The notes beneath the pieces are model-generated. The model was not told the DNA's origin, ran no database searches, and saw nothing but the letters and a program-made list of their open reading frames with translations. Shown piece after piece: positions 1 through 64,000 of a stretch of DNA of 64,000 nucleotides (position 1 is the first letter of the stretch; each line of letters starts with the position of its first letter). The translations under genes were made by a program, and so were the position numbers. This DNA is from Candidatus Poribacteria bacterium. Its GTDB lineage: Bacteria > Poribacteria > WGA-4E > WGA-3G. The stretch is from positions 5,943 through 69,942 of the forward strand of contig JAJDXV010000079.1 in NCBI GenBank assembly GCA_022823085.1. The letters are read 5' to 3'.

Positions 1-1
1 T

Positions 2-538
2 ACCGCGTTCCTGAAGAAGTTTGACATTTCCAAGGCACATCTCATCGGTCATTCCTTTGGTGGAAGAATCTCGATTATCCTTTCAGCGGAACACCCTGAG
101 AAAGTGGACAAACTCATCCTTGTGGATAGTGCTGGACTTAAACCGAAACGGCCTGCCAAATATTATCTGCGCGTAGGACTCGCGAAAGCAGGTAAATGGA
201 TCCGACGGTGTGGAACACCCGGCGAACGACTCGCGAACGCACTCTCCGCACGTCTCGGCTCTAAAGACTATCAAGATGCCGGCGAAATGCGTGAAACGCT
301 TGTTAAAGTCGTGAATCAAGACCTACGTTCTCTGCTACCTCGGATCTCCGCATCAACACTCCTTATCTGGGGGGAACACGATAAGGATACACCCCTATGG
401 TTCGGAAAAGTTATGGAACGCGAGATACCTGATGCAGGATTAGTCGTACTAAAAGAGGCAGGACACTTCTCATACCTTGACCAGTTTCCGCAATTTTGCC
501 GAATCGTCGCCAGTTTTTTAAAGATCGCAAACGCGTAG
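2..538 (+). CDS. alpha/beta-fold hydrolase (5' end outside window)
   Basis: Frame is open from nt 2 (TAFLKKFDISKAHLIGHSFGGRISIIL...). GHSFGG nucleophile elbow at ~nt 47-64. The ORF track shows only the part after GTG 104. Confidence 0.75.
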   Translation, partial: TAFLKKFDISKAHLIGHSFGGRISIILSAEHPEKVDKLILVDSAGLKPKRPAKYYLRVGLAKAGKWIRRCGTPGERLANALSARLGSKDYQDAGEMRETLVKVVNQDLRSLLPRISASTLLIWGEHDKDTPLWFGKVMEREIPDAGLVVLKEAGHFSYLDQFPQFCRIVASFLKIANA

Positions 539-577
539 GAAGTATTACAGACACAGGCTCAAGACAAGGAAAAAACA

Positions 578-2254
578 ATGACTTTGGAGAACATCAGTAC
601 AATACTTTTCTACTTCGCCACCTTAACCTGTTTGGCACGGGCAATCGTCAGAACCGCAAGTGGACTCCACATACTTCAACTTGACGGTTACAAAACCGGC
701 AGATACCTGAAGTGGATACGCCAACACCCGACGAGCTGTTTTGAAGTCAAAGAGATCCTTATGATTGGAGCCTTGTTGATTCTCACAGCGTTCTATCCAC
801 AGTATCACGACACGTGGATTTTCCCTGGCCTGTGCCTAGGATGGGGGGCGTTCCAAATCTATCTCAGCACGCGACGAAAAAAGACTAAAGCGAAAAAGCC
901 GCTCGTCTACACAGCACGTGCGAAACGCGTATTTGGACTTTCGATCTGCTTACTCGCTGCCACCACAACCGCACTCGTCTTAGGCGCGAAAGCAGACCCG
1001 TGGCGAGTCGCTATCCTCCTTTTCAGTGAGATAGCCGTCATTAACCTAACCGTTGCGAACCTGCTCATTTATCCTTTGGAGCGGACGATAAATGAGGCAT
1101 ACCTCCTCTCTGCAAGGAGACGCATCAAGACACTTCAACCCAGAGTCATCGGTATTACCGGAAGTTACGGCAAAACGAGTACGAAGTATATTTTGCATCA
1201 AATCCTATCACAGAAATTCAACACTTTAATGACACCGAACAGTTACAATACACCGATGGGAATTTGTAAGGTTATCCGTGGTGATCTAACTGCAGAACAC
1301 GAGGTCTTTATTGTTGAAATGGGTGCCTATAAACGCGGCGACATCCGAGAATTGTGCAATTTAGCGTTCCCCCAAATCGGTATTCTCACGGCTGTCGGTC
1401 CGCAACATTTGGAACGGTTTAAAAGCATAGAAAACATCGCAAAAGGAAAATATGAACTCATTGAGTCTTTACCGGCGGATGGACTTGCTGTCTTCAATTG
1501 CGACAACGAAATTTGTGCCGGACTTGCCGATAAACGGGCACAGACTGGAAGTCCCGTCCGACGCTACGCGACGGAAGCGTCTCCTGTGGCTTCAGTCGCC
1601 GACACTGCCGATCTGATCGCTACGAACGTTCGATACACGGATAACGGACTCGCCTTCACCGTACATGCGAATACTGAGAAATTCGATATGACGGACACCG
1701 AAATTCAGACGCGACTTTTAGGTAAACACAATGTGTCCAACATTCTCGCTGCTATGACAGTCGCTATGGAATGTGGAATGGAACTTGAAGAGATTCGGGA
1801 AACCGTCGCTAAGGTCGAACCTGTACCGCATCGATTACAATTGACAACCGGTGCCGGTGGTGTGACCATTATTGATGACAGTTTCAACTCGAATCCTGTC
1901 GGCGCGAAGGCGGCACTTGAAGCACTTAGTGAGATCGGGGACGGGAAAAAGGTACTCGTAACACCCGGCATGATAGAACTCGGTGAAAAAGAATACGAAG
2001 AAAACAGGCGGCTCGGTGAAGCAGCTGCCGATGTCTGCGATCTGGTTATCTTAGTGGGTCCGATACAAACCAAACCGATCCGTGACGGTTTGAAAGCCGC
2101 TGAATACCCGAGCCAACAGATTATTGTCGCTCTTAACTTGGAAGAGGTAAAACAACATTTAGCAACACACGTCCAAGCCGGTGATGTTGTCCTCTTCGAG
2201 AACGACCTCCCGGACAATTATAACGAGGAACAGGAGTCGGCTATCAGTTTTTAG
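578..2254 (+). CDS. murF: MurF-like Mur ligase (UDP-MurNAc-tripeptide--D-Ala-D-Ala ligase) with a polytopic membrane N-terminus
   Basis: Mur-ligase P-loop GITGSYGKTSTK plus DDSFNSNP and TPGMIELG motifs. Sits at the head of the dcw cluster next to ddl. Residues 1-~185 are 4-5 hydrophobic helices instead of the usual MurF N-domain. Confidence 0.8.
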   Translation: MTLENISTILFYFATLTCLARAIVRTASGLHILQLDGYKTGRYLKWIRQHPTSCFEVKEILMIGALLILTAFYPQYHDTWIFPGLCLGWGAFQIYLSTRRKKTKAKKPLVYTARAKRVFGLSICLLAATTTALVLGAKADPWRVAILLFSEIAVINLTVANLLIYPLERTINEAYLLSARRRIKTLQPRVIGITGSYGKTSTKYILHQILSQKFNTLMTPNSYNTPMGICKVIRGDLTAEHEVFIVEMGAYKRGDIRELCNLAFPQIGILTAVGPQHLERFKSIENIAKGKYELIESLPADGLAVFNCDNEICAGLADKRAQTGSPVRRYATEASPVASVADTADLIATNVRYTDNGLAFTVHANTEKFDMTDTEIQTRLLGKHNVSNILAAMTVAMECGMELEEIRETVAKVEPVPHRLQLTTGAGGVTIIDDSFNSNPVGAKAALEALSEIGDGKKVLVTPGMIELGEKEYEENRRLGEAAADVCDLVILVGPIQTKPIRDGLKAAEYPSQQIIVALNLEEVKQHLATHVQAGDVVLFENDLPDNYNEEQESAISF

Positions 2255-2387
2255 GTATCGGTTACCAGTTAAGAGACAACCTGTGGCAGTTATAGATGAT
2301 GCTCCTGCCACAGCAACCCTCTTTAACTGATAACTGAAAGGTTTTTCGCAGAAAAACCGTACTGATAACTGACAACTACTAAAAAAT

Positions 2388-3593
2388 ATGTCAAAACACA
2401 ATGTAGTCCTTATATTCGGCGGACGCACACCTGAACACGAAGTCTCAATCGTAACCGCACACCAGGTCTGTCTCGCTTTGCAAGAGAACCATAACGTCAT
2501 CCCAATTTACGTCACGAAGAACGGTGAATGGCTGACAGGCGACGCGCTTCACGATTTATCCGCTTTCACTGAAGGGTCTTTACCACATCCGTCTGATTTC
2601 GACAAAGTTACCGTCGAATTCCATCCGGAACCGAAATTTGTTGTCAATTCCAAACATTGGCTCGGTCAGAACCTCCGCAAGCGGACAGTTCTTCCAGTAG
2701 ATGTTGTTTTTCCGGCGATACACGGGATGCATGGCGAAGACGGCACCCTCCAAGGTCTGTTAGAACTCATGAATCTACCTTATGTTGGGGCTGGTGTGGT
2801 CGGTTCAGTTGTCGGTATGGACAAAATCGTGATGAAAGCGATTTTCAACGAAAACCGACTCCCCGTGCTTCCTTATGTATGGTGGGATCAGCAAGAGTGG
2901 GAAATCGGAGCCGACGCGATTATTGAAGATGTCGAGACAACGCTCCCCTATCCGCTCTTTGTCAAACCTGCGATGGGAGGCTCCAGTATCGGGGTCGCCC
3001 ATGTCAAAAATCAGGATGAACTCCTCAGTGCTATTGAGGTCGCCGGACACTACTCGCGTAGAATGCTCGCTGAGCAAGCCGTTGAAGACCCCATTGAAAT
3101 CAATTGTGCCGTCATAGGAACAGATGAACCGACAGTTTCTGTCTGTGAACAACCCATAACAGAGGCGAACTTCCTCAGCTTTGACGATAAATATATCCAT
3201 CAAGAAGAGGAATCTTCAGGAATGGCAGGTGCAGATCGGAAAATTCCTGCACCCATTTCAGAAGAACTGACGTTACATATACAACAGCTCGCGAAACGCA
3301 CCTTTCAAGTTTTAGATTCTGCCGGTGTCGCACGTATTGACTTTTTCGTAGATGCCGATGAAAATGTTTACGTCAATGAAATTAATACGATCCCCGGTTC
3401 GTATAGCTATTATTTGTGGGAACATCAAGGCATTGAATTCCCGCAACTTGTATCTGAACTGATCGGCTTAGCGTTTGCAGCGCACGCAGAGAAAAATACA
3501 TTAACCTATACTTATACGACCAATCTCCTAAGCCAAGCAGATGCGAGCCTTTCAAAATTGAAAAGGGGGAACAAACTCGGAGATAGGGCGTAA
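2388..3593 (+). CDS. ddl: D-alanine--D-alanine ligase
   Basis: ATP-grasp/Ddl motifs GGRTPEHEVS, HGMHGEDGTLQGLLELMNLPYVG, EINTIPG. Confidence 0.9.
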   Translation: MSKHNVVLIFGGRTPEHEVSIVTAHQVCLALQENHNVIPIYVTKNGEWLTGDALHDLSAFTEGSLPHPSDFDKVTVEFHPEPKFVVNSKHWLGQNLRKRTVLPVDVVFPAIHGMHGEDGTLQGLLELMNLPYVGAGVVGSVVGMDKIVMKAIFNENRLPVLPYVWWDQQEWEIGADAIIEDVETTLPYPLFVKPAMGGSSIGVAHVKNQDELLSAIEVAGHYSRRMLAEQAVEDPIEINCAVIGTDEPTVSVCEQPITEANFLSFDDKYIHQEEESSGMAGADRKIPAPISEELTLHIQQLAKRTFQVLDSAGVARIDFFVDADENVYVNEINTIPGSYSYYLWEHQGIEFPQLVSELIGLAFAAHAEKNTLTYTYTTNLLSQADASLSKLKRGNKLGDRA

Positions 3594-3634
3594 ATGAAAT
3601 TAAAAAATCGCTGATGCTTTTCTTGTAGGCTAAA

Positions 3635-4738
3635 ATGTTTTACCAGTTCCTGTACGAGAATCTCGTCGATATCTTTTCGCCATTCAACGTCTTTCGCTAC
3701 ATCAGTTTCCGTGCTATTTATGCAACGGCAACATCGCTTATCATTGCACTCGTCTTGGGTCCATTTATGATAAGACGGCTCAAGCAGCTCCGGATCGGCG
3801 AACATATACGCGAAGAGGGACCCAAAGACTACCAAAGTAAAGCCGGAACCCCAACGATGGGCGGTGTCCTCATCATCGCCTCCGTGCTGATATCGGTGAT
3901 ATTTTGGTCACGACTGGATCAGCACTATATCTACCTGATGATTTTGGCGACCCTCTGGTTCGGTGGACTCGGGTTTCTCGATGATTACAGCAAACTGGTT
4001 AAACAGCAATCCTTAGGGCTGCGCGGATGGCATAAGATCATCCTTCAAACCGTCGGTGCCTTGGCAATTGCAAGCTATCTTTACAAATGGGGACCCGCAC
4101 AAGTTGGCGATCTAACAACACGAACATCACTGATCCTCCCTTTTTTCAAAGATGTGCAACCAAACTTAGGTATCCTATTTATTCCGTTCGCAACCTTGGT
4201 CATTGTCGGTGCCTCTAACGCCGTTAATCTTACGGACGGAATGGATGGATTGGCGATCGGTTGTACGTTGTTCGTCGCAGGGACTTTGGGAATCGTCGGC
4301 TATATGACGAGTCACAACGAGATCGCAGCCTACCTGAATATCTTCCACCTACCGATGAGCGGTGAAGTCGCGACGATTTTCTGTGCTTCATTGGTCGGGG
4401 CAGGCTTAGGGTTCTTATGGTACAATGGTCATCCGGCGCAGGTCTTTATGGGAGATACCGGCTCTTTAGCACTCGGCGCAACGCTCGGAACCGTGGCTGT
4501 CCTTATAAAACAGGAGTTTCTACTTCTGATTGTCGGTGCTATCTTCGTTGCCGAGACACTCTCGGTTATCATTCAGGTCTGGTCCTACCGCACATTTGGT
4601 AAACGCGTGTTCAAGATGTCACCGATTCACTATCATTTCTTGCTCTCTGGTTGGAAGGAATCTAAAGTCGTTATCAGGTTTTGGATTATCGGACTCATCT
4701 TAGTTTTAATCGCTTTGAGTACGTTGAAACTCCGGTAG
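3635..4738 (+). CDS. mraY: phospho-N-acetylmuramoyl-pentapeptide transferase
   Basis: NLTDGMDGLA and GDTGSLALG motifs; multi-TM protein; dcw context. Confidence 0.95.
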   Translation: MFYQFLYENLVDIFSPFNVFRYISFRAIYATATSLIIALVLGPFMIRRLKQLRIGEHIREEGPKDYQSKAGTPTMGGVLIIASVLISVIFWSRLDQHYIYLMILATLWFGGLGFLDDYSKLVKQQSLGLRGWHKIILQTVGALAIASYLYKWGPAQVGDLTTRTSLILPFFKDVQPNLGILFIPFATLVIVGASNAVNLTDGMDGLAIGCTLFVAGTLGIVGYMTSHNEIAAYLNIFHLPMSGEVATIFCASLVGAGLGFLWYNGHPAQVFMGDTGSLALGATLGTVAVLIKQEFLLLIVGAIFVAETLSVIIQVWSYRTFGKRVFKMSPIHYHFLLSGWKESKVVIRFWIIGLILVLIALSTLKLR

Positions 4739-4772
4739 GTGTCGTTTTGCACTACGCATTGAGGGATTTTGT

Positions 4773-6188
4773 GTGCAATTACAAGGAAAACAGGTCACAG
4801 TTTTTGGGATAAATCGAAGTGGCATCGCCGCTGCAAAATTACTACAGACATCCGGTGCTACGGTCACGGTTACGGATACACGCACCGCTGATACACTGTC
4901 AACAGAAATCGCTGCGTTAGACCACTCACACAATTCGGATCAAACCGGCAGTCCGTATCGAAAATTTTTAGGGGGACATCCACCAGAATGCCTCGCTGAC
5001 GCGGATTTTGTAGTCGTTTCACCGGGGGTACCACTTGAGATTCCGATTCTTTGTGACGCGCGGGCACGGAACCTCCCGATCCTCGCAGAATTGGAAGTCG
5101 CTGCACGGGCATGTGCAGCGCCGATTGTCGCAATCACTGGCACAAAAGGAAAATCAACAACGACACTCCTTACGGCAGCGATCCTGAAAGCTACCGACCG
5201 GTTCCAGAACGTCTGTGTCGCAGGCAACATCGGTGTCCCACTGGCAGCGGAGGTACAAAACCTTACAGATAGAGACATCGTTGTGGTTGAGGCGAGCAGC
5301 TTTCAGTTAGAAAGCACCGTCACTTTTCATCCGAAGGTCAGTGTCATGCTGAACCTATCGCGCGATCACTTAGACCGCCACAAAACGATGGCTGCCTATC
5401 GCGCAGCGAAACAGAAAATTACGGATAATCAGACCCCTGCCGACTGGATGATACTTAACGGTTCGGATCCGACGCTCAAGGAATTCGCTGGATCAACGGC
5501 GGCGAAAATCGTCTATTTTACCGACACTGGTGCACCTGAGGATGCGACATTTTCGAGCGTGTTTCGGGAGGGAACAGGACTGTTCGCACGCTCGGGCGGG
5601 ATCCGTAAGAAAGTGGGTCATGTCGCTGATATCCCACTTCGCGGGGCACACAACGTACAGAACGTCCTCGCTGCGATTGCTGTTGGACTGATTTTCGGCG
5701 CGACGGCACCCGAAATTCAGCAAGCCCTACAGACGTTCGACCGATCGCATCCTGCACTCTCTCACGCTTTTGAACCTGTGAGAACGTTGACAGGTGTCGA
5801 ATTCATAGACGACTCAAAGGCGACAAACGTCGCAGCAGTTAAGGCAGCCCTCGAATCGATAGAGGACTCAAAAATTATTCTGATAATGGGCGGCTACGAT
5901 AAAGGGAATGACTATACGCCGCTACGTCAACTTGTGAAGGATCGGGTCAAGACCGCTGTGATGCTCGGTGAATACACCCAGCAGATTGAAAAGACTCTCG
6001 TCGATACGACAGACATAGTGAAGGCGAAAACAATGGCAGAAGCGGTGCGACTCGCTTACAAAAATGCGGGACCCGGAGACATCGTCCTATTGTCACCGGC
6101 GAATGCAAGTTTTGATATGTACACGGATTATAAGGCACGCGGTGCTGATTTTAACGCAGCCGTTAATGCCCTTCAACCAAAAAAATAA
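4773..6188 (+). CDS. murD: UDP-N-acetylmuramoylalanine--D-glutamate ligase
   Basis: N-terminal Rossmann segment VTVFGINRSG, P-loop ITGTKGKSTT, DDSKATN motif; GTG start. Confidence 0.9.
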   Translation: MQLQGKQVTVFGINRSGIAAAKLLQTSGATVTVTDTRTADTLSTEIAALDHSHNSDQTGSPYRKFLGGHPPECLADADFVVVSPGVPLEIPILCDARARNLPILAELEVAARACAAPIVAITGTKGKSTTTLLTAAILKATDRFQNVCVAGNIGVPLAAEVQNLTDRDIVVVEASSFQLESTVTFHPKVSVMLNLSRDHLDRHKTMAAYRAAKQKITDNQTPADWMILNGSDPTLKEFAGSTAAKIVYFTDTGAPEDATFSSVFREGTGLFARSGGIRKKVGHVADIPLRGAHNVQNVLAAIAVGLIFGATAPEIQQALQTFDRSHPALSHAFEPVRTLTGVEFIDDSKATNVAAVKAALESIEDSKIILIMGGYDKGNDYTPLRQLVKDRVKTAVMLGEYTQQIEKTLVDTTDIVKAKTMAEAVRLAYKNAGPGDIVLLSPANASFDMYTDYKARGADFNAAVNALQPKK

Positions 6189-6248
6189 AATAGACGCAAT
6201 AAACCGGCGCTGTGGATCTAAGTCATACACGGAAGGAAAAACGCCAAA

Positions 6249-7517
6249 ATGTTTCGCAGTTATCAGAACTCTTCCCGTAGTCGGAAGAACTTCAAGACAA
6301 AACGAAAACCTGGACCCTGGTGGACAAACACACGCGACTACTTTGATTCTCAAGAAGAGCGGGAACCGATATTTGCGTCGCTATCTCAGGGCAAACAGGG
6401 AAGAATGGATAAAGTGCTATTAGCAGTGACCCTCTGCCTCATAGCAATCGGCGTTTTGATGGTATACAGTTCAAGCCATCTGCTCTCTTCAAGACACTAT
6501 GGCGGATACAGTTTCCGATACCTGCAAATACATATCATCGCATGTGGACTCGGTTTAGTCGGTATGTACATGGCTTCTTATCTACCCTATAAGTTTTATG
6601 CAAGATATGCGAACCTCTTTTTGATACTCTCTTTCGTCATGTTGTTATTGGTTTTCGTGCCGAGTTTAGGATCAAGTGTACAAGGTGCCGAGGGTGGGAG
6701 ATTTAGACGCTGGATCCGGATCGGAAATTTACCGATCAACTTCCAACCCGTAGAACTTGCCAAAATAGCGTTGGTTATACATGTCGCGAATTTCATCAGT
6801 CGTAACCCGGAACGCCTTAAGAGCTTCTTTAACGGTGTACTTCCGAATATCCTGATTATTACTGCCGCTTTCGGACTTGTCGTCAGCCAACCAGATTTCG
6901 GGTCGGCGTTCTTGTTAGCAGTAACCGTCGGCATCGTGCTCTTCGTCGGCGGAATGCGTATCTGGCACATGTTAACACTTTCTGGCATCAGCATCGCGGG
7001 TCTCAGTTTACTCATCGCCCGAGATTCATATAAACTGAAACGACTCATGGACTATTTCGCAATGTTGAAATCGCCGGATGCGACCAATTACCAACTCACA
7101 CGCTCACTCGATGCGCTTGAAGGCGGCGGTCTCCTCGGATTGGGACTCGATAGCAGCCTACAAAAAATCTCACGGCTACCCTACCCACACACCGATTTTA
7201 TCTTTGCCGTGTTGGGTGAAGAATTCGGGTTTATCGGTACCGCAGCTGTAACAATCATTTTTATGTTATTTATCTGGCGCGGACTGCACATCGCACGATA
7301 TACAAGTGACCATTTCGGGTCCCTGCTCGCTATCGGTATCACGACTTTGATCGGTTTGCAAGCCTTTATCAACATCGGGGTTGTGACAGGCCTACTACCG
7401 ACGAAAGGGATTACGCTACCTTTTATCAGTTATGGCGGTTCGTCAATCGTTCTCAGCTTATTGAGTGTCGGCATCCTTCTCAATATTTCAAGGGGTATGA
7501 ATCGGGAGACTGAATAA
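6249..7517 (+). CDS. ftsW: SEDS peptidoglycan glycosyltransferase FtsW
   Basis: PVELAKI, TDFIFAVLGEEFGFIG, LPTKGITLPFISYGGSS. A 52-aa basic N-extension makes the alternative ATG at 6405 (MDKVLLAV...) possible. Confidence 0.9.
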   Translation: MFRSYQNSSRSRKNFKTKRKPGPWWTNTRDYFDSQEEREPIFASLSQGKQGRMDKVLLAVTLCLIAIGVLMVYSSSHLLSSRHYGGYSFRYLQIHIIACGLGLVGMYMASYLPYKFYARYANLFLILSFVMLLLVFVPSLGSSVQGAEGGRFRRWIRIGNLPINFQPVELAKIALVIHVANFISRNPERLKSFFNGVLPNILIITAAFGLVVSQPDFGSAFLLAVTVGIVLFVGGMRIWHMLTLSGISIAGLSLLIARDSYKLKRLMDYFAMLKSPDATNYQLTRSLDALEGGGLLGLGLDSSLQKISRLPYPHTDFIFAVLGEEFGFIGTAAVTIIFMLFIWRGLHIARYTSDHFGSLLAIGITTLIGLQAFINIGVVTGLLPTKGITLPFISYGGSSIVLSLLSVGILLNISRGMNRETE

Positions 7518-7564
7518 AACCCAATTAACCGTTTAGGTCAGATGGCGTTTCGATAGGTTCAACT

Positions 7565-8764
7565 ATGGTTACTTCTAAACATTACGATACAAATATATCA
7601 GAGACAAGTCGTCATGATACAGCGGCACTCCAGCACATAGAAACGTCCAAGAGCGTCGTTATTGCCGGGGGCGGCACAGGGGGCCACATCTATCCGGCGA
7701 TTGGCATTGCCCAAGCACTTCAACGCTTGGATGACACGGTGGACATTGTATTCGTCGGTGGTGCCGGTAAATTGGAATCGACGCTCGTCCCGAAACACGG
7801 TTTCCATTTCCTCCCTATTTCAGTCGCCGGTTTCCCGAGACGCATAACGCTGGAATGGTTTCCTGTCATCTGGAAAGCGTTTCGTGGACTCACCCAATCT
7901 CTGCAGTATATGACGCAGCTGAAACCCGACATCGTTATCGGAACCGGTGGATATGTTTCCGGGCCAGTGCTTTTCGCTGCGCTTCTTCGTAGGATTCCGA
8001 TAGTGATCCAAGAACAGAACGCTTCTGTCGGTTTAACGAATGGCGTTTTAGCACGCTGGGCGAAGGCAGTCTATCTCGCTATGGCATCTGCACGCGAGAA
8101 CAACGCATTCCGACACACAAGACATATTGAGGTCACCGGAAACCCGATCCGTCCAGCCATCACTGAATTTCCGAGATGTAACGAAACATATCAGAAATTC
8201 GGGTTATCGCCAGACCTAAAAACTGTTTTTGTGATGGGCGGAAGTCAAGGCGCGCGGGCGATTAATGAGGCTGTTGTTACCGCACTGCCACACCTACGCA
8301 AATTTGCCGGACAGATACAAATCGTTCACCAAACCGGCGCAGCTGAGGCAGCGACAGTTCAAAGCGAATATGAAAGACACACGAAATTAGACACTAAATT
8401 TCTACACTGCGTGCGTCCTTTCTTTGATACTGTTGAACAGATATACAGCATTGCCGACATCATGATCTGCAGGGCAGGTGGGATGACTGTCGCTGAAGTC
8501 ACCGCATGTGGTATCCCAGCAATCTTTATACCTTTACCTTCACAAACCGGAAATGACCAAGTCTTAAATGCACACAGTGTCGCTAAAGAAGGTGCCGCTG
8601 TCGTGTTAGAACAAGGAAAATTTACGGTAAACACGCTTGTTGAAAAGCTGACCAGCACCTTACTCGATAGAGATACGCACGAACGGATGGTTACCGCGAG
8701 TCGCGCACTCGGTAAGCCTCACGCCAGCGATGATATTGCTAAATCTATTCTTTCGCACGCTTAA
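7565..8764 (+). CDS. murG: UDP-GlcNAc:lipid I GlcNAc transferase
   Basis: GGGTGGHIYPA, GGSQGA, CRAGGMTVAEV motifs; dcw context. Confidence 0.9.
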   Translation: MVTSKHYDTNISETSRHDTAALQHIETSKSVVIAGGGTGGHIYPAIGIAQALQRLDDTVDIVFVGGAGKLESTLVPKHGFHFLPISVAGFPRRITLEWFPVIWKAFRGLTQSLQYMTQLKPDIVIGTGGYVSGPVLFAALLRRIPIVIQEQNASVGLTNGVLARWAKAVYLAMASARENNAFRHTRHIEVTGNPIRPAITEFPRCNETYQKFGLSPDLKTVFVMGGSQGARAINEAVVTALPHLRKFAGQIQIVHQTGAAEAATVQSEYERHTKLDTKFLHCVRPFFDTVEQIYSIADIMICRAGGMTVAEVTACGIPAIFIPLPSQTGNDQVLNAHSVAKEGAAVVLEQGKFTVNTLVEKLTSTLLDRDTHERMVTASRALGKPHASDDIAKSILSHA

Positions 8765-8787
8765 CTAACTTTCGCCAAAGGGAAAAA

Positions 8788-10155
8788 ATGTTTGGAAAAA
8801 CACGACACATACATATCATCGGTATTGGCGGCGCAGGTTTAAGTGGAATCACTGAAATTCTGCTGGACCTTGGATTTCATGTAACAGGATCAGATATTCG
8901 CGAGTCATACACAACAGAGCATTTGCGTAAACGCGGGGCGACGATCCACTACAAACACGCCGCAACGCACGTCCAGGGGGCTGACGTTGTCGTTACCTCG
9001 CCAGCGATCCCTGTCGATAACCGAGAACTCGTTGCCGCAAAGGCTGCGAATATTCCGATCGTTAGAGGCGCGGAAATGCTCAACGAGATTACACGGATGC
9101 GCTATAGTATAGCCGTCAGCGGAACACACGGGAAAACAACGACGACCGCCATGACAGCGACAGTCCTTAGCAGCCTTGACCCGACGGTCGTCGTTGGTGG
9201 GAAACTCGTGGATGGCAGCCACGCCAGAACCGGTGAAGGCGATGTTATGGTCATTGAAGCAGACGAGGCTTATGGTTCCATTGAGATGTTCTATCCGACG
9301 GTCGCTGTCGTTACGTCTGTCGACGCGGATCACCTCGATTATTACAGCAGCGTTGATGAAATCGCGGAAACCTTTCTCAAATTTATTAATAAGGTACCGT
9401 TCTATGGCACAGCGGTACTCTGCCTCGACGCAGAGAATATCCAAAAATTCATCCCACGGATTAAGAAACGCTATATCACTTACGGTCTCGATACACGGGC
9501 AGACTTAATCGCCGAAGCGATTACCGTCGAAGGTCCAACATCGCGCTACCGTGTCCGAAGAAACGGACATCTATACGGTGAAATCCATCTTAAAATGCCA
9601 GGACGGCATAACATCTCTAACTCCTTGGCAGCGATCGCTGTCGGTCTCGAACTTGAGGTGCCATTTGAGTGTATTCGGGAGAGCCTCGAGTCGTTCCAAG
9701 GTGTGCATCGACGTTTTGAAGTACTCGGTGAAGCAAATAATATCATCGTCGTTGACGATTATGCCCATAATCCAGCGAAATTGAAAGCAGCACTCAGCGG
9801 GGCAAGGGACGGCTACAAGCGTCGTATCGTCGCAGTTTTCCAGCCACATCGATACCAACGCGTCAGAGATTTAGCAGACGAATTTGCCCGATCCTTTTAT
9901 CAGGCGGATGTACTTATTGTTACATCCATTTACGGAGCAGGTGAGGCACCTATCGAAAACGTTACCGCCGAGAAACTGGCAGAATCAATACAAGCACACG
10001 GACACCGACAAGTACTTTATGTCCCCGATGCCAATGAAATTACCGATGTCCTCATGGATATAACGCAACCTGAGGACATCGTGATAACGTTAGGCGCGGG
10101 CGATATTAGTAAGATCGGACGTGCATTCCTAAAAAGGCTTCAGGCATCGAACTAA
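8788..10155 (+). CDS. murC: UDP-N-acetylmuramate--L-alanine ligase
   Basis: IGIGGAGLSGI, SGTHGKTTTT, DDYAHNP motifs. Confidence 0.9.
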   Translation: MFGKTRHIHIIGIGGAGLSGITEILLDLGFHVTGSDIRESYTTEHLRKRGATIHYKHAATHVQGADVVVTSPAIPVDNRELVAAKAANIPIVRGAEMLNEITRMRYSIAVSGTHGKTTTTAMTATVLSSLDPTVVVGGKLVDGSHARTGEGDVMVIEADEAYGSIEMFYPTVAVVTSVDADHLDYYSSVDEIAETFLKFINKVPFYGTAVLCLDAENIQKFIPRIKKRYITYGLDTRADLIAEAITVEGPTSRYRVRRNGHLYGEIHLKMPGRHNISNSLAAIAVGLELEVPFECIRESLESFQGVHRRFEVLGEANNIIVVDDYAHNPAKLKAALSGARDGYKRRIVAVFQPHRYQRVRDLADEFARSFYQADVLIVTSIYGAGEAPIENVTAEKLAESIQAHGHRQVLYVPDANEITDVLMDITQPEDIVITLGAGDISKIGRAFLKRLQASN

Positions 10156-10225
10156 GCAAAACGATCTCCTAAACGATCAGAACGAAAATCGGTGCTTATG
10201 AGAACGTGGAAAAGAGGGTTCATTT

Positions 10226-11119
10226 TTGCGTAAGAAGCATGGACAATATACTCGAGAGCATTCAATGCCACCGCAGAAACTCGGTAAGCATCCGAATGCC
10301 AAAATATATCGGTTCCGGCGCATCGTTTTCGCCCTCGCTGCCCTACTGACTTTGGCGTTCATCAGTAAAACAGTACTCAGTTTTTTCGGTGCCGAATATG
10401 TTTCGCTTGCACTTTCTGGCAATATGCATTATACTGATTTGCAAATCTATGATGTCTTAGGCAAAAAGTTACAAAATATCGTCATAGATTCTGAAGAACA
10501 GACAGCCGCCTATCTCAAAGAAAACCTGAGTTATATAAAAGATGCCTACATTACCAAAAATGTAATGAAACGGATGCTGACGATTGAAGTTACCGAGCGT
10601 ACCCCGTTCGCTCTCCTAAGAATTGATTCTACGGATCAAAGAAATAATGCATTTTTCTTGGTAGATAACGAAGGACATGTGTTAAAACATATAGATAAAG
10701 GTGCAGCGAGTCCATTAATATCTGAACAATTCCGAAATATGGCTGTTCTAAGCGTCAGTAATGACACGTTACCGAAGATCGGGACGGCTGTGAAGATATC
10801 CGAGATCGCCGTCGGATTAAATATTCTGAAAACTGCCTTACTTTTAGAACGAAGCCTTGCCAGACAGATCAGGAATATTGACCTAAGCGATCAGCGGAAA
10901 ATTAAAATCCGTCTCAATAATTTCCCAGGGACTGTTTGGCTCGCTGGAGATGCAGTCGAATCAGGACTTCATCATGTTGCTCTGTTCTTAAAACAGCAAA
11001 ATACTTACAGACTTGAACTTAGCCATGTCGGAACCGAGTCAGAACACCTGTACTTAGATGCAAGATATGAAGATACAGTATACTTAGGTGGGTTGGCAGC
11101 GCGAAAGAAAAACCGATAG
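10226..11119 (+). CDS. ftsQ: cell division protein FtsQ (POTRA)
   Basis: Single TM (FALAALLTLAFI) followed by a POTRA-like segment (LTIEVTERTPFALL). Lies between murC and ftsA. The TTG start is uncertain. Confidence 0.7.
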   Translation: MRKKHGQYTREHSMPPQKLGKHPNAKIYRFRRIVFALAALLTLAFISKTVLSFFGAEYVSLALSGNMHYTDLQIYDVLGKKLQNIVIDSEEQTAAYLKENLSYIKDAYITKNVMKRMLTIEVTERTPFALLRIDSTDQRNNAFFLVDNEGHVLKHIDKGAASPLISEQFRNMAVLSVSNDTLPKIGTAVKISEIAVGLNILKTALLLERSLARQIRNIDLSDQRKIKIRLNNFPGTVWLAGDAVESGLHHVALFLKQQNTYRLELSHVGTESEHLYLDARYEDTVYLGGLAARKKNR

Positions 11120-11203
11120 CAGTGTTATAACATAATATGATACACGGTAATATTCCGAGGTATTGCTCTTCAAGTTTGATGAAGGAGGAGGTGAAGCATT
11201 TAA

Positions 11204-12430
11204 ATGCCAAAACAAAACATTATTGCAGGACTTGATATCGGTTCAAGCAAAATTTCGGTCATCGTTGCAAATACATTACAAGGGAGTAGCCAGAAGATAG
11301 GTGTCATCGGTGTTGGACACGCCCCCGCCGAAGGGCTTCGAGCAGGTGTTGTCGTTGACATCAACCAAACTGCTGAAGCCATCCGTAAAGCCATTTCTAA
11401 CGCGGAATTGATGGCAGGTGTAAAGATAGATTCCGTTTGTGTCGGTATTTCTGGGGCACATATCATCGGACAGACTTCGCACGGTGTCGTTTCGGTTGCC
11501 AATACCGAGATTTCATACGAAGACGTTGACCGCGCGATGATAGCAGCGAAGGCGATTTCCATTCCGGCAGACCGAGAGATACTCCATGTTATTCAACAAA
11601 GTTTCGTCGTTGATGCACAAGATCGGATTCGCGAACCTATCGGTATGTCTGGCGCGCGCCTTGAAGCCTACGCTTATATCATTACAGGGAGTACAACGGC
11701 TATCCAGAATTTGCTTAATGGTATTGAAAAGGCTGGCGTGCCTATCATAGAGACGCTCGTCGCCGCACCGTTGGCTGCGACACAGGCAGTCGTTTCGAGA
11801 GATGAACGTGAAGTCGGGACCGCTCTCGTTGACATCGGAGACGGAACAACTGAAATCGTCATTTATAAAGAGGATTCTATTCAACATACAGCAGTCATTC
11901 CCGTCGGTGGGCAGCACGTTACCAACGATATCGCACAGTACTTAAAAGTTACCCTCCCTGAAGCGGAGGAACTCAAACTTCATCGCGGTTGTGCTTGGAC
12001 CGAATTGGTCGATCCTAATGATGATAGAGCCATCCCTGTTACCAGTGACGCTAACCCACCGCGTTTCATTGATCGAATTGAACTTGCAGAAATCATTGAA
12101 TACCGTATGGCAGAAATCTTAGAAGTGATCGGTGAAGAATTAGGCGACATACCGCTTCCAGGTGGACTGATACTTACCGGAGGCACCGCACTGATGGATG
12201 GACTCCAAGACCTTGCTGAAGCGATACTGCAACTTCGCGTACAGATCGGGTACCCGCGCGGGCTACAAGGATTAACCGATCGCGTAAACCACCCGATGTA
12301 TGCCGCAAGTATAGGACTCGCACTCTACGGCGAATCTTTGCGCCGGCAAGAACAGGAACAGAACGCTCGGCATCGTGAAAAGGGGGTCGGGAACTTCCTG
12401 CAACGCATCAAAGAATGGTTCGGATATTAA
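11204..12430 (+). CDS. ftsA: cell division protein FtsA
   Basis: Actin-fold motifs GLDIGSSKISV, VDIGDGTTEIV, LTGGTALMDGL. Confidence 0.9.
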   Translation: MPKQNIIAGLDIGSSKISVIVANTLQGSSQKIGVIGVGHAPAEGLRAGVVVDINQTAEAIRKAISNAELMAGVKIDSVCVGISGAHIIGQTSHGVVSVANTEISYEDVDRAMIAAKAISIPADREILHVIQQSFVVDAQDRIREPIGMSGARLEAYAYIITGSTTAIQNLLNGIEKAGVPIIETLVAAPLAATQAVVSRDEREVGTALVDIGDGTTEIVIYKEDSIQHTAVIPVGGQHVTNDIAQYLKVTLPEAEELKLHRGCAWTELVDPNDDRAIPVTSDANPPRFIDRIELAEIIEYRMAEILEVIGEELGDIPLPGGLILTGGTALMDGLQDLAEAILQLRVQIGYPRGLQGLTDRVNHPMYAASIGLALYGESLRRQEQEQNARHREKGVGNFLQRIKEWFGY

Positions 12431-12481
12431 ACCTATTGCGCTAACCATTATGTCACAATTGAATGAGACCTGCAGGAACAT

Positions 12482-12510
12482 TTGACTTAAACTTGCTTAT
12501 AGCGTATAAT
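12482..12510 (+). promoter_or_regulatory. sigma70-like promoter upstream of ftsZ
   Basis: TTGACT (12482-12487), 17-nt spacer, TATAAT (12505-12510), in the ftsA-ftsZ spacer. Confidence 0.5.
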
Positions 12511-12630
12511 TTAATGTGAAAACGCAAACCAACATGAGTTATAAAGGAACCTCGGTCTCGAGATTGAGGCTATATTGATGATAGGAGGAATTAGGTTGCT
12601 ATGTCTATCTTATGGTAACTGAAATCCAGT

Positions 12631-13953
12631 ATGATAGAATTTGAACAAGAAGAATTTGAAAATTTACGCGCACGGATTAAAGTCATCGGGGTCGGTGGAG
12701 CAGGTGGAAATGCAGTTAAACGTATGATTGAAGCCGGACTCACCGGCATAGAATTTTATGCCGTTAATACCGATCAACAAGCACTATTGACCTGCCTCGG
12801 GGCAACCCAAATCCAGATCGGCTATAATACAACCGAAGGTTTGGGATCCGGTGCCAACCCCGAAATCGGTAGGAAAGCCGCTGAAGAGGATAGAGAACAG
12901 CTTCAGGCGATCGTTGAAAACGCAAATATGGTCTTCATTACAGCAGGGATGGGCGGCGGAACCGGAACCGGTGCAGCACCTCTCATCGCTTCACTTGCCT
13001 GCGAATCCGGAGCACTGACAATCGGGGTCGTCACACGCCCCTTCGACTTTGAAGGGCAACGCCGCGCATCGTCCGCCGAAGCCGGACTTCAAGAACTTCG
13101 TGAAGCCGCTGACTCTGTCATCGTCGTTCCGAACCAACGACTCATAGATACAATGGACAGGAAACTTCCGATACGAGAGGCGTTCCGTATGGGAGACCAG
13201 ATCCTACTGCACGGGGTCAAAAGTATCTCTGACATCGTTACGGAATCTGGCGAAATTAACGTTGACTTCGCTGATGTTGAGTCCATCATGCGGAATGCTG
13301 GCAGCGCATTGATGGGAATGGGGCATGCCACAGGCGATAACCGAGCACACGTCGCCGCAGAACAAGCTATCAGTTCGCCACTCCTCGAACAGACCAACAT
13401 CGCCGGTGCTGTCGGTATGATCGTTAACATTACCGCACCGCCTGATTTTATGATGTATGAACTTGACGAGGCCATGCAGGTTATTAAAGATACCGCACCT
13501 GACGCACAAATCATCTTTGGGCTCGTTTACAAAGATGAATTGGAACTCGATGATGAAGTCCTCGTAACCGTCATCGCAACCGGGTTTGATACTATCTCGG
13601 ACAATAGATATGCCCTCGGCTCCGGCTCCCCACGGGGTAGTAGTGGGGCGAGAACTTCACGGTACGATGAGGCGGACGTTTATCAAAGGCAACCCGCGAC
13701 ACCATCAGAACAACGCACGGCAGGCGGCGGCAGATCCCGACCCGGAGGTGGGAGAGCACCCGCACGGAGATCCACTGCGCCCACGCATGCCCCGGAACCT
13801 AACCCTGAACCTGCTGAAGACGAAGAGCATGAGCCCCAAGGTAGAGGACGGAGACCCACCAGAGGACGAGCGCAAAGCACGCGACGCCGCGACACAGATT
13901 GGGAAATTCCGGCTTTTCTGCGCGTCAACTCAAAAAACCGGAACGATAAATAG
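12631..13953 (+). CDS. ftsZ: cell division GTPase FtsZ
   Basis: GVGGAGGNAV, tubulin signature GGGTGTGAAP. Long Arg/Pro/Gly-rich linker, then the conserved C-terminal peptide DWEIPAFLR. Confidence 0.95.
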   Translation: MIEFEQEEFENLRARIKVIGVGGAGGNAVKRMIEAGLTGIEFYAVNTDQQALLTCLGATQIQIGYNTTEGLGSGANPEIGRKAAEEDREQLQAIVENANMVFITAGMGGGTGTGAAPLIASLACESGALTIGVVTRPFDFEGQRRASSAEAGLQELREAADSVIVVPNQRLIDTMDRKLPIREAFRMGDQILLHGVKSISDIVTESGEINVDFADVESIMRNAGSALMGMGHATGDNRAHVAAEQAISSPLLEQTNIAGAVGMIVNITAPPDFMMYELDEAMQVIKDTAPDAQIIFGLVYKDELELDDEVLVTVIATGFDTISDNRYALGSGSPRGSSGARTSRYDEADVYQRQPATPSEQRTAGGGRSRPGGGRAPARRSTAPTHAPEPNPEPAEDEEHEPQGRGRRPTRGRAQSTRRRDTDWEIPAFLRVNSKNRNDK

Positions 13954-14106
13954 GTATCAACGCTATCTGGCTCTTATCATCTATGTTTGAAATCTCTTAA
14001 CTTAGTTTGAGACCACTACTGTGTTTTCATAGCAGATGGGTTCGCTTTCACATTTTTTGGCACATAGGCGCGCTGACCAAGCGCGTCACGCCTTTATATC
14101 TCACAG

Positions 14107-15873
14107 GTGCCTCTTTCAAGGCACGCCCTAATAAAAGTTAAAACAATGCTCGACTTACGTCAACACTACCGAAACCTGCACAGTCAAGAACACGGCACGC
14201 AGCATAATTTCAGAAAACCTAACAGGTTCGCACTGGTCTACCCGAGTACTTATGAACTCGGAATGTCAAGTCTCGGCGTTCAGGTGATTCATTCTATCCT
14301 CAACAGTCGAGCAGATACCGCTTGTGAACGCGTTTTTGTTCCTGAATCTAATTATATTCGGAAACTTATGACGCAGCAGAAGCCGCTCTTCTCGTTTGAA
14401 ACGCAAACTGCACTTAATCAGTTTGATGTCATCGGGTTTTCAGTCTCCTTTGAATCCGATTATGTGAACATTCCGCGTACCTTGCAGCTTGCGAATATAC
14501 CGCCACTCGCCGAAGAACGTACAGATTGGGACCCGCTTGTCATCGCGGGCGGTATTAATATCTCCTACAACCCAGAACCGATCACTGATTTCGTTGATGT
14601 TTTCGTCGTTGGCGAAGCTGAACATACCATCCATCAACTCATGGATCACTTCAACGAGTGGAAGCAGTCCCGCGCCGCCAAGGATGCGTTACTCGAAACA
14701 TTGGCGACTGTTCCAGGACTTTATGTGCCGAGTTTTTACGACGTAACCTATCACGATGATGGCACTATCAATGCAGTTACATCAAAATCGGGGATCCCCC
14801 CGCGCATTCGTGCCGGCGCCGTACCAAAACTCGACGATGTCGAAACTTGCACACATATCCATACACCCAATACCGAATTCGCGAATGCACACCTCATCGA
14901 AATCGTGCGCGGGTGTGGTAGGCAATGCCGTTTTTGTGTCGCTGACTATGCCCGTCGATGGCCCCGGCACCGTTCTGTAGAAAGTACACTCGCACTCGCT
15001 GAGCGCGCACGCGGGATTACAGACAGAATCGGGCTCGTTGGCGCCTCTATCTCTGACCACCCACACATTGATGAAATCGCATCTGGACTCGTTGCGCGCG
15101 GGTTCCGCATCTCTTGCGCCTCACTCCGTGCGGAAACCGTCCGCGCCCCACTGCTCGATGCACTTGCAGACAGTGAACAAGGCACTATCACGATCGCACC
15201 AGAAGTCGCCACCGAAGAACTTCAGAAGGTCGTCAATAAAGCAATTCCACGTGAACGACTCTATTACATTTTTGAAGAGGCGTTGAAGCGGGATATTCTC
15301 AACCTACGACTCTATTTTCTTATCGGTGTACCACACGAAAAACCGGAGGATGTCCAAGCTATCGTCGATATGGCAAAGGAGATGCGCACGATCGTACTCC
15401 CACACGCGAAACGAACCGGAAGAATCGCACGTATCAGTTTCACAATCTCTCCCATGGTACCAAAACCGCATACACCCTTCCAGTGGGTAGCCATGGAACC
15501 TCCAAAAACCATCGCTCGGAAACTTGATTTCCTTAAACGTGAAATTAACCGACTCGGCAGTATAAAAGTCGGCTCTGCAAGTGCCAGACTCGCACACCAA
15601 GAAGCTGCCTTCGCACGCGGCGACCGACGACTCGGAAAAGTTATCTTGGAAATCGCAAACGGCACATCGTGGAATCAAGCCTTCCGTACACACGGGTTAA
15701 CGCCACATTTTTATGCAACGCGCCAACGTCCACTGCATGAAGTCAACCCCTGGGACCACCTCGATTTAAACGTTAAACCCCAATTCTTACAACTTGAGTT
15801 CAACAAACACGAAAAAGGTTTTATGACCAGTGAATGTGATACAACCGTCTGTAAGAAATGTGGTGCCTGCTGA
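14107..15873 (+). CDS. radical SAM protein (B12-binding-domain class)
   Basis: CX3CX2C cluster RGCGRQCRFC. The start may be ATG 14146 (MLDLRQHY). Confidence 0.8.
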   Translation: MPLSRHALIKVKTMLDLRQHYRNLHSQEHGTQHNFRKPNRFALVYPSTYELGMSSLGVQVIHSILNSRADTACERVFVPESNYIRKLMTQQKPLFSFETQTALNQFDVIGFSVSFESDYVNIPRTLQLANIPPLAEERTDWDPLVIAGGINISYNPEPITDFVDVFVVGEAEHTIHQLMDHFNEWKQSRAAKDALLETLATVPGLYVPSFYDVTYHDDGTINAVTSKSGIPPRIRAGAVPKLDDVETCTHIHTPNTEFANAHLIEIVRGCGRQCRFCVADYARRWPRHRSVESTLALAERARGITDRIGLVGASISDHPHIDEIASGLVARGFRISCASLRAETVRAPLLDALADSEQGTITIAPEVATEELQKVVNKAIPRERLYYIFEEALKRDILNLRLYFLIGVPHEKPEDVQAIVDMAKEMRTIVLPHAKRTGRIARISFTISPMVPKPHTPFQWVAMEPPKTIARKLDFLKREINRLGSIKVGSASARLAHQEAAFARGDRRLGKVILEIANGTSWNQAFRTHGLTPHFYATRQRPLHEVNPWDHLDLNVKPQFLQLEFNKHEKGFMTSECDTTVCKKCGAC

Positions 15874-15964
15874 AAAGAAGCCGTCAGCCATCGGAAACCA
15901 TCGGCTCTCAGCATATTATAGTAAAGTCAATAATTAAAGAGACATTCCAGTGATTGCGGAGACC

Positions 15965-15985
15965 ACCCCCACGTAGGGGGTTTTT
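15965..15985 (+). terminator. candidate intrinsic terminator
   Basis: ACCCCC-acgta-GGGGGT hairpin followed by TTTTT, ~90 nt after the radical-SAM stop. Confidence 0.5.
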
Positions 15986-16162
15986 GATAGGGTATTTCTT
16001 CAAGGTTTCCGCGTCCGCTGTAAAGGGTCTCATTAATTCTGAAATCCACTATAAATTATCAATCTTCAGTCTTTAGCTTTCGTGGTATTGACAACAAAGA
16101 TACCTGGCACAAGTTCAACAACTGACAACCCACTGCTGACAACTCTTAAGAAGGAGTACACT

Positions 16163-16936
16163 ATGCTCAAATTTGAACAAATTATACGCGGGCTTATCGC
16201 TATATGCGTCCTGTTCTCCCTTACAACTGCCTTGTATGCAGGACTCGATGACAAATCCGTCGTTTTGTATCTCTCTTTTGATGAAGGAAAAGGTGATGCT
16301 GCCGCAGACAGTTCTGTACATGGTCACGATGGCGAACTTATCAAAAGTCCGACATGGGTAGATGGACAGTTCGGCAAGGCATTGGAGTTCGATGGTACAA
16401 AGGGACAGTATGTACAGGTGCCTATCAACGATACTTTGCAGTTAAGAGAGCAGTTCTCAATCGCTTTTTGGGTCAAGCGCGGTGATGCCCAAATTCGGGA
16501 ATGGAATTATATGGTGACAGCCGGCGAACTGAAGTGGGCATCAATTTTTAGACAAGGTGACGACAAAACCTATTTCTGGTCGCAGGCACCCGGTTGGGCA
16601 CAAAAAGCCGTTACGGACGATATTCAACCTGAGGACTGGGTACACCTTGCAGTGACCCATGACACCGAATCAGAGGTCGTCATCTACAATGATGGCAAGA
16701 AAGCAGGCGGAGGACCTAAACCGCCACCCGTTATTGAGATTGATGGTGCCGTTATGGTCGGCGCGCGCCACCCCGGCGCGGAATTTTTCACCGGTATTAT
16801 TGACGAGGTGTTCCTCTTCAACAGAATCATCAATGAAGCAGAAGTCAATGAAATTATGAGCGGCGATTTCCTGCCAGTGGAACCCGCAGAGAAACTCACC
16901 ACAACATGGGGCAGTATTAAAGCGGACCGCGACTAA
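16163..16936 (+). CDS. secreted LamG/concanavalin-A-like lectin-domain protein
   Basis: AAGGAG SD before ATG 16163. Signal-like N-terminus LIAICVLFSLTTALYAG. LamG pattern ...GKALEFDG...FSIAFWVK...WVHLAVTHD...FTGIIDEVFLFNR. Confidence 0.75.
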   Translation: MLKFEQIIRGLIAICVLFSLTTALYAGLDDKSVVLYLSFDEGKGDAAADSSVHGHDGELIKSPTWVDGQFGKALEFDGTKGQYVQVPINDTLQLREQFSIAFWVKRGDAQIREWNYMVTAGELKWASIFRQGDDKTYFWSQAPGWAQKAVTDDIQPEDWVHLAVTHDTESEVVIYNDGKKAGGGPKPPPVIEIDGAVMVGARHPGAEFFTGIIDEVFLFNRIINEAEVNEIMSGDFLPVEPAEKLTTTWGSIKADRD

Positions 16937-16961
16937 CCCCTTATCCAGACTGTTCTTCGTA

Positions 16962-16982
16962 GGGACGAGGTTGCCTCGTCCC
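16962..16982 (+). terminator. GC-rich hairpin after the LamG gene (terminator or REP-like)
   Basis: Perfect 9-bp stem GGGACGAGG-ttg-CCTCGTCCC, 26 nt after the stop. No clear T-tract. Confidence 0.4.
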
Positions 16983-17058
16983 CAAAAACCTATCAATTTT
17001 AAGAGGACAGAAAACCGGTATATCACATCGCATATATACCGTTATAAGGAAACCAAAA

Positions 17059-17352
17059 ATGGACTTCAGTTGGTTTGGAATCACTGTTATTGACATAGGC
17101 ATCGTAAGCATCGGAATCATCGGATTCGCTTGGCTCTTCCGAAGGATCGCTATCCTTGAGCGAGAAAATGGAAGACTACAAGCGGAAAATGGAAGACTGC
17201 AAGCGGAAGTGGATACACTGACAAAAAAAGTAGGTACACTCACAAAAGAGAATCAAGATCTTCAACAAGAGCTCAATATTTTAGCAGCACGATACACCGA
17301 AATCAAAGAGATGCTTACGCTGCTTCTCAAGCGCGAAAATTTTATCCAATAA
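17059..17352 (+). CDS. small membrane-anchored coiled-coil protein
   Basis: N-terminal TM (ITVIDIGIVSIGIIGFAWLF) followed by heptad-like ERENGRLQAENGRLQAEVDTLTKKVGTLTKENQDLQQEL. Confidence 0.55.
   Translation: MDFSWFGITVIDIGIVSIGIIGFAWLFRRIAILERENGRLQAENGRLQAEVDTLTKKVGTLTKENQDLQQELNILAARYTEIKEMLTLLLKRENFIQ
17164..17205 (+). repeat. 21-bp tandem duplication (2 copies, 1 mismatch) inside the coiled-coil ORF
   Basis: gaaaatggaagactacaagcg / gaaaatggaagactgcaagcg, encoding ENGRLQA twice. Confidence 0.9.
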
Positions 17353-17466
17353 ACCGGCACTGTTACAGACCGCATCTAACGCGGCTTAAAATTGAAACGC
17401 GCGCTGACGCTAACGCAGCATACTATAGGGCAGAGCAAACGCTGTCCTTATATTCGGGGGAAGCGC

Positions 17467-18615
17467 ATGCTAAAATATTTCGCCCTATTTATTATTTTTT
17501 TCGGTGCTTTTGGAAACACAACTTTATCCGACGTTTCAACCGCTCAAAAGCACTATCAGCGTGCGACCCACTACCATGATCTCGGAGAATTCGAGCAAGC
17601 CGTCGCCGAGTACAAGAAAGCCGTCGCACTTGACCCAAATTCCCCAATCATCTACAACAAACTCGGTGTTGCGTATTCCGAATTGAAGCAATACGATGCC
17701 GCACTTGATGCTTATCGGAAGGCACTCGCGTTGTCTCCGATCGCGGCTGAACCGCATTATAACATCGGATTGGTTTACCTTAAACAGGGGGACCTCCCTC
17801 GCGCCGCTAAGGCGTTTAAACACGCTACAACCATAGACCCTGAATGGAGTGACCCGTACACTGGACTCGGTGAAGTCCACTTGAAACAGGGCGATTATGG
17901 AGAGGCTGCACGTACCTACAAAGAAGCCATACGCCTTAATCCAAAAAATGCCGCTCCGATTTTAGGTTTAGGTAAAACCTACGCAAAGCAGAAACACTTA
18001 GATACGGCAATCACCACCATTGAAAAAGCGATTGAAATTCAGGTGGACAATACGGAAGCGCACTATCAACTCGCCCAGATTTACATAAAACGCGGCGAGA
18101 AAGAGAAAGCAGCATCAGCGATGGCGTTTTTTAAAACCCTCAGTCAGACGGACCCGCTCCTTGAGAAAGCCGAAACCTGGGTCAAAAAGCATCCCGATGA
18201 CGCAAGAGGCTATAACAACCTCGGTATCGTCTATCTCGCTCGCCGCCGTTTCGCGGATGCCGTCGCGAACTATAAACACGCGATCTCTCTCGCACCCGAC
18301 TTAGCGACGACACACTACAACTTGGGACATGCTTATCATAAGCAAGGAAAAATTGAATCCGCTATCGCAGCGTATCAGAAAGCACTCACTGTCGATGCAG
18401 ACCTCGCAATCGCACATAATAATATCGCAGTCGGCTATACAGAATTAAAGACGAATTTAAACAAGGCACTCTTCCACGCACGGACAGCTGTCCGGCTGGC
18501 ACCCACAGATGCGAATTATTGGAATACGCTCTCCGAAATCTGTGACACACTCGGATTACAAGATGAGGCACAGCAGGCACGCGAAAAACAGAAAGCGTAC
18601 GCTGACGAACAATGA
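17467..18615 (+). CDS. TPR-repeat protein, signal/anchor N-terminus
   Basis: MLKYFALFIIFFGAF, then about 9 TPR units (AxxxYxxAlxlxPxxaxaxxnLG pattern). Confidence 0.8.
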   Translation: MLKYFALFIIFFGAFGNTTLSDVSTAQKHYQRATHYHDLGEFEQAVAEYKKAVALDPNSPIIYNKLGVAYSELKQYDAALDAYRKALALSPIAAEPHYNIGLVYLKQGDLPRAAKAFKHATTIDPEWSDPYTGLGEVHLKQGDYGEAARTYKEAIRLNPKNAAPILGLGKTYAKQKHLDTAITTIEKAIEIQVDNTEAHYQLAQIYIKRGEKEKAASAMAFFKTLSQTDPLLEKAETWVKKHPDDARGYNNLGIVYLARRRFADAVANYKHAISLAPDLATTHYNLGHAYHKQGKIESAIAAYQKALTVDADLAIAHNNIAVGYTELKTNLNKALFHARTAVRLAPTDANYWNTLSEICDTLGLQDEAQQAREKQKAYADEQ

Positions 18616-20309
18616 GATGCCCGTGTTGTTGCATTCCCCTCTTCTTCATTCTGATGACTTCTGCGACTGCCGAAGTCGAATTTGTTGATGTAACTGCCGC
18701 CGCAGGTATCGCGTTTCAACACGTTGATGGCAGAACCGGCGAAAAATTCCTCATAGAAACGCTCGGATCCGGGGCACTCTTTTTTGACTTTGATGCCGAT
18801 ACGTATCTCGATCTCTATGTCGTGAACGCTACGTTCATCCCACCACCTAACACTGAAAAAACATCACAAGCACAACTTCCACGAAATACACTCTATCGGA
18901 ACAACGGGGACGGCACGTTTACCGACGTTACAGACAAAGCAGGTGTCGGTGATACCGGCTACGGTGTCGGATGCGCCGCCGCGGATATCAATAACGACGG
19001 TTACCCCGAGCTATACGTAACCAACTACGGACGCAATATCCTCTATCACAACAACGGGGACGGCACATTTACAGATAAAACACAACAGGCAGGTGTCGGC
19101 GATGAACGCTGGGGAACCAGTTGTGCTTTTCTCGATTACGACGGAAATGGCGATGTTGACCTGTACGTCGTCAATTATATGAAATTCTCTATTGACGAGA
19201 ACCAATGGTGGGAGACCCGTGGGATCAGAACCTATTGCAGTCCTACGGATCAGATCGCAGGCAGCCACTTTGTAGGTGAACCCGATATCCTCTATCGCAA
19301 TAACGGAGACAGCACTTTCACGGATGTCACCGAAGCCTCTGGAATTTCACACCGCGCACTCGGTCTCGCCGTCGCAATCGGCGACTATGACAACGACGGT
19401 TACCCAGACCTTCATATTGCCAACGATATGGAAGCAGATTTTCTCTACCGGAACAACGGCGATGGCACCTTTACGGAGACTGCCGACCTTACCGGTACAG
19501 GCTACGACGGGAACGGCTTTCCCGGAAGCGGCATGGGCAGCGCGTTCGGTGATTACAATAACGATGGCTATCTCGACCTTGTTGTTAGCAACGCTTCTTC
19601 GCTACCGGTAATCCTCTATCAAAACGAAACTGCCACTTTTTTTTCGGATGTCTCGTTTACCGCCGGAATTGGCGCAGTGACGCTCCCTTACTTTAAATGG
19701 GCAGTCGAATTCTTCGATTACGATAACGATGGACTTCTTGACCTCTTCGTTGCCAACGGACATCTTCAGGAGAATATCGCGCTGTTCTCGGACGGGACAT
19801 ATCCGCAATCCGATCTACTGTTTCATAACACACGCAACGAAGATAGCACTTATCACTTTACCGATGCGTCTGCTGCAGTCGGATTGACGCAGCTCCCTAA
19901 AATGGTTAGCCGCGGCGCAGCGTTCGGCGACTACGACAACGACGGAGACATCGATATCTTTCTCAACAACTCCAATCAACCCGCAACACTCCTCCGCAAC
20001 GACGGTGGCAACAGTAACCACTGGCTGACAATCCAACCGATTGGCACACAGAGCAACGCATCGGGAATCGGAACAAAGATAATCCTAAAGGCGCGGGATT
20101 TGTCTCTTTATAAAGAGGTACGCAGCGGTGCGAGTTACCTGTCGCAAAGCGATCTTCGCGTCCATTTCGGACTCGGGAAGCGGACAGAAATCGACACCCT
20201 CGAAATCCGCTGGCAGAGCGGACACATAGAACGGTTCTCCAACCTAAAATCAAACCAAATTCTCCGCATCAAAGAGGGACATGGGATTATAGCTGATAAG
20301 ATAGACTAA
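18612..20309 (+). CDS. FG-GAP/VCBS repeat protein with ASPIC/UnbV C-terminal domain (CRTAC1-like)
   Basis: Repeated NNGDGTFTD...DYDNDGYPDL units. C-terminal SGASYLSQSDLRVHFGLG. ATGA overlap with the TPR gene. Confidence 0.85.
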   Translation: MRCPCCCIPLFFILMTSATAEVEFVDVTAAAGIAFQHVDGRTGEKFLIETLGSGALFFDFDADTYLDLYVVNATFIPPPNTEKTSQAQLPRNTLYRNNGDGTFTDVTDKAGVGDTGYGVGCAAADINNDGYPELYVTNYGRNILYHNNGDGTFTDKTQQAGVGDERWGTSCAFLDYDGNGDVDLYVVNYMKFSIDENQWWETRGIRTYCSPTDQIAGSHFVGEPDILYRNNGDSTFTDVTEASGISHRALGLAVAIGDYDNDGYPDLHIANDMEADFLYRNNGDGTFTETADLTGTGYDGNGFPGSGMGSAFGDYNNDGYLDLVVSNASSLPVILYQNETATFFSDVSFTAGIGAVTLPYFKWAVEFFDYDNDGLLDLFVANGHLQENIALFSDGTYPQSDLLFHNTRNEDSTYHFTDASAAVGLTQLPKMVSRGAAFGDYDNDGDIDIFLNNSNQPATLLRNDGGNSNHWLTIQPIGTQSNASGIGTKIILKARDLSLYKEVRSGASYLSQSDLRVHFGLGKRTEIDTLEIRWQSGHIERFSNLKSNQILRIKEGHGIIADKID

Positions 20310-20330
20310 AAAAGTGAATTCTGGTTTTCC

Positions 20331-20359
20331 TTGAAATTGATCGCAGATGTGCCTATAAT
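20331..20359 (+). promoter_or_regulatory. sigma70-like promoter for the ATPase gene
   Basis: TTGAAA (20331-20336), 17-nt spacer, TATAAT (20354-20359). Confidence 0.5.
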
Positions 20360-20391
20360 AGATTCAAGCCATCATTATTAGGAGAAAAACA

Positions 20392-21834
20392 ATGGATGCC
20401 TACATTAAGATAAAAAACTTCGGTCCGATAGAAAAGGCAGAGATAGACCTACGTCCGCTGACTGTATTCGTCGGTGAAAGTAACACCGGTAAAACTTATC
20501 TTGCCGCGCTTATTTACGCGTTACACAAACATTTTGAGGGGGTCCCACAATTGCCTTGGGCAGCCTCTACTGCTTCTTATTTCACTCTTGATTACCGTTC
20601 GCGAGACCGTTATCCACAAAGTCAGCAGAAGGTATTAGAGCAAGAAATGTTAGAAATACTTGAAAAGTTAAACGCGTCTGGGCGGCCGTTCAAATTTTCC
20701 GATTTACCTCAGAAGATGTGCGACATGTTGGAATATAGACTCACAGATCAGGAAAACTTTCCAGACGAGCTCAAGCGGTGTTTCGATTTTGAGAATGTTT
20801 CCAAGTTAATTCGATTCGCTGGAAACCGAAGCAACGAAATGAAAGTCGCACTGTCAGTTCGCGACGGAGATCAAACGTGTTGGAATTTTGAGACGCGGGT
20901 TGCTGGATCCGCCGATCCCACTATAACTGGGCATATTAACCCTGACATGATTCTCCTTGACGCAAAGCGTGAAACTGAGTTCCATGAGATATCCGATGTT
21001 GAACGTCTATTTCGGACTTTACATGCCTGTCGGTGGAGAAGATCGGATTCATACTACTTGCCTGCTGCTCGGAGTGGCATCATGCAAAGCCTCGGTGTAA
21101 TCAAACTTTCTCTTATCAAGCGGACGACGCGCATCGATTTAGATCGCCTTGAAACATCTACATTTTCTGGAATGATAGCGGATTTTCTGGAGTGGGTCAT
21201 CAGTTACACGGAAATCGGCACATCATCGAGCAGTATACGTCGCGTCGCTGAACAACTGGAGACGGAGCTGCTGGAGGGTAGAATAGAGGTTAAACGCTCC
21301 ACGCCAGAAGCGTATTCGGAATTTCTATACCGTCCAGATCAAGGGAAAGAGACACTGCGGATGAGCCACGCCTCGGCAATGGTATCTGAACTCACACCTT
21401 TAGTTTACCTTCTGCAAGGTATCATCGGACCAGGGGACTTGATCATTATTGAAGAACCTGAATCTCACCTACATCCCGGTGCACAAACCAAAATCGCCCA
21501 AACGCTTGTCCGTTTGGTCCGAGCGGGTGTTCGCGTCCTGATTACAACACATAGCAACTATCTCCTCCAACAAATTGGGAACTTAATCCGTGAAGGTGAA
21601 TTGCAGAAACTTGGAGAATCCACAAGTGAATCAGCAGACTACCTGAAAAAAGAAGAGGTCGGCGCGTGGCAATTCTATAAGAACAAACCGGTCACAGAAC
21701 TCCCGTTTGACCTTATTGAAGGCATAGAACCGGAAGACCACTTGGATATAGCCGAGGACCTCTACAACGAGTCCGCAGGGCTCCAAAACAGAATTGAGCA
21801 AACGAAAGAGGAAGATGCGGTTGAATCTGAATAA
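20392..21834 (+). CDS. ABC-type (AAA_15/AAA_21-like) ATPase, no nuclease domain
   Basis: Walker A GESNTGKT, Q-loop YLPAARSG, signature-like SHASAMVSEL, Walker B LIIIEEPESHLHP, H-loop ITTHS. Confidence 0.85.
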   Translation: MDAYIKIKNFGPIEKAEIDLRPLTVFVGESNTGKTYLAALIYALHKHFEGVPQLPWAASTASYFTLDYRSRDRYPQSQQKVLEQEMLEILEKLNASGRPFKFSDLPQKMCDMLEYRLTDQENFPDELKRCFDFENVSKLIRFAGNRSNEMKVALSVRDGDQTCWNFETRVAGSADPTITGHINPDMILLDAKRETEFHEISDVERLFRTLHACRWRRSDSYYLPAARSGIMQSLGVIKLSLIKRTTRIDLDRLETSTFSGMIADFLEWVISYTEIGTSSSSIRRVAEQLETELLEGRIEVKRSTPEAYSEFLYRPDQGKETLRMSHASAMVSELTPLVYLLQGIIGPGDLIIIEEPESHLHPGAQTKIAQTLVRLVRAGVRVLITTHSNYLLQQIGNLIREGELQKLGESTSESADYLKKEEVGAWQFYKNKPVTELPFDLIEGIEPEDHLDIAEDLYNESAGLQNRIEQTKEEDAVESE

Positions 21835-21988
21835 AAGTCTTACCGACATTCAAGAGCAGGTATCCCCAGACAGTCTCACGAATTCATGCAGCGGAGAAGG
21901 ATGTCAGATATACCTTACCGGCATACCCAGTCGGAAGGTCGTGATAAATGTAGAGAAAGAGTTCGACGCACGCAAAGACAAAAGGTAA
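21815..21988 (+). CDS. 57-aa ORF overlapping the ATPase 3' end (possible 5' remnant of a partner gene)
   Basis: ATG 21815 lies 20 nt inside the ATPase gene. MRLNLNKSLTDIQEQV...VINVEKEFDARKDKR. No recognisable domain. Ends ~100 nt before a convergent gene. Confidence 0.3.
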   Translation: MRLNLNKSLTDIQEQVSPDSLTNSCSGEGCQIYLTGIPSRKVVINVEKEFDARKDKR

Positions 21989-22089
21989 AACTCTGACGGT
22001 TCTGACAGGGCGTTGTGGTAGAAAAAAGAACCTCGCGAACCTACTATCCAAGGCAGGTTATCTTTAATCTTATGAGGTGGCTTAGGGAA

Positions 22090-22740
22090 TTACCTTGGCT
22101 TTTCTATCTTATGCGGGGAACAAATTCCACAAGGGTCATAATTCTTTTCGGCTTCATCCAAATAAATCGCAAACTTTCCATCAGCGTATTGCTTCAAAAA
22201 ATTGCAATTGTAGGTATGGTATTTCCTGCCTGTCTCCGTGATATAAACAATTGGATCTGGCGGATCGGGCCACAACAACAAAAGTGATGAGATACTAACA
22301 ATAAACAGAACGCCTAAGGACAAGGCAATCCGTTTCCACCAGTGTGAAGTTCTTGCCGATACAGGTCTCCAGTTCTCAATGCCCCGTTCAAAATCTTCCC
22401 GATTGATCTCAGCAAACCAATTATTGTACTTATTCTCGCAGAACTCCCAATTCCCGGGATCCGTGCCGACAGCGAGAACACCGTACTGTGTATTAGTAGC
22501 ACTCATATAACCTTTCAACTGTGCTCTCGCTTGTGCGCGTGGGATCGGGAGCGGTAATCTCTTGCACTCCGCAATCGCGACAAAGTATCCTCTTTCATCT
22601 CTAATGGGTTGATGTAAAACAACATCCGCGATGCCGTGTCGCGTGCCGAACTGGACATCGCACTGCTGTGATGTTGAAAATTGCGGGAATTGATTTTCAA
22701 AATAGTTTTTGACTGCTCGTTCAACTATGGCCTCTCTCAT
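22090..22740 (-). CDS. membrane-anchored PD-(D/E)xK (HsdR-N-like) protein with C-terminal Cys/His cluster
   Basis: IADVVL...VAIAECKR...AQLKGYM...YGVLAVG core; TM IALSLGVLFIVSISSLLLLW; C-terminal GRKYHTYNCNF...DPCGIC. GGAAGGAGGGG SD; ATGA overlap with the upstream ORF. Confidence 0.6.
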   Translation of the reverse strand: MREAIVERAVKNYFENQFPQFSTSQQCDVQFGTRHGIADVVLHQPIRDERGYFVAIAECKRLPLPIPRAQARAQLKGYMSATNTQYGVLAVGTDPGNWEFCENKYNNWFAEINREDFERGIENWRPVSARTSHWWKRIALSLGVLFIVSISSLLLLWPDPPDPIVYITETGRKYHTYNCNFLKQYADGKFAIYLDEAEKNYDPCGICSPHKIEKPR

Positions 22741-23009
22741 TACCCCTCCTTCCGCTTCTCGTTCTTAAATCTTCTCGCTTGGTGTAGGCGAAACATCCGC
22801 GGGGAATAATAGACATTTGGACGTAGGATTGGATAGAGAATTCTCCTCATTGGAGCATGCTTTTTCCGGAAGTTTGGACAACGGGTATAGTCATGAAGTT
22901 GAAATAGACGGGCGACAGCGTTCGGGGCAATGAATACCCCGAGCCCCGGCACTACTATTTGGTGTTTCGGTCTGATGATGTCTCTATCAGATTCACTTCC
23001 AATCGGCAT
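22740..23009 (-). CDS. 89-aa very basic ORF, unknown
   Basis: GGGAGGG SD 7 nt before ATG 23009. Stop overlaps the next start (ATGA). No motif recognised. Confidence 0.4.
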   Translation of the reverse strand: MPIGSESDRDIIRPKHQIVVPGLGVFIAPNAVARLFQLHDYTRCPNFRKKHAPMRRILYPILRPNVYYSPRMFRLHQARRFKNEKRKEG

Positions 23010-23331
23010 CTACATTCCCTCCCTTACGCCTCAAATAAATTCTAATGAACCCTTCAAACCCAGCAATCACCTTGGACGCGGGGTTAGCAACTACGTTCTT
23101 GACACGCGCGACGCGTTCCGCGGACGCGTTGTCCCAGAGCCACACATCATCAAACGCTTTGATTTGTGGATCAATGCGGAGTCCAGAATCCTTGAAAACC
23201 TTGTTATATTTCTCGTTGGAGTTGAACGGCGGATCAAGGCAGATCAAGTCGATATAGTTGTCGGGAAAGCTTGACATAATATCAAGACAATCGCCGTAAT
23301 AGAGCGTATTGGGTGCAAATTGAATGTTCAT
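22993..23331 (-). pseudogene. 5' fragment of a beta-class N4/N6 DNA methyltransferase
   Basis: GAGAGGA SD + ATG 23331. MNIQFAPNTLYYGDCLDIM...DLICLDPPFNSN (motif IV) ...FDDVWLWD. The ORF stops after ~112 aa, and no SAM-binding FxGxG motif follows in any frame. Confidence 0.6.
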
Positions 23332-23783
23332 AGTCCTCTCGCAGACTGCAGCATGAGAGTAAAGGGATACCCTTTTCTCTGGGTCAAAAAAAATGACAGG
23401 ACTATAGGGGTGGGTGCGCTGATGCGCGCATCGCGAGGGTATAGAAAGGTGTTCGGCAACCTTCCCTATAGGGTGCTGGTTTCCATTAATCTCACACACA
23501 AAACGTCCGGTGTGATACAATAGAAACCAGCGCTGTCATACTATACCTATGGCAGTGCTAAGCGTCGCGGGTATTGGTAGTACCTGCGGCGCACCTAAGA
23601 AATTAGGGAGCTGCCCTGACGTGAACAACACTTTATTAGTAAAAGTGCTTTCAAAACCTTGAGTTCACGTCAAATATATTATAGCAAAAAAAGAAAATTT
23701 TTGTAACAATTTTTTTCGGGATTCCAAGGCACTCGGCATTCATAAAACGTGCAAATACTTTTTGATGGATTAGTCGTGAGATA

Positions 23784-24794
23784 CTAAAACCTATGCCGAA
23801 CGAGTTGCGTCCAGCGTATCTCCCACGGGTTCAGTTCAAATAACGGCTCAACCGTGAAATCATCGTTTTCGGAGTAGTAATCAACCTCACCCATAAGAAC
23901 GATCGAGAACGAGAAAGGTTCTTTTTTTCGTGGGATCTTTATGTTATCGAGCTTGAATTCGATCTCGGGGGACGCATTAAGGCGATACGAATTGAAGTTC
24001 CAGTGAGGTAGATATTCGATTAGCATGGAGAGGTTTACCCACTTGAATTCCTTTTCGATGTTACAGTGTGTACGTAAACCGAATCGGAACTTTTCACCTT
24101 CCAGGGGTTCTTTTCCCAAACGCAGAAATTCTGTCCAACCGCCGAAGGCTAATTCTACGAAAGTCAAAGGATTGTATTCTCCATAAAGCGTGAAATTTAG
24201 GCGAGGGTCATCTTCGATAGTAATATCACTTTCAAATTCAATATGTCCACCGCCACCGAATTTGCTTATAGTGCTCCCTTCAAGTCGATAGGAGTATGAT
24301 CTGGAGAGAAACTCCCAGCCGGTGAAACTTTTCTGTAAAGCTCTCCATACGGATGCTTCGGATGGGATTTCCTCTTTCGTGAACGTCGTAAAATAGTTTC
24401 CGCTGAGTTTGCCTTCAATCTTCTTGAATTTGAAAGGGCGTTCAAAAAAGAGAGCAAGGCTTTGGGTCCTATTGTCTCCCTGAAGCGAGAAATCGAATGT
24501 CGGACGTTCATCCAAGTCTTTTTCATCTGTGTCTTTTGCTTTTCCGCAGATTCCTCTGTTGTTTGTTTTTCTTTTCCAGTGGACTGAGCAGTTAGAATAA
24601 AAACTGAACGGAACAGTGTTGCGATTGTTGTCATAGCAAGTGTAACCAGACGCGATCTGGACATTTTCGTTCTCCATTTTGTATCGTTGACTAAGGAAAT
24701 TCACCAATTGGATAGGTATTGCGATTCGGAAATTGGATCTATAGGTGATAATCTTCTTGATAAGGTAAGTGCTGTTAGTTTGGAGCCATCTCAA
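23784..24794 (-). CDS. hypothetical beta-strand-rich protein downstream of cap3
   Basis: ORF starts 13 nt after the cap3 stop (TTG 24794; first ATG at 24677). Alternating aromatic/polar strands (FSFSIVLMGEVDYY, LNFTLYGEY) and C-terminal ...VRHRF. No signal peptide, no SD. Confidence 0.45.
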   Translation of the reverse strand: MRWLQTNSTYLIKKIITYRSNFRIAIPIQLVNFLSQRYKMENENVQIASGYTCYDNNRNTVPFSFYSNCSVHWKRKTNNRGICGKAKDTDEKDLDERPTFDFSLQGDNRTQSLALFFERPFKFKKIEGKLSGNYFTTFTKEEIPSEASVWRALQKSFTGWEFLSRSYSYRLEGSTISKFGGGGHIEFESDITIEDDPRLNFTLYGEYNPLTFVELAFGGWTEFLRLGKEPLEGEKFRFGLRTHCNIEKEFKWVNLSMLIEYLPHWNFNSYRLNASPEIEFKLDNIKIPRKKEPFSFSIVLMGEVDYYSENDDFTVEPLFELNPWEIRWTQLVRHRF

Positions 24795-24806
24795 TTAGTT
24801 TTGGAG

Positions 24807-25361
24807 TTACACGGAAGTTGGCGAATCCACTGTATCTTGACTCTGATATATCTGGGCAAGCGGAATCCTGCCTCGTTTTCGTGAATACACAAAAACGCCT
24901 ATTTCATCCACGCTTGAAAGCGTGTGTCCGATAAGAATGAGAATGCATTCCGGACAGGTTGTGTTTGTGTCTTTTGCTATCGCCAACTGGTTTTTGTCAT
25001 CGGTTTGACTTGGAAAGGGAGGGGCATCTGGATGGCTATGCCATTCGCCGACATAATGACGTTTACCGCTAAAAGTCTGTCGGAGCTTCATAAAGAACTT
25101 TCTCAAACCGGCGACCCCTCTATAAAATGAAGTCCTGGAACCTTTCGAGTCCGGACTTAAGGGAGCTAGATCAAGAACAGACGCTTCAAAGCCGTTATCG
25201 GAATAACATCCAACTAAAGAGGTCCCGACTTCGTTGGGATAATGTGCGTGCGCCATTTTTTTTATCTTCAGAAAGCAAGCGTTAGAGAGTCGGACGGTAT
25301 ATTTCTGGCAGTCCGACTGCCATTTTAGTAAAGTGCTGTTTGGCAATATTCTTTTCCCCAT
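24807..25361 (-). CDS. cap3: CBASS Cap3 (JAB/JAMM isopeptidase)
   Basis: Exact JAMM motif HSHPDAPPFPSQTD plus upstream Glu (YPNEVGTSLVG). Overlaps the cap2 3' end. Confidence 0.85.
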   Translation of the reverse strand: MGKRILPNSTLLKWQSDCQKYTVRLSNACFLKIKKMAHAHYPNEVGTSLVGCYSDNGFEASVLDLAPLSPDSKGSRTSFYRGVAGLRKFFMKLRQTFSGKRHYVGEWHSHPDAPPFPSQTDDKNQLAIAKDTNTTCPECILILIGHTLSSVDEIGVFVYSRKRGRIPLAQIYQSQDTVDSPTSV

Positions 25362-27160
25362 ACTTTTTCGACCAGCACACCCTGTTGATCATTCGTTTGT
25401 GGCGTGAAGTTTTTCCTTTTGACGATGGATGCAATACCTGTTTCTTGTTTGGTGGCTATAGAGTCGCTGATAATATCTACAGCGTGTGCAGCGAGAATTT
25501 GAACGTGTGCATTGAGTGCGGGGAAGCTCGGATGCCAACACCCCGCACCTTCTATAATTTGTTCGTCTTTTGAGGCTTGATAGAAGTACACCCCGGGGTC
25601 AAGCGGTGTGTATTTCTGTTGAACGGCGTATTTTAGGTCCTTAAAGATGTCGCTGCATGAGATTTTACCGGAGATACATAAGGTAAGCAATTCTGCATGA
25701 AAATTGAAGAACAAGGAAATCAACCGTTTTCCGTTTTTCACTGCGTATTGATTCAGCCACTGAAAAGCGGCTTCACTCGTGGTACAATCAATAAATACTT
25801 CGGCATCTGTCAGGACTTGGCAAATTGACTCATCCGAGCGTGAATGTAGGGGTATCTTCTCGAAATACCCCTTTATCTTTGACAGGGGATTCGATCGGGA
25901 CAATCTTTCGGCGAGAGCTTTTGCTTTATTCAGACCGACAGAAGAGCCGTCAAGGGTATGGCGACAGAGATTGCCAAACTTTATCGTGTCATGGTCAACG
26001 AGGCTCATTTGGTGGACCCCGCCGCGTGCGAGTAATTCTGCGACAGAACTCCCCAACGCCCCGCAGCCGAAAATGACAATAGGTGTTTCTTGAACCTTTG
26101 ATGGATACGCCCCTCTTGCATAGATTCGATCGCGTGTGACGTTTTCAACCATTCCCCATGGCAACTGTTGAGAGGGTGAGAAACATCCATTTTCTTTCAA
26201 TCTTTGCCAGATTTGTCTGGGTTTACGAGCAGGTCCTTTTAAGCGAGGTTTTTGTTTTTGTTTTCTGAATCCATTGAGATTTTGAAAAAGAAGAGGTTGC
26301 CAATGGATTTCGGTGAACGGTGCTCCGACTTTTTTTTGAATCGGAAAACCGATGAGGAGAATTCCGAACTTATACGAATTTTTAAGATTCCAAGTTTCTT
26401 TGAGAAGTGTATAGAAGTCCAAATCATTCCTTGAACACAACTCCACCATCTCCTGATATGTTTGAGGTGGGCGATGTCTTTCATAACGGATATCAGGTAC
26501 AAGTACCCATTTCCCTTTGATTTCGCCCGCCTCTCTCAGTACGTTTGAGGAGAATTCTGCTTCTCTCACCAATGAACCGTCCCTTTGGTAAAATCTGACG
26601 GCGAATATTGCCTGAATCTCATTGCCCCAAAAGCATTCAACGTCCCCGGATCTGCAGAGGAGCGGTTCCCATTTTTCGTAAGAGTTTGATGACTCCTCAA
26701 ATATCAACGGTGCTTCCAGAAGCTTACAGCTAAAGTCGGGCAATTCATACGGTTCGCCTGGTTGTAGCAGTTTTCCATTGGCTGCGTCTTTGAGCCATTG
26801 AATGGCCCATTCAACATAACAAACGAGCCGGGAAGCATTCACGGGGGCGAGTGCTTCTTCGGGTAAGCACAATTTTCCAGTTTCAGCATCTTGGTGTGGG
26901 AACGCTTTGACGTTTTCGGGATCGACTTCTACGGGTTCCATCGGGAATGTTTCAGGTATTACGACGCGTAAAGTGACATTCTCCGGCACCTGCTCAGGAT
27001 TCGGATAGGGAACCTTAGCAACACACTCGAATTCCCATCCTGTTTCCCCGTCGGTAAGGTTCTCCCGAATGGGTACGGTAATTTCAACGATACGGCGTTG
27101 AACCAAATCGTTATAGGCTTCTATCACAATATCAGTGAATTCACACGGTTGTCTATCCAT
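25325..27160 (-). CDS. cap2: CBASS Cap2 (E2-E1 fusion)
   Basis: N-terminal E2-like HQDAETGKLCL. Central ThiF/E1 Rossmann IVIFGCGALGSSVAELLARGG...VDHD. 8-nt overlap with the CD-NTase gene. Confidence 0.85.
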   Translation of the reverse strand: MDRQPCEFTDIVIEAYNDLVQRRIVEITVPIRENLTDGETGWEFECVAKVPYPNPEQVPENVTLRVVIPETFPMEPVEVDPENVKAFPHQDAETGKLCLPEEALAPVNASRLVCYVEWAIQWLKDAANGKLLQPGEPYELPDFSCKLLEAPLIFEESSNSYEKWEPLLCRSGDVECFWGNEIQAIFAVRFYQRDGSLVREAEFSSNVLREAGEIKGKWVLVPDIRYERHRPPQTYQEMVELCSRNDLDFYTLLKETWNLKNSYKFGILLIGFPIQKKVGAPFTEIHWQPLLFQNLNGFRKQKQKPRLKGPARKPRQIWQRLKENGCFSPSQQLPWGMVENVTRDRIYARGAYPSKVQETPIVIFGCGALGSSVAELLARGGVHQMSLVDHDTIKFGNLCRHTLDGSSVGLNKAKALAERLSRSNPLSKIKGYFEKIPLHSRSDESICQVLTDAEVFIDCTTSEAAFQWLNQYAVKNGKRLISLFFNFHAELLTLCISGKISCSDIFKDLKYAVQQKYTPLDPGVYFYQASKDEQIIEGAGCWHPSFPALNAHVQILAAHAVDIISDSIATKQETGIASIVKRKNFTPQTNDQQGVLVEKVWGKEYCQTALY

Positions 27161-28298
27161 ATCTGCGAGGTGTTAAATCACCTGTTTGATTTCTTGGTGG
27201 TGGGACAAAGGGGCCTTCTGAACTATTTCCTGTATTCCCATTTTCATCAGAGTTGCCGGAATCGGGAAACTTACTGCCGAACAATTCTTTCCATTTTTCA
27301 ATAGATTTTTCTTTTGTCTCAGCATCAAGAGCTTCACGTGCGATTTCAGAAGCGTCTTCAGCGTGTTCGTAGAATTCAGCGAATTCTTCGCCGTCCACCC
27401 TCTCTAAAACATTGTGTCCAGGGACACCATGGTCTGGGAGGCAGGGAACAAGTTTGTATTCTGCATACGCACTATAATCCGCGACGATCGTTTCCAGTGA
27501 CTTTGTCACTCCTTCGGCAACAGATGTTATACTATCAGGGCAGCAGACACCGACGAGGTGTTCAAGCGGATAGCCTTTTGGTCTGTCGTCAGGATGATGG
27601 ACTCTTTGCCACCATTTTATGGCTTTAACGACATTAACGTAATGCTTATTGCATCTGGCGTTCTTTCCCCATGTCCATTTTATTTGCTCTAACGGATGGG
27701 TCTCTTCCCAGTCACCAGCATCTCGATTTGGTATCCATAACGGTTCGGTTTTCCATTCTTGTTCTTGACGGATTGCTTCAAGAAAAGCGATTTGACTGCT
27801 CCTTTCCTCCGGCGGAACCCAAGATTTTTTAAAAAACCAATCATCAATATCCTCCGGAGTTAGGATGGTTCGGGCTGCTTGGCTTTTGTAAGCTTCCTCT
27901 TCTGCTTCAGACGGTGCCGAGGTAATGACAAGGTCGAGATTCACGTACGACAATTCAATTCCAAATGAACGTCCTTGTCTTTGATATTTACCCTCGTAGT
28001 ACTCATCCAAAAAGGGAACGAAGATATCCATAGCATCATCCGGGTTTTGATAATCCTCTCGCTTCAGGCGGGTGACGGTGATGATATCAACATCTAATTT
28101 TGCCTCACCTTTTGGACGAACAGCAGTCGCGCGCCGGTAACTCCCTTGTAGAAAAGTACTTACAAGAATAGATTTCAGGTCTTCATAGGCGTGCAGTCGA
28201 TCGCGGAGGGTTTGATGTCCTGTTTTGCAGTCATTTCTTTGATTCTCTGTGGGACGGATGCCTTGGAGAAACTTTGTAAAATAGGTTGTTAATTTCAT
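27153..28298 (-). CDS. CD-NTase (cGAS/DncV-like nucleotidyltransferase)
   Basis: Pol-beta NTase signature QGSYRRATAV...KLDVDII. Later ...NVVKAIKWW helix. The protein ends ...RRYG (C-terminal Gly). Confidence 0.85.
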   Translation of the reverse strand: MKLTTYFTKFLQGIRPTENQRNDCKTGHQTLRDRLHAYEDLKSILVSTFLQGSYRRATAVRPKGEAKLDVDIITVTRLKREDYQNPDDAMDIFVPFLDEYYEGKYQRQGRSFGIELSYVNLDLVITSAPSEAEEEAYKSQAARTILTPEDIDDWFFKKSWVPPEERSSQIAFLEAIRQEQEWKTEPLWIPNRDAGDWEETHPLEQIKWTWGKNARCNKHYVNVVKAIKWWQRVHHPDDRPKGYPLEHLVGVCCPDSITSVAEGVTKSLETIVADYSAYAEYKLVPCLPDHGVPGHNVLERVDGEEFAEFYEHAEDASEIAREALDAETKEKSIEKWKELFGSKFPDSGNSDENGNTGNSSEGPFVPPPRNQTGDLTPRRYG

Positions 28299-28324
28299 GG
28301 AGCTGTCCTCCTAATTGTTGAATG

Positions 28325-29896
28325 TTAACAGGCAATACGTAGACTCGGATAATATGTCCGCGGACCACGCTGCCCATCAAAATCGTATTCGTACAGTTGA
28401 ATGGGTTGGGTGATATGCTGCAGTCGCAGTGTATGTCCAAGGATATAAGCCAATGCAACAGGACCTGCGAAAAAGAGGTGTATCGTCTGGCACGTCTCGG
28501 GAATTCTCTCGCTCAGTTGTGCCGCCAACTGATATCCGAACTGCCATGCATGAGTACCTCCAGATATAGCGTAGGGTCCGACACCATCTATAGGGGCAAC
28601 CCGAATCTGCGGCAATTCACTGTATCCTTGAGTCAATAGATAGGATCGCAACTGTTTCTGGATGTCATGCGTCACGGAAATTTCCAAGATGATTTCCTCG
28701 TCAATTTTTCCAACAGTTTCAAACCTCCACAAGTTCGTGTCAGTGTCGGGAGCACTTTGTTTCCAAAGCGTGTAGTCGCTTCTGTTCTTTTGTGTCGGTA
28801 TGATTTGAATCCGATGTTTTGGGCTCACCAAATGTCCCGCAAAGAACGCAATGCTGAGATGACAATCAAAGAAAAGATGGATAGGTTGCGGGACATCCAT
28901 CAATTTTTCGTTCAACATGAATGCCGAAATTTTTGCAGGTATTTCCTTTTTCCAATGGACATCCGTGATAGGAAAACGTTCATCAAACAACGGAAGTAAA
29001 TCCAGACGCGCGACTTGAAGATCGGTGGGGCGCCGTGCGAATTGTGCGAAACTTTGGATGGAAATTTCGCTATGTTTTGTGGCGGGTGAGACCATCAACT
29101 TTTCTTCGCGGATCATCTGGTTAAAAGCCGCTTTGTCAAACGAATTGCGTCCCTGTGCAAAAAGTTCCCAAGCGAGGCTGTCGTAAGGAATGTGAGTTAC
29201 TGTTGGATCAATGGGTTGTAGTCCTGCTAACTTCAGGCGGGGTTCCATTTCACTTGCGAGGTCTACAAGATTCTTTCCAAGCCTAAAACGAACGGTGTTC
29301 AAAAAGGCAAGGAGTTCTTCTGAGGATATAGAGAGATGTGCCGCGAGTTTCGAGCGCGCTTGACCCGCTGCGGATCTCGGTCCATTCTCATAAAAGGTTG
29401 AACGAATCGTTTCCTCATGCAAATGCTTGGCGAGTGCATCTTGATTCGCCCAATGCCAGTTGGAGAAGATGTACAACCGGAACGCGTCAGGATGAAGTTC
29501 TTGTGACAGTTTCACATACGCGTCGTACAGGCGTTTCAGCATTGAATTCTGATTGTTGATAAACTTTGGATCGATGAGGTTTTCATGAGTGAATGCACCG
29601 TGCTGCGTCATGTGGTACTTACACTGAAGGAATTCACAAACGACTTCCCGTTCCCCTGTCACTCGATCTTTTATGGGTTCACTATAGGAGACGACGACAT
29701 CATCGACAAAAGAGACGCGATCGCTTTCCAAGGTGACAGATTTGACATAATCATTGGTTCTGAGGTCAAGCAGCTTTAGCCAGAAGACTCTGGCTTGATA
29801 TTCATCCCCTTTTCTTCGTGCTGCGATCGCTTTTGCCATTATGAAAAGTGCTCCTTGTGTTATTGAGATATCGTAAACGCCTTTTGTTCCATTCAT
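28325..29896 (-). CDS. cap4: CBASS effector Cap4-like (DUF4297 PD-(D/E)xK nuclease + SAVED-like C-terminal half)
   Basis: N-terminal KGDEYQ and VDDVVV...EFLQCKY nuclease motifs. ~300-aa C-terminal sensor region. First gene of the operon. Confidence 0.75.
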   Translation of the reverse strand: MNGTKGVYDISITQGALFIMAKAIAARRKGDEYQARVFWLKLLDLRTNDYVKSVTLESDRVSFVDDVVVSYSEPIKDRVTGEREVVCEFLQCKYHMTQHGAFTHENLIDPKFINNQNSMLKRLYDAYVKLSQELHPDAFRLYIFSNWHWANQDALAKHLHEETIRSTFYENGPRSAAGQARSKLAAHLSISSEELLAFLNTVRFRLGKNLVDLASEMEPRLKLAGLQPIDPTVTHIPYDSLAWELFAQGRNSFDKAAFNQMIREEKLMVSPATKHSEISIQSFAQFARRPTDLQVARLDLLPLFDERFPITDVHWKKEIPAKISAFMLNEKLMDVPQPIHLFFDCHLSIAFFAGHLVSPKHRIQIIPTQKNRSDYTLWKQSAPDTDTNLWRFETVGKIDEEIILEISVTHDIQKQLRSYLLTQGYSELPQIRVAPIDGVGPYAISGGTHAWQFGYQLAAQLSERIPETCQTIHLFFAGPVALAYILGHTLRLQHITQPIQLYEYDFDGQRGPRTYYPSLRIAC

Positions 29897-29956
29897 AGAA
29901 AAGGTGGTGCATGAACATTATAACAACAATCCATATTGTTTATCTTAACGAACAAT

Positions 29957-29985
29957 ATTATACTATATAGAAAACACTTTGTCAA
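29957..29985 (-). promoter_or_regulatory. consensus sigma70 promoter for cap4 operon
   Basis: Minus strand reads TTGACA (29985-29980), 17-nt spacer, TATAAT (29962-29957). Confidence 0.55.
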
Positions 29986-29993
29986 GAAAAAGT

Positions 29994-30022
29994 TTGTAAT
30001 AATGAACAAATTCGTGTAAAAT
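29994..30022 (+). promoter_or_regulatory. promoter for capH-capP
   Basis: TTGTAA (29994-29999), 17-nt spacer, TAAAAT (30017-30022). Its -35 box lies 8 bp from the divergent -35 box. Confidence 0.5.
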
Positions 30023-30057
30023 AGTAAGGCAATTACCAAAATTAGGAGGCATTTCAC

Positions 30058-30462
30058 ATGAAACTGGGGCAAAAAATCAGGCAACTCCGCGAAGAAAAGG
30101 GGCTTTCACTTAACGGGCTGGCTGAAGAAGCAAGTATCTCTAAGGCTTATTTATCACAGCTTGAAAACGATGTGAGTAAGCAACCTTCGGCTGAGATATT
30201 GCTCAAAATTGCTTCGGCACTTGGTATAACTATTGCAGATCTCCTTGACCAGCCTGTACGCGTTTACGCGGAAGACTTTGAGGATGAAGATATTCCGAAT
30301 GCCTTACGTGAATTTATTGATGAACGAGGCGAAGCCCTTGATATTCAAAAAGAAGATGTCCGAATGCTGATGAATATTCGGTATAGAGGCAATCAACCCA
30401 AGGGCATTGAAGAATGGGAGCATATTCTGCAAACTATCCGGTATGTGATGAAGAAAGGATGA
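30058..30462 (+). CDS. capH: XRE-family HTH regulator (CapH-like)
   Basis: KIRQLREEKGLSLNGLAEEASISKAYLSQLEN HTH. AGGAGG SD. Divergent from the CBASS operon. Confidence 0.75.
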   Translation: MKLGQKIRQLREEKGLSLNGLAEEASISKAYLSQLENDVSKQPSAEILLKIASALGITIADLLDQPVRVYAEDFEDEDIPNALREFIDERGEALDIQKEDVRMLMNIRYRGNQPKGIEEWEHILQTIRYVMKKG

Positions 30463-31427
30463 AACAAAGACATCTTAAAGTTGGCAATAAGTATTATTCT
30501 CATAAATCAGTTATACGACTCATAGATCGTTATTCGGAAATCTCCCAAGATCCAGAGGAAATTATCCGAAGTTTAGTTCAGGACAAACTTAATGTAGCGA
30601 GACAGTCTAGGCATTTCCGATGGAATGGCCCACCTTTCAATCCCGAGGTTCTTGCGTCTATATTAGGGATCTGGTGTGAGGAATCTGTTGAATTAACACA
30701 TAGTGAGGATGCTGAACTCCACCCCGCAGAAAATGGGCGAGTGGTAATCAGATACAACCCGGATAAACCTAAAACACGGCAAAAATTCTCAATAGCTCAT
30801 GAAATTGTTCATACTTTTTTTCCTGGATATCAGGATGAGTGTCATGCGCGCCACCAAAGTGGTAAATTCGATCCTGAAAATGAAGTAGAGTTTTTGTGCG
30901 ATCTCGGAGCAAGTGAGATTGTTATGCCTACACCTGAATTTGATTCGGATGTTAAAAGTATGGGTGTTTCCCTAAAATCGCTGCAGAAACTTTCCAAACT
31001 GTATGAGGTCTCTTTAGAAGCGACCGCGATTCGTATGATTAAAACGGATTTCCATCCATGTGCTCTAATAGTGTTGGATTACAGCCACAAGCCTGCTGAA
31101 AAAGAGGAAATTGAAACATCAAAGTATCAGCAAAGTTTATTCCGTGAAGATCCTTGGGTTCCCCCTCCAATGCGTTTACGGGTGCAATATTTCGTTCGGG
31201 GCAGGCATTTTTCTACTTACATACCGAAGCATAAATCAATTGAGGAATCTTCGCCTCTCTATGAAGTGTCGGTAACTGGAAAACCATTTCAAGGAGATAC
31301 TGTCCTTAATTTAACAAAAACTCCCCTTAATACGTATGTTGAAGCAATGGCTTTACCTAAAACTCATAATACCGATCTGGATTCTCGTGTCATAGCCATT
31401 TTATTTCACACGCGTAAAAACTCATAA
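30459..31427 (+). CDS. capP: ImmA/IrrE-family zinc metallopeptidase (CapP-like)
   Basis: HEXXH motif IAHEIVHTFF. ATGA start/stop overlap with capH. Confidence 0.75.
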   Translation: MKQRHLKVGNKYYSHKSVIRLIDRYSEISQDPEEIIRSLVQDKLNVARQSRHFRWNGPPFNPEVLASILGIWCEESVELTHSEDAELHPAENGRVVIRYNPDKPKTRQKFSIAHEIVHTFFPGYQDECHARHQSGKFDPENEVEFLCDLGASEIVMPTPEFDSDVKSMGVSLKSLQKLSKLYEVSLEATAIRMIKTDFHPCALIVLDYSHKPAEKEEIETSKYQQSLFREDPWVPPPMRLRVQYFVRGRHFSTYIPKHKSIEESSPLYEVSVTGKPFQGDTVLNLTKTPLNTYVEAMALPKTHNTDLDSRVIAILFHTRKNS

Positions 31428-31502
31428 CCTATGAAGCAAGAAAGGAGGCGAAGCCGATGGCAGATATACAGATGATGGTAAAGAAAAAAATGATGTGTTC
31501 TG

Positions 31503-31523
31503 ACCGCCTATCGGGTAGGCGGT
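31503..31523. terminator. hairpin between the convergent capP and GmrSD genes
   Basis: ACCGCCTA-tcggg-TAGGCGGT, a perfect 8-bp stem. T-runs lie within ~12 nt on both strands. Confidence 0.45.
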
Positions 31524-31555
31524 TCCCGCAGCCTTTTTTATTCGACTTTGATGTT

Positions 31556-33298
31556 TTATGCGGTCGTCTCGTCATTTTCACCCATTGTTTTCTGGATTAC
31601 ACGAAATAATGCTTCTTTGCGGGCTTCAAAGAAACCCCAGAAATCATCGGCTCGCAGAGTGTCGGCAGAGATGAGGTGAGCAGCAAGTCTCTTATCCATT
31701 TTGGCATCGTCTATTCCAGCTTCTTTTTCTATCCTTTGCAAATACGCTGAAGGAGCGCGTCCGCCTATCTGTCGATTTGTGCGTGCTGAGATTACTGTTT
31801 TATTGATAATACTATTATAGTCATGGGGCGCGATTCCCTTACTCTCACACCAAGCTCTGGGAAATATGTGATGGATATCCACCCTGTCCTCAAAGAATAT
31901 CTTCTCATCAATAGGGTATCCAGTGAAAAAATCGCTTGCTCCTCTGTCGTGCATCATCAACGCGTGGATTCCCTTATACAAGGCACTACCACGAGTTCGG
32001 AGTTCAGATAAACGCTTCTTTTGGAAATCTGCTTCCTTGATTGTTGTAGGTTCCTTTTCACCTTTTTTTACCCAAGCAGTCACTTCAGAGAAATCCCTAG
32101 CTGCCTGAGTATCAGTAGAACCCGCATACATTTCACCAAGCACACCGCACCAATACCAACGCGCAATTTCCTGCTGAACTCCTTCTGTTTCACTCAGATG
32201 CCCTAAATCCATTAGAATCGCCGCCAACGGGACAAGTTGAGCTGAATAGGGAACATCTTTGGCATTAAATATTTTCTGTTTGTGCAAAAAGTGGGCTGCC
32301 TTCACAAACCCATCCTCGATTTGATCTGCCCACTCTTCATAACGCTTTCGATCCAACTCTAGAATTTCCTTACGCTTGCAACTTACCGGCGATTTTAGAT
32401 TTCGGGTGTCAATCAGTGTAAGTGCTTGTAGGAAATTGATACCATCAAGTTTTTCTAGTACCTTATGTTTTCTTAGACGTTTTCGTCTAGGTTCCCAATC
32501 ATCACGCAATCGGAAACCTTCTGCAGCGAGGGATGCTGTGAGAAGTTCAAATACAGTTAGCGTTACGCCCCCAGTGTTTACTTTCTCAAATACCAAGCAA
32601 ACGGCTTCTTTTGGAGCTCCACTTAATTCAATAACGGGGACATTGTATTGATTAAAGCATCGAATTATCTCAGCCTCAAATTTGAAGAGCAATCCAATTT
32701 TCTCCGCGTCCTGATTCCAATGGTTTATGTATCCTTGCCTCCAATCAGCAGAGTCGAAAATTTTGTGTATTGGAAAAATGTGATTATCGTACTGCTCGTT
32801 GGTTAATGAAAGGTCAATAGTTTTGGGTTTTCCATCAGCTGTCTGTATCTGTAAGCGACGATCATCTTTACAAATAATGACAGCCTCCTCGCGATCAGTT
32901 TCATTTCTGGTACACGCATCCATGTCGAAATAATAATATCGACGAATCTGCCTACCTCGAGCGTTCCTCGTAGAAACTCCGTTTTCCAACATTAAGGCTT
33001 GAAACAACGCTGTTAGTCGTTGTTGTCCATCAAGTATAAGGGTGTCAGGTTCCCTGGGAACATCCGCAGTATTCACTCCCTCAATGAGTCTTGTTTCAAA
33101 ATGCATATCTGTGTCTCCGGCTTTGAGGGTGAGCACAGAACCAATGGGAAATTCCCGTGATACGCTAGCGATAAGACTTCGGATACGGTCATCGTTCCAC
33201 ACCCAACCCCGCTGGAAGTCGGGTAGTTGTATCTTTCCGCCTTCTATTCCTCTGAGCAAGTCTTGGAGGAAAGGTCTGTCAATACTAAAAGTACTCAT
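31556..33298 (-). CDS. GmrSD/BrxU-type enzyme (DUF262 + DUF1524)
   Basis: N-terminal LPDFQRGWVW and LDGQQRLTAL. C-terminal His-Me finger DIHHIFP...NKTVISARTNRQIG. Confidence 0.85.
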   Translation of the reverse strand: MSTFSIDRPFLQDLLRGIEGGKIQLPDFQRGWVWNDDRIRSLIASVSREFPIGSVLTLKAGDTDMHFETRLIEGVNTADVPREPDTLILDGQQRLTALFQALMLENGVSTRNARGRQIRRYYYFDMDACTRNETDREEAVIICKDDRRLQIQTADGKPKTIDLSLTNEQYDNHIFPIHKIFDSADWRQGYINHWNQDAEKIGLLFKFEAEIIRCFNQYNVPVIELSGAPKEAVCLVFEKVNTGGVTLTVFELLTASLAAEGFRLRDDWEPRRKRLRKHKVLEKLDGINFLQALTLIDTRNLKSPVSCKRKEILELDRKRYEEWADQIEDGFVKAAHFLHKQKIFNAKDVPYSAQLVPLAAILMDLGHLSETEGVQQEIARWYWCGVLGEMYAGSTDTQAARDFSEVTAWVKKGEKEPTTIKEADFQKKRLSELRTRGSALYKGIHALMMHDRGASDFFTGYPIDEKIFFEDRVDIHHIFPRAWCESKGIAPHDYNSIINKTVISARTNRQIGGRAPSAYLQRIEKEAGIDDAKMDKRLAAHLISADTLRADDFWGFFEARKEALFRVIQKTMGENDETTA

Positions 33299-33507
33299 GT
33301 TTATTTCTCCAGTTAATAAAGTTTTACAACGGTGCTAAAACTTCCAGTTTCAATGATTCAGAATTCAGTCATCACAAGTCGGCTGGCGTAAATCTCTTTT
33401 CCAACGGTAGCAACTGCAACGAAAGTAACCGAAGCCACTTTCGTTAAACTCGTTAGAAAATATTATGGCTCATGTAAAAAGTATGTGCTATTTTTTCAAG
33501 TATACGT

Positions 33508-34455
33508 CTACAAATCAACAAGCCAATTAGCTAACGATGCGACCTGATCCGGATCTGTTAAGTTAGCTGCATTTTTCAGAGTGCCTTCCTCGAGCTGGTT
33601 CCAAATTTCTCCTGCCATGCTGTCAACGATAACTGCCCCAATGAAAAAGAGGTCTGGCGATAGATTCGCATTAGCAAAAGCGGTTTTGATACGTGTTAAG
33701 GCAGTTTGAGCAGTTTTCCAATGTTCATCTGCGCCTGCTGGATCTATGCCGCCCTTCAACTCTCCAAAGGCAATAAACTTCTCAGGTATTCTGTAAGTTG
33801 CAGGCTTCACTTCATCTGGTGGACAATGGAGTAGACACATGTCTATGTTTTTTCCCACAAGTGGAATTGTACGATTGTAAATCAGTGTTCGTGTTTTTTT
33901 CTCCTTTCTCCAACTGAGTGCTTTGAGACTCAATTCTATGTCCGCATCATCGCGCGTCCCGTCGATCCACGTGTTACTTGCAGTATTAAGCCACTGATAA
34001 GTCGTCTCGGTTAACGTTAGTGCAGAAATAATAGCACGATTAACTTTTCTTTCAGCCAGTTTACCTGCAATGTTTCGCATTGAACCACCTAATGAATCTC
34101 CGCGTGTTAACAAAAATCGATAAACTAACTCCTCAACAAAGTTTGTTCCCGCAGGTTCTAAAAATCTTTCTATGAAATTTTGGATCGCAACTATATGATC
34201 CTTTTCTGCTGTTTGCTTTGTCGCTTTTTCCGAAAATCCTGCAGCAGTAAGTAATGCAACTCGTATTTCTTCAATTCCGAGTAGTTCATTAGGGTGATTA
34301 GCACGCATTGCTGCAACTTTCAAGGCACGTGCCTGTTCTATAAATGGAGTTGCCTGACGACTCCGTTCCAAAGCTAAGGCGACAAAACCGGCGCGAATTT
34401 CCTCAGGGGTAGTGATAAGGTCAGCACTGGCGGATAGATGTCGGAGATATGCCAT
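33508..34455 (-). CDS. putative type II restriction endonuclease
   Basis: Start ATG shares 1 nt with the MTase stop (TAATG). No family recognised by eye. GELKGG...DEHWK may be the catalytic region. Confidence 0.5.
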   Translation of the reverse strand: MAYLRHLSASADLITTPEEIRAGFVALALERSRQATPFIEQARALKVAAMRANHPNELLGIEEIRVALLTAAGFSEKATKQTAEKDHIVAIQNFIERFLEPAGTNFVEELVYRFLLTRGDSLGGSMRNIAGKLAERKVNRAIISALTLTETTYQWLNTASNTWIDGTRDDADIELSLKALSWRKEKKTRTLIYNRTIPLVGKNIDMCLLHCPPDEVKPATYRIPEKFIAFGELKGGIDPAGADEHWKTAQTALTRIKTAFANANLSPDLFFIGAVIVDSMAGEIWNQLEEGTLKNAANLTDPDQVASLANWLVDL

Positions 34456-35885
34456 TATCTTTTTCTCCAAACATATACGCATTTCCGAAGGGGTACGCGT
34501 CCATACGCTCCCATCTGCTGACTGCTGTTTCCTTTCTTGCTGGGGACAACAAGGATATTTTCCACCTCAAAATCGAGAGACCGCGCAATGTCGGATAAAA
34601 TCGTGTCAACGGAAATGCTCACACCTGCATAGCGGACATTATCGTTTACCATGAAAAGACGGGCATTTGGTTTTAGGACGCGGGCGCATTCACCAATAAC
34701 GCACGCCATTTCAGAGAAATATCCGCGAACCATCCTTGGGATGCCACTGTTGTTTAAATTGCCGGATGCCTTTTCGTGTTCAAGGTAAGCGTTTATTGTT
34801 TGTAGGAGTTTTTGTCGGTTGGTGGCTTCTATGAACGGAGCCCACTGTGGACAAATTTTCAGGAGATCTTTTCCTCGATTTTCCACAGTACAACTGAGCA
34901 TTTCTTGCCGTAAATTAGAAACTTCCGTCTGCGTCAATCCCAACATCGCAAGTTCAAGCGCGTAAGTCCGCGTGTAATCATAGCGGTTGCAATAAGGGGG
35001 CGAAGTCACAATCGTCCCATAAGAGGCTGTTTCAAGGTTCGGAAGAACCTCAAGACATGAACCTTTGAATAATCTAATATCCTTCGCTGTCTGCTTAACA
35101 GGAAAAAGTGTGAGAGGGGTCTCAGCATTGCGGATATCCGATAAAATTTCTTTGAGCTTAGCAGTTATGGCAGCATCAAAAGGAAGGATTTCACCTTTGT
35201 TGAAAGCCTTTGTCCCAGGTCTTCTCTTACCCGATCGAGCATCCCAACGCAAATACTGTCCGTCTTTTCGAGTGTAACTAATGCTTTCTAACACGCAAAG
35301 GAGTGCAAGACGCAAGATCGCCTGAATTTTCTCGTTTTCTTCTCGGAGGGCAGCTCTGTAACGTTCAATTGCTGCGCTCGTTTCTGGCGGATAGGCGTTC
35401 TCTGTGATTCGGATTGTACTAAACGGTAACCGCTCCGGGAATTCCTTCCAAGGTAGAGACGCTATCCACCGTTCAAGGGTGACAATGTCATCCGATGTCA
35501 GTTCCATCTCTGACAAAAGACGAGCACGAATAATCTCTTGTCCGATAGGCAACAATTCTATACCATCGGCAGGGATTCCTTGCGAACTCGCAGCAAACAG
35601 GGTTGTGCCTATCCCAGCAAACGGATCAAGCACCTTTCCTGATATTTGTCCGTCGTAACTACTGAGGAAATATTCAACAAGGCTTGCTGAGAAGGCTTCT
35701 TTGTATTTATACCAATTATAGGCAGGTTTGTCCTTATTTCCTTGAAAACTGACGATTTTGCGAGATAAAAATGGGGTTACCGAAAATTGGGCTTTAAAAT
35801 CCGCAGTGAGTTCCGCATCAAGCGCGGCGATTTTTTTGCGCAGTTCGGCAGTTTCTGATTGGGTCTTACTGTTTTCAGGTGTCAT
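34455..35885 (-). CDS. N4-cytosine/N6-adenine DNA methyltransferase
   Basis: Motif I LDPFAGIGTT precedes motif IV IVTSPPYCNRYDY. Confidence 0.85.
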   Translation of the reverse strand: MTPENSKTQSETAELRKKIAALDAELTADFKAQFSVTPFLSRKIVSFQGNKDKPAYNWYKYKEAFSASLVEYFLSSYDGQISGKVLDPFAGIGTTLFAASSQGIPADGIELLPIGQEIIRARLLSEMELTSDDIVTLERWIASLPWKEFPERLPFSTIRITENAYPPETSAAIERYRAALREENEKIQAILRLALLCVLESISYTRKDGQYLRWDARSGKRRPGTKAFNKGEILPFDAAITAKLKEILSDIRNAETPLTLFPVKQTAKDIRLFKGSCLEVLPNLETASYGTIVTSPPYCNRYDYTRTYALELAMLGLTQTEVSNLRQEMLSCTVENRGKDLLKICPQWAPFIEATNRQKLLQTINAYLEHEKASGNLNNSGIPRMVRGYFSEMACVIGECARVLKPNARLFMVNDNVRYAGVSISVDTILSDIARSLDFEVENILVVPSKKGNSSQQMGAYGRVPLRKCVYVWRKR

Positions 35886-35893
35886 AAACGTCC

Positions 35894-36661
35894 TTACGCA
35901 TCGTCGTCGGGGATCTCTGGCCAGTTGTGTTCCGGTGAATACCCTAAATCATCTGCTGCCTGTTGCCACGAAAAACGGGAATCCGTGCGTCCAGCGACAG
36001 CATTATACGCACCGTAACTTACCGTCTCTGCCTCAATCGCACAAGCAACACACTGCGCAACATCCCGCGGATCGACATAAACAAACCAAGGATCTGTTAC
36101 AACATCAGGTGCCGCCGGACCGGGATTTTGTCCGTCTCCTGCGATGACCCCAGGACGGACATGAATCACGGCCAACCCGCGTGCCTGATGATACGCTGCA
36201 CCGATCTGTTCACCGAGATATTTCGCCAGCGAATAGTAGAGGTCCCCCGGACCGAACTGAAAATCGTCGTTGACCTCGTAAGGCAGTTTTGCACTCGGTG
36301 CAGGATGGCACGCCGAGATACTCGAAATATTCACCAATCTCCGAACACCTTGCTCGACGCAGGCTTCTGCCACATTCCACGTGCCTTTCACCATCACATC
36401 AGCAAACAATGAGGCAGGTTTATCGGAGCGTCCGCGCACCAAGGCAACGAGATGCACAACCGCATCCTGATCCGTACACGCTGCCGCAATCTCAGACGCG
36501 TTTGTCACATCCGCCTTGATAAAGGTCGTGTTTTCAGGTATATGTGCCGGTTCAACGATGTCGGTGAGCGTCAACTCGTACCTGCCGTGCAGCTGATCAA
36601 TGATAAATCGTGCTAAATATCCACTCGCCCCGGTAATCAAGATTTTTTCAAGGGTTGCCAT
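35894..36661 (-). CDS. NAD-dependent epimerase/dehydratase family protein
   Basis: ILITGASGYLARFI Rossmann motif; YxxxK-type YSLAK. Confidence 0.75.
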   Translation of the reverse strand: MATLEKILITGASGYLARFIIDQLHGRYELTLTDIVEPAHIPENTTFIKADVTNASEIAAACTDQDAVVHLVALVRGRSDKPASLFADVMVKGTWNVAEACVEQGVRRLVNISSISACHPAPSAKLPYEVNDDFQFGPGDLYYSLAKYLGEQIGAAYHQARGLAVIHVRPGVIAGDGQNPGPAAPDVVTDPWFVYVDPRDVAQCVACAIEAETVSYGAYNAVAGRTDSRFSWQQAADDLGYSPEHNWPEIPDDDA

Positions 36662-36682
36662 CAGTTTCCGCCCCCGCAGGAT

Positions 36683-37021
36683 TTAGATGAATGGTGGGTT
36701 CTCATAGAGTGCCACGTTGTAACCGACAAAAAAGGCATCCCCGCTCTGGACTGTCGGTGCGCGCAGGCTACCACTACGACCGAGAACCGCTTTTAGAATC
36801 GGTTCCTGTGTCTCCTCAGACGGCACGAAAGTTTCAACGCGCTTCCCTTTCGCGACAACGATCTGCTTCGCAGTGCCCATTAAATCCCATACCGCTTCGG
36901 CATCCATCCGTTCTTTTCGGGCATCCGTACGGTTTTCCGCTTCTACATCGTGTGTGTCAAGAAACTCTTGCACTTTTTTGCATGAGTTTCAGCTGTTCCG
37001 AAAATAGATCCAATCTACCAT
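36683..37021 (-). CDS. ArsC/Spx/YffB-family thioredoxin-fold protein, candidate selenoprotein (TGA 36991-36989 = Sec)
   Basis: AGGAGA, 9 nt, ATG 37021. Reads MVDWIYFRNS-TGA-NSCKKVQEFLDTHDV... in frame with track ORF 36683..36973. Restores the family N-terminus (compare YffB LYGIKNCDTCKKARRWL). Confidence 0.7.
36961..36990 (-). promoter_or_regulatory. candidate SECIS-like hairpin
   Basis: GAAACUC-A-UGCA[AAAAAG]UGCA-A-GAGUUUC: 7 bp, an A.A mismatch, then 4 bp. The stem begins at the G of the UGA. Confidence 0.45.
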
Positions 37022-37033
37022 TTTTTAAATTCT

Positions 37034-37187
37034 CCTGACGGTTCGGTAAAGTGGATTTCGGATTTCAAGGGTCTTCCATTTATCCGATTTCCACTTCGTT
37101 CCAATTTTTAATTTTCCTTGCGGTTCGGTGAAGCGGATTGGAGGCTTCAAGTGCTTTCCCGTATATTCGCTTTCCACTTCGTTCCAA
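37034..37187. repeat. two ~72-nt direct repeats with internal dyad symmetry
   Basis: Units 37034-37104 and 37116-37187 share CGGTTCGGT(A/G)AAG(T/C)GGATT...TTCAAG...TTTCCACTTCGTTCCAA. They lie between the oxidoreductase stop and the selenoprotein-candidate RBS. Confidence 0.7.
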
Positions 37188-37220
37188 GCTTCGCGTTTTT
37201 CCAATTTACTCTAATTTACC

Positions 37221-38228
37221 TTATAGGTCCTTCACGTTAATAAATCTGCCAGTGTTGCGACTTTGGACCGCAGCATCAATCAACGCAAGCGTCTCGACTG
37301 CGTCAGCGAAAGGCGACCGAATGAGGGACCTGTCGCCTGTTTCAATGGCACACAGCCACGCGCCGGTTTTATCCAACCCTAAACTGTTCTCACCAACCAC
37401 CGGTTCGGTGACAATTCCGCCGTTAAGGTAACCGTGAATGGTACTGTCTGCCATATTTGCGTGGAGCCGCAGATGCGGTCCGAGGACTTCGACTTCAAAA
37501 CAAAATCTTTCCGTCCCACAATGGTTCGTATGTGTCCCGAAAACCCCGTTATCTAATTGATACGTCATCTGGATGGCGTTTTCTGCATCGAATTCTGTCC
37601 GCTCCAACGCCATGTTTTTCGTCGCCAGTGCATGCGCCTGCACCGGTTTCGGGTTCCCCATAACAAACCGCGCGCAATCCAATACATGCACCGCTTGTTC
37701 CGGCAGCGGACCCCCACTAATCTCAGACTTCAGAAACCACAACGGCATTCTGAATGTGAGGTAATAGTCAATCGTACAGACCGTCCGAACAAGATGTATC
37801 GTCTCTGTAGCGATTAACGTTTGCAACCGTTCATAGAGCGGATGGTAACGGAGTTGGAATCCGACAGCAGCGATAACACCCGCCTCCTCAATACAGGCGA
37901 GGCATCTCCTGCCCTCAGCCATATTTAGAGCCGGCGGTTTTTCGATCAGCATCGGAATACCGCGATCGCACGCCATCTGAATCGGTTCAAACCGGACAGG
38001 TGGTGGTGTCGTGATTACCACGCCATCCATCTCTACATCAAAAAACGCATCTAATTCCGTAGTCGCGAGTGCCGCGTCGGCATCTGTCGCAAGTTCACGT
38101 GCCGCGTCAAGCCGCACATCATGTACCGCAACGACGCGGCCACCGTAGTCGGCTACCGCTTTATGGTGATGACCACCCATACGACCCGCACCGATAATGC
38201 CTATCGCCAACGATTTTTCAGAGTTCAT
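37221..38228 (-). CDS. Gfo/Idh/MocA-family oxidoreductase
   Basis: IGIIGAGRMGGHH Rossmann motif; EKPPA motif. Likely start ATG 38228 (ATGA overlap with the upstream stop). Confidence 0.85.
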   Translation of the reverse strand: MNSEKSLAIGIIGAGRMGGHHHKAVADYGGRVVAVHDVRLDAARELATDADAALATTELDAFFDVEMDGVVITTPPPVRFEPIQMACDRGIPMLIEKPPALNMAEGRRCLACIEEAGVIAAVGFQLRYHPLYERLQTLIATETIHLVRTVCTIDYYLTFRMPLWFLKSEISGGPLPEQAVHVLDCARFVMGNPKPVQAHALATKNMALERTEFDAENAIQMTYQLDNGVFGTHTNHCGTERFCFEVEVLGPHLRLHANMADSTIHGYLNGGIVTEPVVGENSLGLDKTGAWLCAIETGDRSLIRSPFADAVETLALIDAAVQSRNTGRFINVKDL

Positions 38229-38986
38229 TGTGTTTTGAGGGTTCCCCACGTTATGGTGAGTTTGTCTTTCGGTTCAACAGCCATCGGATCCCGTCCGCCG
38301 TAAATCTCGAGTTCGTCAATCCGCGTACCCGCGTTCGTTCGGATATGGATGCGAAGCCATCGAGCCTCCACATCATCAAAAGTGAATTCGGTCGTCTCAC
38401 TGACGGGGTCCCCTTTGTGCGTGTAGACTTTCTCCCATGTATTCGCCTCGGAATCCGCGTCAGCCTTCGTTGTTGCGACAAGGACATCAAAATCCACTGC
38501 CATCCTATCAAGAAAACCTTGCGAATGATCGCTACCGAAAATAATACGGTTCACATTCGCGACATCGCCGATATCAACCTGTGCCCAACCCGGTATTGTT
38601 CCGATAATCCAACTTCGGCAGTTGTTATAGAAACCGTCGTTGAGATATTCGGTGCAGTGCCGTTGCGGACACCAGCCCGCTATAGAAGAAGATGCCTCCG
38701 CTTTCGCATCTTTCAAAAGTGCTAAATTCGGTTCATCGTCTCGGACTGTCGGCACGAATTCGGGGCCCGGTTTACCGCCAGCCTCACACGCGTCTGTCGC
38801 AGCCTTGATGTCCTGTTCCTTGAATTCATAACGTCCAAACTTCTCAGGTCCCTGATCCTCGTCGTGGACTGCGAAGACAGTAGGCATGCCGATTAGCATC
38901 GCTATCATCACAAACCACCCATAATTTATCCATCTCATCGCACGTTCCTCCATTTTCGAGGTTGTACTTGGTGTTAATATTAGCAC
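38225..38986 (-). CDS. secreted F5/8 type C (discoidin) domain protein
   Basis: Signal-like WFVMIAMLIGMPTVFA. Discoidin pattern WAQVDIGDVANVNRIIF...ARWLRIHIRTNAG. The start may be an internal Met (38953 or 38938). Confidence 0.75.
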   Translation of the reverse strand: MLILTPSTTSKMEERAMRWINYGWFVMIAMLIGMPTVFAVHDEDQGPEKFGRYEFKEQDIKAATDACEAGGKPGPEFVPTVRDDEPNLALLKDAKAEASSSIAGWCPQRHCTEYLNDGFYNNCRSWIIGTIPGWAQVDIGDVANVNRIIFGSDHSQGFLDRMAVDFDVLVATTKADADSEANTWEKVYTHKGDPVSETTEFTFDDVEARWLRIHIRTNAGTRIDELEIYGGRDPMAVEPKDKLTITWGTLKTQ

Positions 38987-39193
38987 AAGTGGAAAATTAT
39001 TGCAAAGAATGGTGTGCGTTTGATGTACGATACAGACTATAAAACGTCTTTACCGACGACTGATTCCATAACTGATAATTCTCGTCAAATTTACTTGCAT
39101 TCTTAACAGATTTATAGTATAATTAACAATAGAGAATTCCGTATTTGTTACAACAAAATTCGGCTTCAGAATACATCGAAATAGGAGACCCCT

Positions 39194-41122
39194 ATGCGAT
39201 CCCAAGACGCTATTGAACAGCAGTACCATGAAGCTGTGGATGCACTCGTTGAGAAGATCGAGAAGGACCCCTATATCCTCGCAGCGATTGTCGCTGGCAG
39301 CTTCTCTTACGCACAAGTATGGGAGAAATCGGACCTCGATGTCGAACTCATCGGTAGAGACACGATCCGTCCAACACAATCTTTCTTCTCACTCGTCGAA
39401 AACGGTGTCAACATCCACGCCAGAATAACGCCACGCAACGCATTTAAGCAGTCGATAGAAAGTGCGCAACAAGGCTCTTTCATGCACTCCTATTTCTCAC
39501 ACAGCACGCTCCTCTTTTCACGGGACACCTCCATCGAAGAGTGGTACGACAAAAACGCGAACCGCTACAACATCGGTGAACGCGATAAACAGTTTCAACG
39601 CCTCAACGTCATTGCGAGCACTTTGCCGAGCCTCATCTATGCCGAAAAACAGTTTTATGTCAATAAAGATTACCTCACCTGTTTCTTATCGCTCTTAAAT
39701 GTCGTACAGGGGTTAGCACGCATAGAGGTGCTACTGAACAATGAAATCCCAGCGCGCGAGGTCATCCAACCCGCACTCCGTTATAATCCCGATTTCTTTG
39801 ATACTGTTTATACAGATTTCATCAACTGCGAAAAGAACGAGGCGATCCTTCAAGACACAATCGATGCTATTAACGGCTACCTTGATGCGCGCCAATTTAT
39901 TTTCCAACCTGTTCTCGACTATCTCACCGAGCAGAAAGTGCCGCGTACGCTCACCGAATTGAACGCCGACTTAGGACGTGGATTACACGACAGTGGAGGC
40001 TTCTCGGATTTTGATGAAGAATTGTTGGGCATGGTCTGCCAGTGGTTAGCATGGAAAGGGATCATCAAACAGGTCGCAATGCCGCTGAAACTCACGGCAA
40101 AAAGCCAGATCGCCGTCGAAGAACCCGCCTACTATTATGACGGAACTGTAGATCGCGATGCGCCTCAGAAGCGTCTGAAAGGTGATATCCACGCGCAGAT
40201 CCAAAGTGCCGTCGAAAATATAACAGACACGCTCGAACAGGATCGGTACATCCTCGCAGCGATGCTCACCAGCAACCTCGCTGAAAACAACGTCTGGGAA
40301 AAGACAACCGTCCAGATAACCCTAATCCTCCGGGACGGAACAAAATTCAAGCAGCAGCAGTTTCAATTAATCGAAGAAGGTATCCCGATCCGGGTCCAAC
40401 TCCACACCCGCAGTGATTATCGGAAGCGGCTCGAAAGGACACTACAAGGCAGCGCGTTGCATTCTATCCTCGCCGAAAGCCGTATCCTCTTTTCTAAAGA
40501 CAGCCTTTTCGCCGTAGATGGAGATGCGAATTTCAGCGTCGGTGATCCGTCCTACTTGCAAGTCGCCGAACGCGATATGCACTCCCAACTCTTCAATGCC
40601 GCCGCAGAAGCAACCGCAATACTCGCAAAAGCCGAAAAATGGTTCCACCTGAAAAAGGACCTCAATTATACATTTCTCTATCTAACATACCTCGTGCGCG
40701 GATTGGCACGTATTGAAACCCTCATGCACGGTGAGACCCCCAGACGGAAGGTTATCTATCAAGCACTCGAACACAACGCCGCTTTTTTCAATGCCGTCTT
40801 CACAGACCTCATAGACAAACCGAAAGACGAAGCGATGCTTCGCGACGCACTTGAACAGGTAGATAGGTATCTTGAAGACAACTTACAGACCTTGTTCAAG
40901 CCGCTCCTCGATTTCTTGGAGGAATCAGGTGATGAACGCACGATAACCGACATCTATATGCATTTCGGCAAACGCGAACTCGCACTCGAATTGGCGTGCG
41001 AATGGCTCGCGCAAAAAGAGGTCATTGAGCAGTTCTCCGCACCGGTCCGATTAACAAAGGATAGTCAAACCTCTGTAGAGGAACCCGCATACTATTTCGA
41101 TGCAAATAACCCGTTTCTATAA
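39194..41122 (+). CDS. internally duplicated nucleotidyltransferase-fold protein (KNTase-like)
   Basis: Half 1 has AGSFSYAQVWEKSDLDVEL (GS...DxD). Half 2 aligns (DRYILAAMLTSNLAENNVWEKTTVQITL) but lacks the GS and DxD residues. Both halves end ...S(Q/I)xVEEPAYY(Y/F)D. Confidence 0.65.
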   Translation: MRSQDAIEQQYHEAVDALVEKIEKDPYILAAIVAGSFSYAQVWEKSDLDVELIGRDTIRPTQSFFSLVENGVNIHARITPRNAFKQSIESAQQGSFMHSYFSHSTLLFSRDTSIEEWYDKNANRYNIGERDKQFQRLNVIASTLPSLIYAEKQFYVNKDYLTCFLSLLNVVQGLARIEVLLNNEIPAREVIQPALRYNPDFFDTVYTDFINCEKNEAILQDTIDAINGYLDARQFIFQPVLDYLTEQKVPRTLTELNADLGRGLHDSGGFSDFDEELLGMVCQWLAWKGIIKQVAMPLKLTAKSQIAVEEPAYYYDGTVDRDAPQKRLKGDIHAQIQSAVENITDTLEQDRYILAAMLTSNLAENNVWEKTTVQITLILRDGTKFKQQQFQLIEEGIPIRVQLHTRSDYRKRLERTLQGSALHSILAESRILFSKDSLFAVDGDANFSVGDPSYLQVAERDMHSQLFNAAAEATAILAKAEKWFHLKKDLNYTFLYLTYLVRGLARIETLMHGETPRRKVIYQALEHNAAFFNAVFTDLIDKPKDEAMLRDALEQVDRYLEDNLQTLFKPLLDFLEESGDERTITDIYMHFGKRELALELACEWLAQKEVIEQFSAPVRLTKDSQTSVEEPAYYFDANNPFL

Positions 41123-41162
41123 AAATGAGTTTCCAGATTCTTTTTAAAAGGAGTATGAATCC

Positions 41163-41405
41163 ATGACTGAGATAGGTGTTCACAAAGCAAAGACGCATTT
41201 GTCCAGACTTCTCAAGCGTGTTGAAAATGGGGAAAGTTTTTCAATAACTAACAGAGGAAGAGTGGTAGCGGTGATGGTTCCACCCCATGATATTTCGCAA
41301 GTCAAGACTAATGATGCTTATGGTCAACTTATTGCCTTGCGGGAAAAATCCCCTATTGGAACGTTAGATGAGGTGATAAATTGGAAGAACAAAGACCGCA
41401 AATGA
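41163..41405 (+). CDS. Phd/YefM-family antitoxin
   Basis: IGVHKAKTHLSRLLKRVENGESFSITNRGRVVAVMVP. Confidence 0.8.
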   Translation: MTEIGVHKAKTHLSRLLKRVENGESFSITNRGRVVAVMVPPHDISQVKTNDAYGQLIALREKSPIGTLDEVINWKNKDRK

Positions 41406-41830
41406 TTGTGGTTGATTGCTCAGTTTTAATAGCAGGTCTTCTACCCGATGAAGTTGAAGAACAAGCACAGTTAATTTTGGAAGATTTGCATCGCGGTATA
41501 ACTTTAGCGGTTGTCCCATCCCTGTTTTATCAGGAAGTGAGTAATGTGTTACTCATGGCTTACCGGCGAACACGGATAAATCAAGATACTTTGTTCCAAT
41601 ATCTTGATATAATAGCGATGCTGCCAGTTAAGATTGATACTGCTGCTGCGACACACGGAAATACAATGAAGGCTGTGTGTGAATTAGCGGAAGAGCATGG
41701 GTTGACAACTTATGATGCCAGTTATCTGGAACTCGCCGTGCGTCTTGACTTACCACTGGCAACTTTAGATACAGATTTGAACAAGGCCGCAGCTAAAATG
41801 CACGTTGCCTATCAAATGAGAAGAAATTAA
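41402..41830 (+). CDS. vapC: PIN-domain toxin VapC
   Basis: MIVVDCSVLIAG..., TYDASYLELA, LATLD acidic residues. ATGA overlap with the antitoxin. Confidence 0.8.
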   Translation: MIVVDCSVLIAGLLPDEVEEQAQLILEDLHRGITLAVVPSLFYQEVSNVLLMAYRRTRINQDTLFQYLDIIAMLPVKIDTAAATHGNTMKAVCELAEEHGLTTYDASYLELAVRLDLPLATLDTDLNKAAAKMHVAYQMRRN

Positions 41831-41968
41831 AATTATTCACGGCTGATTATTTCGTTCCGATTTTGCATTTAATTGCGTTAGATTAATGGATATCCACGCG
41901 GCTACACAAAAAATTAAAATAGCCATTTTACCCCACTAAAACCTTGAAATCCATCATAGGAGGCATGC

Positions 41969-44839
41969 ATGAGACAGACTGTCGCCGTTAAAGGTGCACG
42001 TGAAAACAATCTAAAAGACATTGAACTTGAAATCCCGCGAGACCAACTCGTCGTCGTTACCGGTATCAGCGGCTCCGGCAAATCTTCATTAGCGTTTGAC
42101 ACTGTCTATGCCGAAGGACAGCGCAGATTCTTGGAATCGATGTCCACTTACGCCAAACGCTTTATCACACAACTCAAAAAACCGGATGTCGATTTCATTG
42201 ACGGGCTATCACCGGTTGTCTCTATCGAACAGAAAACGGTCACGATGAACCCACGGTCTACTGTTGGAACGATGACCGATCTGCAGGACTATCTCCGCAT
42301 GCTGTTCGCAACCATCGGTGTCGCCCACTGTCCTTACTGTGGCGTTGAGATTCCTATCCGTTCACACCATCAGATACTCGAACGGATGCTCGCGTTACCA
42401 GAAGATACCGAGGTCGAGATTCATGCCCCCGTCTTCAAAATCTACGGTGAAGATTATGACTACCTCTTTGACGACATCCGTACAAAAGGGTGCAGACACG
42501 TCAAAATCGACGGCATCGAACACGACATCAGCGAGGAAATCGAACTCGACCCAGAGGAGGAATACGACCTCCAAGTCATTGTTGACAAATTCTACGTGAA
42601 AAAAGATATTGATAAACAGGTACTCGCCTCTCTTGAACACGCCATGCTCGTCGGTGAAGGCTTCATGCGTTTCGATGTCGAGTTCCCTGAAGATGCTGAG
42701 CCGGACGCTATACAGCAGCTGGAAGGGTTCGGATGTCCGAAACACGGCGTTATCATGGCTGAACTCGGACCGCACCACTTCACTTTTAACGAACCGAGCG
42801 GTGCATGTGTTACCTGCTCAGGACTCGGCACCTATTTACAGGTACATCCAAACCTCCTCGTCCCTGATAAGACCCGAAGTATCGCCGGTGGCGCGTTCGT
42901 CCATCAAGCCTTCAACTACGATCCCGATAGATGGGACGGCAGGACAATGTACAGTCTCGCCGCACACTACGGATTTGACTTGGACACACCTTTTACGGAT
43001 TTACCAGAAAACATTGTTGACATCCTCTATCACGGCACACACGGCGAAGAATTTCCGATCTGTCAACCCGAAGGCGCGCGCCCCGTCGAAAAACGCCACC
43101 TCGGTCGAAAAATCCGGTTCGACGGGATTGTTACCCGAATCGATAGACACTATCGCCGCTACCGAAAACAGGGAGAAGCACACTCCGGCATGGAAGAATA
43201 TCTCCGAAAGGTGATGGTAGAACGCACCTGTCCTGATTGCAACGGCGCAAAGCTCAAACGGCAACGACTCCTTGTTACTATCGACGGTCAGACCATCCAC
43301 GAAGTCGGCGAACTACATTTCGAGGAATTAAGAGACTTCTTGTTAGCCATCACAGGTATTCCCGAAAAACAGCGGGAAGCCGGCAACCGCGTCATCAACG
43401 AACTGGTAACCCGGATTAGTCTCCTACTCGGTATCGGACTCGATTACCTCAACCTCAACCGTCGTTCCGCAACGCTCTCCGGCGGCGAATCGCAACGCAT
43501 CCGGCTCTCCACACAGATCGGTTCCGGATTGATGGGCATGCTCTATGTCCTTGATGAACCGAGTATCGGTCTGCACCCGAAGGATAACCAGAAGATGATA
43601 GAGACCTTACGAAAATTAAGGGACATCGGCAACACCGTCATCGTCGTTGAACACGACGAAAGCACCATTCGTGCTGCCGATCACATCATCGAACTCGGAC
43701 CGGGACCCGGTGTCCACGGCGGCGAAGTCGTCATACAAGGTGAACTTGGAACGATACTCGACTGTCCCGAATCTCTGACAGGTCTCTATTTGAGCGGCAA
43801 CCGAGAGATCCCACTGCCCAAGCAACGCCGCAGCCTGAACGGTAAATTCATCAGTATTACGGGGGCCAGAGAAAACAACCTCAACGCCATTGACGTGGAT
43901 ATTCCGCTCGGTGTATTTATCTGCGTTACCGGTGCTTCCGGTTCCGGTAAGAGTACCCTCGTCAACGAAATCCTCTACAAGCGATTACATTCTATCTATC
44001 ACGACAGCCGCACGCTCTACGGTGACCATGATGAACTGGAAGGACACCAGCACGTCGACGATGTGATTAGTATCGACCAATCGCCGATCGGACGTTCCTC
44101 ACGTTCCAATCCCGCTACCTACATCAAATTCTACGATAATATCCGTAAACTTTTCGCCAGCGCACCGCTCTCAATTTCAAGAGGCTACACCGCCTCACGC
44201 TTCAGTTTCAACGTCAAAGGTGGACGGTGTGAAGAGTGCCACGGTGATGGCACAATTACCACGCAGCTCCACTTTATGCCGGACGTTGAAGTCGTCTGTC
44301 CGACTTGTAAAGGCGCGCGCTACAACGAAGATACGCTTGATGTTACCTACAACGGCAAGAATATCTCCGAGATCCTTAATATGTCCATCGAGGAAGGTGT
44401 TGCGTTCTTCGCTGATCAACGGTTGATTAACCATAAATTGAGCGTCTTAAACCAACTCGGTATGGGGTATCTCCAGATCGGGCATCCCGCCACGATCCTC
44501 TCTGGTGGCGAAGCGCAACGCGTGAAGTTAGCAAGCGAACTCGGTAAACTCAAGCGCAGCAAGCATAACCTCTATATCTTAGATGAACCGACGACAGGGC
44601 TCCACATCGCCGACGTACAGAAACTCCTCGACAGTCTCAATCGCCTCGTCGATACTGGGCATACCGTGCTTGTGATTGAACACCATCTCGATGTCATCAA
44701 AACCGCCGATTATGTCATCGATCTCGGTCCCGAAGGTGGACACAAAGGCGGAGAAGTCTTAGCGTGCGGAACACCTGAAGAGGTGGCAGCCATCGATACC
44801 TCCTTTACTGGACAGTTCCTGAAGGAATATCTTACCTGA
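41969..44839 (+). CDS. uvrA: excinuclease ABC subunit A
   Basis: [47 protein letters not shown]; zinc modules CPDCNGAKL and CPTCKGARY. Confidence 0.97.
44801..44839 (+). repeat. uvrA 3' end, copy 1 of a 39-nt imperfect direct repeat
   Basis: Encodes [12 protein letters not shown]. The 18-nt core TGAAGGAATATCTTACCT is repeated at 45242-45259. Confidence 0.85.
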
Positions 44840-44896
44840 CAGCAAAAGGCTATCAAGTTAGAGAATTTCTCAGACAATACAACCAGGAGACGCAAA

Positions 44897-45244
44897 ATGA
44901 ATGAAGATGTGTTTGATGGATTCAATGTGAACATATTTCTTGACGAGGATGGCGATTACTTAGCCCACTTTGTTGAAATGCCGAATGTATCAGCGTTTTC
45001 AGATACACCAGAAGGGGCGTTGAAAGAACTCGCGCTCGCTTGGAAAGGTGTTAAGGAAAGTTATCAAAAACATCAGGAACCCATTCCGAAAGCACCTACT
45101 CGGCAAGAGCACGAGGCACCCGTCAATGTACCTATTGATCCGCAGCTTTACCGCGCCTTGACACACGAAGCCTTGAAATCAGGAATGAGCCTTCACGCGT
45201 TTGTAGCACAGAAATTGAAGTCTCTTACACCGGGTGGTTCTTGA
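44897..45244 (+). CDS. HicB-like antitoxin (no hicA seen)
   Basis: FLDEDGDYLAHFVEMPNVSAFSDTPEGALKEL (UPF0150/HicB fold) plus a C-terminal RHH-like LYRALTHEALKSGMSLHAFV. Confidence 0.7.
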   Translation: MNEDVFDGFNVNIFLDEDGDYLAHFVEMPNVSAFSDTPEGALKELALAWKGVKESYQKHQEPIPKAPTRQEHEAPVNVPIDPQLYRALTHEALKSGMSLHAFVAQKLKSLTPGGS

Positions 45245-45261
45245 AGGAATATCTTACCTAA
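45223..45261 (+). repeat. relic uvrA 3' end, copy 2
   Basis: In its own frame it reads SYTGWFLKEYLT*. 30/39 nt are identical to 44801-44839 (counted by hand). Confidence 0.85.
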
Positions 45262-45325
45262 CATAGACTTCGCGCCCTCTGCAGGCAGGGTTTGCAACCC
45301 CGTCTATAGTTTCTGGAATTTCCCC

Positions 45326-45354
45326 TTGTAAAATTAATCCAAATCGTATATACT
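45326..45354 (+). promoter_or_regulatory. possible promoter for pcrA
   Basis: TTGTAA, 17-nt spacer, TATACT. Confidence 0.35.
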
Positions 45355-45467
45355 TTGTAAAACGAAGTTAGGGGCGTGCCGCGCCGCTTGCAAGCATGTT
45401 ACGGAAACCAAACGGTATTGGGTCTCCTACTCCCTTAAAAATATGACATAGCAAAGGATAAACAACA

Positions 45468-47672
45468 TTGAGCGATACTCTATTAAGTTCCTTAAACGAT
45501 GTCCAACGCGAAGCCGTCGAACACGTCAACGGACCGCTTCTCATCTTGTCCGGTGCCGGTAGCGGCAAAACGCGCGTCATTACACACCGCATCGCCTATC
45601 TCATCAAACACCACGGCATCTCTCCATACCGGATCCTCGCCGTGACTTTCACAAACAAGGCTGCGAGAGAGATGAAAGAGCGGCTTGATGTACTCGTGGA
45701 AGGCGGCGTTAGCCGCGACCTCTGGGTCTCAACCTTCCACGCAACCTGTGCCCGTATCTTGCGCCGGGATATTGAGAAATTGAACCCCAATGAAGGGCGA
45801 TCGAAAAAACACGTCTACACCCGCAATTTCACCATCTTCGATACAGGTGAACAGGCCACAATCGTCAAAGATGTCCTCCGCCAACTTAACTATAGCGACA
45901 AACAATTCAATCCGCGCTCCATTCTCAGCCTCATCAGTCGTGCCAAGAACGAATCCATCTCGCCAGCAGAATACGAGAGAACGGCTGACGGCTATTTCGA
46001 GAGCGTCGTCGCGAAAGTCTATCCGCTTTATCAAGAAGCACTCCGTCTCAACAACTCTCTCGACTTTGATGATCTACTCCTCTTTGCTGTGGATCTTCTG
46101 AAAAAGAACCCCGAAACACATAAATTTTATCAAAACAAATTCGAGTACATCCTCGTTGACGAGTATCAGGATACCAACCGATGCCAGTATGAGTTGGTCG
46201 GTCTGCTAACAGGTTCAAAACAGAACATCTGCGTCGTCGGAGACGACGACCAATCCATCTACGCTTTCCGCGGCGCAGACATCAGGAATATCCTCGACTT
46301 TGAGAAAGACTATCCAGACACCCGTGTCCTCCGTTTAGAACAGAATTACCGTTCCACACAAAATATATTGGACGCAGCGTGGAATGTCGTACAAAACAAC
46401 AAAGCACGAAAACCGAAGAAACTCTGGACCGAACAGGACGACGGAGAACTGATTACCTGTTACGAAGCGATAGACGAAAACGATGAAGCGGGATTCGTCG
46501 GCACGAAAATCGAAGATTGGCATAAAGAAGGCGTGGATTACAAAGACTTCGCGATCTTCTATCGCATCAACGCACAATCCCGTATCTTTGAGGAGGCGTT
46601 CCGCGCCGCAAACATCCCCTATCAGATTGTCGGCGGTGTCGGTTTCTATGACCGGATGGAAGTCAAGGACCTTCTCGCATACCTCCGTGTTATGTGTAAT
46701 CCCAACGACTCTATGAGCCTCCGACGGATCATTAATATATCTGGCAGCATCAACAACCACGCCAAAGGGATCGGTGCAACGACCGTTGAACGCCTCAACG
46801 ATTTCGCCATGCGTGAAGGCATCTCTCTCTTTGAAGCGATCCAACGTGTCGATGAAGTCGATACCATCAGCCGCGGCATCCAAACAAAAGTCCGACGCTT
46901 CGCAGAAGTCTTCGACGATTTTGACGCGATGACCTTACCAGCCGATGCGCTCGATTACACCCTGAAGATAACAGGTTATCTCAAAAATTTAGAGGGACAG
47001 AACTCGATCGAAGCACAAAATCGGGTCGAAAACATTGAAGAACTCATTAACGCCGTTATCGAATATGAGCATAATGCACCCGAACCGAGCCTCTCGGATT
47101 ATTTGGAGAACATCGCACTCATCGCAGATATAGATACCATGGAGACCAACGATACCGATCTCGTAACGTTGATGACCCTCCACAGTGCCAAAGGTTTGGA
47201 ATTCCCGTTCGTTTTCATCGTCGGGATGGAAGAGGGGTATCTACCGCATCAACGCTCTATCAGTACGGAATCCGAATTAGAGGAAGAACGCCGACTCTGC
47301 TACGTCGGCATCACGCGGGCGATGGAGCAGCTTTATCTTTTACACGCGACTGCACGAAGAACCTACCGCGAAAGAGAGTATCGCACACCGTCGCGTTTTA
47401 TCGCCGAAATCCCAGAACACCTCATCAAACCTATTGATCGATACCGCTCTCCATTCCAAGAATCAGACGGTTTGTATGGAGTAATCCCAGATGAGGCAGT
47501 CGATTATCACGTCAATCAGATTGTTCACCATCCGCAATTCGGAAGAGGTAAGGTAACAAAAATCAGCGGTGGAAAAAGCAATGTTTATATCACTGTTAGG
47601 TTTAGTCGTAGTGGCATGACCAAGCAACTTGACCCATCAATTGTACCGGACCTAACAGTATCTGATGATTAA
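45468..47672 (+). CDS. pcrA: ATP-dependent DNA helicase PcrA/UvrD
   Basis: SGAGSGKTRV, ILVDEYQDTN, LEQNYRST, TLHSAKGLEF, CYVGITRA. TTG start. Confidence 0.9.
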   Translation: MSDTLLSSLNDVQREAVEHVNGPLLILSGAGSGKTRVITHRIAYLIKHHGISPYRILAVTFTNKAAREMKERLDVLVEGGVSRDLWVSTFHATCARILRRDIEKLNPNEGRSKKHVYTRNFTIFDTGEQATIVKDVLRQLNYSDKQFNPRSILSLISRAKNESISPAEYERTADGYFESVVAKVYPLYQEALRLNNSLDFDDLLLFAVDLLKKNPETHKFYQNKFEYILVDEYQDTNRCQYELVGLLTGSKQNICVVGDDDQSIYAFRGADIRNILDFEKDYPDTRVLRLEQNYRSTQNILDAAWNVVQNNKARKPKKLWTEQDDGELITCYEAIDENDEAGFVGTKIEDWHKEGVDYKDFAIFYRINAQSRIFEEAFRAANIPYQIVGGVGFYDRMEVKDLLAYLRVMCNPNDSMSLRRIINISGSINNHAKGIGATTVERLNDFAMREGISLFEAIQRVDEVDTISRGIQTKVRRFAEVFDDFDAMTLPADALDYTLKITGYLKNLEGQNSIEAQNRVENIEELINAVIEYEHNAPEPSLSDYLENIALIADIDTMETNDTDLVTLMTLHSAKGLEFPFVFIVGMEEGYLPHQRSISTESELEEERRLCYVGITRAMEQLYLLHATARRTYREREYRTPSRFIAEIPEHLIKPIDRYRSPFQESDGLYGVIPDEAVDYHVNQIVHHPQFGRGKVTKISGGKSNVYITVRFSRSGMTKQLDPSIVPDLTVSDD

Positions 47673-47694
47673 CTAAGGAGACGAACTACGAAAA

Positions 47695-48024
47695 ATGGCA
47701 ACGATTACTGTGGACGGCGTACGCCACGTCGCAAATCTGGCGCGCCTCGAATTTAACGACGAAGAGACCGCACAATTTACCGAGCAGCTTGCCCGGATTC
47801 TCGACTATATCGGGAAATTGAATGAACTCGAAACAGATGATGTGCCACCAACCTCGCACATCCATCCACACCAAATTTTCATCTTAGGGTCAGAAGAAGG
47901 CGCACGTCATGTCGCGAAACCGGATGCCGTTAAACCCTCCTACCCCATCGAAGCAGTTCTCGCAAACGCACCTGAACCCGAAGAAGGATACTTCGGCGTA
48001 CCCAGAGTCGTGGATCGCGGGTGA
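47695..48024 (+). CDS. gatC: Asp/Glu-tRNA amidotransferase subunit C
   Basis: [45 protein letters not shown]; precedes gatA. Confidence 0.85.
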
Positions 48025-48040
48025 ATGGAGGGACGACCTA

Positions 48041-49519
48041 ATGCCGCTACATGAATTGACGGCACACGCTTTACACGAAAAACTCAAAGAACGTGAGATT
48101 ACCGCTCAGGAACTCACCGAAGCCATCTACGAACGCATCGCTGAAGTCGAGCCACACGTCAAAGGCTACCTGACACTCACAAAGGACATCGCCTTAGAAC
48201 AGGCGGATCGGGCCGACCAAGGATTTCAAAACGGAGATGAGATGCCCCCTCTTGCAGGCATCCCTATCGCTATTAAAGATGTGATATGCACCAAAGGCGT
48301 ACGAACGACCTGCGGCTCCAAAATCCTTGATAACTTCGTGCCACCATACAACGCAACCGTTATGACGAAACTCCATGAACAAGGCGTTGTCATGGTCGGG
48401 AAAACGAACATGGATGAATTCGCCATGGGCTCCTCTACCGAAAACTCGGCGTATCAGATCACGCACAACCCGTGGGACCTCGATACGATTCCCGGCGGTT
48501 CAAGCGGCGGGTCTGCTGCAGTTGTATCCGCGGATACTGCCGTCTGTTCGCTCGGCTCAGATACCGGTGGCTCCATCCGCCAACCCGCAGCACTCTGTGG
48601 GGTCGTCGGCATGAAACCGACTTATGGACGCGTCTCGCGCTACGGACTCGTCGCCTTCGCTTCTTCACTCGACCAAATCGGGCCTTTCACCAAGGATGTT
48701 ACCGATTGTGCCTTACTTCTCAACGCCATCTGCGGAAGCGACGCGATGGATGCAACTTCTGTCGATGTACCCGTGCCAGATTTTACGCAATGCCTCATCA
48801 ACGATGTGGACGGCTTAAAAATTGGGGTGCCGAAAGAGTACTTCACACCAGCGTTAGATACAGAGATCGCTGACAACGTGCATGCCGCTATCGCTGTGCT
48901 TGAAGAACTCGGCGCGACTGTCGAAGAGGTCTCGCTACCGCATACCGAATACGCGATCGCCACATACTACATCATCGCACCCGCTGAAGCGAGCGCGAAC
49001 CTCGCAAGATACGACGGTGTCCGTTACGGATACCGCAATGAAAACCCGGAAAACCTCATCTCTATGTACAAGAAAACCCGAAGCAAAGGGTTCGGTGAAG
49101 AGGTCAAACGTCGAATTATGCTCGGTACTTTCGCACTCAGTGCAGGCTACCAAGATGCCTATTACAAAAAAGCACAGAAAGTACGGACACTCATAAAATC
49201 AGATTTTGATGCCGCATTTGAGAAGGTGGACGTTATCGCAACGCCTACCTCTCCTACGCCAGCATTCAAAATAGGCGAGCGGACTGCAGACCCGCTGCAG
49301 ATGTATCTCTCCGATGTGATGACCACACCTGCAAGCCATGCCGGATTACCCGGTATCTCTGTACCCTGCGGACTTGTGAAAAGTGGATTGCCGATCGGAT
49401 TACAACTGCTCGGCGCACCGTTCGCAGAAGAAAACGTCCTGCGCGTCGCCTACACTTTTGAACAGAACACCGAATACCACCAACAAAAACCGGAAATCCA
49501 AACGAATGGAGTTGGTTAA
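48041..49519 (+). CDS. gatA: Asp/Glu-tRNA amidotransferase subunit A
   Basis: Amidase signature [11 protein letters not shown]...[12 protein letters not shown]. Start ATG 48041 ([15 protein letters not shown]). The track ORF from 47909 overlaps gatC. Confidence 0.92.
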
Positions 49520-49521
49520 CC

Positions 49522-50001
49522 ATGAACGCTGTAATAGCACCGTTTGGCGGCTTCTTAGGCGCAATGCTCGGCGGCGTACTCTGGGCAAAATATATCCAGT
49601 GGACAGGACACACCGCTGGTTTCATCGCCATCGGTATCGGTGTATTCACCGGCGTAGGGGTGCTTCTGACAAGCAGCCGTAGCCTCTCACAAGACGCAAA
49701 AACAACATGGCGGCTTGCCGGTGTCGGTGCTGCCTTTTTCGCAATATTCGGTATCTTTATCGGAAAATATCTCGATGTCCAATGGAACGCCGTCACGCAA
49801 ATCGCTGAACAACTCAGTCAGGAAAACAACATGTCCATACAACAAGCGATGCCGATCGCAAAAACACTTTTTAAAGGGCAATCTGTATGGGAATTGATGC
49901 GACAACGGATGACGCAGATTGACCTACTTTACGGAGCAGTCGCTGCCTTCATCGCTTTTCGCATTCCAAACATCCAACGATTACGAAACTTGCTATACTA
50001 A
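49522..50001 (+). CDS. small integral membrane protein, unknown
   Basis: 3-4 hydrophobic helices. Starts 2 nt after gatA. Confidence 0.5.
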   Translation: MNAVIAPFGGFLGAMLGGVLWAKYIQWTGHTAGFIAIGIGVFTGVGVLLTSSRSLSQDAKTTWRLAGVGAAFFAIFGIFIGKYLDVQWNAVTQIAEQLSQENNMSIQQAMPIAKTLFKGQSVWELMRQRMTQIDLLYGAVAAFIAFRIPNIQRLRNLLY

Positions 50002-50080
50002 TTCCGGCATCTTAAATTCTATTTTCCCGCGGCTCAATTTTCAGCCGCACATTCCAAAACAGACCGCAGGAGGGAGAAAA

Positions 50081-51532
50081 ATGAAACTGCTAACAATAAA
50101 CTCTGGATCGCACACTTTACCTAAAATCTGTTTTCACATCTTGGTATCCGTATTTCTCATCTATGCGTTTCTCCAACCTACTTGGAGCTCGGAAGAGATA
50201 ACAGAGGAATCTGACGACAAAGTGATAGAAAACATCGCGCTCTTCTCTGAAATCTTCGGGAAGGTCAAACAGTACCATCTCGATACACCCGATAGTAAAG
50301 AGGCCATAGCGGGTGCCATCAACGGTATGCTTCGCGAATTGGATCCATACAGCCAATTCATCCCAGATTATCTTGAGTTTCAGACCCAGAACCAAGGTAA
50401 ATACGCCGGACTCGGTATGACAATCGGCATTCGCGAAGATATGTTGACCGTAATTACACCCTTCAAAAATAATCCGGCGGCACTCGCAGGTGTCCTAAAT
50501 GGCGATATTATCAGCCAAATTGAAGGCGAATCCACCGCAACGATGTCCTTGAGCGATGCCGTTGACCGGCTACGCGGCGAACCCGGAACTTCGGTCTCAA
50601 TTACGATTGTTCGCGAAAACGAGAGCCGCCCTATCGAACTTACCATCACCCGCGATGTTATCCGGATCCCCAGTGTCGAACAGAATATGATCGGCGATAA
50701 GATCGGATATATCAAGATCAATCAATTCCTTCAAACAACAGCAGATGATGTCGATAACGCCCTCGAAACGTTCAATCAGCAGAATGTTCGTGGAATTATC
50801 CTTGACCTCCGATTAAATCCGGGTGGACTGCTCTCTTCAGCGGTCGATATCGCAAGCGATTTCCTGAGCCCCGGGCAACTCGTCGTCTATAGTCAAGGCA
50901 AGGGACCCGGATCCCGTGAAAACTTCAATGCGGAAGGCACGAAACGGGAACACTTTCCATTGGTCGTACTCGTCAACGGCGGCAGCGCAAGTGCTTCTGA
51001 AATCGTCGCCGGTGCCGTAAAAGACCACAAACGTGGACTCGTCATGGGTGAAAAAACATTCGGGAAGGCTTCGGTCCAACGCGTCTTCCGGCTCAGCAAC
51101 GGAAAATCTGCCGTTAAACTCACCGTCGCAAGCTACTATACACCCAGCGGCGGCGATATTGAGAAAATCGGTATCATACCCGATGTTGAAATCGAATGGT
51201 TTAGCCGTTCTGAACAGCGGATGCAACTCAAACTCCGCAACCACGAGAAACTTAAAACCTTTGTTGAAGAGAATGGCGACGACGTGCTAAACAAACTTAC
51301 CGATGCTGAACACGCCGCAAACGATGACGAACAAGCCGCAAGACTCCGACGGAACTACCAACGCTTAAGCGACGCACTCACAGAAGAGCAAATCATCCTC
51401 AGCGACCGTGGACTTAAATTCGCACTCGCACAAATCACGGAAACGACGCAGGACGAACTCGAACACGACCCGCAGATCGTCGCCGCTGTAAGCCAGTTGA
51501 AGGTTCTTGAACTCTTCGGAAACCAAAATTAA
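50081..51532 (+). CDS. ctpA: S41 C-terminal processing peptidase (PDZ)
   Basis: [13 protein letters not shown] and [11 protein letters not shown] catalytic motifs. GGAGGGAG SD before ATG 50081. Confidence 0.85.
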
Positions 51533-51545
51533 CGGAGGATGTCAG

Positions 51546-53021
51546 ATGCCTGAAACCACCGTACCCACGGCACAGACACCACTGCCAAACTATATTAATA
51601 ACGAATGGCAGAAATCGGACGCAAACGAACGCCTTGATGTCACGAACCCAGCGACGGGAGCGGTACTCACGCAAGTACCGCTCTCACCAGCCGAAGAGGT
51701 GCATCAAGCCGCGACTGCTGCCGCCGCAGCAGGCCACGAATGGCGACGGACACCCGCCGTCCAACGCATCCAATATCTCTTCACCTTGAAAAATCTACTT
51801 GAAGAAAATCTGGATGACATCGCCAGAACAATCACGTTGGAGTGTGGCAAAACAATTGACGAGGCGAAGGGTGAGATGCGACGCGCCATTGAAAACGTTG
51901 AAGTGGCGTGCGGCATTCCAACGCTCATGCAAGGCACAAATCTTGAGGATATCGCAACCGGTATTGATGAATTCATGATTCGTCAACCGGTCGGTGTTTG
52001 CGCCGCTATCGCACCTTTTAACTTTCCGGGGATGATTACCTTCTGGTTCCTGCCCTACGCAATCGCCTGTGGAAACACCTACATCGTCAAACCGTCCGAA
52101 AAAGTACCCATCACGATGCAAAAGGTGTTCCAACTCCTCGAACAGACCGGACTCCCGAAAGGTGTCGTTAACCTCGTCAACGGCGGACGCGAAACTGTAG
52201 ATACCATCTTGACGCACCCCGACATCCGTGCCATCAGTTTTGTCGGTGCAACCGAAACAGCGAAAGCCATCTATGCGAAAGCCGCTGCAAACGGGAAGCG
52301 CGTCCAGTGCCAAGGCGGTGCTAAGAATCCGTTGATTGTTCTCCCTGACGCCGACCCGCAGTTTACCGTTAACGCCACAGCAGAGAGCGCGTTCGGCTGT
52401 GCCGGTCAACGCTGTCTCGCTGCTTCGCTTACACTCACAGTCGGTGCCGCGCAGAACTGGTTCACGGAAGCCATCGCAGACACTGCCACCAATCGGATCG
52501 TCGGCAACGGGTTAGAAGAGGGTACCGAAATGGGGCCCGTCATCACCCCCGAAAGCAGGAAACGAATTGAAGGATTAATTCAGGCAGGCGCAGATGAAGG
52601 CGCGCAACTCCTCGTCGACGGGAGGTACCCGAGCATACCTGGCGGCGAAAACGGCAACTTCATCCGTCCGACAATCCTCAACAACCTCAACCCGCAAGGC
52701 GAAATCGCTAAAACTGAAATCTTCGGACCCGTTTTAGGACTCATCCACGTCGAAACGATTGACGATGCCATCGAACTAATCAATAGCGGCAGCTACGGCA
52801 ATATGGCGTGCCTCTTCACACGGAGTGGCGCGGCTGCACGAAAGTTCCGTTATGAAGCAGAGATCGGAAATATCGGCATTAACATCGGTGTCGCCGCACC
52901 TATGGCGTTCTTTCCATTCAGCGGATGGAAGGACAGCTTCTTCGGCGACCTCCACGGTCAGAGTTGGGATGCCGTAGACTTCTTCACCCAAAAGAAAGTC
53001 GTCGTTGAACGCTGGGCATAA
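51546..53021 (+). CDS. mmsA: CoA-acylating methylmalonate-semialdehyde dehydrogenase-like ALDH
   Basis: ALDH motifs [18 protein letters not shown], catalytic CAGQRCLA. Start ATG 51546. Confidence 0.75.
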
Positions 53022-53095
53022 ATTTTATGTTCCTTCGTTGACGAGGTTCTAATCTCATATTTATGAGACGATTTGTAACAAAAGGAGAAAGCATA

Positions 53096-53296
53096 ATGTC
53101 ACGTCTTACGAAAATTCAACAACAAATTCTCGCGCTTCCTGAAGCTGAGTACAAACAATTACGACAGTGGTTCAACGAATTAGATTGGGAAAAATGGGAC
53201 CAAGAAATCGAAGCGGATTCAGACGCAGGAAAATTGGATTTCCTAATTGCTGAGGCTCTCGAAGAAAAAGAGAAAGGAACGCTCAAGGATCTTTAG
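53096..53296 (+). CDS. small antitoxin-like protein
   Basis: AAGGAG SD. MSRLTKIQQQILALPEAEYKQLRQWF...LIAEALEEKEKGTLKDL. Confidence 0.4.
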   Translation: MSRLTKIQQQILALPEAEYKQLRQWFNELDWEKWDQEIEADSDAGKLDFLIAEALEEKEKGTLKDL

Positions 53297-53320
53297 GTGC
53301 ATAGAACAACATCCCTTGTT

Positions 53321-55213
53321 TCACCACGGATACCTATATGACGGCGCATTCACAAAACGCGCCATCCCCAATTCTAAATCAATTTCTGTATTCGGCGGCA
53401 GCTGAACACGGAAATACGTTCCATTGACCGATGTCGCTTGTCCATTTTGACTGTCTTTGACACGCACTGAACTAAAATTATGTTCCCCCATCGCACCTGC
53501 TTGCACAATAATTTCTCGCCGTTCCGTCGTGTTAAGATTAACAAGCTGCAGCTCCGTCGTGTCCGCTGTCATCCTCGTAACCAAGGCACCGACATCCGCT
53601 GGCAGTCCGGGCCGCTTTCGTTGTCCGTCAAAGTGCCGTAACCGCGTCACAAGCAACCCGCCGTTGTAGTGTGGCAACGGACCCCCGCAGGTCAGTTGCA
53701 CCAGTCCTTCACACGTGATCGGGTTACGCCTTTGAAAATACGCATCTCCATAGTTCGCCGGATCCTCTTCATCGTTCGCCATAAAATTAAGACGTGCCTC
53801 AACTTGCGAGAGGTTGTGATTGAGGATCGCTTCTGGATACTCTGGATATTCACCCCGCATATACGCAAGCCATGCACCGTCATGTCCGCCGCTATCTTTC
53901 GTATGATGCCATGCGTTAATGTCAAATTTTGAACCCGTCTTTTTCGCGATGTTCTCTGCACGTTTTTGATCCGCCGGATCCATTGACATTGCCCATAGGT
54001 GTGCAACATCCGAAGCGTGCATCGGCATGAATTCAAACCAACCGTCCACTTGCAAAGCCGTCCCATCTTCGTTTGTAATCGGATATTGCAGCCAAGTCCC
54101 AGGAACATAACTAACCTTCCCCGGATCGCCGTACTTCTGTGGCACATACAGTTGATCGTTTCTCTCAATCCCCTTCTCGATTAAAACGTCAATCTGTGAG
54201 CGAGGGAAATCAAGGTACGCCAAGTCTCGCCAGAGCAACGCCGCATTCTGCCCGGTAATACTTACCGCTTGTCCGACGCTATGCCATCCATGGGGCCAAC
54301 TCCAACCGTAATAAGAGCCGTACCACTTACCGTCTATATGTTCACCAATTTTTCCGGTAAGTCCGACGTTATCAGGGACGATACCGCCGTTCTGCTCCGT
54401 GCGTGCCATCCATGCGTCAACGTATTCCGCCACCCATTCACTATATTTACCTTTATCTGTCAGCAGATAAGCATTCGTAGCAAGTGTCGTCGCTGCAAGG
54501 TTAACGACTGAATCCCCAACACCTTGCCGATCACGGATCAGCTGCCCCATGCGGACGCGCAACGCTTCGTTCTCCCGGACGGCATCATGGCTCGTGCATC
54601 CCGGTACATCGTAGAACGGCATATTGTAGCCATCCCAGGGCCAATACGGATGTCCAGAAAAAGCCCAAAACGCCGGTCCCTGACTGCCGTTCATTGCACA
54701 CTTGATAATTTTGTGTTCCTTGTCATAATTCTGTGCCGCTGCGTCCTCGTTCATGAAGAACCCAGCAAACCGTTTTGCGCGTTCGATATGCTTCGCGTTT
54801 GACGGATCCGCCATGCAGAGCATATAAAAAAGGTAGTTCCCTTCACCTTGATGAAACCAGTCGTAACCGGGTTGATACTCCTTCACGACCATCGGATAAT
54901 CGTGCCCGGTCTCATATCGCGTCATATCGTTTGTGATAACATCAAATTCCGTATCCGCATCGACCAAAAACTGCGCCTCGCCACCGAGGATATAAAAGAG
55001 GGGCCAGTTATGAAAACTCTCATAGGCATCATCGAGTCCGTCGATACTCTGAAAATCCGGGTTTGTCGGCCAGAACAGCGTGCCATCTGGGCGTGTATAT
55101 CTCTCTAAGACCTGCGGTCCAGCCGCATTCATTTTATCAATAAGTTCGCGTTCAAGTACAGTCCACGTTGGCGGTGTCTGGAGTTGCGTCTGTGCCTCAA
55201 TCGTAGGAAACAT
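53321..55213 (-). CDS. hypothetical 630-aa protein (possibly glycoside hydrolase/lyase-like)
   Basis: Long uninterrupted ORF rich in W/Y/G. No catalytic motif recognised. Confidence 0.5.
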   Translation of the reverse strand: MFPTIEAQTQLQTPPTWTVLERELIDKMNAAGPQVLERYTRPDGTLFWPTNPDFQSIDGLDDAYESFHNWPLFYILGGEAQFLVDADTEFDVITNDMTRYETGHDYPMVVKEYQPGYDWFHQGEGNYLFYMLCMADPSNAKHIERAKRFAGFFMNEDAAAQNYDKEHKIIKCAMNGSQGPAFWAFSGHPYWPWDGYNMPFYDVPGCTSHDAVRENEALRVRMGQLIRDRQGVGDSVVNLAATTLATNAYLLTDKGKYSEWVAEYVDAWMARTEQNGGIVPDNVGLTGKIGEHIDGKWYGSYYGWSWPHGWHSVGQAVSITGQNAALLWRDLAYLDFPRSQIDVLIEKGIERNDQLYVPQKYGDPGKVSYVPGTWLQYPITNEDGTALQVDGWFEFMPMHASDVAHLWAMSMDPADQKRAENIAKKTGSKFDINAWHHTKDSGGHDGAWLAYMRGEYPEYPEAILNHNLSQVEARLNFMANDEEDPANYGDAYFQRRNPITCEGLVQLTCGGPLPHYNGGLLVTRLRHFDGQRKRPGLPADVGALVTRMTADTTELQLVNLNTTERREIIVQAGAMGEHNFSSVRVKDSQNGQATSVNGTYFRVQLPPNTEIDLELGMARFVNAPSYRYPW

Positions 55214-55436
55214 AATGCCTTTGCTCCTAATAGAAATATGAAGTCTTTGGACTGGGTTAGTCGTAGTATACCATGTTTCTGTGTATTCCTGGAACTTATG
55301 TTTTCTCCATCAGAAACAATTTGCGATTTGAGCGCGTATTATGGTATAATTGCGTGTAGATAATTATCCGGCAAACAAGATTTGGATGTACAGGTGCAAA
55401 ATGATTTGCCATATACATAGTTCCGGGAAACAGAAA

Positions 55437-55877
55437 ATGGACATCTTAGAAATGACGGATATTGAAATTTACGAACTTGGGATTAAGGAACTTACAAAAC
55501 AACTTGGACCCGCGTATACTGAAAAATTTCTCCAACAATGTAAACCGAGTGACTACGATTATACTGCCGAACGGCATAAATTGTTGGCAAATCAGCCGAG
55601 TATTGACAAGATCGTGGAGCGTATCCACCGTAGAGAAGTGGAGCGAAAAGAGGAAGAACGCATCAAAGCTGAGAGAGTTGCTGCGTGGCGCAAAGGCTTA
55701 TTAGAACTCACCGATTTTGAAATCTATGAACTCGGACTGGAGATTCTTGCGGATAAGCTTCATGCGTACGGATATGTGAGGTTCTTGCAACAACACTTTA
55801 AACATCTCAACAACAACCAACCTATTGATTCACCACAGCAATCCGTACCCGATGGTGATATTAATAGCGTTGCGTAA
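55437..55877 (+). CDS. hypothetical protein with internal duplication
   Basis: MTDIEIYELGIKELTKQLGPAYTEKFLQQ repeats as LTDFEIYELGLEILADKLHAYGYVRFLQQ. Confidence 0.5.
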   Translation: MDILEMTDIEIYELGIKELTKQLGPAYTEKFLQQCKPSDYDYTAERHKLLANQPSIDKIVERIHRREVERKEEERIKAERVAAWRKGLLELTDFEIYELGLEILADKLHAYGYVRFLQQHFKHLNNNQPIDSPQQSVPDGDINSVA

Positions 55878-55892
55878 ACTGAAAATCAGACG

Positions 55893-56099
55893 ATGAAACA
55901 AAAGAAATTTCCCCCTGGCTAAGATGAGGAACGTGTGCAAAAGGTCATTGATTATTACGAAAATCAGACGGAAGACGAAGCCATTGCCGAGGATGAAGCA
56001 GCATCGCGAAATGAATTCATCATGCTGATGGAAGTCCTTGCGGAATTAGGACCCGCCGTGTGTGAGTGGATCCTTGAGGCTTTAGTTGATAGTCAATGA
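55893..56099 (+). pseudogene. small antitoxin-like gene with premature TAA at codon 10
   Basis: MKQKKFPPG-TAA-DEERVQKVIDYYENQTEDEAIAEDEAA... The stop sits where related small proteins have Trp in PPGWDEERV (recalled from memory). Confidence 0.45.
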
Positions 56100-56173
56100 C
56101 CATGGGAACAAAATTTGTAACATCTCAAATTCGATTGACATCCTTACAGTGGACGTATTTTTTATATTGAACG

Positions 56174-56809
56174 ATGCTGTCCTTATGGCAACAAAAGGAA
56201 AATATGCAGGAACAAGATAGCACCGAGAAGTTAACACAAACTATTTCCGACATTGTAAAATTTATGGGAAAGATTAGAAACAAAGACTTTGACGAAGCGG
56301 CGACCAAGCAATTTGTGGTACTACCTATTCTCACAGCCTTAGGATGGGACTATGCAAATATAGACACATTGGAGGTTTTCCCAGAATTCCGAGTTGGAAG
56401 GGACAAAGTTGACTATGCTTTACAGAATGAAGGAAAACCACTGGTATTTGTTGAGTGTAAGCGATGGAGTATCAGCATTGAAATGGAGGAGCCTCAAGAT
56501 CAGGTAGCCCGTTATATCTTTCAAGAGGGTGTGGACCTTGGTGTTATAACCAATGGCAGAAGATGGGATTTCTACTTCGCGTATAAAACCCATGTCCCTT
56601 GGAGAAACAGAAGATTTTGTGTTATTGAACTTGATAATCCACAAAAAGCTGTTGCCGATTTTCAAAGATATTTATCCAAATCAAGGGTAGTAGATGGTAG
56701 CGCGAAAGCGGAAGCCGAAAAGATTGTTGCTGAACGCACAGGTATCCAATGGGATCCGAAACCACCTTCTCCTGAAGATAGGGAAATTCTAAGTCGAGAA
56801 GATGCATAA
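56174..56809 (+). CDS. stand-alone HsdR-N-like PD-(D/E)xK protein
   Basis: KVDYAL...LVFVECKR...QVARYI...LGVITNGRRWDFYF. Confidence 0.65.
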   Translation: MLSLWQQKENMQEQDSTEKLTQTISDIVKFMGKIRNKDFDEAATKQFVVLPILTALGWDYANIDTLEVFPEFRVGRDKVDYALQNEGKPLVFVECKRWSISIEMEEPQDQVARYIFQEGVDLGVITNGRRWDFYFAYKTHVPWRNRRFCVIELDNPQKAVADFQRYLSKSRVVDGSAKAEAEKIVAERTGIQWDPKPPSPEDREILSREDA

Positions 56810-56891
56810 CTTCTAAACTTGTGCTGATATCCTTTGGTGAGTAGGGTATTATTTTAACACTGAACACCAGTACCCGTATGGAGAAAAATGA

Positions 56892-58559
56892 ATGAACACT
56901 CAATCTGATTCCCGGAACGAGCTCAGTAGAGTCCTACAAAAAATCTGCGAAATAGCCGAAAAATCTGCCGATGGAGACTACATCTTCCGGGGTGAACCTA
57001 AACACTATCCGAAAGTCTCCTCAGACCTCTATCGCGAATACCAGTACGATATTGAGGTGGACAACTTTGAAATAGAGGTTGTTCAAAAAGAGATTCTGGA
57101 TGAGGCAAAAAAGCACCTCAATAAAACAGACGAGTTTGAAATCCTCATTGAACTTCTCCACTACGGTGGTAAAACCAATCTCATTGACTTTACGACCAAC
57201 TTACATATCGCGCTTTTCTTCGCCTGCGACGGTTCACCCAATGAAGATGGTAGGATTATCTTGCAAAAAAGAGAGTCTGTAGCAGGTTACCTCGAACAAC
57301 CGCGCAAACCAAAAAATCGAATTATCGCCCAAAAAAGCATATTCGTTCGACCTCCCAAGGGTTTTATTATTCCGGACGAGGTAATTACTATCCCGGCGGA
57401 TCTCAAATTGCCTATGCTAGAATATTTACGAAAGTCCCACGATATCTCTACCGAGACTATCTACAACGACTTCCATGGGTTCATGACAAACCGAAGCATC
57501 CATGAGGGTGCCTACACACAGTTTCATAAAGGACGTGCCTCTCAAAAGAGAGGCGATGCAACACAGAACTGGAACGAAAAACTGGTATGGTATGAAAGAG
57601 CCGTTGTGCATTATACCGAGGCATTGGAACTGAAACCGGATTTTGCCGAAAGCTATAACAATCGGGGTTGTGTTTACTCCGATGCTGGCGATTTTGACAG
57701 AGCCATCAAAGACCATAACACCGCGATAGAACTGAAACCAGATTTTGCCGAAGCATATAACAACCGCGGTATTGCTTACTATAACAAAGGCGATTTTACC
57801 AAAGCTATCCAAGATTACCGCAAGGTGATAGAGTTGAAGCCTGATTATGTCTCGGCGTATAATAATCTCGGTATTGCTTATAGTAGACAGGACGAGTATG
57901 ATCGTGCCATTCAGTGCTATAACAAGGTAATAAAACTGAGACCGGATTTTGCCGAAGCGTATAGCAATCGTGGTGTTGCTTATGAGAAAAAAGGCAAATA
58001 TGACAAGGCTATTGAAAATCATAACAGAGCAATCGAACTCAAACCGGATCTTGCTGAGGCATATTACAATCTGGGTATAGTCTATAGAGAAATGGGCGAC
58101 CAGGATCAAGAATTTCAAAACTATACTATAGCAATCGAACTTAAACCAGACTTTACCATGGCGTTTGGCAATCGCGGAATTATTTACGCTTTGAGAGGTG
58201 ACGATGATAAGGCAATAGAAGATTATACTACGGCGATCACCCTGGATCAAAATGATGCTAACGTATACTTTAATCGAGGAATTTCCTACGGTGCTAAGGA
58301 TGATTATAGAAAGGCAATAGAAGACTATAGTTATGCAATTAAGCTTAAACCCGATTATGCTGAGGCATATTGCAACCGTGGCGAGGCATGGTTACACTTA
58401 AAAAAATGGAAAAAAGCCAGAGCAGACTTAACTTTTGCGAGGGACAACGGAGTAGATATTATTGCTGCATTTCATAAGGACTACGAAAGTATTGAAGATT
58501 TTGAGCAGAAGAATGATGTTCAATTGCCAGAAGACATCAAAACAATGTTGACCCAGTAG
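56892..58559 (+). CDS. FRG-domain protein fused to ~9 TPR repeats
   Basis: YIFRGEPKHY, LLHYGGKTNLIDFTTNLHIALFFAC, GRIILQ, RIIAQKSIFV (FRG, PF08867-like), followed by IELKPDFAEAYNNRG-type TPRs. Confidence 0.8.
   Translation: MNTQSDSRNELSRVLQKICEIAEKSADGDYIFRGEPKHYPKVSSDLYREYQYDIEVDNFEIEVVQKEILDEAKKHLNKTDEFEILIELLHYGGKTNLIDFTTNLHIALFFACDGSPNEDGRIILQKRESVAGYLEQPRKPKNRIIAQKSIFVRPPKGFIIPDEVITIPADLKLPMLEYLRKSHDISTETIYNDFHGFMTNRSIHEGAYTQFHKGRASQKRGDATQNWNEKLVWYERAVVHYTEALELKPDFAESYNNRGCVYSDAGDFDRAIKDHNTAIELKPDFAEAYNNRGIAYYNKGDFTKAIQDYRKVIELKPDYVSAYNNLGIAYSRQDEYDRAIQCYNKVIKLRPDFAEAYSNRGVAYEKKGKYDKAIENHNRAIELKPDLAEAYYNLGIVYREMGDQDQEFQNYTIAIELKPDFTMAFGNRGIIYALRGDDDKAIEDYTTAITLDQNDANVYFNRGISYGAKDDYRKAIEDYSYAIKLKPDYAEAYCNRGEAWLHLKKWKKARADLTFARDNGVDIIAAFHKDYESIEDFEQKNDVQLPEDIKTMLTQ
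57590..58420 (+). repeat. 102-nt periodic coding repeat (TPR array)
   Basis: GAACTGAAACC(G/A)GATTTTGCCGAAGC recurs at 57627 and 57729. Diverged copies occur at 57831, 57933, 58035, 58137, 58239 and 58341. Confidence 0.85.
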
Positions 58560-58606
58560 TAACTCTGAAACCTAAATCTACCGTTTCTGACACGGAGTTT
58601 GATGAA

Positions 58607-59235
58607 GTGATAACGTATAAACCTAATGATACTGAGTCGTATTACAATCGTGGCATGGCTTACTACGAAAAACGTGAGTATGATAAATCCATTGCTAACT
58701 TTAGCGAAGTCATAAAGCGCGAACCCAATCATGCCGATGCCTATTACAAGCGCGGCAATGCTTATGATGATAAAGTTAATTTTGACGAGGCCATCGCAAA
58801 CTATACCAAAGCGATAGAACTCAAGCCAGATTATGCCGAAGTCTATTACAAGCGTGGTAGAATTTACGCCGAGTACAATGCGTATGACAAAGCCATCGCA
58901 GACTTTAGCATGACAACAAAAATTGAGCCTACACATGCCGATGGACATGGCTATCGTGCTGACCTTTACCGTGAAAAAGGCGAATATGATAAGCTATCGC
59001 CAGCTATAGTATGGAGATAAAACTCAGACCCAATTATGCCGAAGTCTATTACGATCGCGGTGCCGTTTACGCGAAAAAAGGAGAGTATGACAAAGCTATT
59101 GCAGACTTTTCCAAAGCGATCAAACTAATTCCAACCTTCACAGACGCTTACTTTGAACGTGCTATAGTTTACTTGAGAATGGACAAATTGGAGTCCTCAA
59201 TTCAAGATTTTGATAAGATTTCAGAGTTGAAATGA
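58607..59235 (+). pseudogene. TPR gene debris split by a -1 frameshift
   Basis: ORFs 58607..59020 and 59011..59235 are both TPR. ...GAT AAG|CTA TCG CC at ~58993 lacks one nt relative to the recurring GAT AAG GCT ATC GC (DKAIA). Confidence 0.6.
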
Positions 59236-59299
59236 GGATATGATTATCTACACTTCATGAGGTTATTTGTGGTTAAATCTTTTTCTAAGGAAAAAAAAT

Positions 59300-59920
59300 A
59301 TGAGTAATGAAGCTGAAGAAAGGCTTAATCAGTTTAAAGAAGATTTAAATCAATATACATCAATTCAGATCGTGAGAAAACACATTATTGCTGGGGATTG
59401 TTTCATTTTATCACAGGATAAATATTTTAATTTACGTTCAGAGGTTGCCGATCACTTCGGACTACATCCAAATGAAGTTTTCGTGGTTGGTTCAGCAAAA
59501 CTTGGTTTTAGTGTTGCGCCTAAAAAACGGTTTCGTCCTTTTAGAAGAAATAAATCAGATATTGATGTTGCCTTAGTATCTTCAAAATTATTTGATCAAG
59601 TTAACGAAGATATTTATAATTATAAACAAGAAGCAGGAGATTGGCCTAAATATGGTGAGTTTGCGGATCATCTCTTTCAAGGGTGGATAAGACCAGATAA
59701 GTTCCCTCGATCTCCAGTATTTCAATTTGGTAAGAAGTGGTGGGATTTTTTCCTCGGATTAACAGGTAATGAAAAATATGGTGATTACAAGATTCGCGGG
59801 GCATTATATAAATCTTATTTCTTTATTGAGAACTATCAAAAAGACTGTGTTCAGCAATGTAAAGATTACATACAAATGAGTAATTTGGAGGCACACAATG
59901 AAAACAACGGCAACAAATAA
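59300..59920 (+). CDS. minimal Pol-beta-fold nucleotidyltransferase, unknown family
   Basis: AAGGA SD + ATG 59300. VFVVGSAKLGFS...(13 aa)...SDIDVALV (GS...DxD). AT-rich block. Confidence 0.65.
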   Translation: MSNEAEERLNQFKEDLNQYTSIQIVRKHIIAGDCFILSQDKYFNLRSEVADHFGLHPNEVFVVGSAKLGFSVAPKKRFRPFRRNKSDIDVALVSSKLFDQVNEDIYNYKQEAGDWPKYGEFADHLFQGWIRPDKFPRSPVFQFGKKWWDFFLGLTGNEKYGDYKIRGALYKSYFFIENYQKDCVQQCKDYIQMSNLEAHNENNGNK

Positions 59921-60935
59921 GAAAATTGGTGAGTTATTAACAGATATTCGGAACAAAACTCTGATTCCAAGACCTGACTTTCAGAGGCGTTTAGTGTGGT
60001 CGAATAAACACAAGAGTGCTTTTATTCATACCGTTTTAGAGGGATACCCATTTCCGGAAATATATGTTGCTGCTGGTGAGGTAGATCTTGATACCGGAAA
60101 GCGGACAGTAATGTTAGTAGACGGTCAACAAAGACTGACGACATTAAATCAGTATCTTATGGGATCGTCAGATTTGAAACTATCTAAAGGGATACCTCCT
60201 TATTCAGAGTTAACCCCCAAAGAACAACGGACTTTTTTAGAGTATGATGTAGTTATTCGAGACTTGGGGAATATTAATATGGGTGAAATAATTAAGGTCT
60301 TTCAACAGATTAACTCAGTGAATTATGCTTTGAATGCTATGGAGCATCACAATGCAAGGTATGATGGAGAAATAAAACAATTTGCTGAAAAACTTGCGCA
60401 GCATGCTTTTTTCAAAAATCGCTTAGTGTTTTATATTAATGAAATACGACGTATGGGGGATGTTCGTTTTATGTTATCTCTGATCATTACTGTGATGTCA
60501 ACGTACTTTAGTCAGGATCGTGAGCATGAAAGTTACCTCATCCATTATAACAATGAATTTGAAGAAAAACAAACATTAGAAGCCCAGTTTGAAACAGTAT
60601 TTAAGTTTATAAATGAGTGTGATCTTCCTGAAGATAGCCGCGCGTGGAGAAAGTCAGATTTATTCACTTTGCTTGTAGAGGTTCATAGGTCATTATTCAA
60701 AGCAGAAAACAACGTTAAACCAATAGAAGCAGGAAAACGACTTCTACAATTCTATGATTTAGTAAATAAATCTGCTAAAGCAAATGAGGAGGTTGGAACA
60801 GAACATGGCAGAATACAGGAATATTATAAGGCTGCCATTCAAGGAACTCAAAGTAGAACAAACCGCATAAAAAGGGGAGAAATTATACAAGCTGTAATTA
60901 ACGGTAATTTTGAGTTAGATAAAAAGAAAAATTAA
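59898..60935 (+). CDS. DUF262 (ParB/Srx-like NTPase) protein lacking a DUF1524 nuclease
   Basis: PDFQRRLVWS, VDGQQRLTTLNQY. GGAGG SD inside the upstream gene; 23-nt overlap. No H-x-x-P/His-Me motif in the C-terminal half. Confidence 0.8.
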   Translation: MKTTATNKKIGELLTDIRNKTLIPRPDFQRRLVWSNKHKSAFIHTVLEGYPFPEIYVAAGEVDLDTGKRTVMLVDGQQRLTTLNQYLMGSSDLKLSKGIPPYSELTPKEQRTFLEYDVVIRDLGNINMGEIIKVFQQINSVNYALNAMEHHNARYDGEIKQFAEKLAQHAFFKNRLVFYINEIRRMGDVRFMLSLIITVMSTYFSQDREHESYLIHYNNEFEEKQTLEAQFETVFKFINECDLPEDSRAWRKSDLFTLLVEVHRSLFKAENNVKPIEAGKRLLQFYDLVNKSAKANEEVGTEHGRIQEYYKAAIQGTQSRTNRIKRGEIIQAVINGNFELDKKKN

Positions 60936-60993
60936 CTATTCCACTTACGTTGCTTGTCATCATAAAGTGAAAGGAAATTATTAGATTATTCCT

Positions 60994-61887
60994 ATGAAAA
61001 TCGCAAATGCCCCATGCTCATGGGGTGTGCTTGAGTTTGAGTTAGACGGCAAAGCACCCGATTATATACAAGTATTAGACGAAATGCACGCCATCGGTTA
61101 CACCGGAACAGAATTAGGCGATTGGGGGTTCATGCCGACCGGTCCCGAACAACTCCGCACCGAACTCGCCTCCCGTGAACTAACACTCTTAGGCGCGTTT
61201 GTCGCCGTCGCACTCGCCGATGCTGAGACACACGCCGCCGGTGAAGCCGCAGCACTACAGCACGCACGCTTGTTAGCAGATGTCGCTGGCGACACACCGT
61301 TCATCGTCCTTTCAGACGACAACGCCACCACAGAACACCGCACCCAATACGCCGGTCGCATCCGTCCCGAACACGGATTGACACCCGAACAGTGGGATAC
61401 TTTCGTACAGGGAACACACCGTATCGCCCGAGCTGTGAAAAATGAGACAGGTCTACGCACCGTTTTCCATCACCACTGTGCCGGATACATAGAGACAGCA
61501 GCAGAAGTTGATACATTGATGCAACGCACCGACCCCGATCTCATCGGGTTGTGTTTCGACACAGGACACTACCGATTCGGTGGTGGAGACCCACTTGAAG
61601 CGTTCACCCGACACGCCGATCGGATCTGGCACGTCCATTTCAAAGACTGCCATCCCGACATCGCTGCTCGTTCTCGGAGCGACGAATGGGATTACTTTAC
61701 CGCTGTCGGCAACGGTGTCTTTTGTGAGTTAGGGAACGGTGATGTCGATTTTCCGGCGTTCCTTGCAGAATTGAAAAATCGGAACTACGACGGTTGGATC
61801 GTTGTAGAGCAGGATGTCCTACCCGGAATGGGCAGCCCCTACGAAAGCGCAGAACGGAATCTGCAGTACCTGAATTCAATTTTATGA
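60994..61887 (+). CDS. xylose-isomerase-like TIM-barrel protein (IolE/inosose dehydratase-like)
   Basis: [15 protein letters not shown]..., [16 protein letters not shown] metal-ligand pattern. Confidence 0.7.
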
Positions 61888-62903
61888 ATAATCCCTCAAA
61901 AATCGGTGTCGGTGTTATCGGCGCAGGACGTATCGGTCAACTCCACATCGAACACATCGCCCAAAATATACCCCAAGCCGAACTCATCGCGATCTGCGGC
62001 TTGAACATCTCCGATGTCGAATCCCTCGCCGAACGGTTTAATGTCCGGATAGTAACAACCGATTACACTTCCATCCTGACAAACCCCCGAATTGACGCTG
62101 TGCTGGTCGCCTCTTCAACCGATACACATGTCGAAATCAGCCAAGCCGCCGCGAAGGCAGGGAAACACATCTTTTGCGAAAAACCGATAGCACTTGACCT
62201 TCAGCAGATTGACGAAACCTTAGCGATTGTGGACGCAGCGGGTGTGAAGTTTCAGATCGGTTTTAATCGGCGGTTCGATGCCAGTTTCAGGCGTGTACGC
62301 GAGGCAGTCGCCACTGGAGAGATCGGAGAACCGCACATCGTCCACATTACGAGTCGAGACCCCGCACCACCACCGATCGAATACGTCAAAGTCTCCGGTG
62401 GCATCTTCCTCGACATGACAATCCACGATTTCGATATGGCGCGTTACCTCGTCGGAGACGAAGTGGTTGAGGTTTATGCAACAGGTGGGGTCCGCGTCGA
62501 TCCGCGGATCGGTGAGGTCGGCGACATTGACACTGCCATCATCACACTACGGTTCCAAAACGGGGTGATCGGAACGATTGACAACAGCAGAGAAGCGGTC
62601 TACGGCTATGACCAGCGTGTTGAAGTTTTCGGTTCAAAAGGGATGGTTGCGGCAGAGAACCCGCCGACGGATACCGTCACTTTTAGCAGCCATGATGGGA
62701 TCCGCGCTGCATCGCCGCCATATTTCTTTATCGAACGCTACAAACCGGCATATCTTGCGGAATTACAAACCTTTTTTACTTCCATTCAGGAAGACACGAT
62801 GCCACCGGTTACAGGTACAGACGGGCGCGCACCTGTTGTAATCGGTTTCGCTGCGTTGAAATCACTGCGCGAAAACCGTCCTGTCCTTTTGTCCGAAATT
62901 TAG
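61884..62903 (+). CDS. Gfo/Idh/MocA oxidoreductase (inositol 2-dehydrogenase-like)
   Basis: [20 protein letters not shown] overlap with the upstream gene. Confidence 0.8.
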
Positions 62904-62910
62904 CGATTCC

Positions 62911-63645
62911 TTACTCACCCTCACCGCCGACTTCGCCGACTTCGATGTCGATCTCATCTCGATTCCTGATACGTTCCACGAGTCCGTCGCGGATGTCCAC
63001 AATCCGATCGGAGACATCAAGCATCTTCAAGTCGTGTGTCGCCGAAATTACAGTGACACCCTGCTCTGAATTCAAACGTTTAATGAGATCAATGATCTCG
63101 CGTCCGGTGATTGTATCAAGGTTTGCTGTCGGTTCATCGGCGAGGATAATACTCGGATCGTTCGCGAGGGCTCTGGCGATCGCAACACGTTGACGCTGAC
63201 CGCCTGACAACTCATCCGGCAAGTGGTACATCCTGTCCCCTAAACCGACCATATCCAACAACTTTTCTGCTTTTTCATTGCGTTGTTTCTCAGAAATCCC
63301 AGCAAAAATCATAGGCAGCGTTACGTTACCGTGTGCACTCCGTACATGCAGTAGGTTGTAACTCTGAAAGATATAACCGACACGGTGGCACCGGAACGCC
63401 GCAATCTGTTTTTGTGAGAGTTGTGACATGTTCTGTCCATCTATATAAACCTGTCCCTCTGTAGGACGATCGAGCGCGCCGATCATGTTAAAGAGCGTAG
63501 ATTTACCGGAACCCGACGGCCCCATCAATGAGATGTATTCCCCACGTTCGATTTCAATGTTGATGCCGTCCAAAGCGCGAAGAATGTTTGAACCCATACG
63601 GTATTCTTTGACAACATCTTCGGTTTTCACAACAATATCAGCCAT
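62911..63645 (-). CDS. ABC transporter ATP-binding protein (MacB/LolD-type)
   Basis: [31 protein letters not shown]. Confidence 0.9.
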   Translation of the reverse strand: MADIVVKTEDVVKEYRMGSNILRALDGINIEIERGEYISLMGPSGSGKSTLFNMIGALDRPTEGQVYIDGQNMSQLSQKQIAAFRCHRVGYIFQSYNLLHVRSAHGNVTLPMIFAGISEKQRNEKAEKLLDMVGLGDRMYHLPDELSGGQRQRVAIARALANDPSIILADEPTANLDTITGREIIDLIKRLNSEQGVTVISATHDLKMLDVSDRIVDIRDGLVERIRNRDEIDIEVGEVGGEGE

Positions 63646-63659
63646 AATGTTTCTCCGTC

Positions 63660-64000
63660 CTATACCTCGGTACGCATCGCTTCAGCAGGTGGGAGTTTCG
63701 CTGCGCGCCACGCGGGGAACGATGAACCAATCACAGCCAAAATCATGCCGAGAATACATCCAAGTAAAATAATAACGATCACCCCAAGCTGCATCGGCCC
63801 GTCTTCAGGACTCGCAGGTAACAATGGAAAATAAAAAAATAGGTCTAATCCGTAATCTTTGAGTCCTAAGAGTACCGCACCCAATGTCCCGATAAGCGCG
63901 CCGATGAGCGCACCTGAAAAGCCTTGAAATCCTGATTCGAGTAAAAACAGACGAACCACGAAACCGTCTAACGCACCGAGACATTTCATCGTGCCAATCT
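63660..64000 (-). CDS. FtsX-like ABC permease, 5' end outside window
   Basis: Frame is open to the window edge (...IGTMKCLGALDGFVVRLFLLES...). Hydrophobic C-terminal helices; ends ...LPPAEAMRTEV. Confidence 0.7.
   Translation of the reverse strand, partial: IGTMKCLGALDGFVVRLFLLESGFQGFSGALIGALIGTLGAVLLGLKDYGLDLFFYFPLLPASPEDGPMQLGVIVIILLGCILGMILAVIGSSFPAWRAAKLPPAEAMRTEV

What the first reader, a model, noticed from the sequence alone, without database searches (positions are those of the whole stretch)
36683..37040. Hidden selenoprotein candidate: in-frame TGA restores the CxxC N-terminus of an ArsC/Spx-family protein as UxxC, with a hairpin at the UGA
The ORF track gives only a 96-aa ORF (GTG 36973). 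It matches the C-terminal two-thirds of ArsC/Spx/YffB thioredoxin-fold proteins but lacks the beta1-CxxC segment. The minus strand upstream, in the same frame, reads AGGAGA, 9 nt, then ATG(37021) GTA GAT TGG ATC TAT TTT CGG AAC AGC TGA(36991-36989) AAC TCA TGC AAA AAA GTG. That translates as MVDWIYFRNS-U-NSCKKVQEFLD, which lines up with the family N-terminus (E. coli YffB LYGIKNCDTCKKARRWL). The TGA therefore sits exactly where the catalytic first Cys belongs. A hairpin, GAAACUC-A-UGCA[AAAAAG]UGCA-A-GAGUUUC (36990-36961), begins inside the UGA codon, which is where bacterial SECIS elements lie. Caveat: the apical loop is close to the UGA (about 13 nt) and lacks the usual G near its 5' side, so the geometry is not textbook.
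Basis: partly seen in the sequence, partly recalled or inferred. Interest (0 to 1): 0.72.

Follow-up and report, generated by a model that had tools for sequence, protein, structure and literature searches.

The report
Miscalled ArsC-like selenoprotein gene
This small redox-protein gene has an in-frame TGA that almost certainly encodes selenocysteine; it belongs to an already catalogued selenoprotein family that gene callers routinely cut short, so it is real but not new.

Summary
On the minus strand, ATG 37021 opens a 112-codon frame. It is interrupted only by TGA 36991-36989, which gives U11-x-x-C14.

With U written as C, the protein matches NCBIfam NF041106 "ArsC family (seleno)protein" end to end (121 bits, cutoff 85). 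Reviews list this family as a UxxC selenoprotein family first found in ocean metagenomes.

The TGA and the ten codons before it are conserved in 25 Poribacteria species genomes, one Planctomycetota genome and 115 metagenomic genes. Forty homologue clusters carry Cys at exactly that position.

One correction concerns the SECIS. An overlapping downstream hairpin (36973-36954, GUU triloop 23 nt after the UGA) fits the published bacterial SECIS geometry. It covaries across the family and is favoured at synonymous sites. Nine of ten Cys-type genes lack it.

No Sec machinery lies in the window. Published COG tables show SelA, SelB and SelD in three other Poribacteria genomes.

Verdict: a real, miscalled selenoprotein gene of a known family, of low novelty.

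The parts
36683..37021 (-). Full coding sequence of the ArsC-like selenoprotein: 112 codons plus the TAA stop. It reads MVDWIYFRNS-U-NSCKKV...PPFI.
   Evidence: Translation. With U written as C it matches NF041106 over residues 2-106 against profile positions 1-107 of 107, at 121.4 bits with a cutoff of 85.
37031..37036 (-). Shine-Dalgarno-like AGGAGA, 9 nt upstream of the ATG.
   Evidence: Sequence. Relatives have AAGGAA or GGAGGA at the same place. The role is inferred.
37019..37021 (-). True start codon ATG. An in-frame TAA at 37027-37025 excludes any start further upstream.
   Evidence: The ATG is conserved in all 25 Poribacteria loci. Pairwise identity jumps from 0.49 just upstream to 0.90 in codons 1-10.
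36989..36991 (-). In-frame TGA, codon 11, read as selenocysteine (U of the UxxC motif).
   Evidence: TGA is present in 26 of 26 species-genome loci and in 115 confirmed metagenomic genes. Cys occupies this column in 40 representative clusters. In the structure model the residue sits just before helix alpha1.
36980..36982 (-). TGC, Cys14, the resolving Cys of UxxC.
   Evidence: Invariant in family alignments A4 and A6. It aligns with Spx Cys13.
36954..36973 (-). Proposed SECIS element, hairpin B: GUG-CAAGA[GUU]UCUUG-A-CAC. It has 8 bp, a bulged A at 36957 and a triloop at 36965-36963 that starts 23 nt after the UGA.
   Evidence: Covariation score 0.332 against 0.182 for shuffles, reached by 0 of 500. 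The apex lies here in 135 of 138 family sequences, 134 of them with G in the first two loop positions. Synonymous-shuffle median z is -1.5 against -0.08 in a control region. Nine of 10 Cys-type genes lack it.
36961..36990 (-).
   Evidence: It is 95% paired in Poribacteria but 62% elsewhere. Family-wide covariation is at shuffle level. Its spacing is 10 nt and it has no G early in the loop.
35894..36661 (-). Downstream SDR/NAD-dependent epimerase gene, 21 nt after the stop. It is probably co-transcribed.
   Evidence: Pfam Epimerase and 3Beta_HSD. The arrangement is conserved in Poribacteria relatives. No terminator-like site lies between the genes.
37221..38249 (-). Upstream GFO/IDH/MocA oxidoreductase gene, a conserved neighbour in Poribacteria.

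Best explanation
The gene at 37021-36683 (minus strand) encodes a 112-residue thioredoxin-fold protein of the curated family NF041106, "ArsC family (seleno)protein". Its active site is U11-x-x-C14.

Inferred recoding mechanism, by analogy with the E. coli SelB/SECIS system:
1. Translation starts at ATG 37021.
2. As the ribosome reaches UGA 36991-36989, it has unwound the 5' arm of the stable hairpin A.
3. This frees the sequence to form the small hairpin B (36973-36954). Hairpin B has 8 bp with a bulged A and a GUU triloop 23 nt after the UGA.
4. Hairpin B acts as the bacterial SECIS. It recruits SelB-GTP-Sec-tRNA(Sec), and selenocysteine is inserted instead of termination.

Inferred protein function: a small redox protein in which the selenol of U11, at the N-terminus of helix alpha1, attacks a substrate and is resolved by Cys14 as a selenenylsulfide. 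The substrate is unknown.

Shown here: the sequence anatomy, family membership, conservation of the TGA and its upstream codons, Cys/Sec correspondence, the structural constraint on hairpin B, and the fold.

Inferred, not shown: actual Sec insertion, the SelB-hairpin B interaction, the ribosome-driven switch from A to B, and the chemistry.
For: Family: NF041106 matches at 121.4 bits against a cutoff of 85, full length. Ten sampled Sec-type and Cys-type relatives score 112-150 bits on the same model.

TGA: it is present with conserved upstream codons in 26 of 26 species genomes. Of 118 pattern matches in metagenomes, 115 were confirmed as family members using only residues outside the searched pattern.

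Coding constraint upstream of the TGA in Poribacteria:
- Pairwise identity is 0.36-0.49 before the ATG, 0.90 in codons 1-10 and 0.84 in codons 12-40.
- Seven of 9 third-codon positions vary, against 3 of 9 for positions 1 and 2.

Cys correspondence: 40 representative clusters have Cys at the TGA column.

TGA still ends 5 of 36 long ORFs in the window, so there is no genome-wide reassignment.

Hairpin B:
- Covariation is 0.332 against 0.182 +/- 0.008, reached by 0 of 500 shuffles; 111 cells are changed on both sides against 40.
- It meets the published loop, stem, G and spacing rules in 134-135 of 138 sequences.
- Synonymous shuffling raises the mean MFE from -9.15 to -5.78 kcal/mol, with no effect in a control region.
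- All five core pairs form in 115 of 138 Sec-type genes against 1 of 10 Cys-type genes, Fisher p = 3e-6.
- Hairpin B is the MFE structure once the first 12-15 nt are held unpaired.

Fold: the AF2 model has pLDDT 95.9, with residue 11 immediately before alpha1. Spx is the top structural match and the top profile match, E = 1e-9.

Phylum-level Sec machinery: SelA, SelB and SelD COGs are present in three Poribacteria genomes (PMC5649159 Table S4). Sec-type hydrogenases have been reported from Poribacteria MAGs (PMC13582414).
Against: - No selA, selB, selC or selD was found in the 64-kb window or in any DNA held, so the trait is not shown for this genome.
- There is no experimental evidence of Se incorporation for this family. 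The reviews describe it as bioinformatically predicted.
- In the window, hairpin B has -7.0 kcal/mol, just short of the -7.5 cutoff of the consensus model. It is less stable than the competing hairpin A at -13.4.
- The covariation and shuffle statistics use related sequences and are not independent samples.
- The Cys-type control has only 10 genes.
- Rfam has no model that recognises the element.
Confidence: 0.82

Rival explanations
1. The UGA is recoded through the same SECIS-type hairpin, but the inserted residue is Cys, or a Cys/Sec mixture. This would occur through a tRNA(ReC)-like UCA-anticodon tRNA or mis-acylated tRNA(Sec). The product would then be a CxxC protein rather than a selenoprotein.
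For: PMC13582414 describes tRNA(ReC), which decodes UGA as Cys in the presence of a SECIS and occurs in some Sec-using genomes. The sequence data here cannot distinguish Sec from Cys insertion.
Against: SelA and SelD, which make Sec, are present in the Poribacteria genomes tabulated. Keeping a costly UGA plus SECIS across more than 140 genes when TGC is one mutation away argues for a Sec-specific benefit. The curated family and the literature treat it as Sec.
Confidence: 0.06
2. In Poribacteria the reader's hairpin A (36990-36961) is the working SECIS, a non-canonical element with a short spacing, and hairpin B is secondary.
For: Hairpin A is the MFE fold at -13.4 kcal/mol. It is 95% paired in 22 distinct Poribacteria sequences, with an A-U to C-G double change in four of them. 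Shuffling the synonymous codons of its 5' arm weakens it, median z = -1.45. The review notes that some bSECIS elements do not fit the consensus.
Against: Its loop starts 10 nt after the UGA, where 16-37 nt is expected, and it has no G in the first two loop positions. Family-wide it is at shuffle level, 0.132 against 0.124. It is broken in L016-L019 and L022 within Poribacteria. Its 5' arm would lie inside the ribosome when the UGA is in the A site (established footprint knowledge; inference). Hairpin B is intact in 22 of 22 Poribacteria sequences.
Confidence: 0.07
3. The TGA is a genuine stop. The real product would be the 96-residue protein starting at GTG 36973, and the conserved upstream codons would be a 10-codon leader peptide or a regulatory element.
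For: Gene callers produce this model. Nearly all database entries are 96 residues long. No Sec machinery was seen in the window.
Against: A 96-residue product lacks beta1 and the whole CxxC motif of a thioredoxin fold. The curated HMM aligns from residue 2. Cys-type homologues are colinear across the TGA. The GTG is not conserved as a start outside Poribacteria, while the TGA and upstream codons are. The GTG sits in the stem of hairpin B.
Confidence: 0.04
4. The gene is a pseudogene, or the TGA is a sequencing or assembly error.
For: None beyond the presence of an internal stop.
Against: The same TGA occurs in 26 independent species genomes and in more than 115 metagenomic contigs from many environments. 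The flanking codons show a purifying-selection pattern on both sides.
Confidence: 0.01

Closest known systems
NCBIfam NF041106, 'ArsC family (seleno)protein'. This is the 'Arsenate reductase-like protein, UxxC' of the prokaryotic selenoproteome lists, and probably 'Arsenate reductase 2' of the GOS survey (PMC2398784, PMC13188914).
   Same: Full-length HMM match above the curated cutoff. The UxxC motif, the size of about 110 residues, an in-frame UGA with a downstream stem-loop, and the coexistence of Sec and Cys forms all agree. NCBI already names close Poribacteria orthologues this way.
   Different: Nothing essential differs. The Poribacteria clade has a bulged A in the SECIS stem and an extra competing hairpin over the UGA. 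It also has conserved synteny with a GFO/IDH/MocA oxidoreductase and an SDR epimerase, which other members lack. The identity of NF041106 with the GOS 'Arsenate reductase 2' group is my inference from the shared UxxC motif and ArsC/Spx assignment; it was not tested.
Spx (Bacillus subtilis redox-sensing, RNA-polymerase-binding regulator; PDB 1Z3E, 3IHQ, 6GHB)
   Same: It is the best profile match (E = 1e-9) and the best structural match (E = 5e-5, TM about 0.55). The U/C-x-x-C motif aligns on Spx Cys10-x-x-Cys13.
   Different: The window protein scores 23 bits on the Spx/MgsR model against a cutoff of 75. It is about 20 residues shorter at the C-terminus. The RMSD is 6-7 A, and the model has a beta-hairpin at residues 53-65. 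Sec replaces Cys. No evidence for RNA polymerase binding was sought or found.
E. coli fdhF-type bacterial SECIS and the bSECIS consensus model (Zhang and Gladyshev, as summarised in PMC13188914)
   Same: The stem-loop lies inside the coding region just after the UGA. It has a small apical loop with G followed by U, a spacing within 16-37 nt, and a single-base bulge in the stem. As I recall for fdhF (from memory, not checked here), sequence next to the UGA is also base-paired in a lower structure that the ribosome must open.
   Different: The element is very short: 8 bp with a 3-nt loop, at -7.0 kcal/mol in the window. The pairing over the UGA belongs to a separate, mutually exclusive hairpin rather than a coaxial lower stem. 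SelB binding is untested.
R773-type ArsC arsenate reductase and YffB
   Same: They share the superfamily and the position of the nucleophilic Cys near the N-terminus of alpha1. YffB (1RW1) is hit by the family profile at E = 4e-6.
   Different: No NCBIfam arsenate-reductase model matches the window protein at E <= 1. Arsenate reductase structures are only weak structural matches, E = 0.14-1. There are no ars genes nearby. 'Arsenate reductase' is therefore a family label, not a supported function.

Membership tests
NCBIfam NF041106 ArsC family (seleno)protein | Whole-protein HMM score at or above the curated cutoff of 85 bits, over the full profile. | tested here: met
   121.4 bits; residues 2-106 against profile positions 1-107 of 107.
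NCBIfam NF041106 ArsC family (seleno)protein | An N-terminal U/C-x-x-C motif, with Sec (TGA) and Cys forms aligned at the same column. | tested here: met
   Forty representative clusters have Cys at that column, 12 read W (TGA translated as Trp), and about 26 start right after it. Both Sec-type and Cys-type samples hit the model at 112-150 bits.
Bacterial selenoprotein gene (SelB/SECIS-dependent UGA recoding) | In-frame UGA conserved in orthologues, with coding constraint on both sides. | tested here: met
   TGA in 26 of 26 species genomes and 115 metagenomic genes. Pairwise identity is 0.90 in codons 1-10 against 0.36-0.49 upstream of the ATG.
Bacterial selenoprotein gene (SelB/SECIS-dependent UGA recoding) | bSECIS geometry: apical loop of 3-9 nt, upper stem of 4-16 bp, G in the first two loop positions, and 16-37 nt between the UGA and the loop. 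| tested here: met
Hairpin B has loop GUU, 8 bp and a spacing of 23 nt.
Bacterial selenoprotein gene (SelB/SECIS-dependent UGA recoding) | SECIS free energy of -7.5 kcal/mol or lower. | tested here: inconclusive
   The window's hairpin B has -7.0 kcal/mol, marginally short. 67% of family members pass.
Bacterial selenoprotein gene (SelB/SECIS-dependent UGA recoding) | The RNA structure is under selection and is specific to the Sec form. | tested here: met
   Covariation exceeds all 500 shuffles. Synonymous-shuffle median z is -1.5 against -0.08 in a control region. All five core pairs form in 115 of 138 Sec-type genes against 1 of 10 Cys-type genes.
Bacterial selenoprotein gene (SelB/SECIS-dependent UGA recoding) | selA, selB, selC (tRNA-Sec) and selD are present in the same genome. 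| not testable with these tools
   Only 64 kb of a 71.8-kb scaffold is available. It has no tRNA and no SelA, SelB or SelD hit with memory-typed E. coli queries. At phylum level, published COG tables show SelA/SelB/SelD counts of 2/1/1, 2/1/1 and 4/1/2 in three Poribacteria genomes.
Bacterial selenoprotein gene (SelB/SECIS-dependent UGA recoding) | Selenium is demonstrably incorporated at the UGA position. | not testable with these tools
   This needs 75Se labelling or mass spectrometry. The literature describes the family as predicted only.
Pfam PF03960 ArsC family | Score at or above the gathering threshold of 24 bits. | tested here: not met
   The window protein scores 13.1 bits, E = 0.12. 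However, 25 of 42 family members match at E < 0.01, best 3e-11. The family profile also hits ArsC-related and YffB structures. Superfamily kinship is therefore supported even though this sequence alone is below threshold.
Spx/MgsR regulators (TIGR01617) | Score at or above the cutoff of 75 bits. | tested here: not met
   23.2 bits; other family members score 27-40 bits.
Arsenate reductase (functional ArsC, R773 type) | A match to an arsenate-reductase equivalog model, or an ars operon context. | tested here: not met
   No such NCBIfam hit at E <= 1. Neighbours are a GFO/IDH/MocA oxidoreductase and an SDR epimerase, with no ars genes. Arsenate reductase structures are only weak matches.
Thioredoxin-fold CxxC oxidoreductases (general) | The redox motif sits in the loop between beta1 and alpha1, at the N-terminus of alpha1. 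| tested here: met
   The AF2 model of the 68%-identical P0064 has pLDDT 95.9, with beta1 at residues 4-7, residue 11 in the loop, and alpha1 at residues 12-23.

The most novel reading that the evidence does not exclude
In the Poribacteria clade, the stable hairpin A (which covers the UGA and the 5' arm of the SECIS) and the weaker SECIS hairpin B may form a co-translational switch. The SECIS would be masked until the ribosome unwinds A on arriving at the UGA. B would then be presented to SelB only at that moment, which could tune the competition between recoding and termination. The evidence does not exclude this. A and B are mutually exclusive. A is maintained in most Poribacteria with one compensatory change. 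B becomes the MFE structure when the first 12-15 nt are blocked.
Probability: 0.12. Interest if true: 0.45.

Novelty: already known. Interest (0 to 1): 0.2.

Why it matters
The main value is correct annotation.

- Of the 120 best database homologues, all but two are stored as truncated proteins, nearly all of them 96 residues long, that have lost beta1 and the whole active site. The two full-length entries have Trp written at the Sec position.
- Functional and selenoproteome surveys of sponge symbionts will therefore miss this gene.
- The gene adds a concrete selenoprotein to Poribacteria. This supports earlier hints that sponge symbionts retain Sec machinery and so depend on selenium.
- The family-wide SECIS description could serve as a seed for an RNA model, since Rfam currently finds nothing here. 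The description comprises a GUU-type triloop about 23 nt after the UGA, two pairing registers, covariation at synonymous sites, and absence from Cys forms.

None of this changes current understanding of Sec decoding.

Tried and rejected
- Rfam at gathering threshold on the whole window, and at E <= 10 on 36880-37080, gave only noise. No bacterial SECIS model applies.
- The first metagenome scan from a protein alignment failed, because the tool back-translated the 'W' written at the Sec position into TGG. I replaced it with a hand-made DNA pattern that fixes TGA.
P0064 was used instead.
- RNAalifold on all 138 sequences gave no consensus structure. The cause was two pairing registers (loop GUU and loop GUUU), resolved by per-sequence folding and explicit pair counts.
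- Hairpin A as the family-wide SECIS is rejected.
- Conserved neighbours outside Poribacteria: none recur in more than 5-6 of 116 loci, so context gives no functional clue.
- tblastn with memory-typed E. coli SelA, SelB and SelD against all 975 kb of held DNA found nothing.
- No supplementary files are held for PMC13582414.
- The screen for other Sec-TGA candidates in the window gave 10 weak hits. The only UxxC one (49820, minus strand) translates to antisense-like noise.
- The search for Cys-type paralogues in held DNA found none. P0199 as a query returned mostly truncated relatives.
- The promoter and terminator scan around the gene showed nothing above shuffle expectation.
Full report
**Observation.**
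- AGGAGA lies at 37036-37031, followed by a 9-nt spacer and ATG at 37021-37019.
- Ten codons follow (MVDWIYFRNS), then TGA at 36991-36989, then NSC, with TGC at 36982-36980.
- The frame continues into the 96-codon ORF that the ORF list starts at GTG 36973, and ends at TAA 36685-36683.
- An in-frame TAA two codons before the ATG means no other start is possible upstream of the TGA.
- The hairpin at 36990-36961 is real. As a lone fold it is only mildly unusual: z = -1.8, and 9 of 200 shuffles fold as well.

**Family.**
- With U written as C, Pfam gives only sub-threshold hits: Glutaredoxin at E = 0.022 and ArsC at E = 0.12.
- NCBIfam NF041106, "ArsC_rel_Se_1, ArsC family (seleno)protein", matches residues 2-106 to profile positions 1-107 of 107. 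The score is 121.4 bits against a curated cutoff of 85.
- The best 120 homologues are almost all 96-residue proteins, many from Candidatus Poribacteria. A few are already named "ArsC family (seleno)protein" by NCBI.
- Two full-length entries have W at the TGA position, so their contigs were presumably translated with TGA as Trp.
- The GOS survey lists "Arsenate reductase 2, cd03032, UxxC" with 42 Sec and 238 Cys sequences (PMC2398784).
- This is therefore a catalogued family.

**Conservation of the TGA.**
- A scan of species genomes returned 25 Poribacteria loci and one Planctomycetota locus at 39% identity. All have TGA at codon 11, the same start, and the ten upstream codons. Differences are mostly synonymous.
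- Within Poribacteria, pairwise identity is 0.36 at -60..-21 and 0.49 at -20..-1. It is 0.90 in codons 1-10 and 0.84 in codons 12-40. Seven of nine third positions vary, against three of nine at positions 1 and 2.
Of the 118 usable matches, 115 were confirmed as family members by phmmer using only residues 25-112, which lie outside the pattern.
- Ten sampled sequences all pass NF041106.
- In an exhaustive search of 50%-identity representatives, 40 clusters have Cys at the TGA column (CxxC). Twelve have W, and about 26 begin immediately after it.
- A profile of the Cys forms finds 4,595 proteins at E <= 1e-8.
- TGA ends 5 of 36 long ORFs in the window, so the codon is not reassigned genome-wide.

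**Which hairpin is the SECIS?** Two mutually exclusive hairpins follow the UGA.
- Hairpin B spans 36973-36954 and reads GUG-CAAGA[GUU]UCUUG-A-CAC, at -7.0 kcal/mol.

The published bSECIS consensus has four requirements (PMC13188914):
- a loop of 3-9 nt;
- a stem of 4-16 bp;
- G in the first two loop positions, usually followed by G or U;
- 16-37 nt between the UGA and the loop, with MFE of -7.5 kcal/mol or lower.

Hairpin B has a GUU loop, 8 bp and a 23-nt spacing. It misses only the energy cutoff, by 0.5 kcal/mol. Hairpin A has a 10-nt spacing and no early G in its loop.

The comparison used an ungapped, codon-registered alignment of 138 distinct Sec-type sequences (A3).
- Hairpin B scores 0.332 for covariation against 0.182 +/- 0.008 in shuffles, reached by 0 of 500. 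It has 111 cells changed on both sides against 40. Exchanges such as AU 96 / CG 27 / GC 4 involve the third position of the Leu codon.
- Hairpin A scores 0.132 against 0.124.
- The signal for B at slide +1 reflects a second register (loop GUUU) used by the "SKFL" subfamily.
- Per-sequence folding puts the apex at the same place in 135 of 138 sequences. Of these, 134 have G in the first two loop positions, and spacing is 19-24 nt.

**Controls for hairpin B.**
- Resampling synonymous codons, with usage matched for GC3, raises the mean MFE of the region from -9.15 to -5.78 kcal/mol (median z = -1.5). A control region 45 nt downstream shows no effect, z = -0.08.
- Ten distinct Cys-type genes with comparable local peptides were fetched. 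Their mean MFE is -3.7 kcal/mol. Only one forms all five core pairs, against 115 of 138 Sec-type genes; Fisher p = 3e-6.
- The exception, L161, looks like a recent TGA-to-TGC conversion.
- These statistics use related sequences, so the p-values are indicative only.

**Status of hairpin A.**
- It is 95% paired in the 22 distinct Poribacteria sequences, with one A-U to C-G exchange. It is broken in L016-L019 and L022, and only 62% paired elsewhere.
- Shuffling only the synonymous codons of its 5' arm gives median z = -1.45.
- It may be lineage-specific or partly a by-product of the peptide sequence.
- With the first 12-15 nt held unpaired, as expected when a ribosome sits on the UGA, hairpin B becomes the MFE fold.

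**Sec machinery.**
- The window has no tRNA. No SelA, SelB or SelD similarity was found in any held DNA.
- The window is part of a 71.8-kb metagenomic scaffold, so the rest of the genome cannot be examined.
- Published COG tables give SelA/SelB/SelD counts of 2/1/1 for Ca. Poribacteria WGA-3G, 2/1/1 for bin70 and 4/1/2 for bin44. The paper assigns both bins to Ca. Poribacteria (PMC5649159).
- Sec-type [NiFeSe] hydrogenases have been reported from Poribacteria MAGs (PMC13582414).
- This is phylum-level support, not proof for this genome.

**Protein.**
- A family profile hits Spx (E = 1e-9), the putative ArsC 2M46 (5e-8), 2KOK and YffB 1RW1 (4e-6). The U/C-x-x-C motif aligns on Spx Cys10-x-x-Cys13.
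- An AF2 model of P0064, which is 68% identical to the window protein, is confident: pLDDT 95.9 and pTM 0.88. It has beta1 at residues 4-7, residue 11 in the loop, and alpha1 at residues 12-23.
- Foldseek ranks Spx first (E = 5e-5, TM about 0.55). ArsC-related proteins, YffB and glutaredoxins follow.
- The protein fails the Spx/MgsR cutoff and matches no arsenate-reductase model. I treat "arsenate reductase" as a label only.
- The most likely chemistry, inferred from the motif and fold, is a selenol/thiol redox couple that forms a selenenylsulfide.

**Context.**
- In Poribacteria the gene is flanked by a GFO/IDH/MocA oxidoreductase upstream and an SDR epimerase 21 nt downstream.
- No neighbour recurs among 116 non-Poribacteria loci.
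- No promoter-like or terminator-like signal stands out.

**Verdict.**
- The SECIS should be reassigned to 36973-36954.
- The finding belongs to a known, curated family, so novelty and interest are low.
- The remaining uncertainty is experimental: Sec against Cys insertion, and the presence of sel genes in this genome.

Noticed in passing
window 37023-37187 (minus-strand leader between the GFO/IDH/MocA gene and the ATG): The leader contains a tandem duplication of a unit of about 82 nt (37023-37104 and 37105-37187, 75-86% identical). Each copy carries the ACCGAACCG...AGGA motif that sits at about -26 from the ATG in the closest Poribacteria relatives. Most relatives have one proximal copy, and L003 has a similar extra copy.
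   Followed up: partly
window about 26680-35885: A defence island lies directly downstream of the SDR gene, annotated by Pfam from the matching scaffold L150. It comprises an N6_N4 methyltransferase (34455-35885), a BsoBI-type endonuclease (about 33508-34455), GmrSD (about 31556-33298), a Peptidase_M78 plus HTH pair (about 30058-31427), and a CBASS-like set: SAVED (about 28325-29839), SMODS (about 27153-28298) and a Cap2/ThiF protein.
   Followed up: no
window about 41163-41830 and 41969-45244 (+ strand): A PhdYeFM/PIN toxin-antitoxin pair is followed by a 956-residue UvrA-like gene ending in TGA at 44837-44839. The next called ORF (115 residues, 44897-45244, no Pfam hit) is in the same reading frame, 19 codons after that TGA. 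This may be coincidence.
   Followed up: no
L161:298-636: This Cys-type family member (TGC at the Sec position, 'SKFLEA' subfamily) still carries the full SECIS-like hairpin (GC.UCCAA[GUUU]UUGGA.GC) seen in its Sec-type relatives. That suggests a recent Sec-to-Cys conversion.
   Followed up: partly
database homologues P0001-P0120; P0064, P0070: All but two of the 120 best homologues are stored as truncated proteins, nearly all of them 96 residues long, starting at the GTG inside the SECIS stem. The two full-length ones have Trp at the Sec position, presumably from calls made with a TGA=Trp code. This is a systematic annotation error for the family.
   Followed up: yes
alignment A3, columns 25-43; e.g. 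L038, L133: The family keeps the SECIS apex at one place using two different pairing registers. One has loop GUU with i+j constant. In the 'SKFL' subfamily the register is shifted by one, with loop GUUU or AGUUUC. The position of the structure is conserved rather than the sequence.
   Followed up: partly
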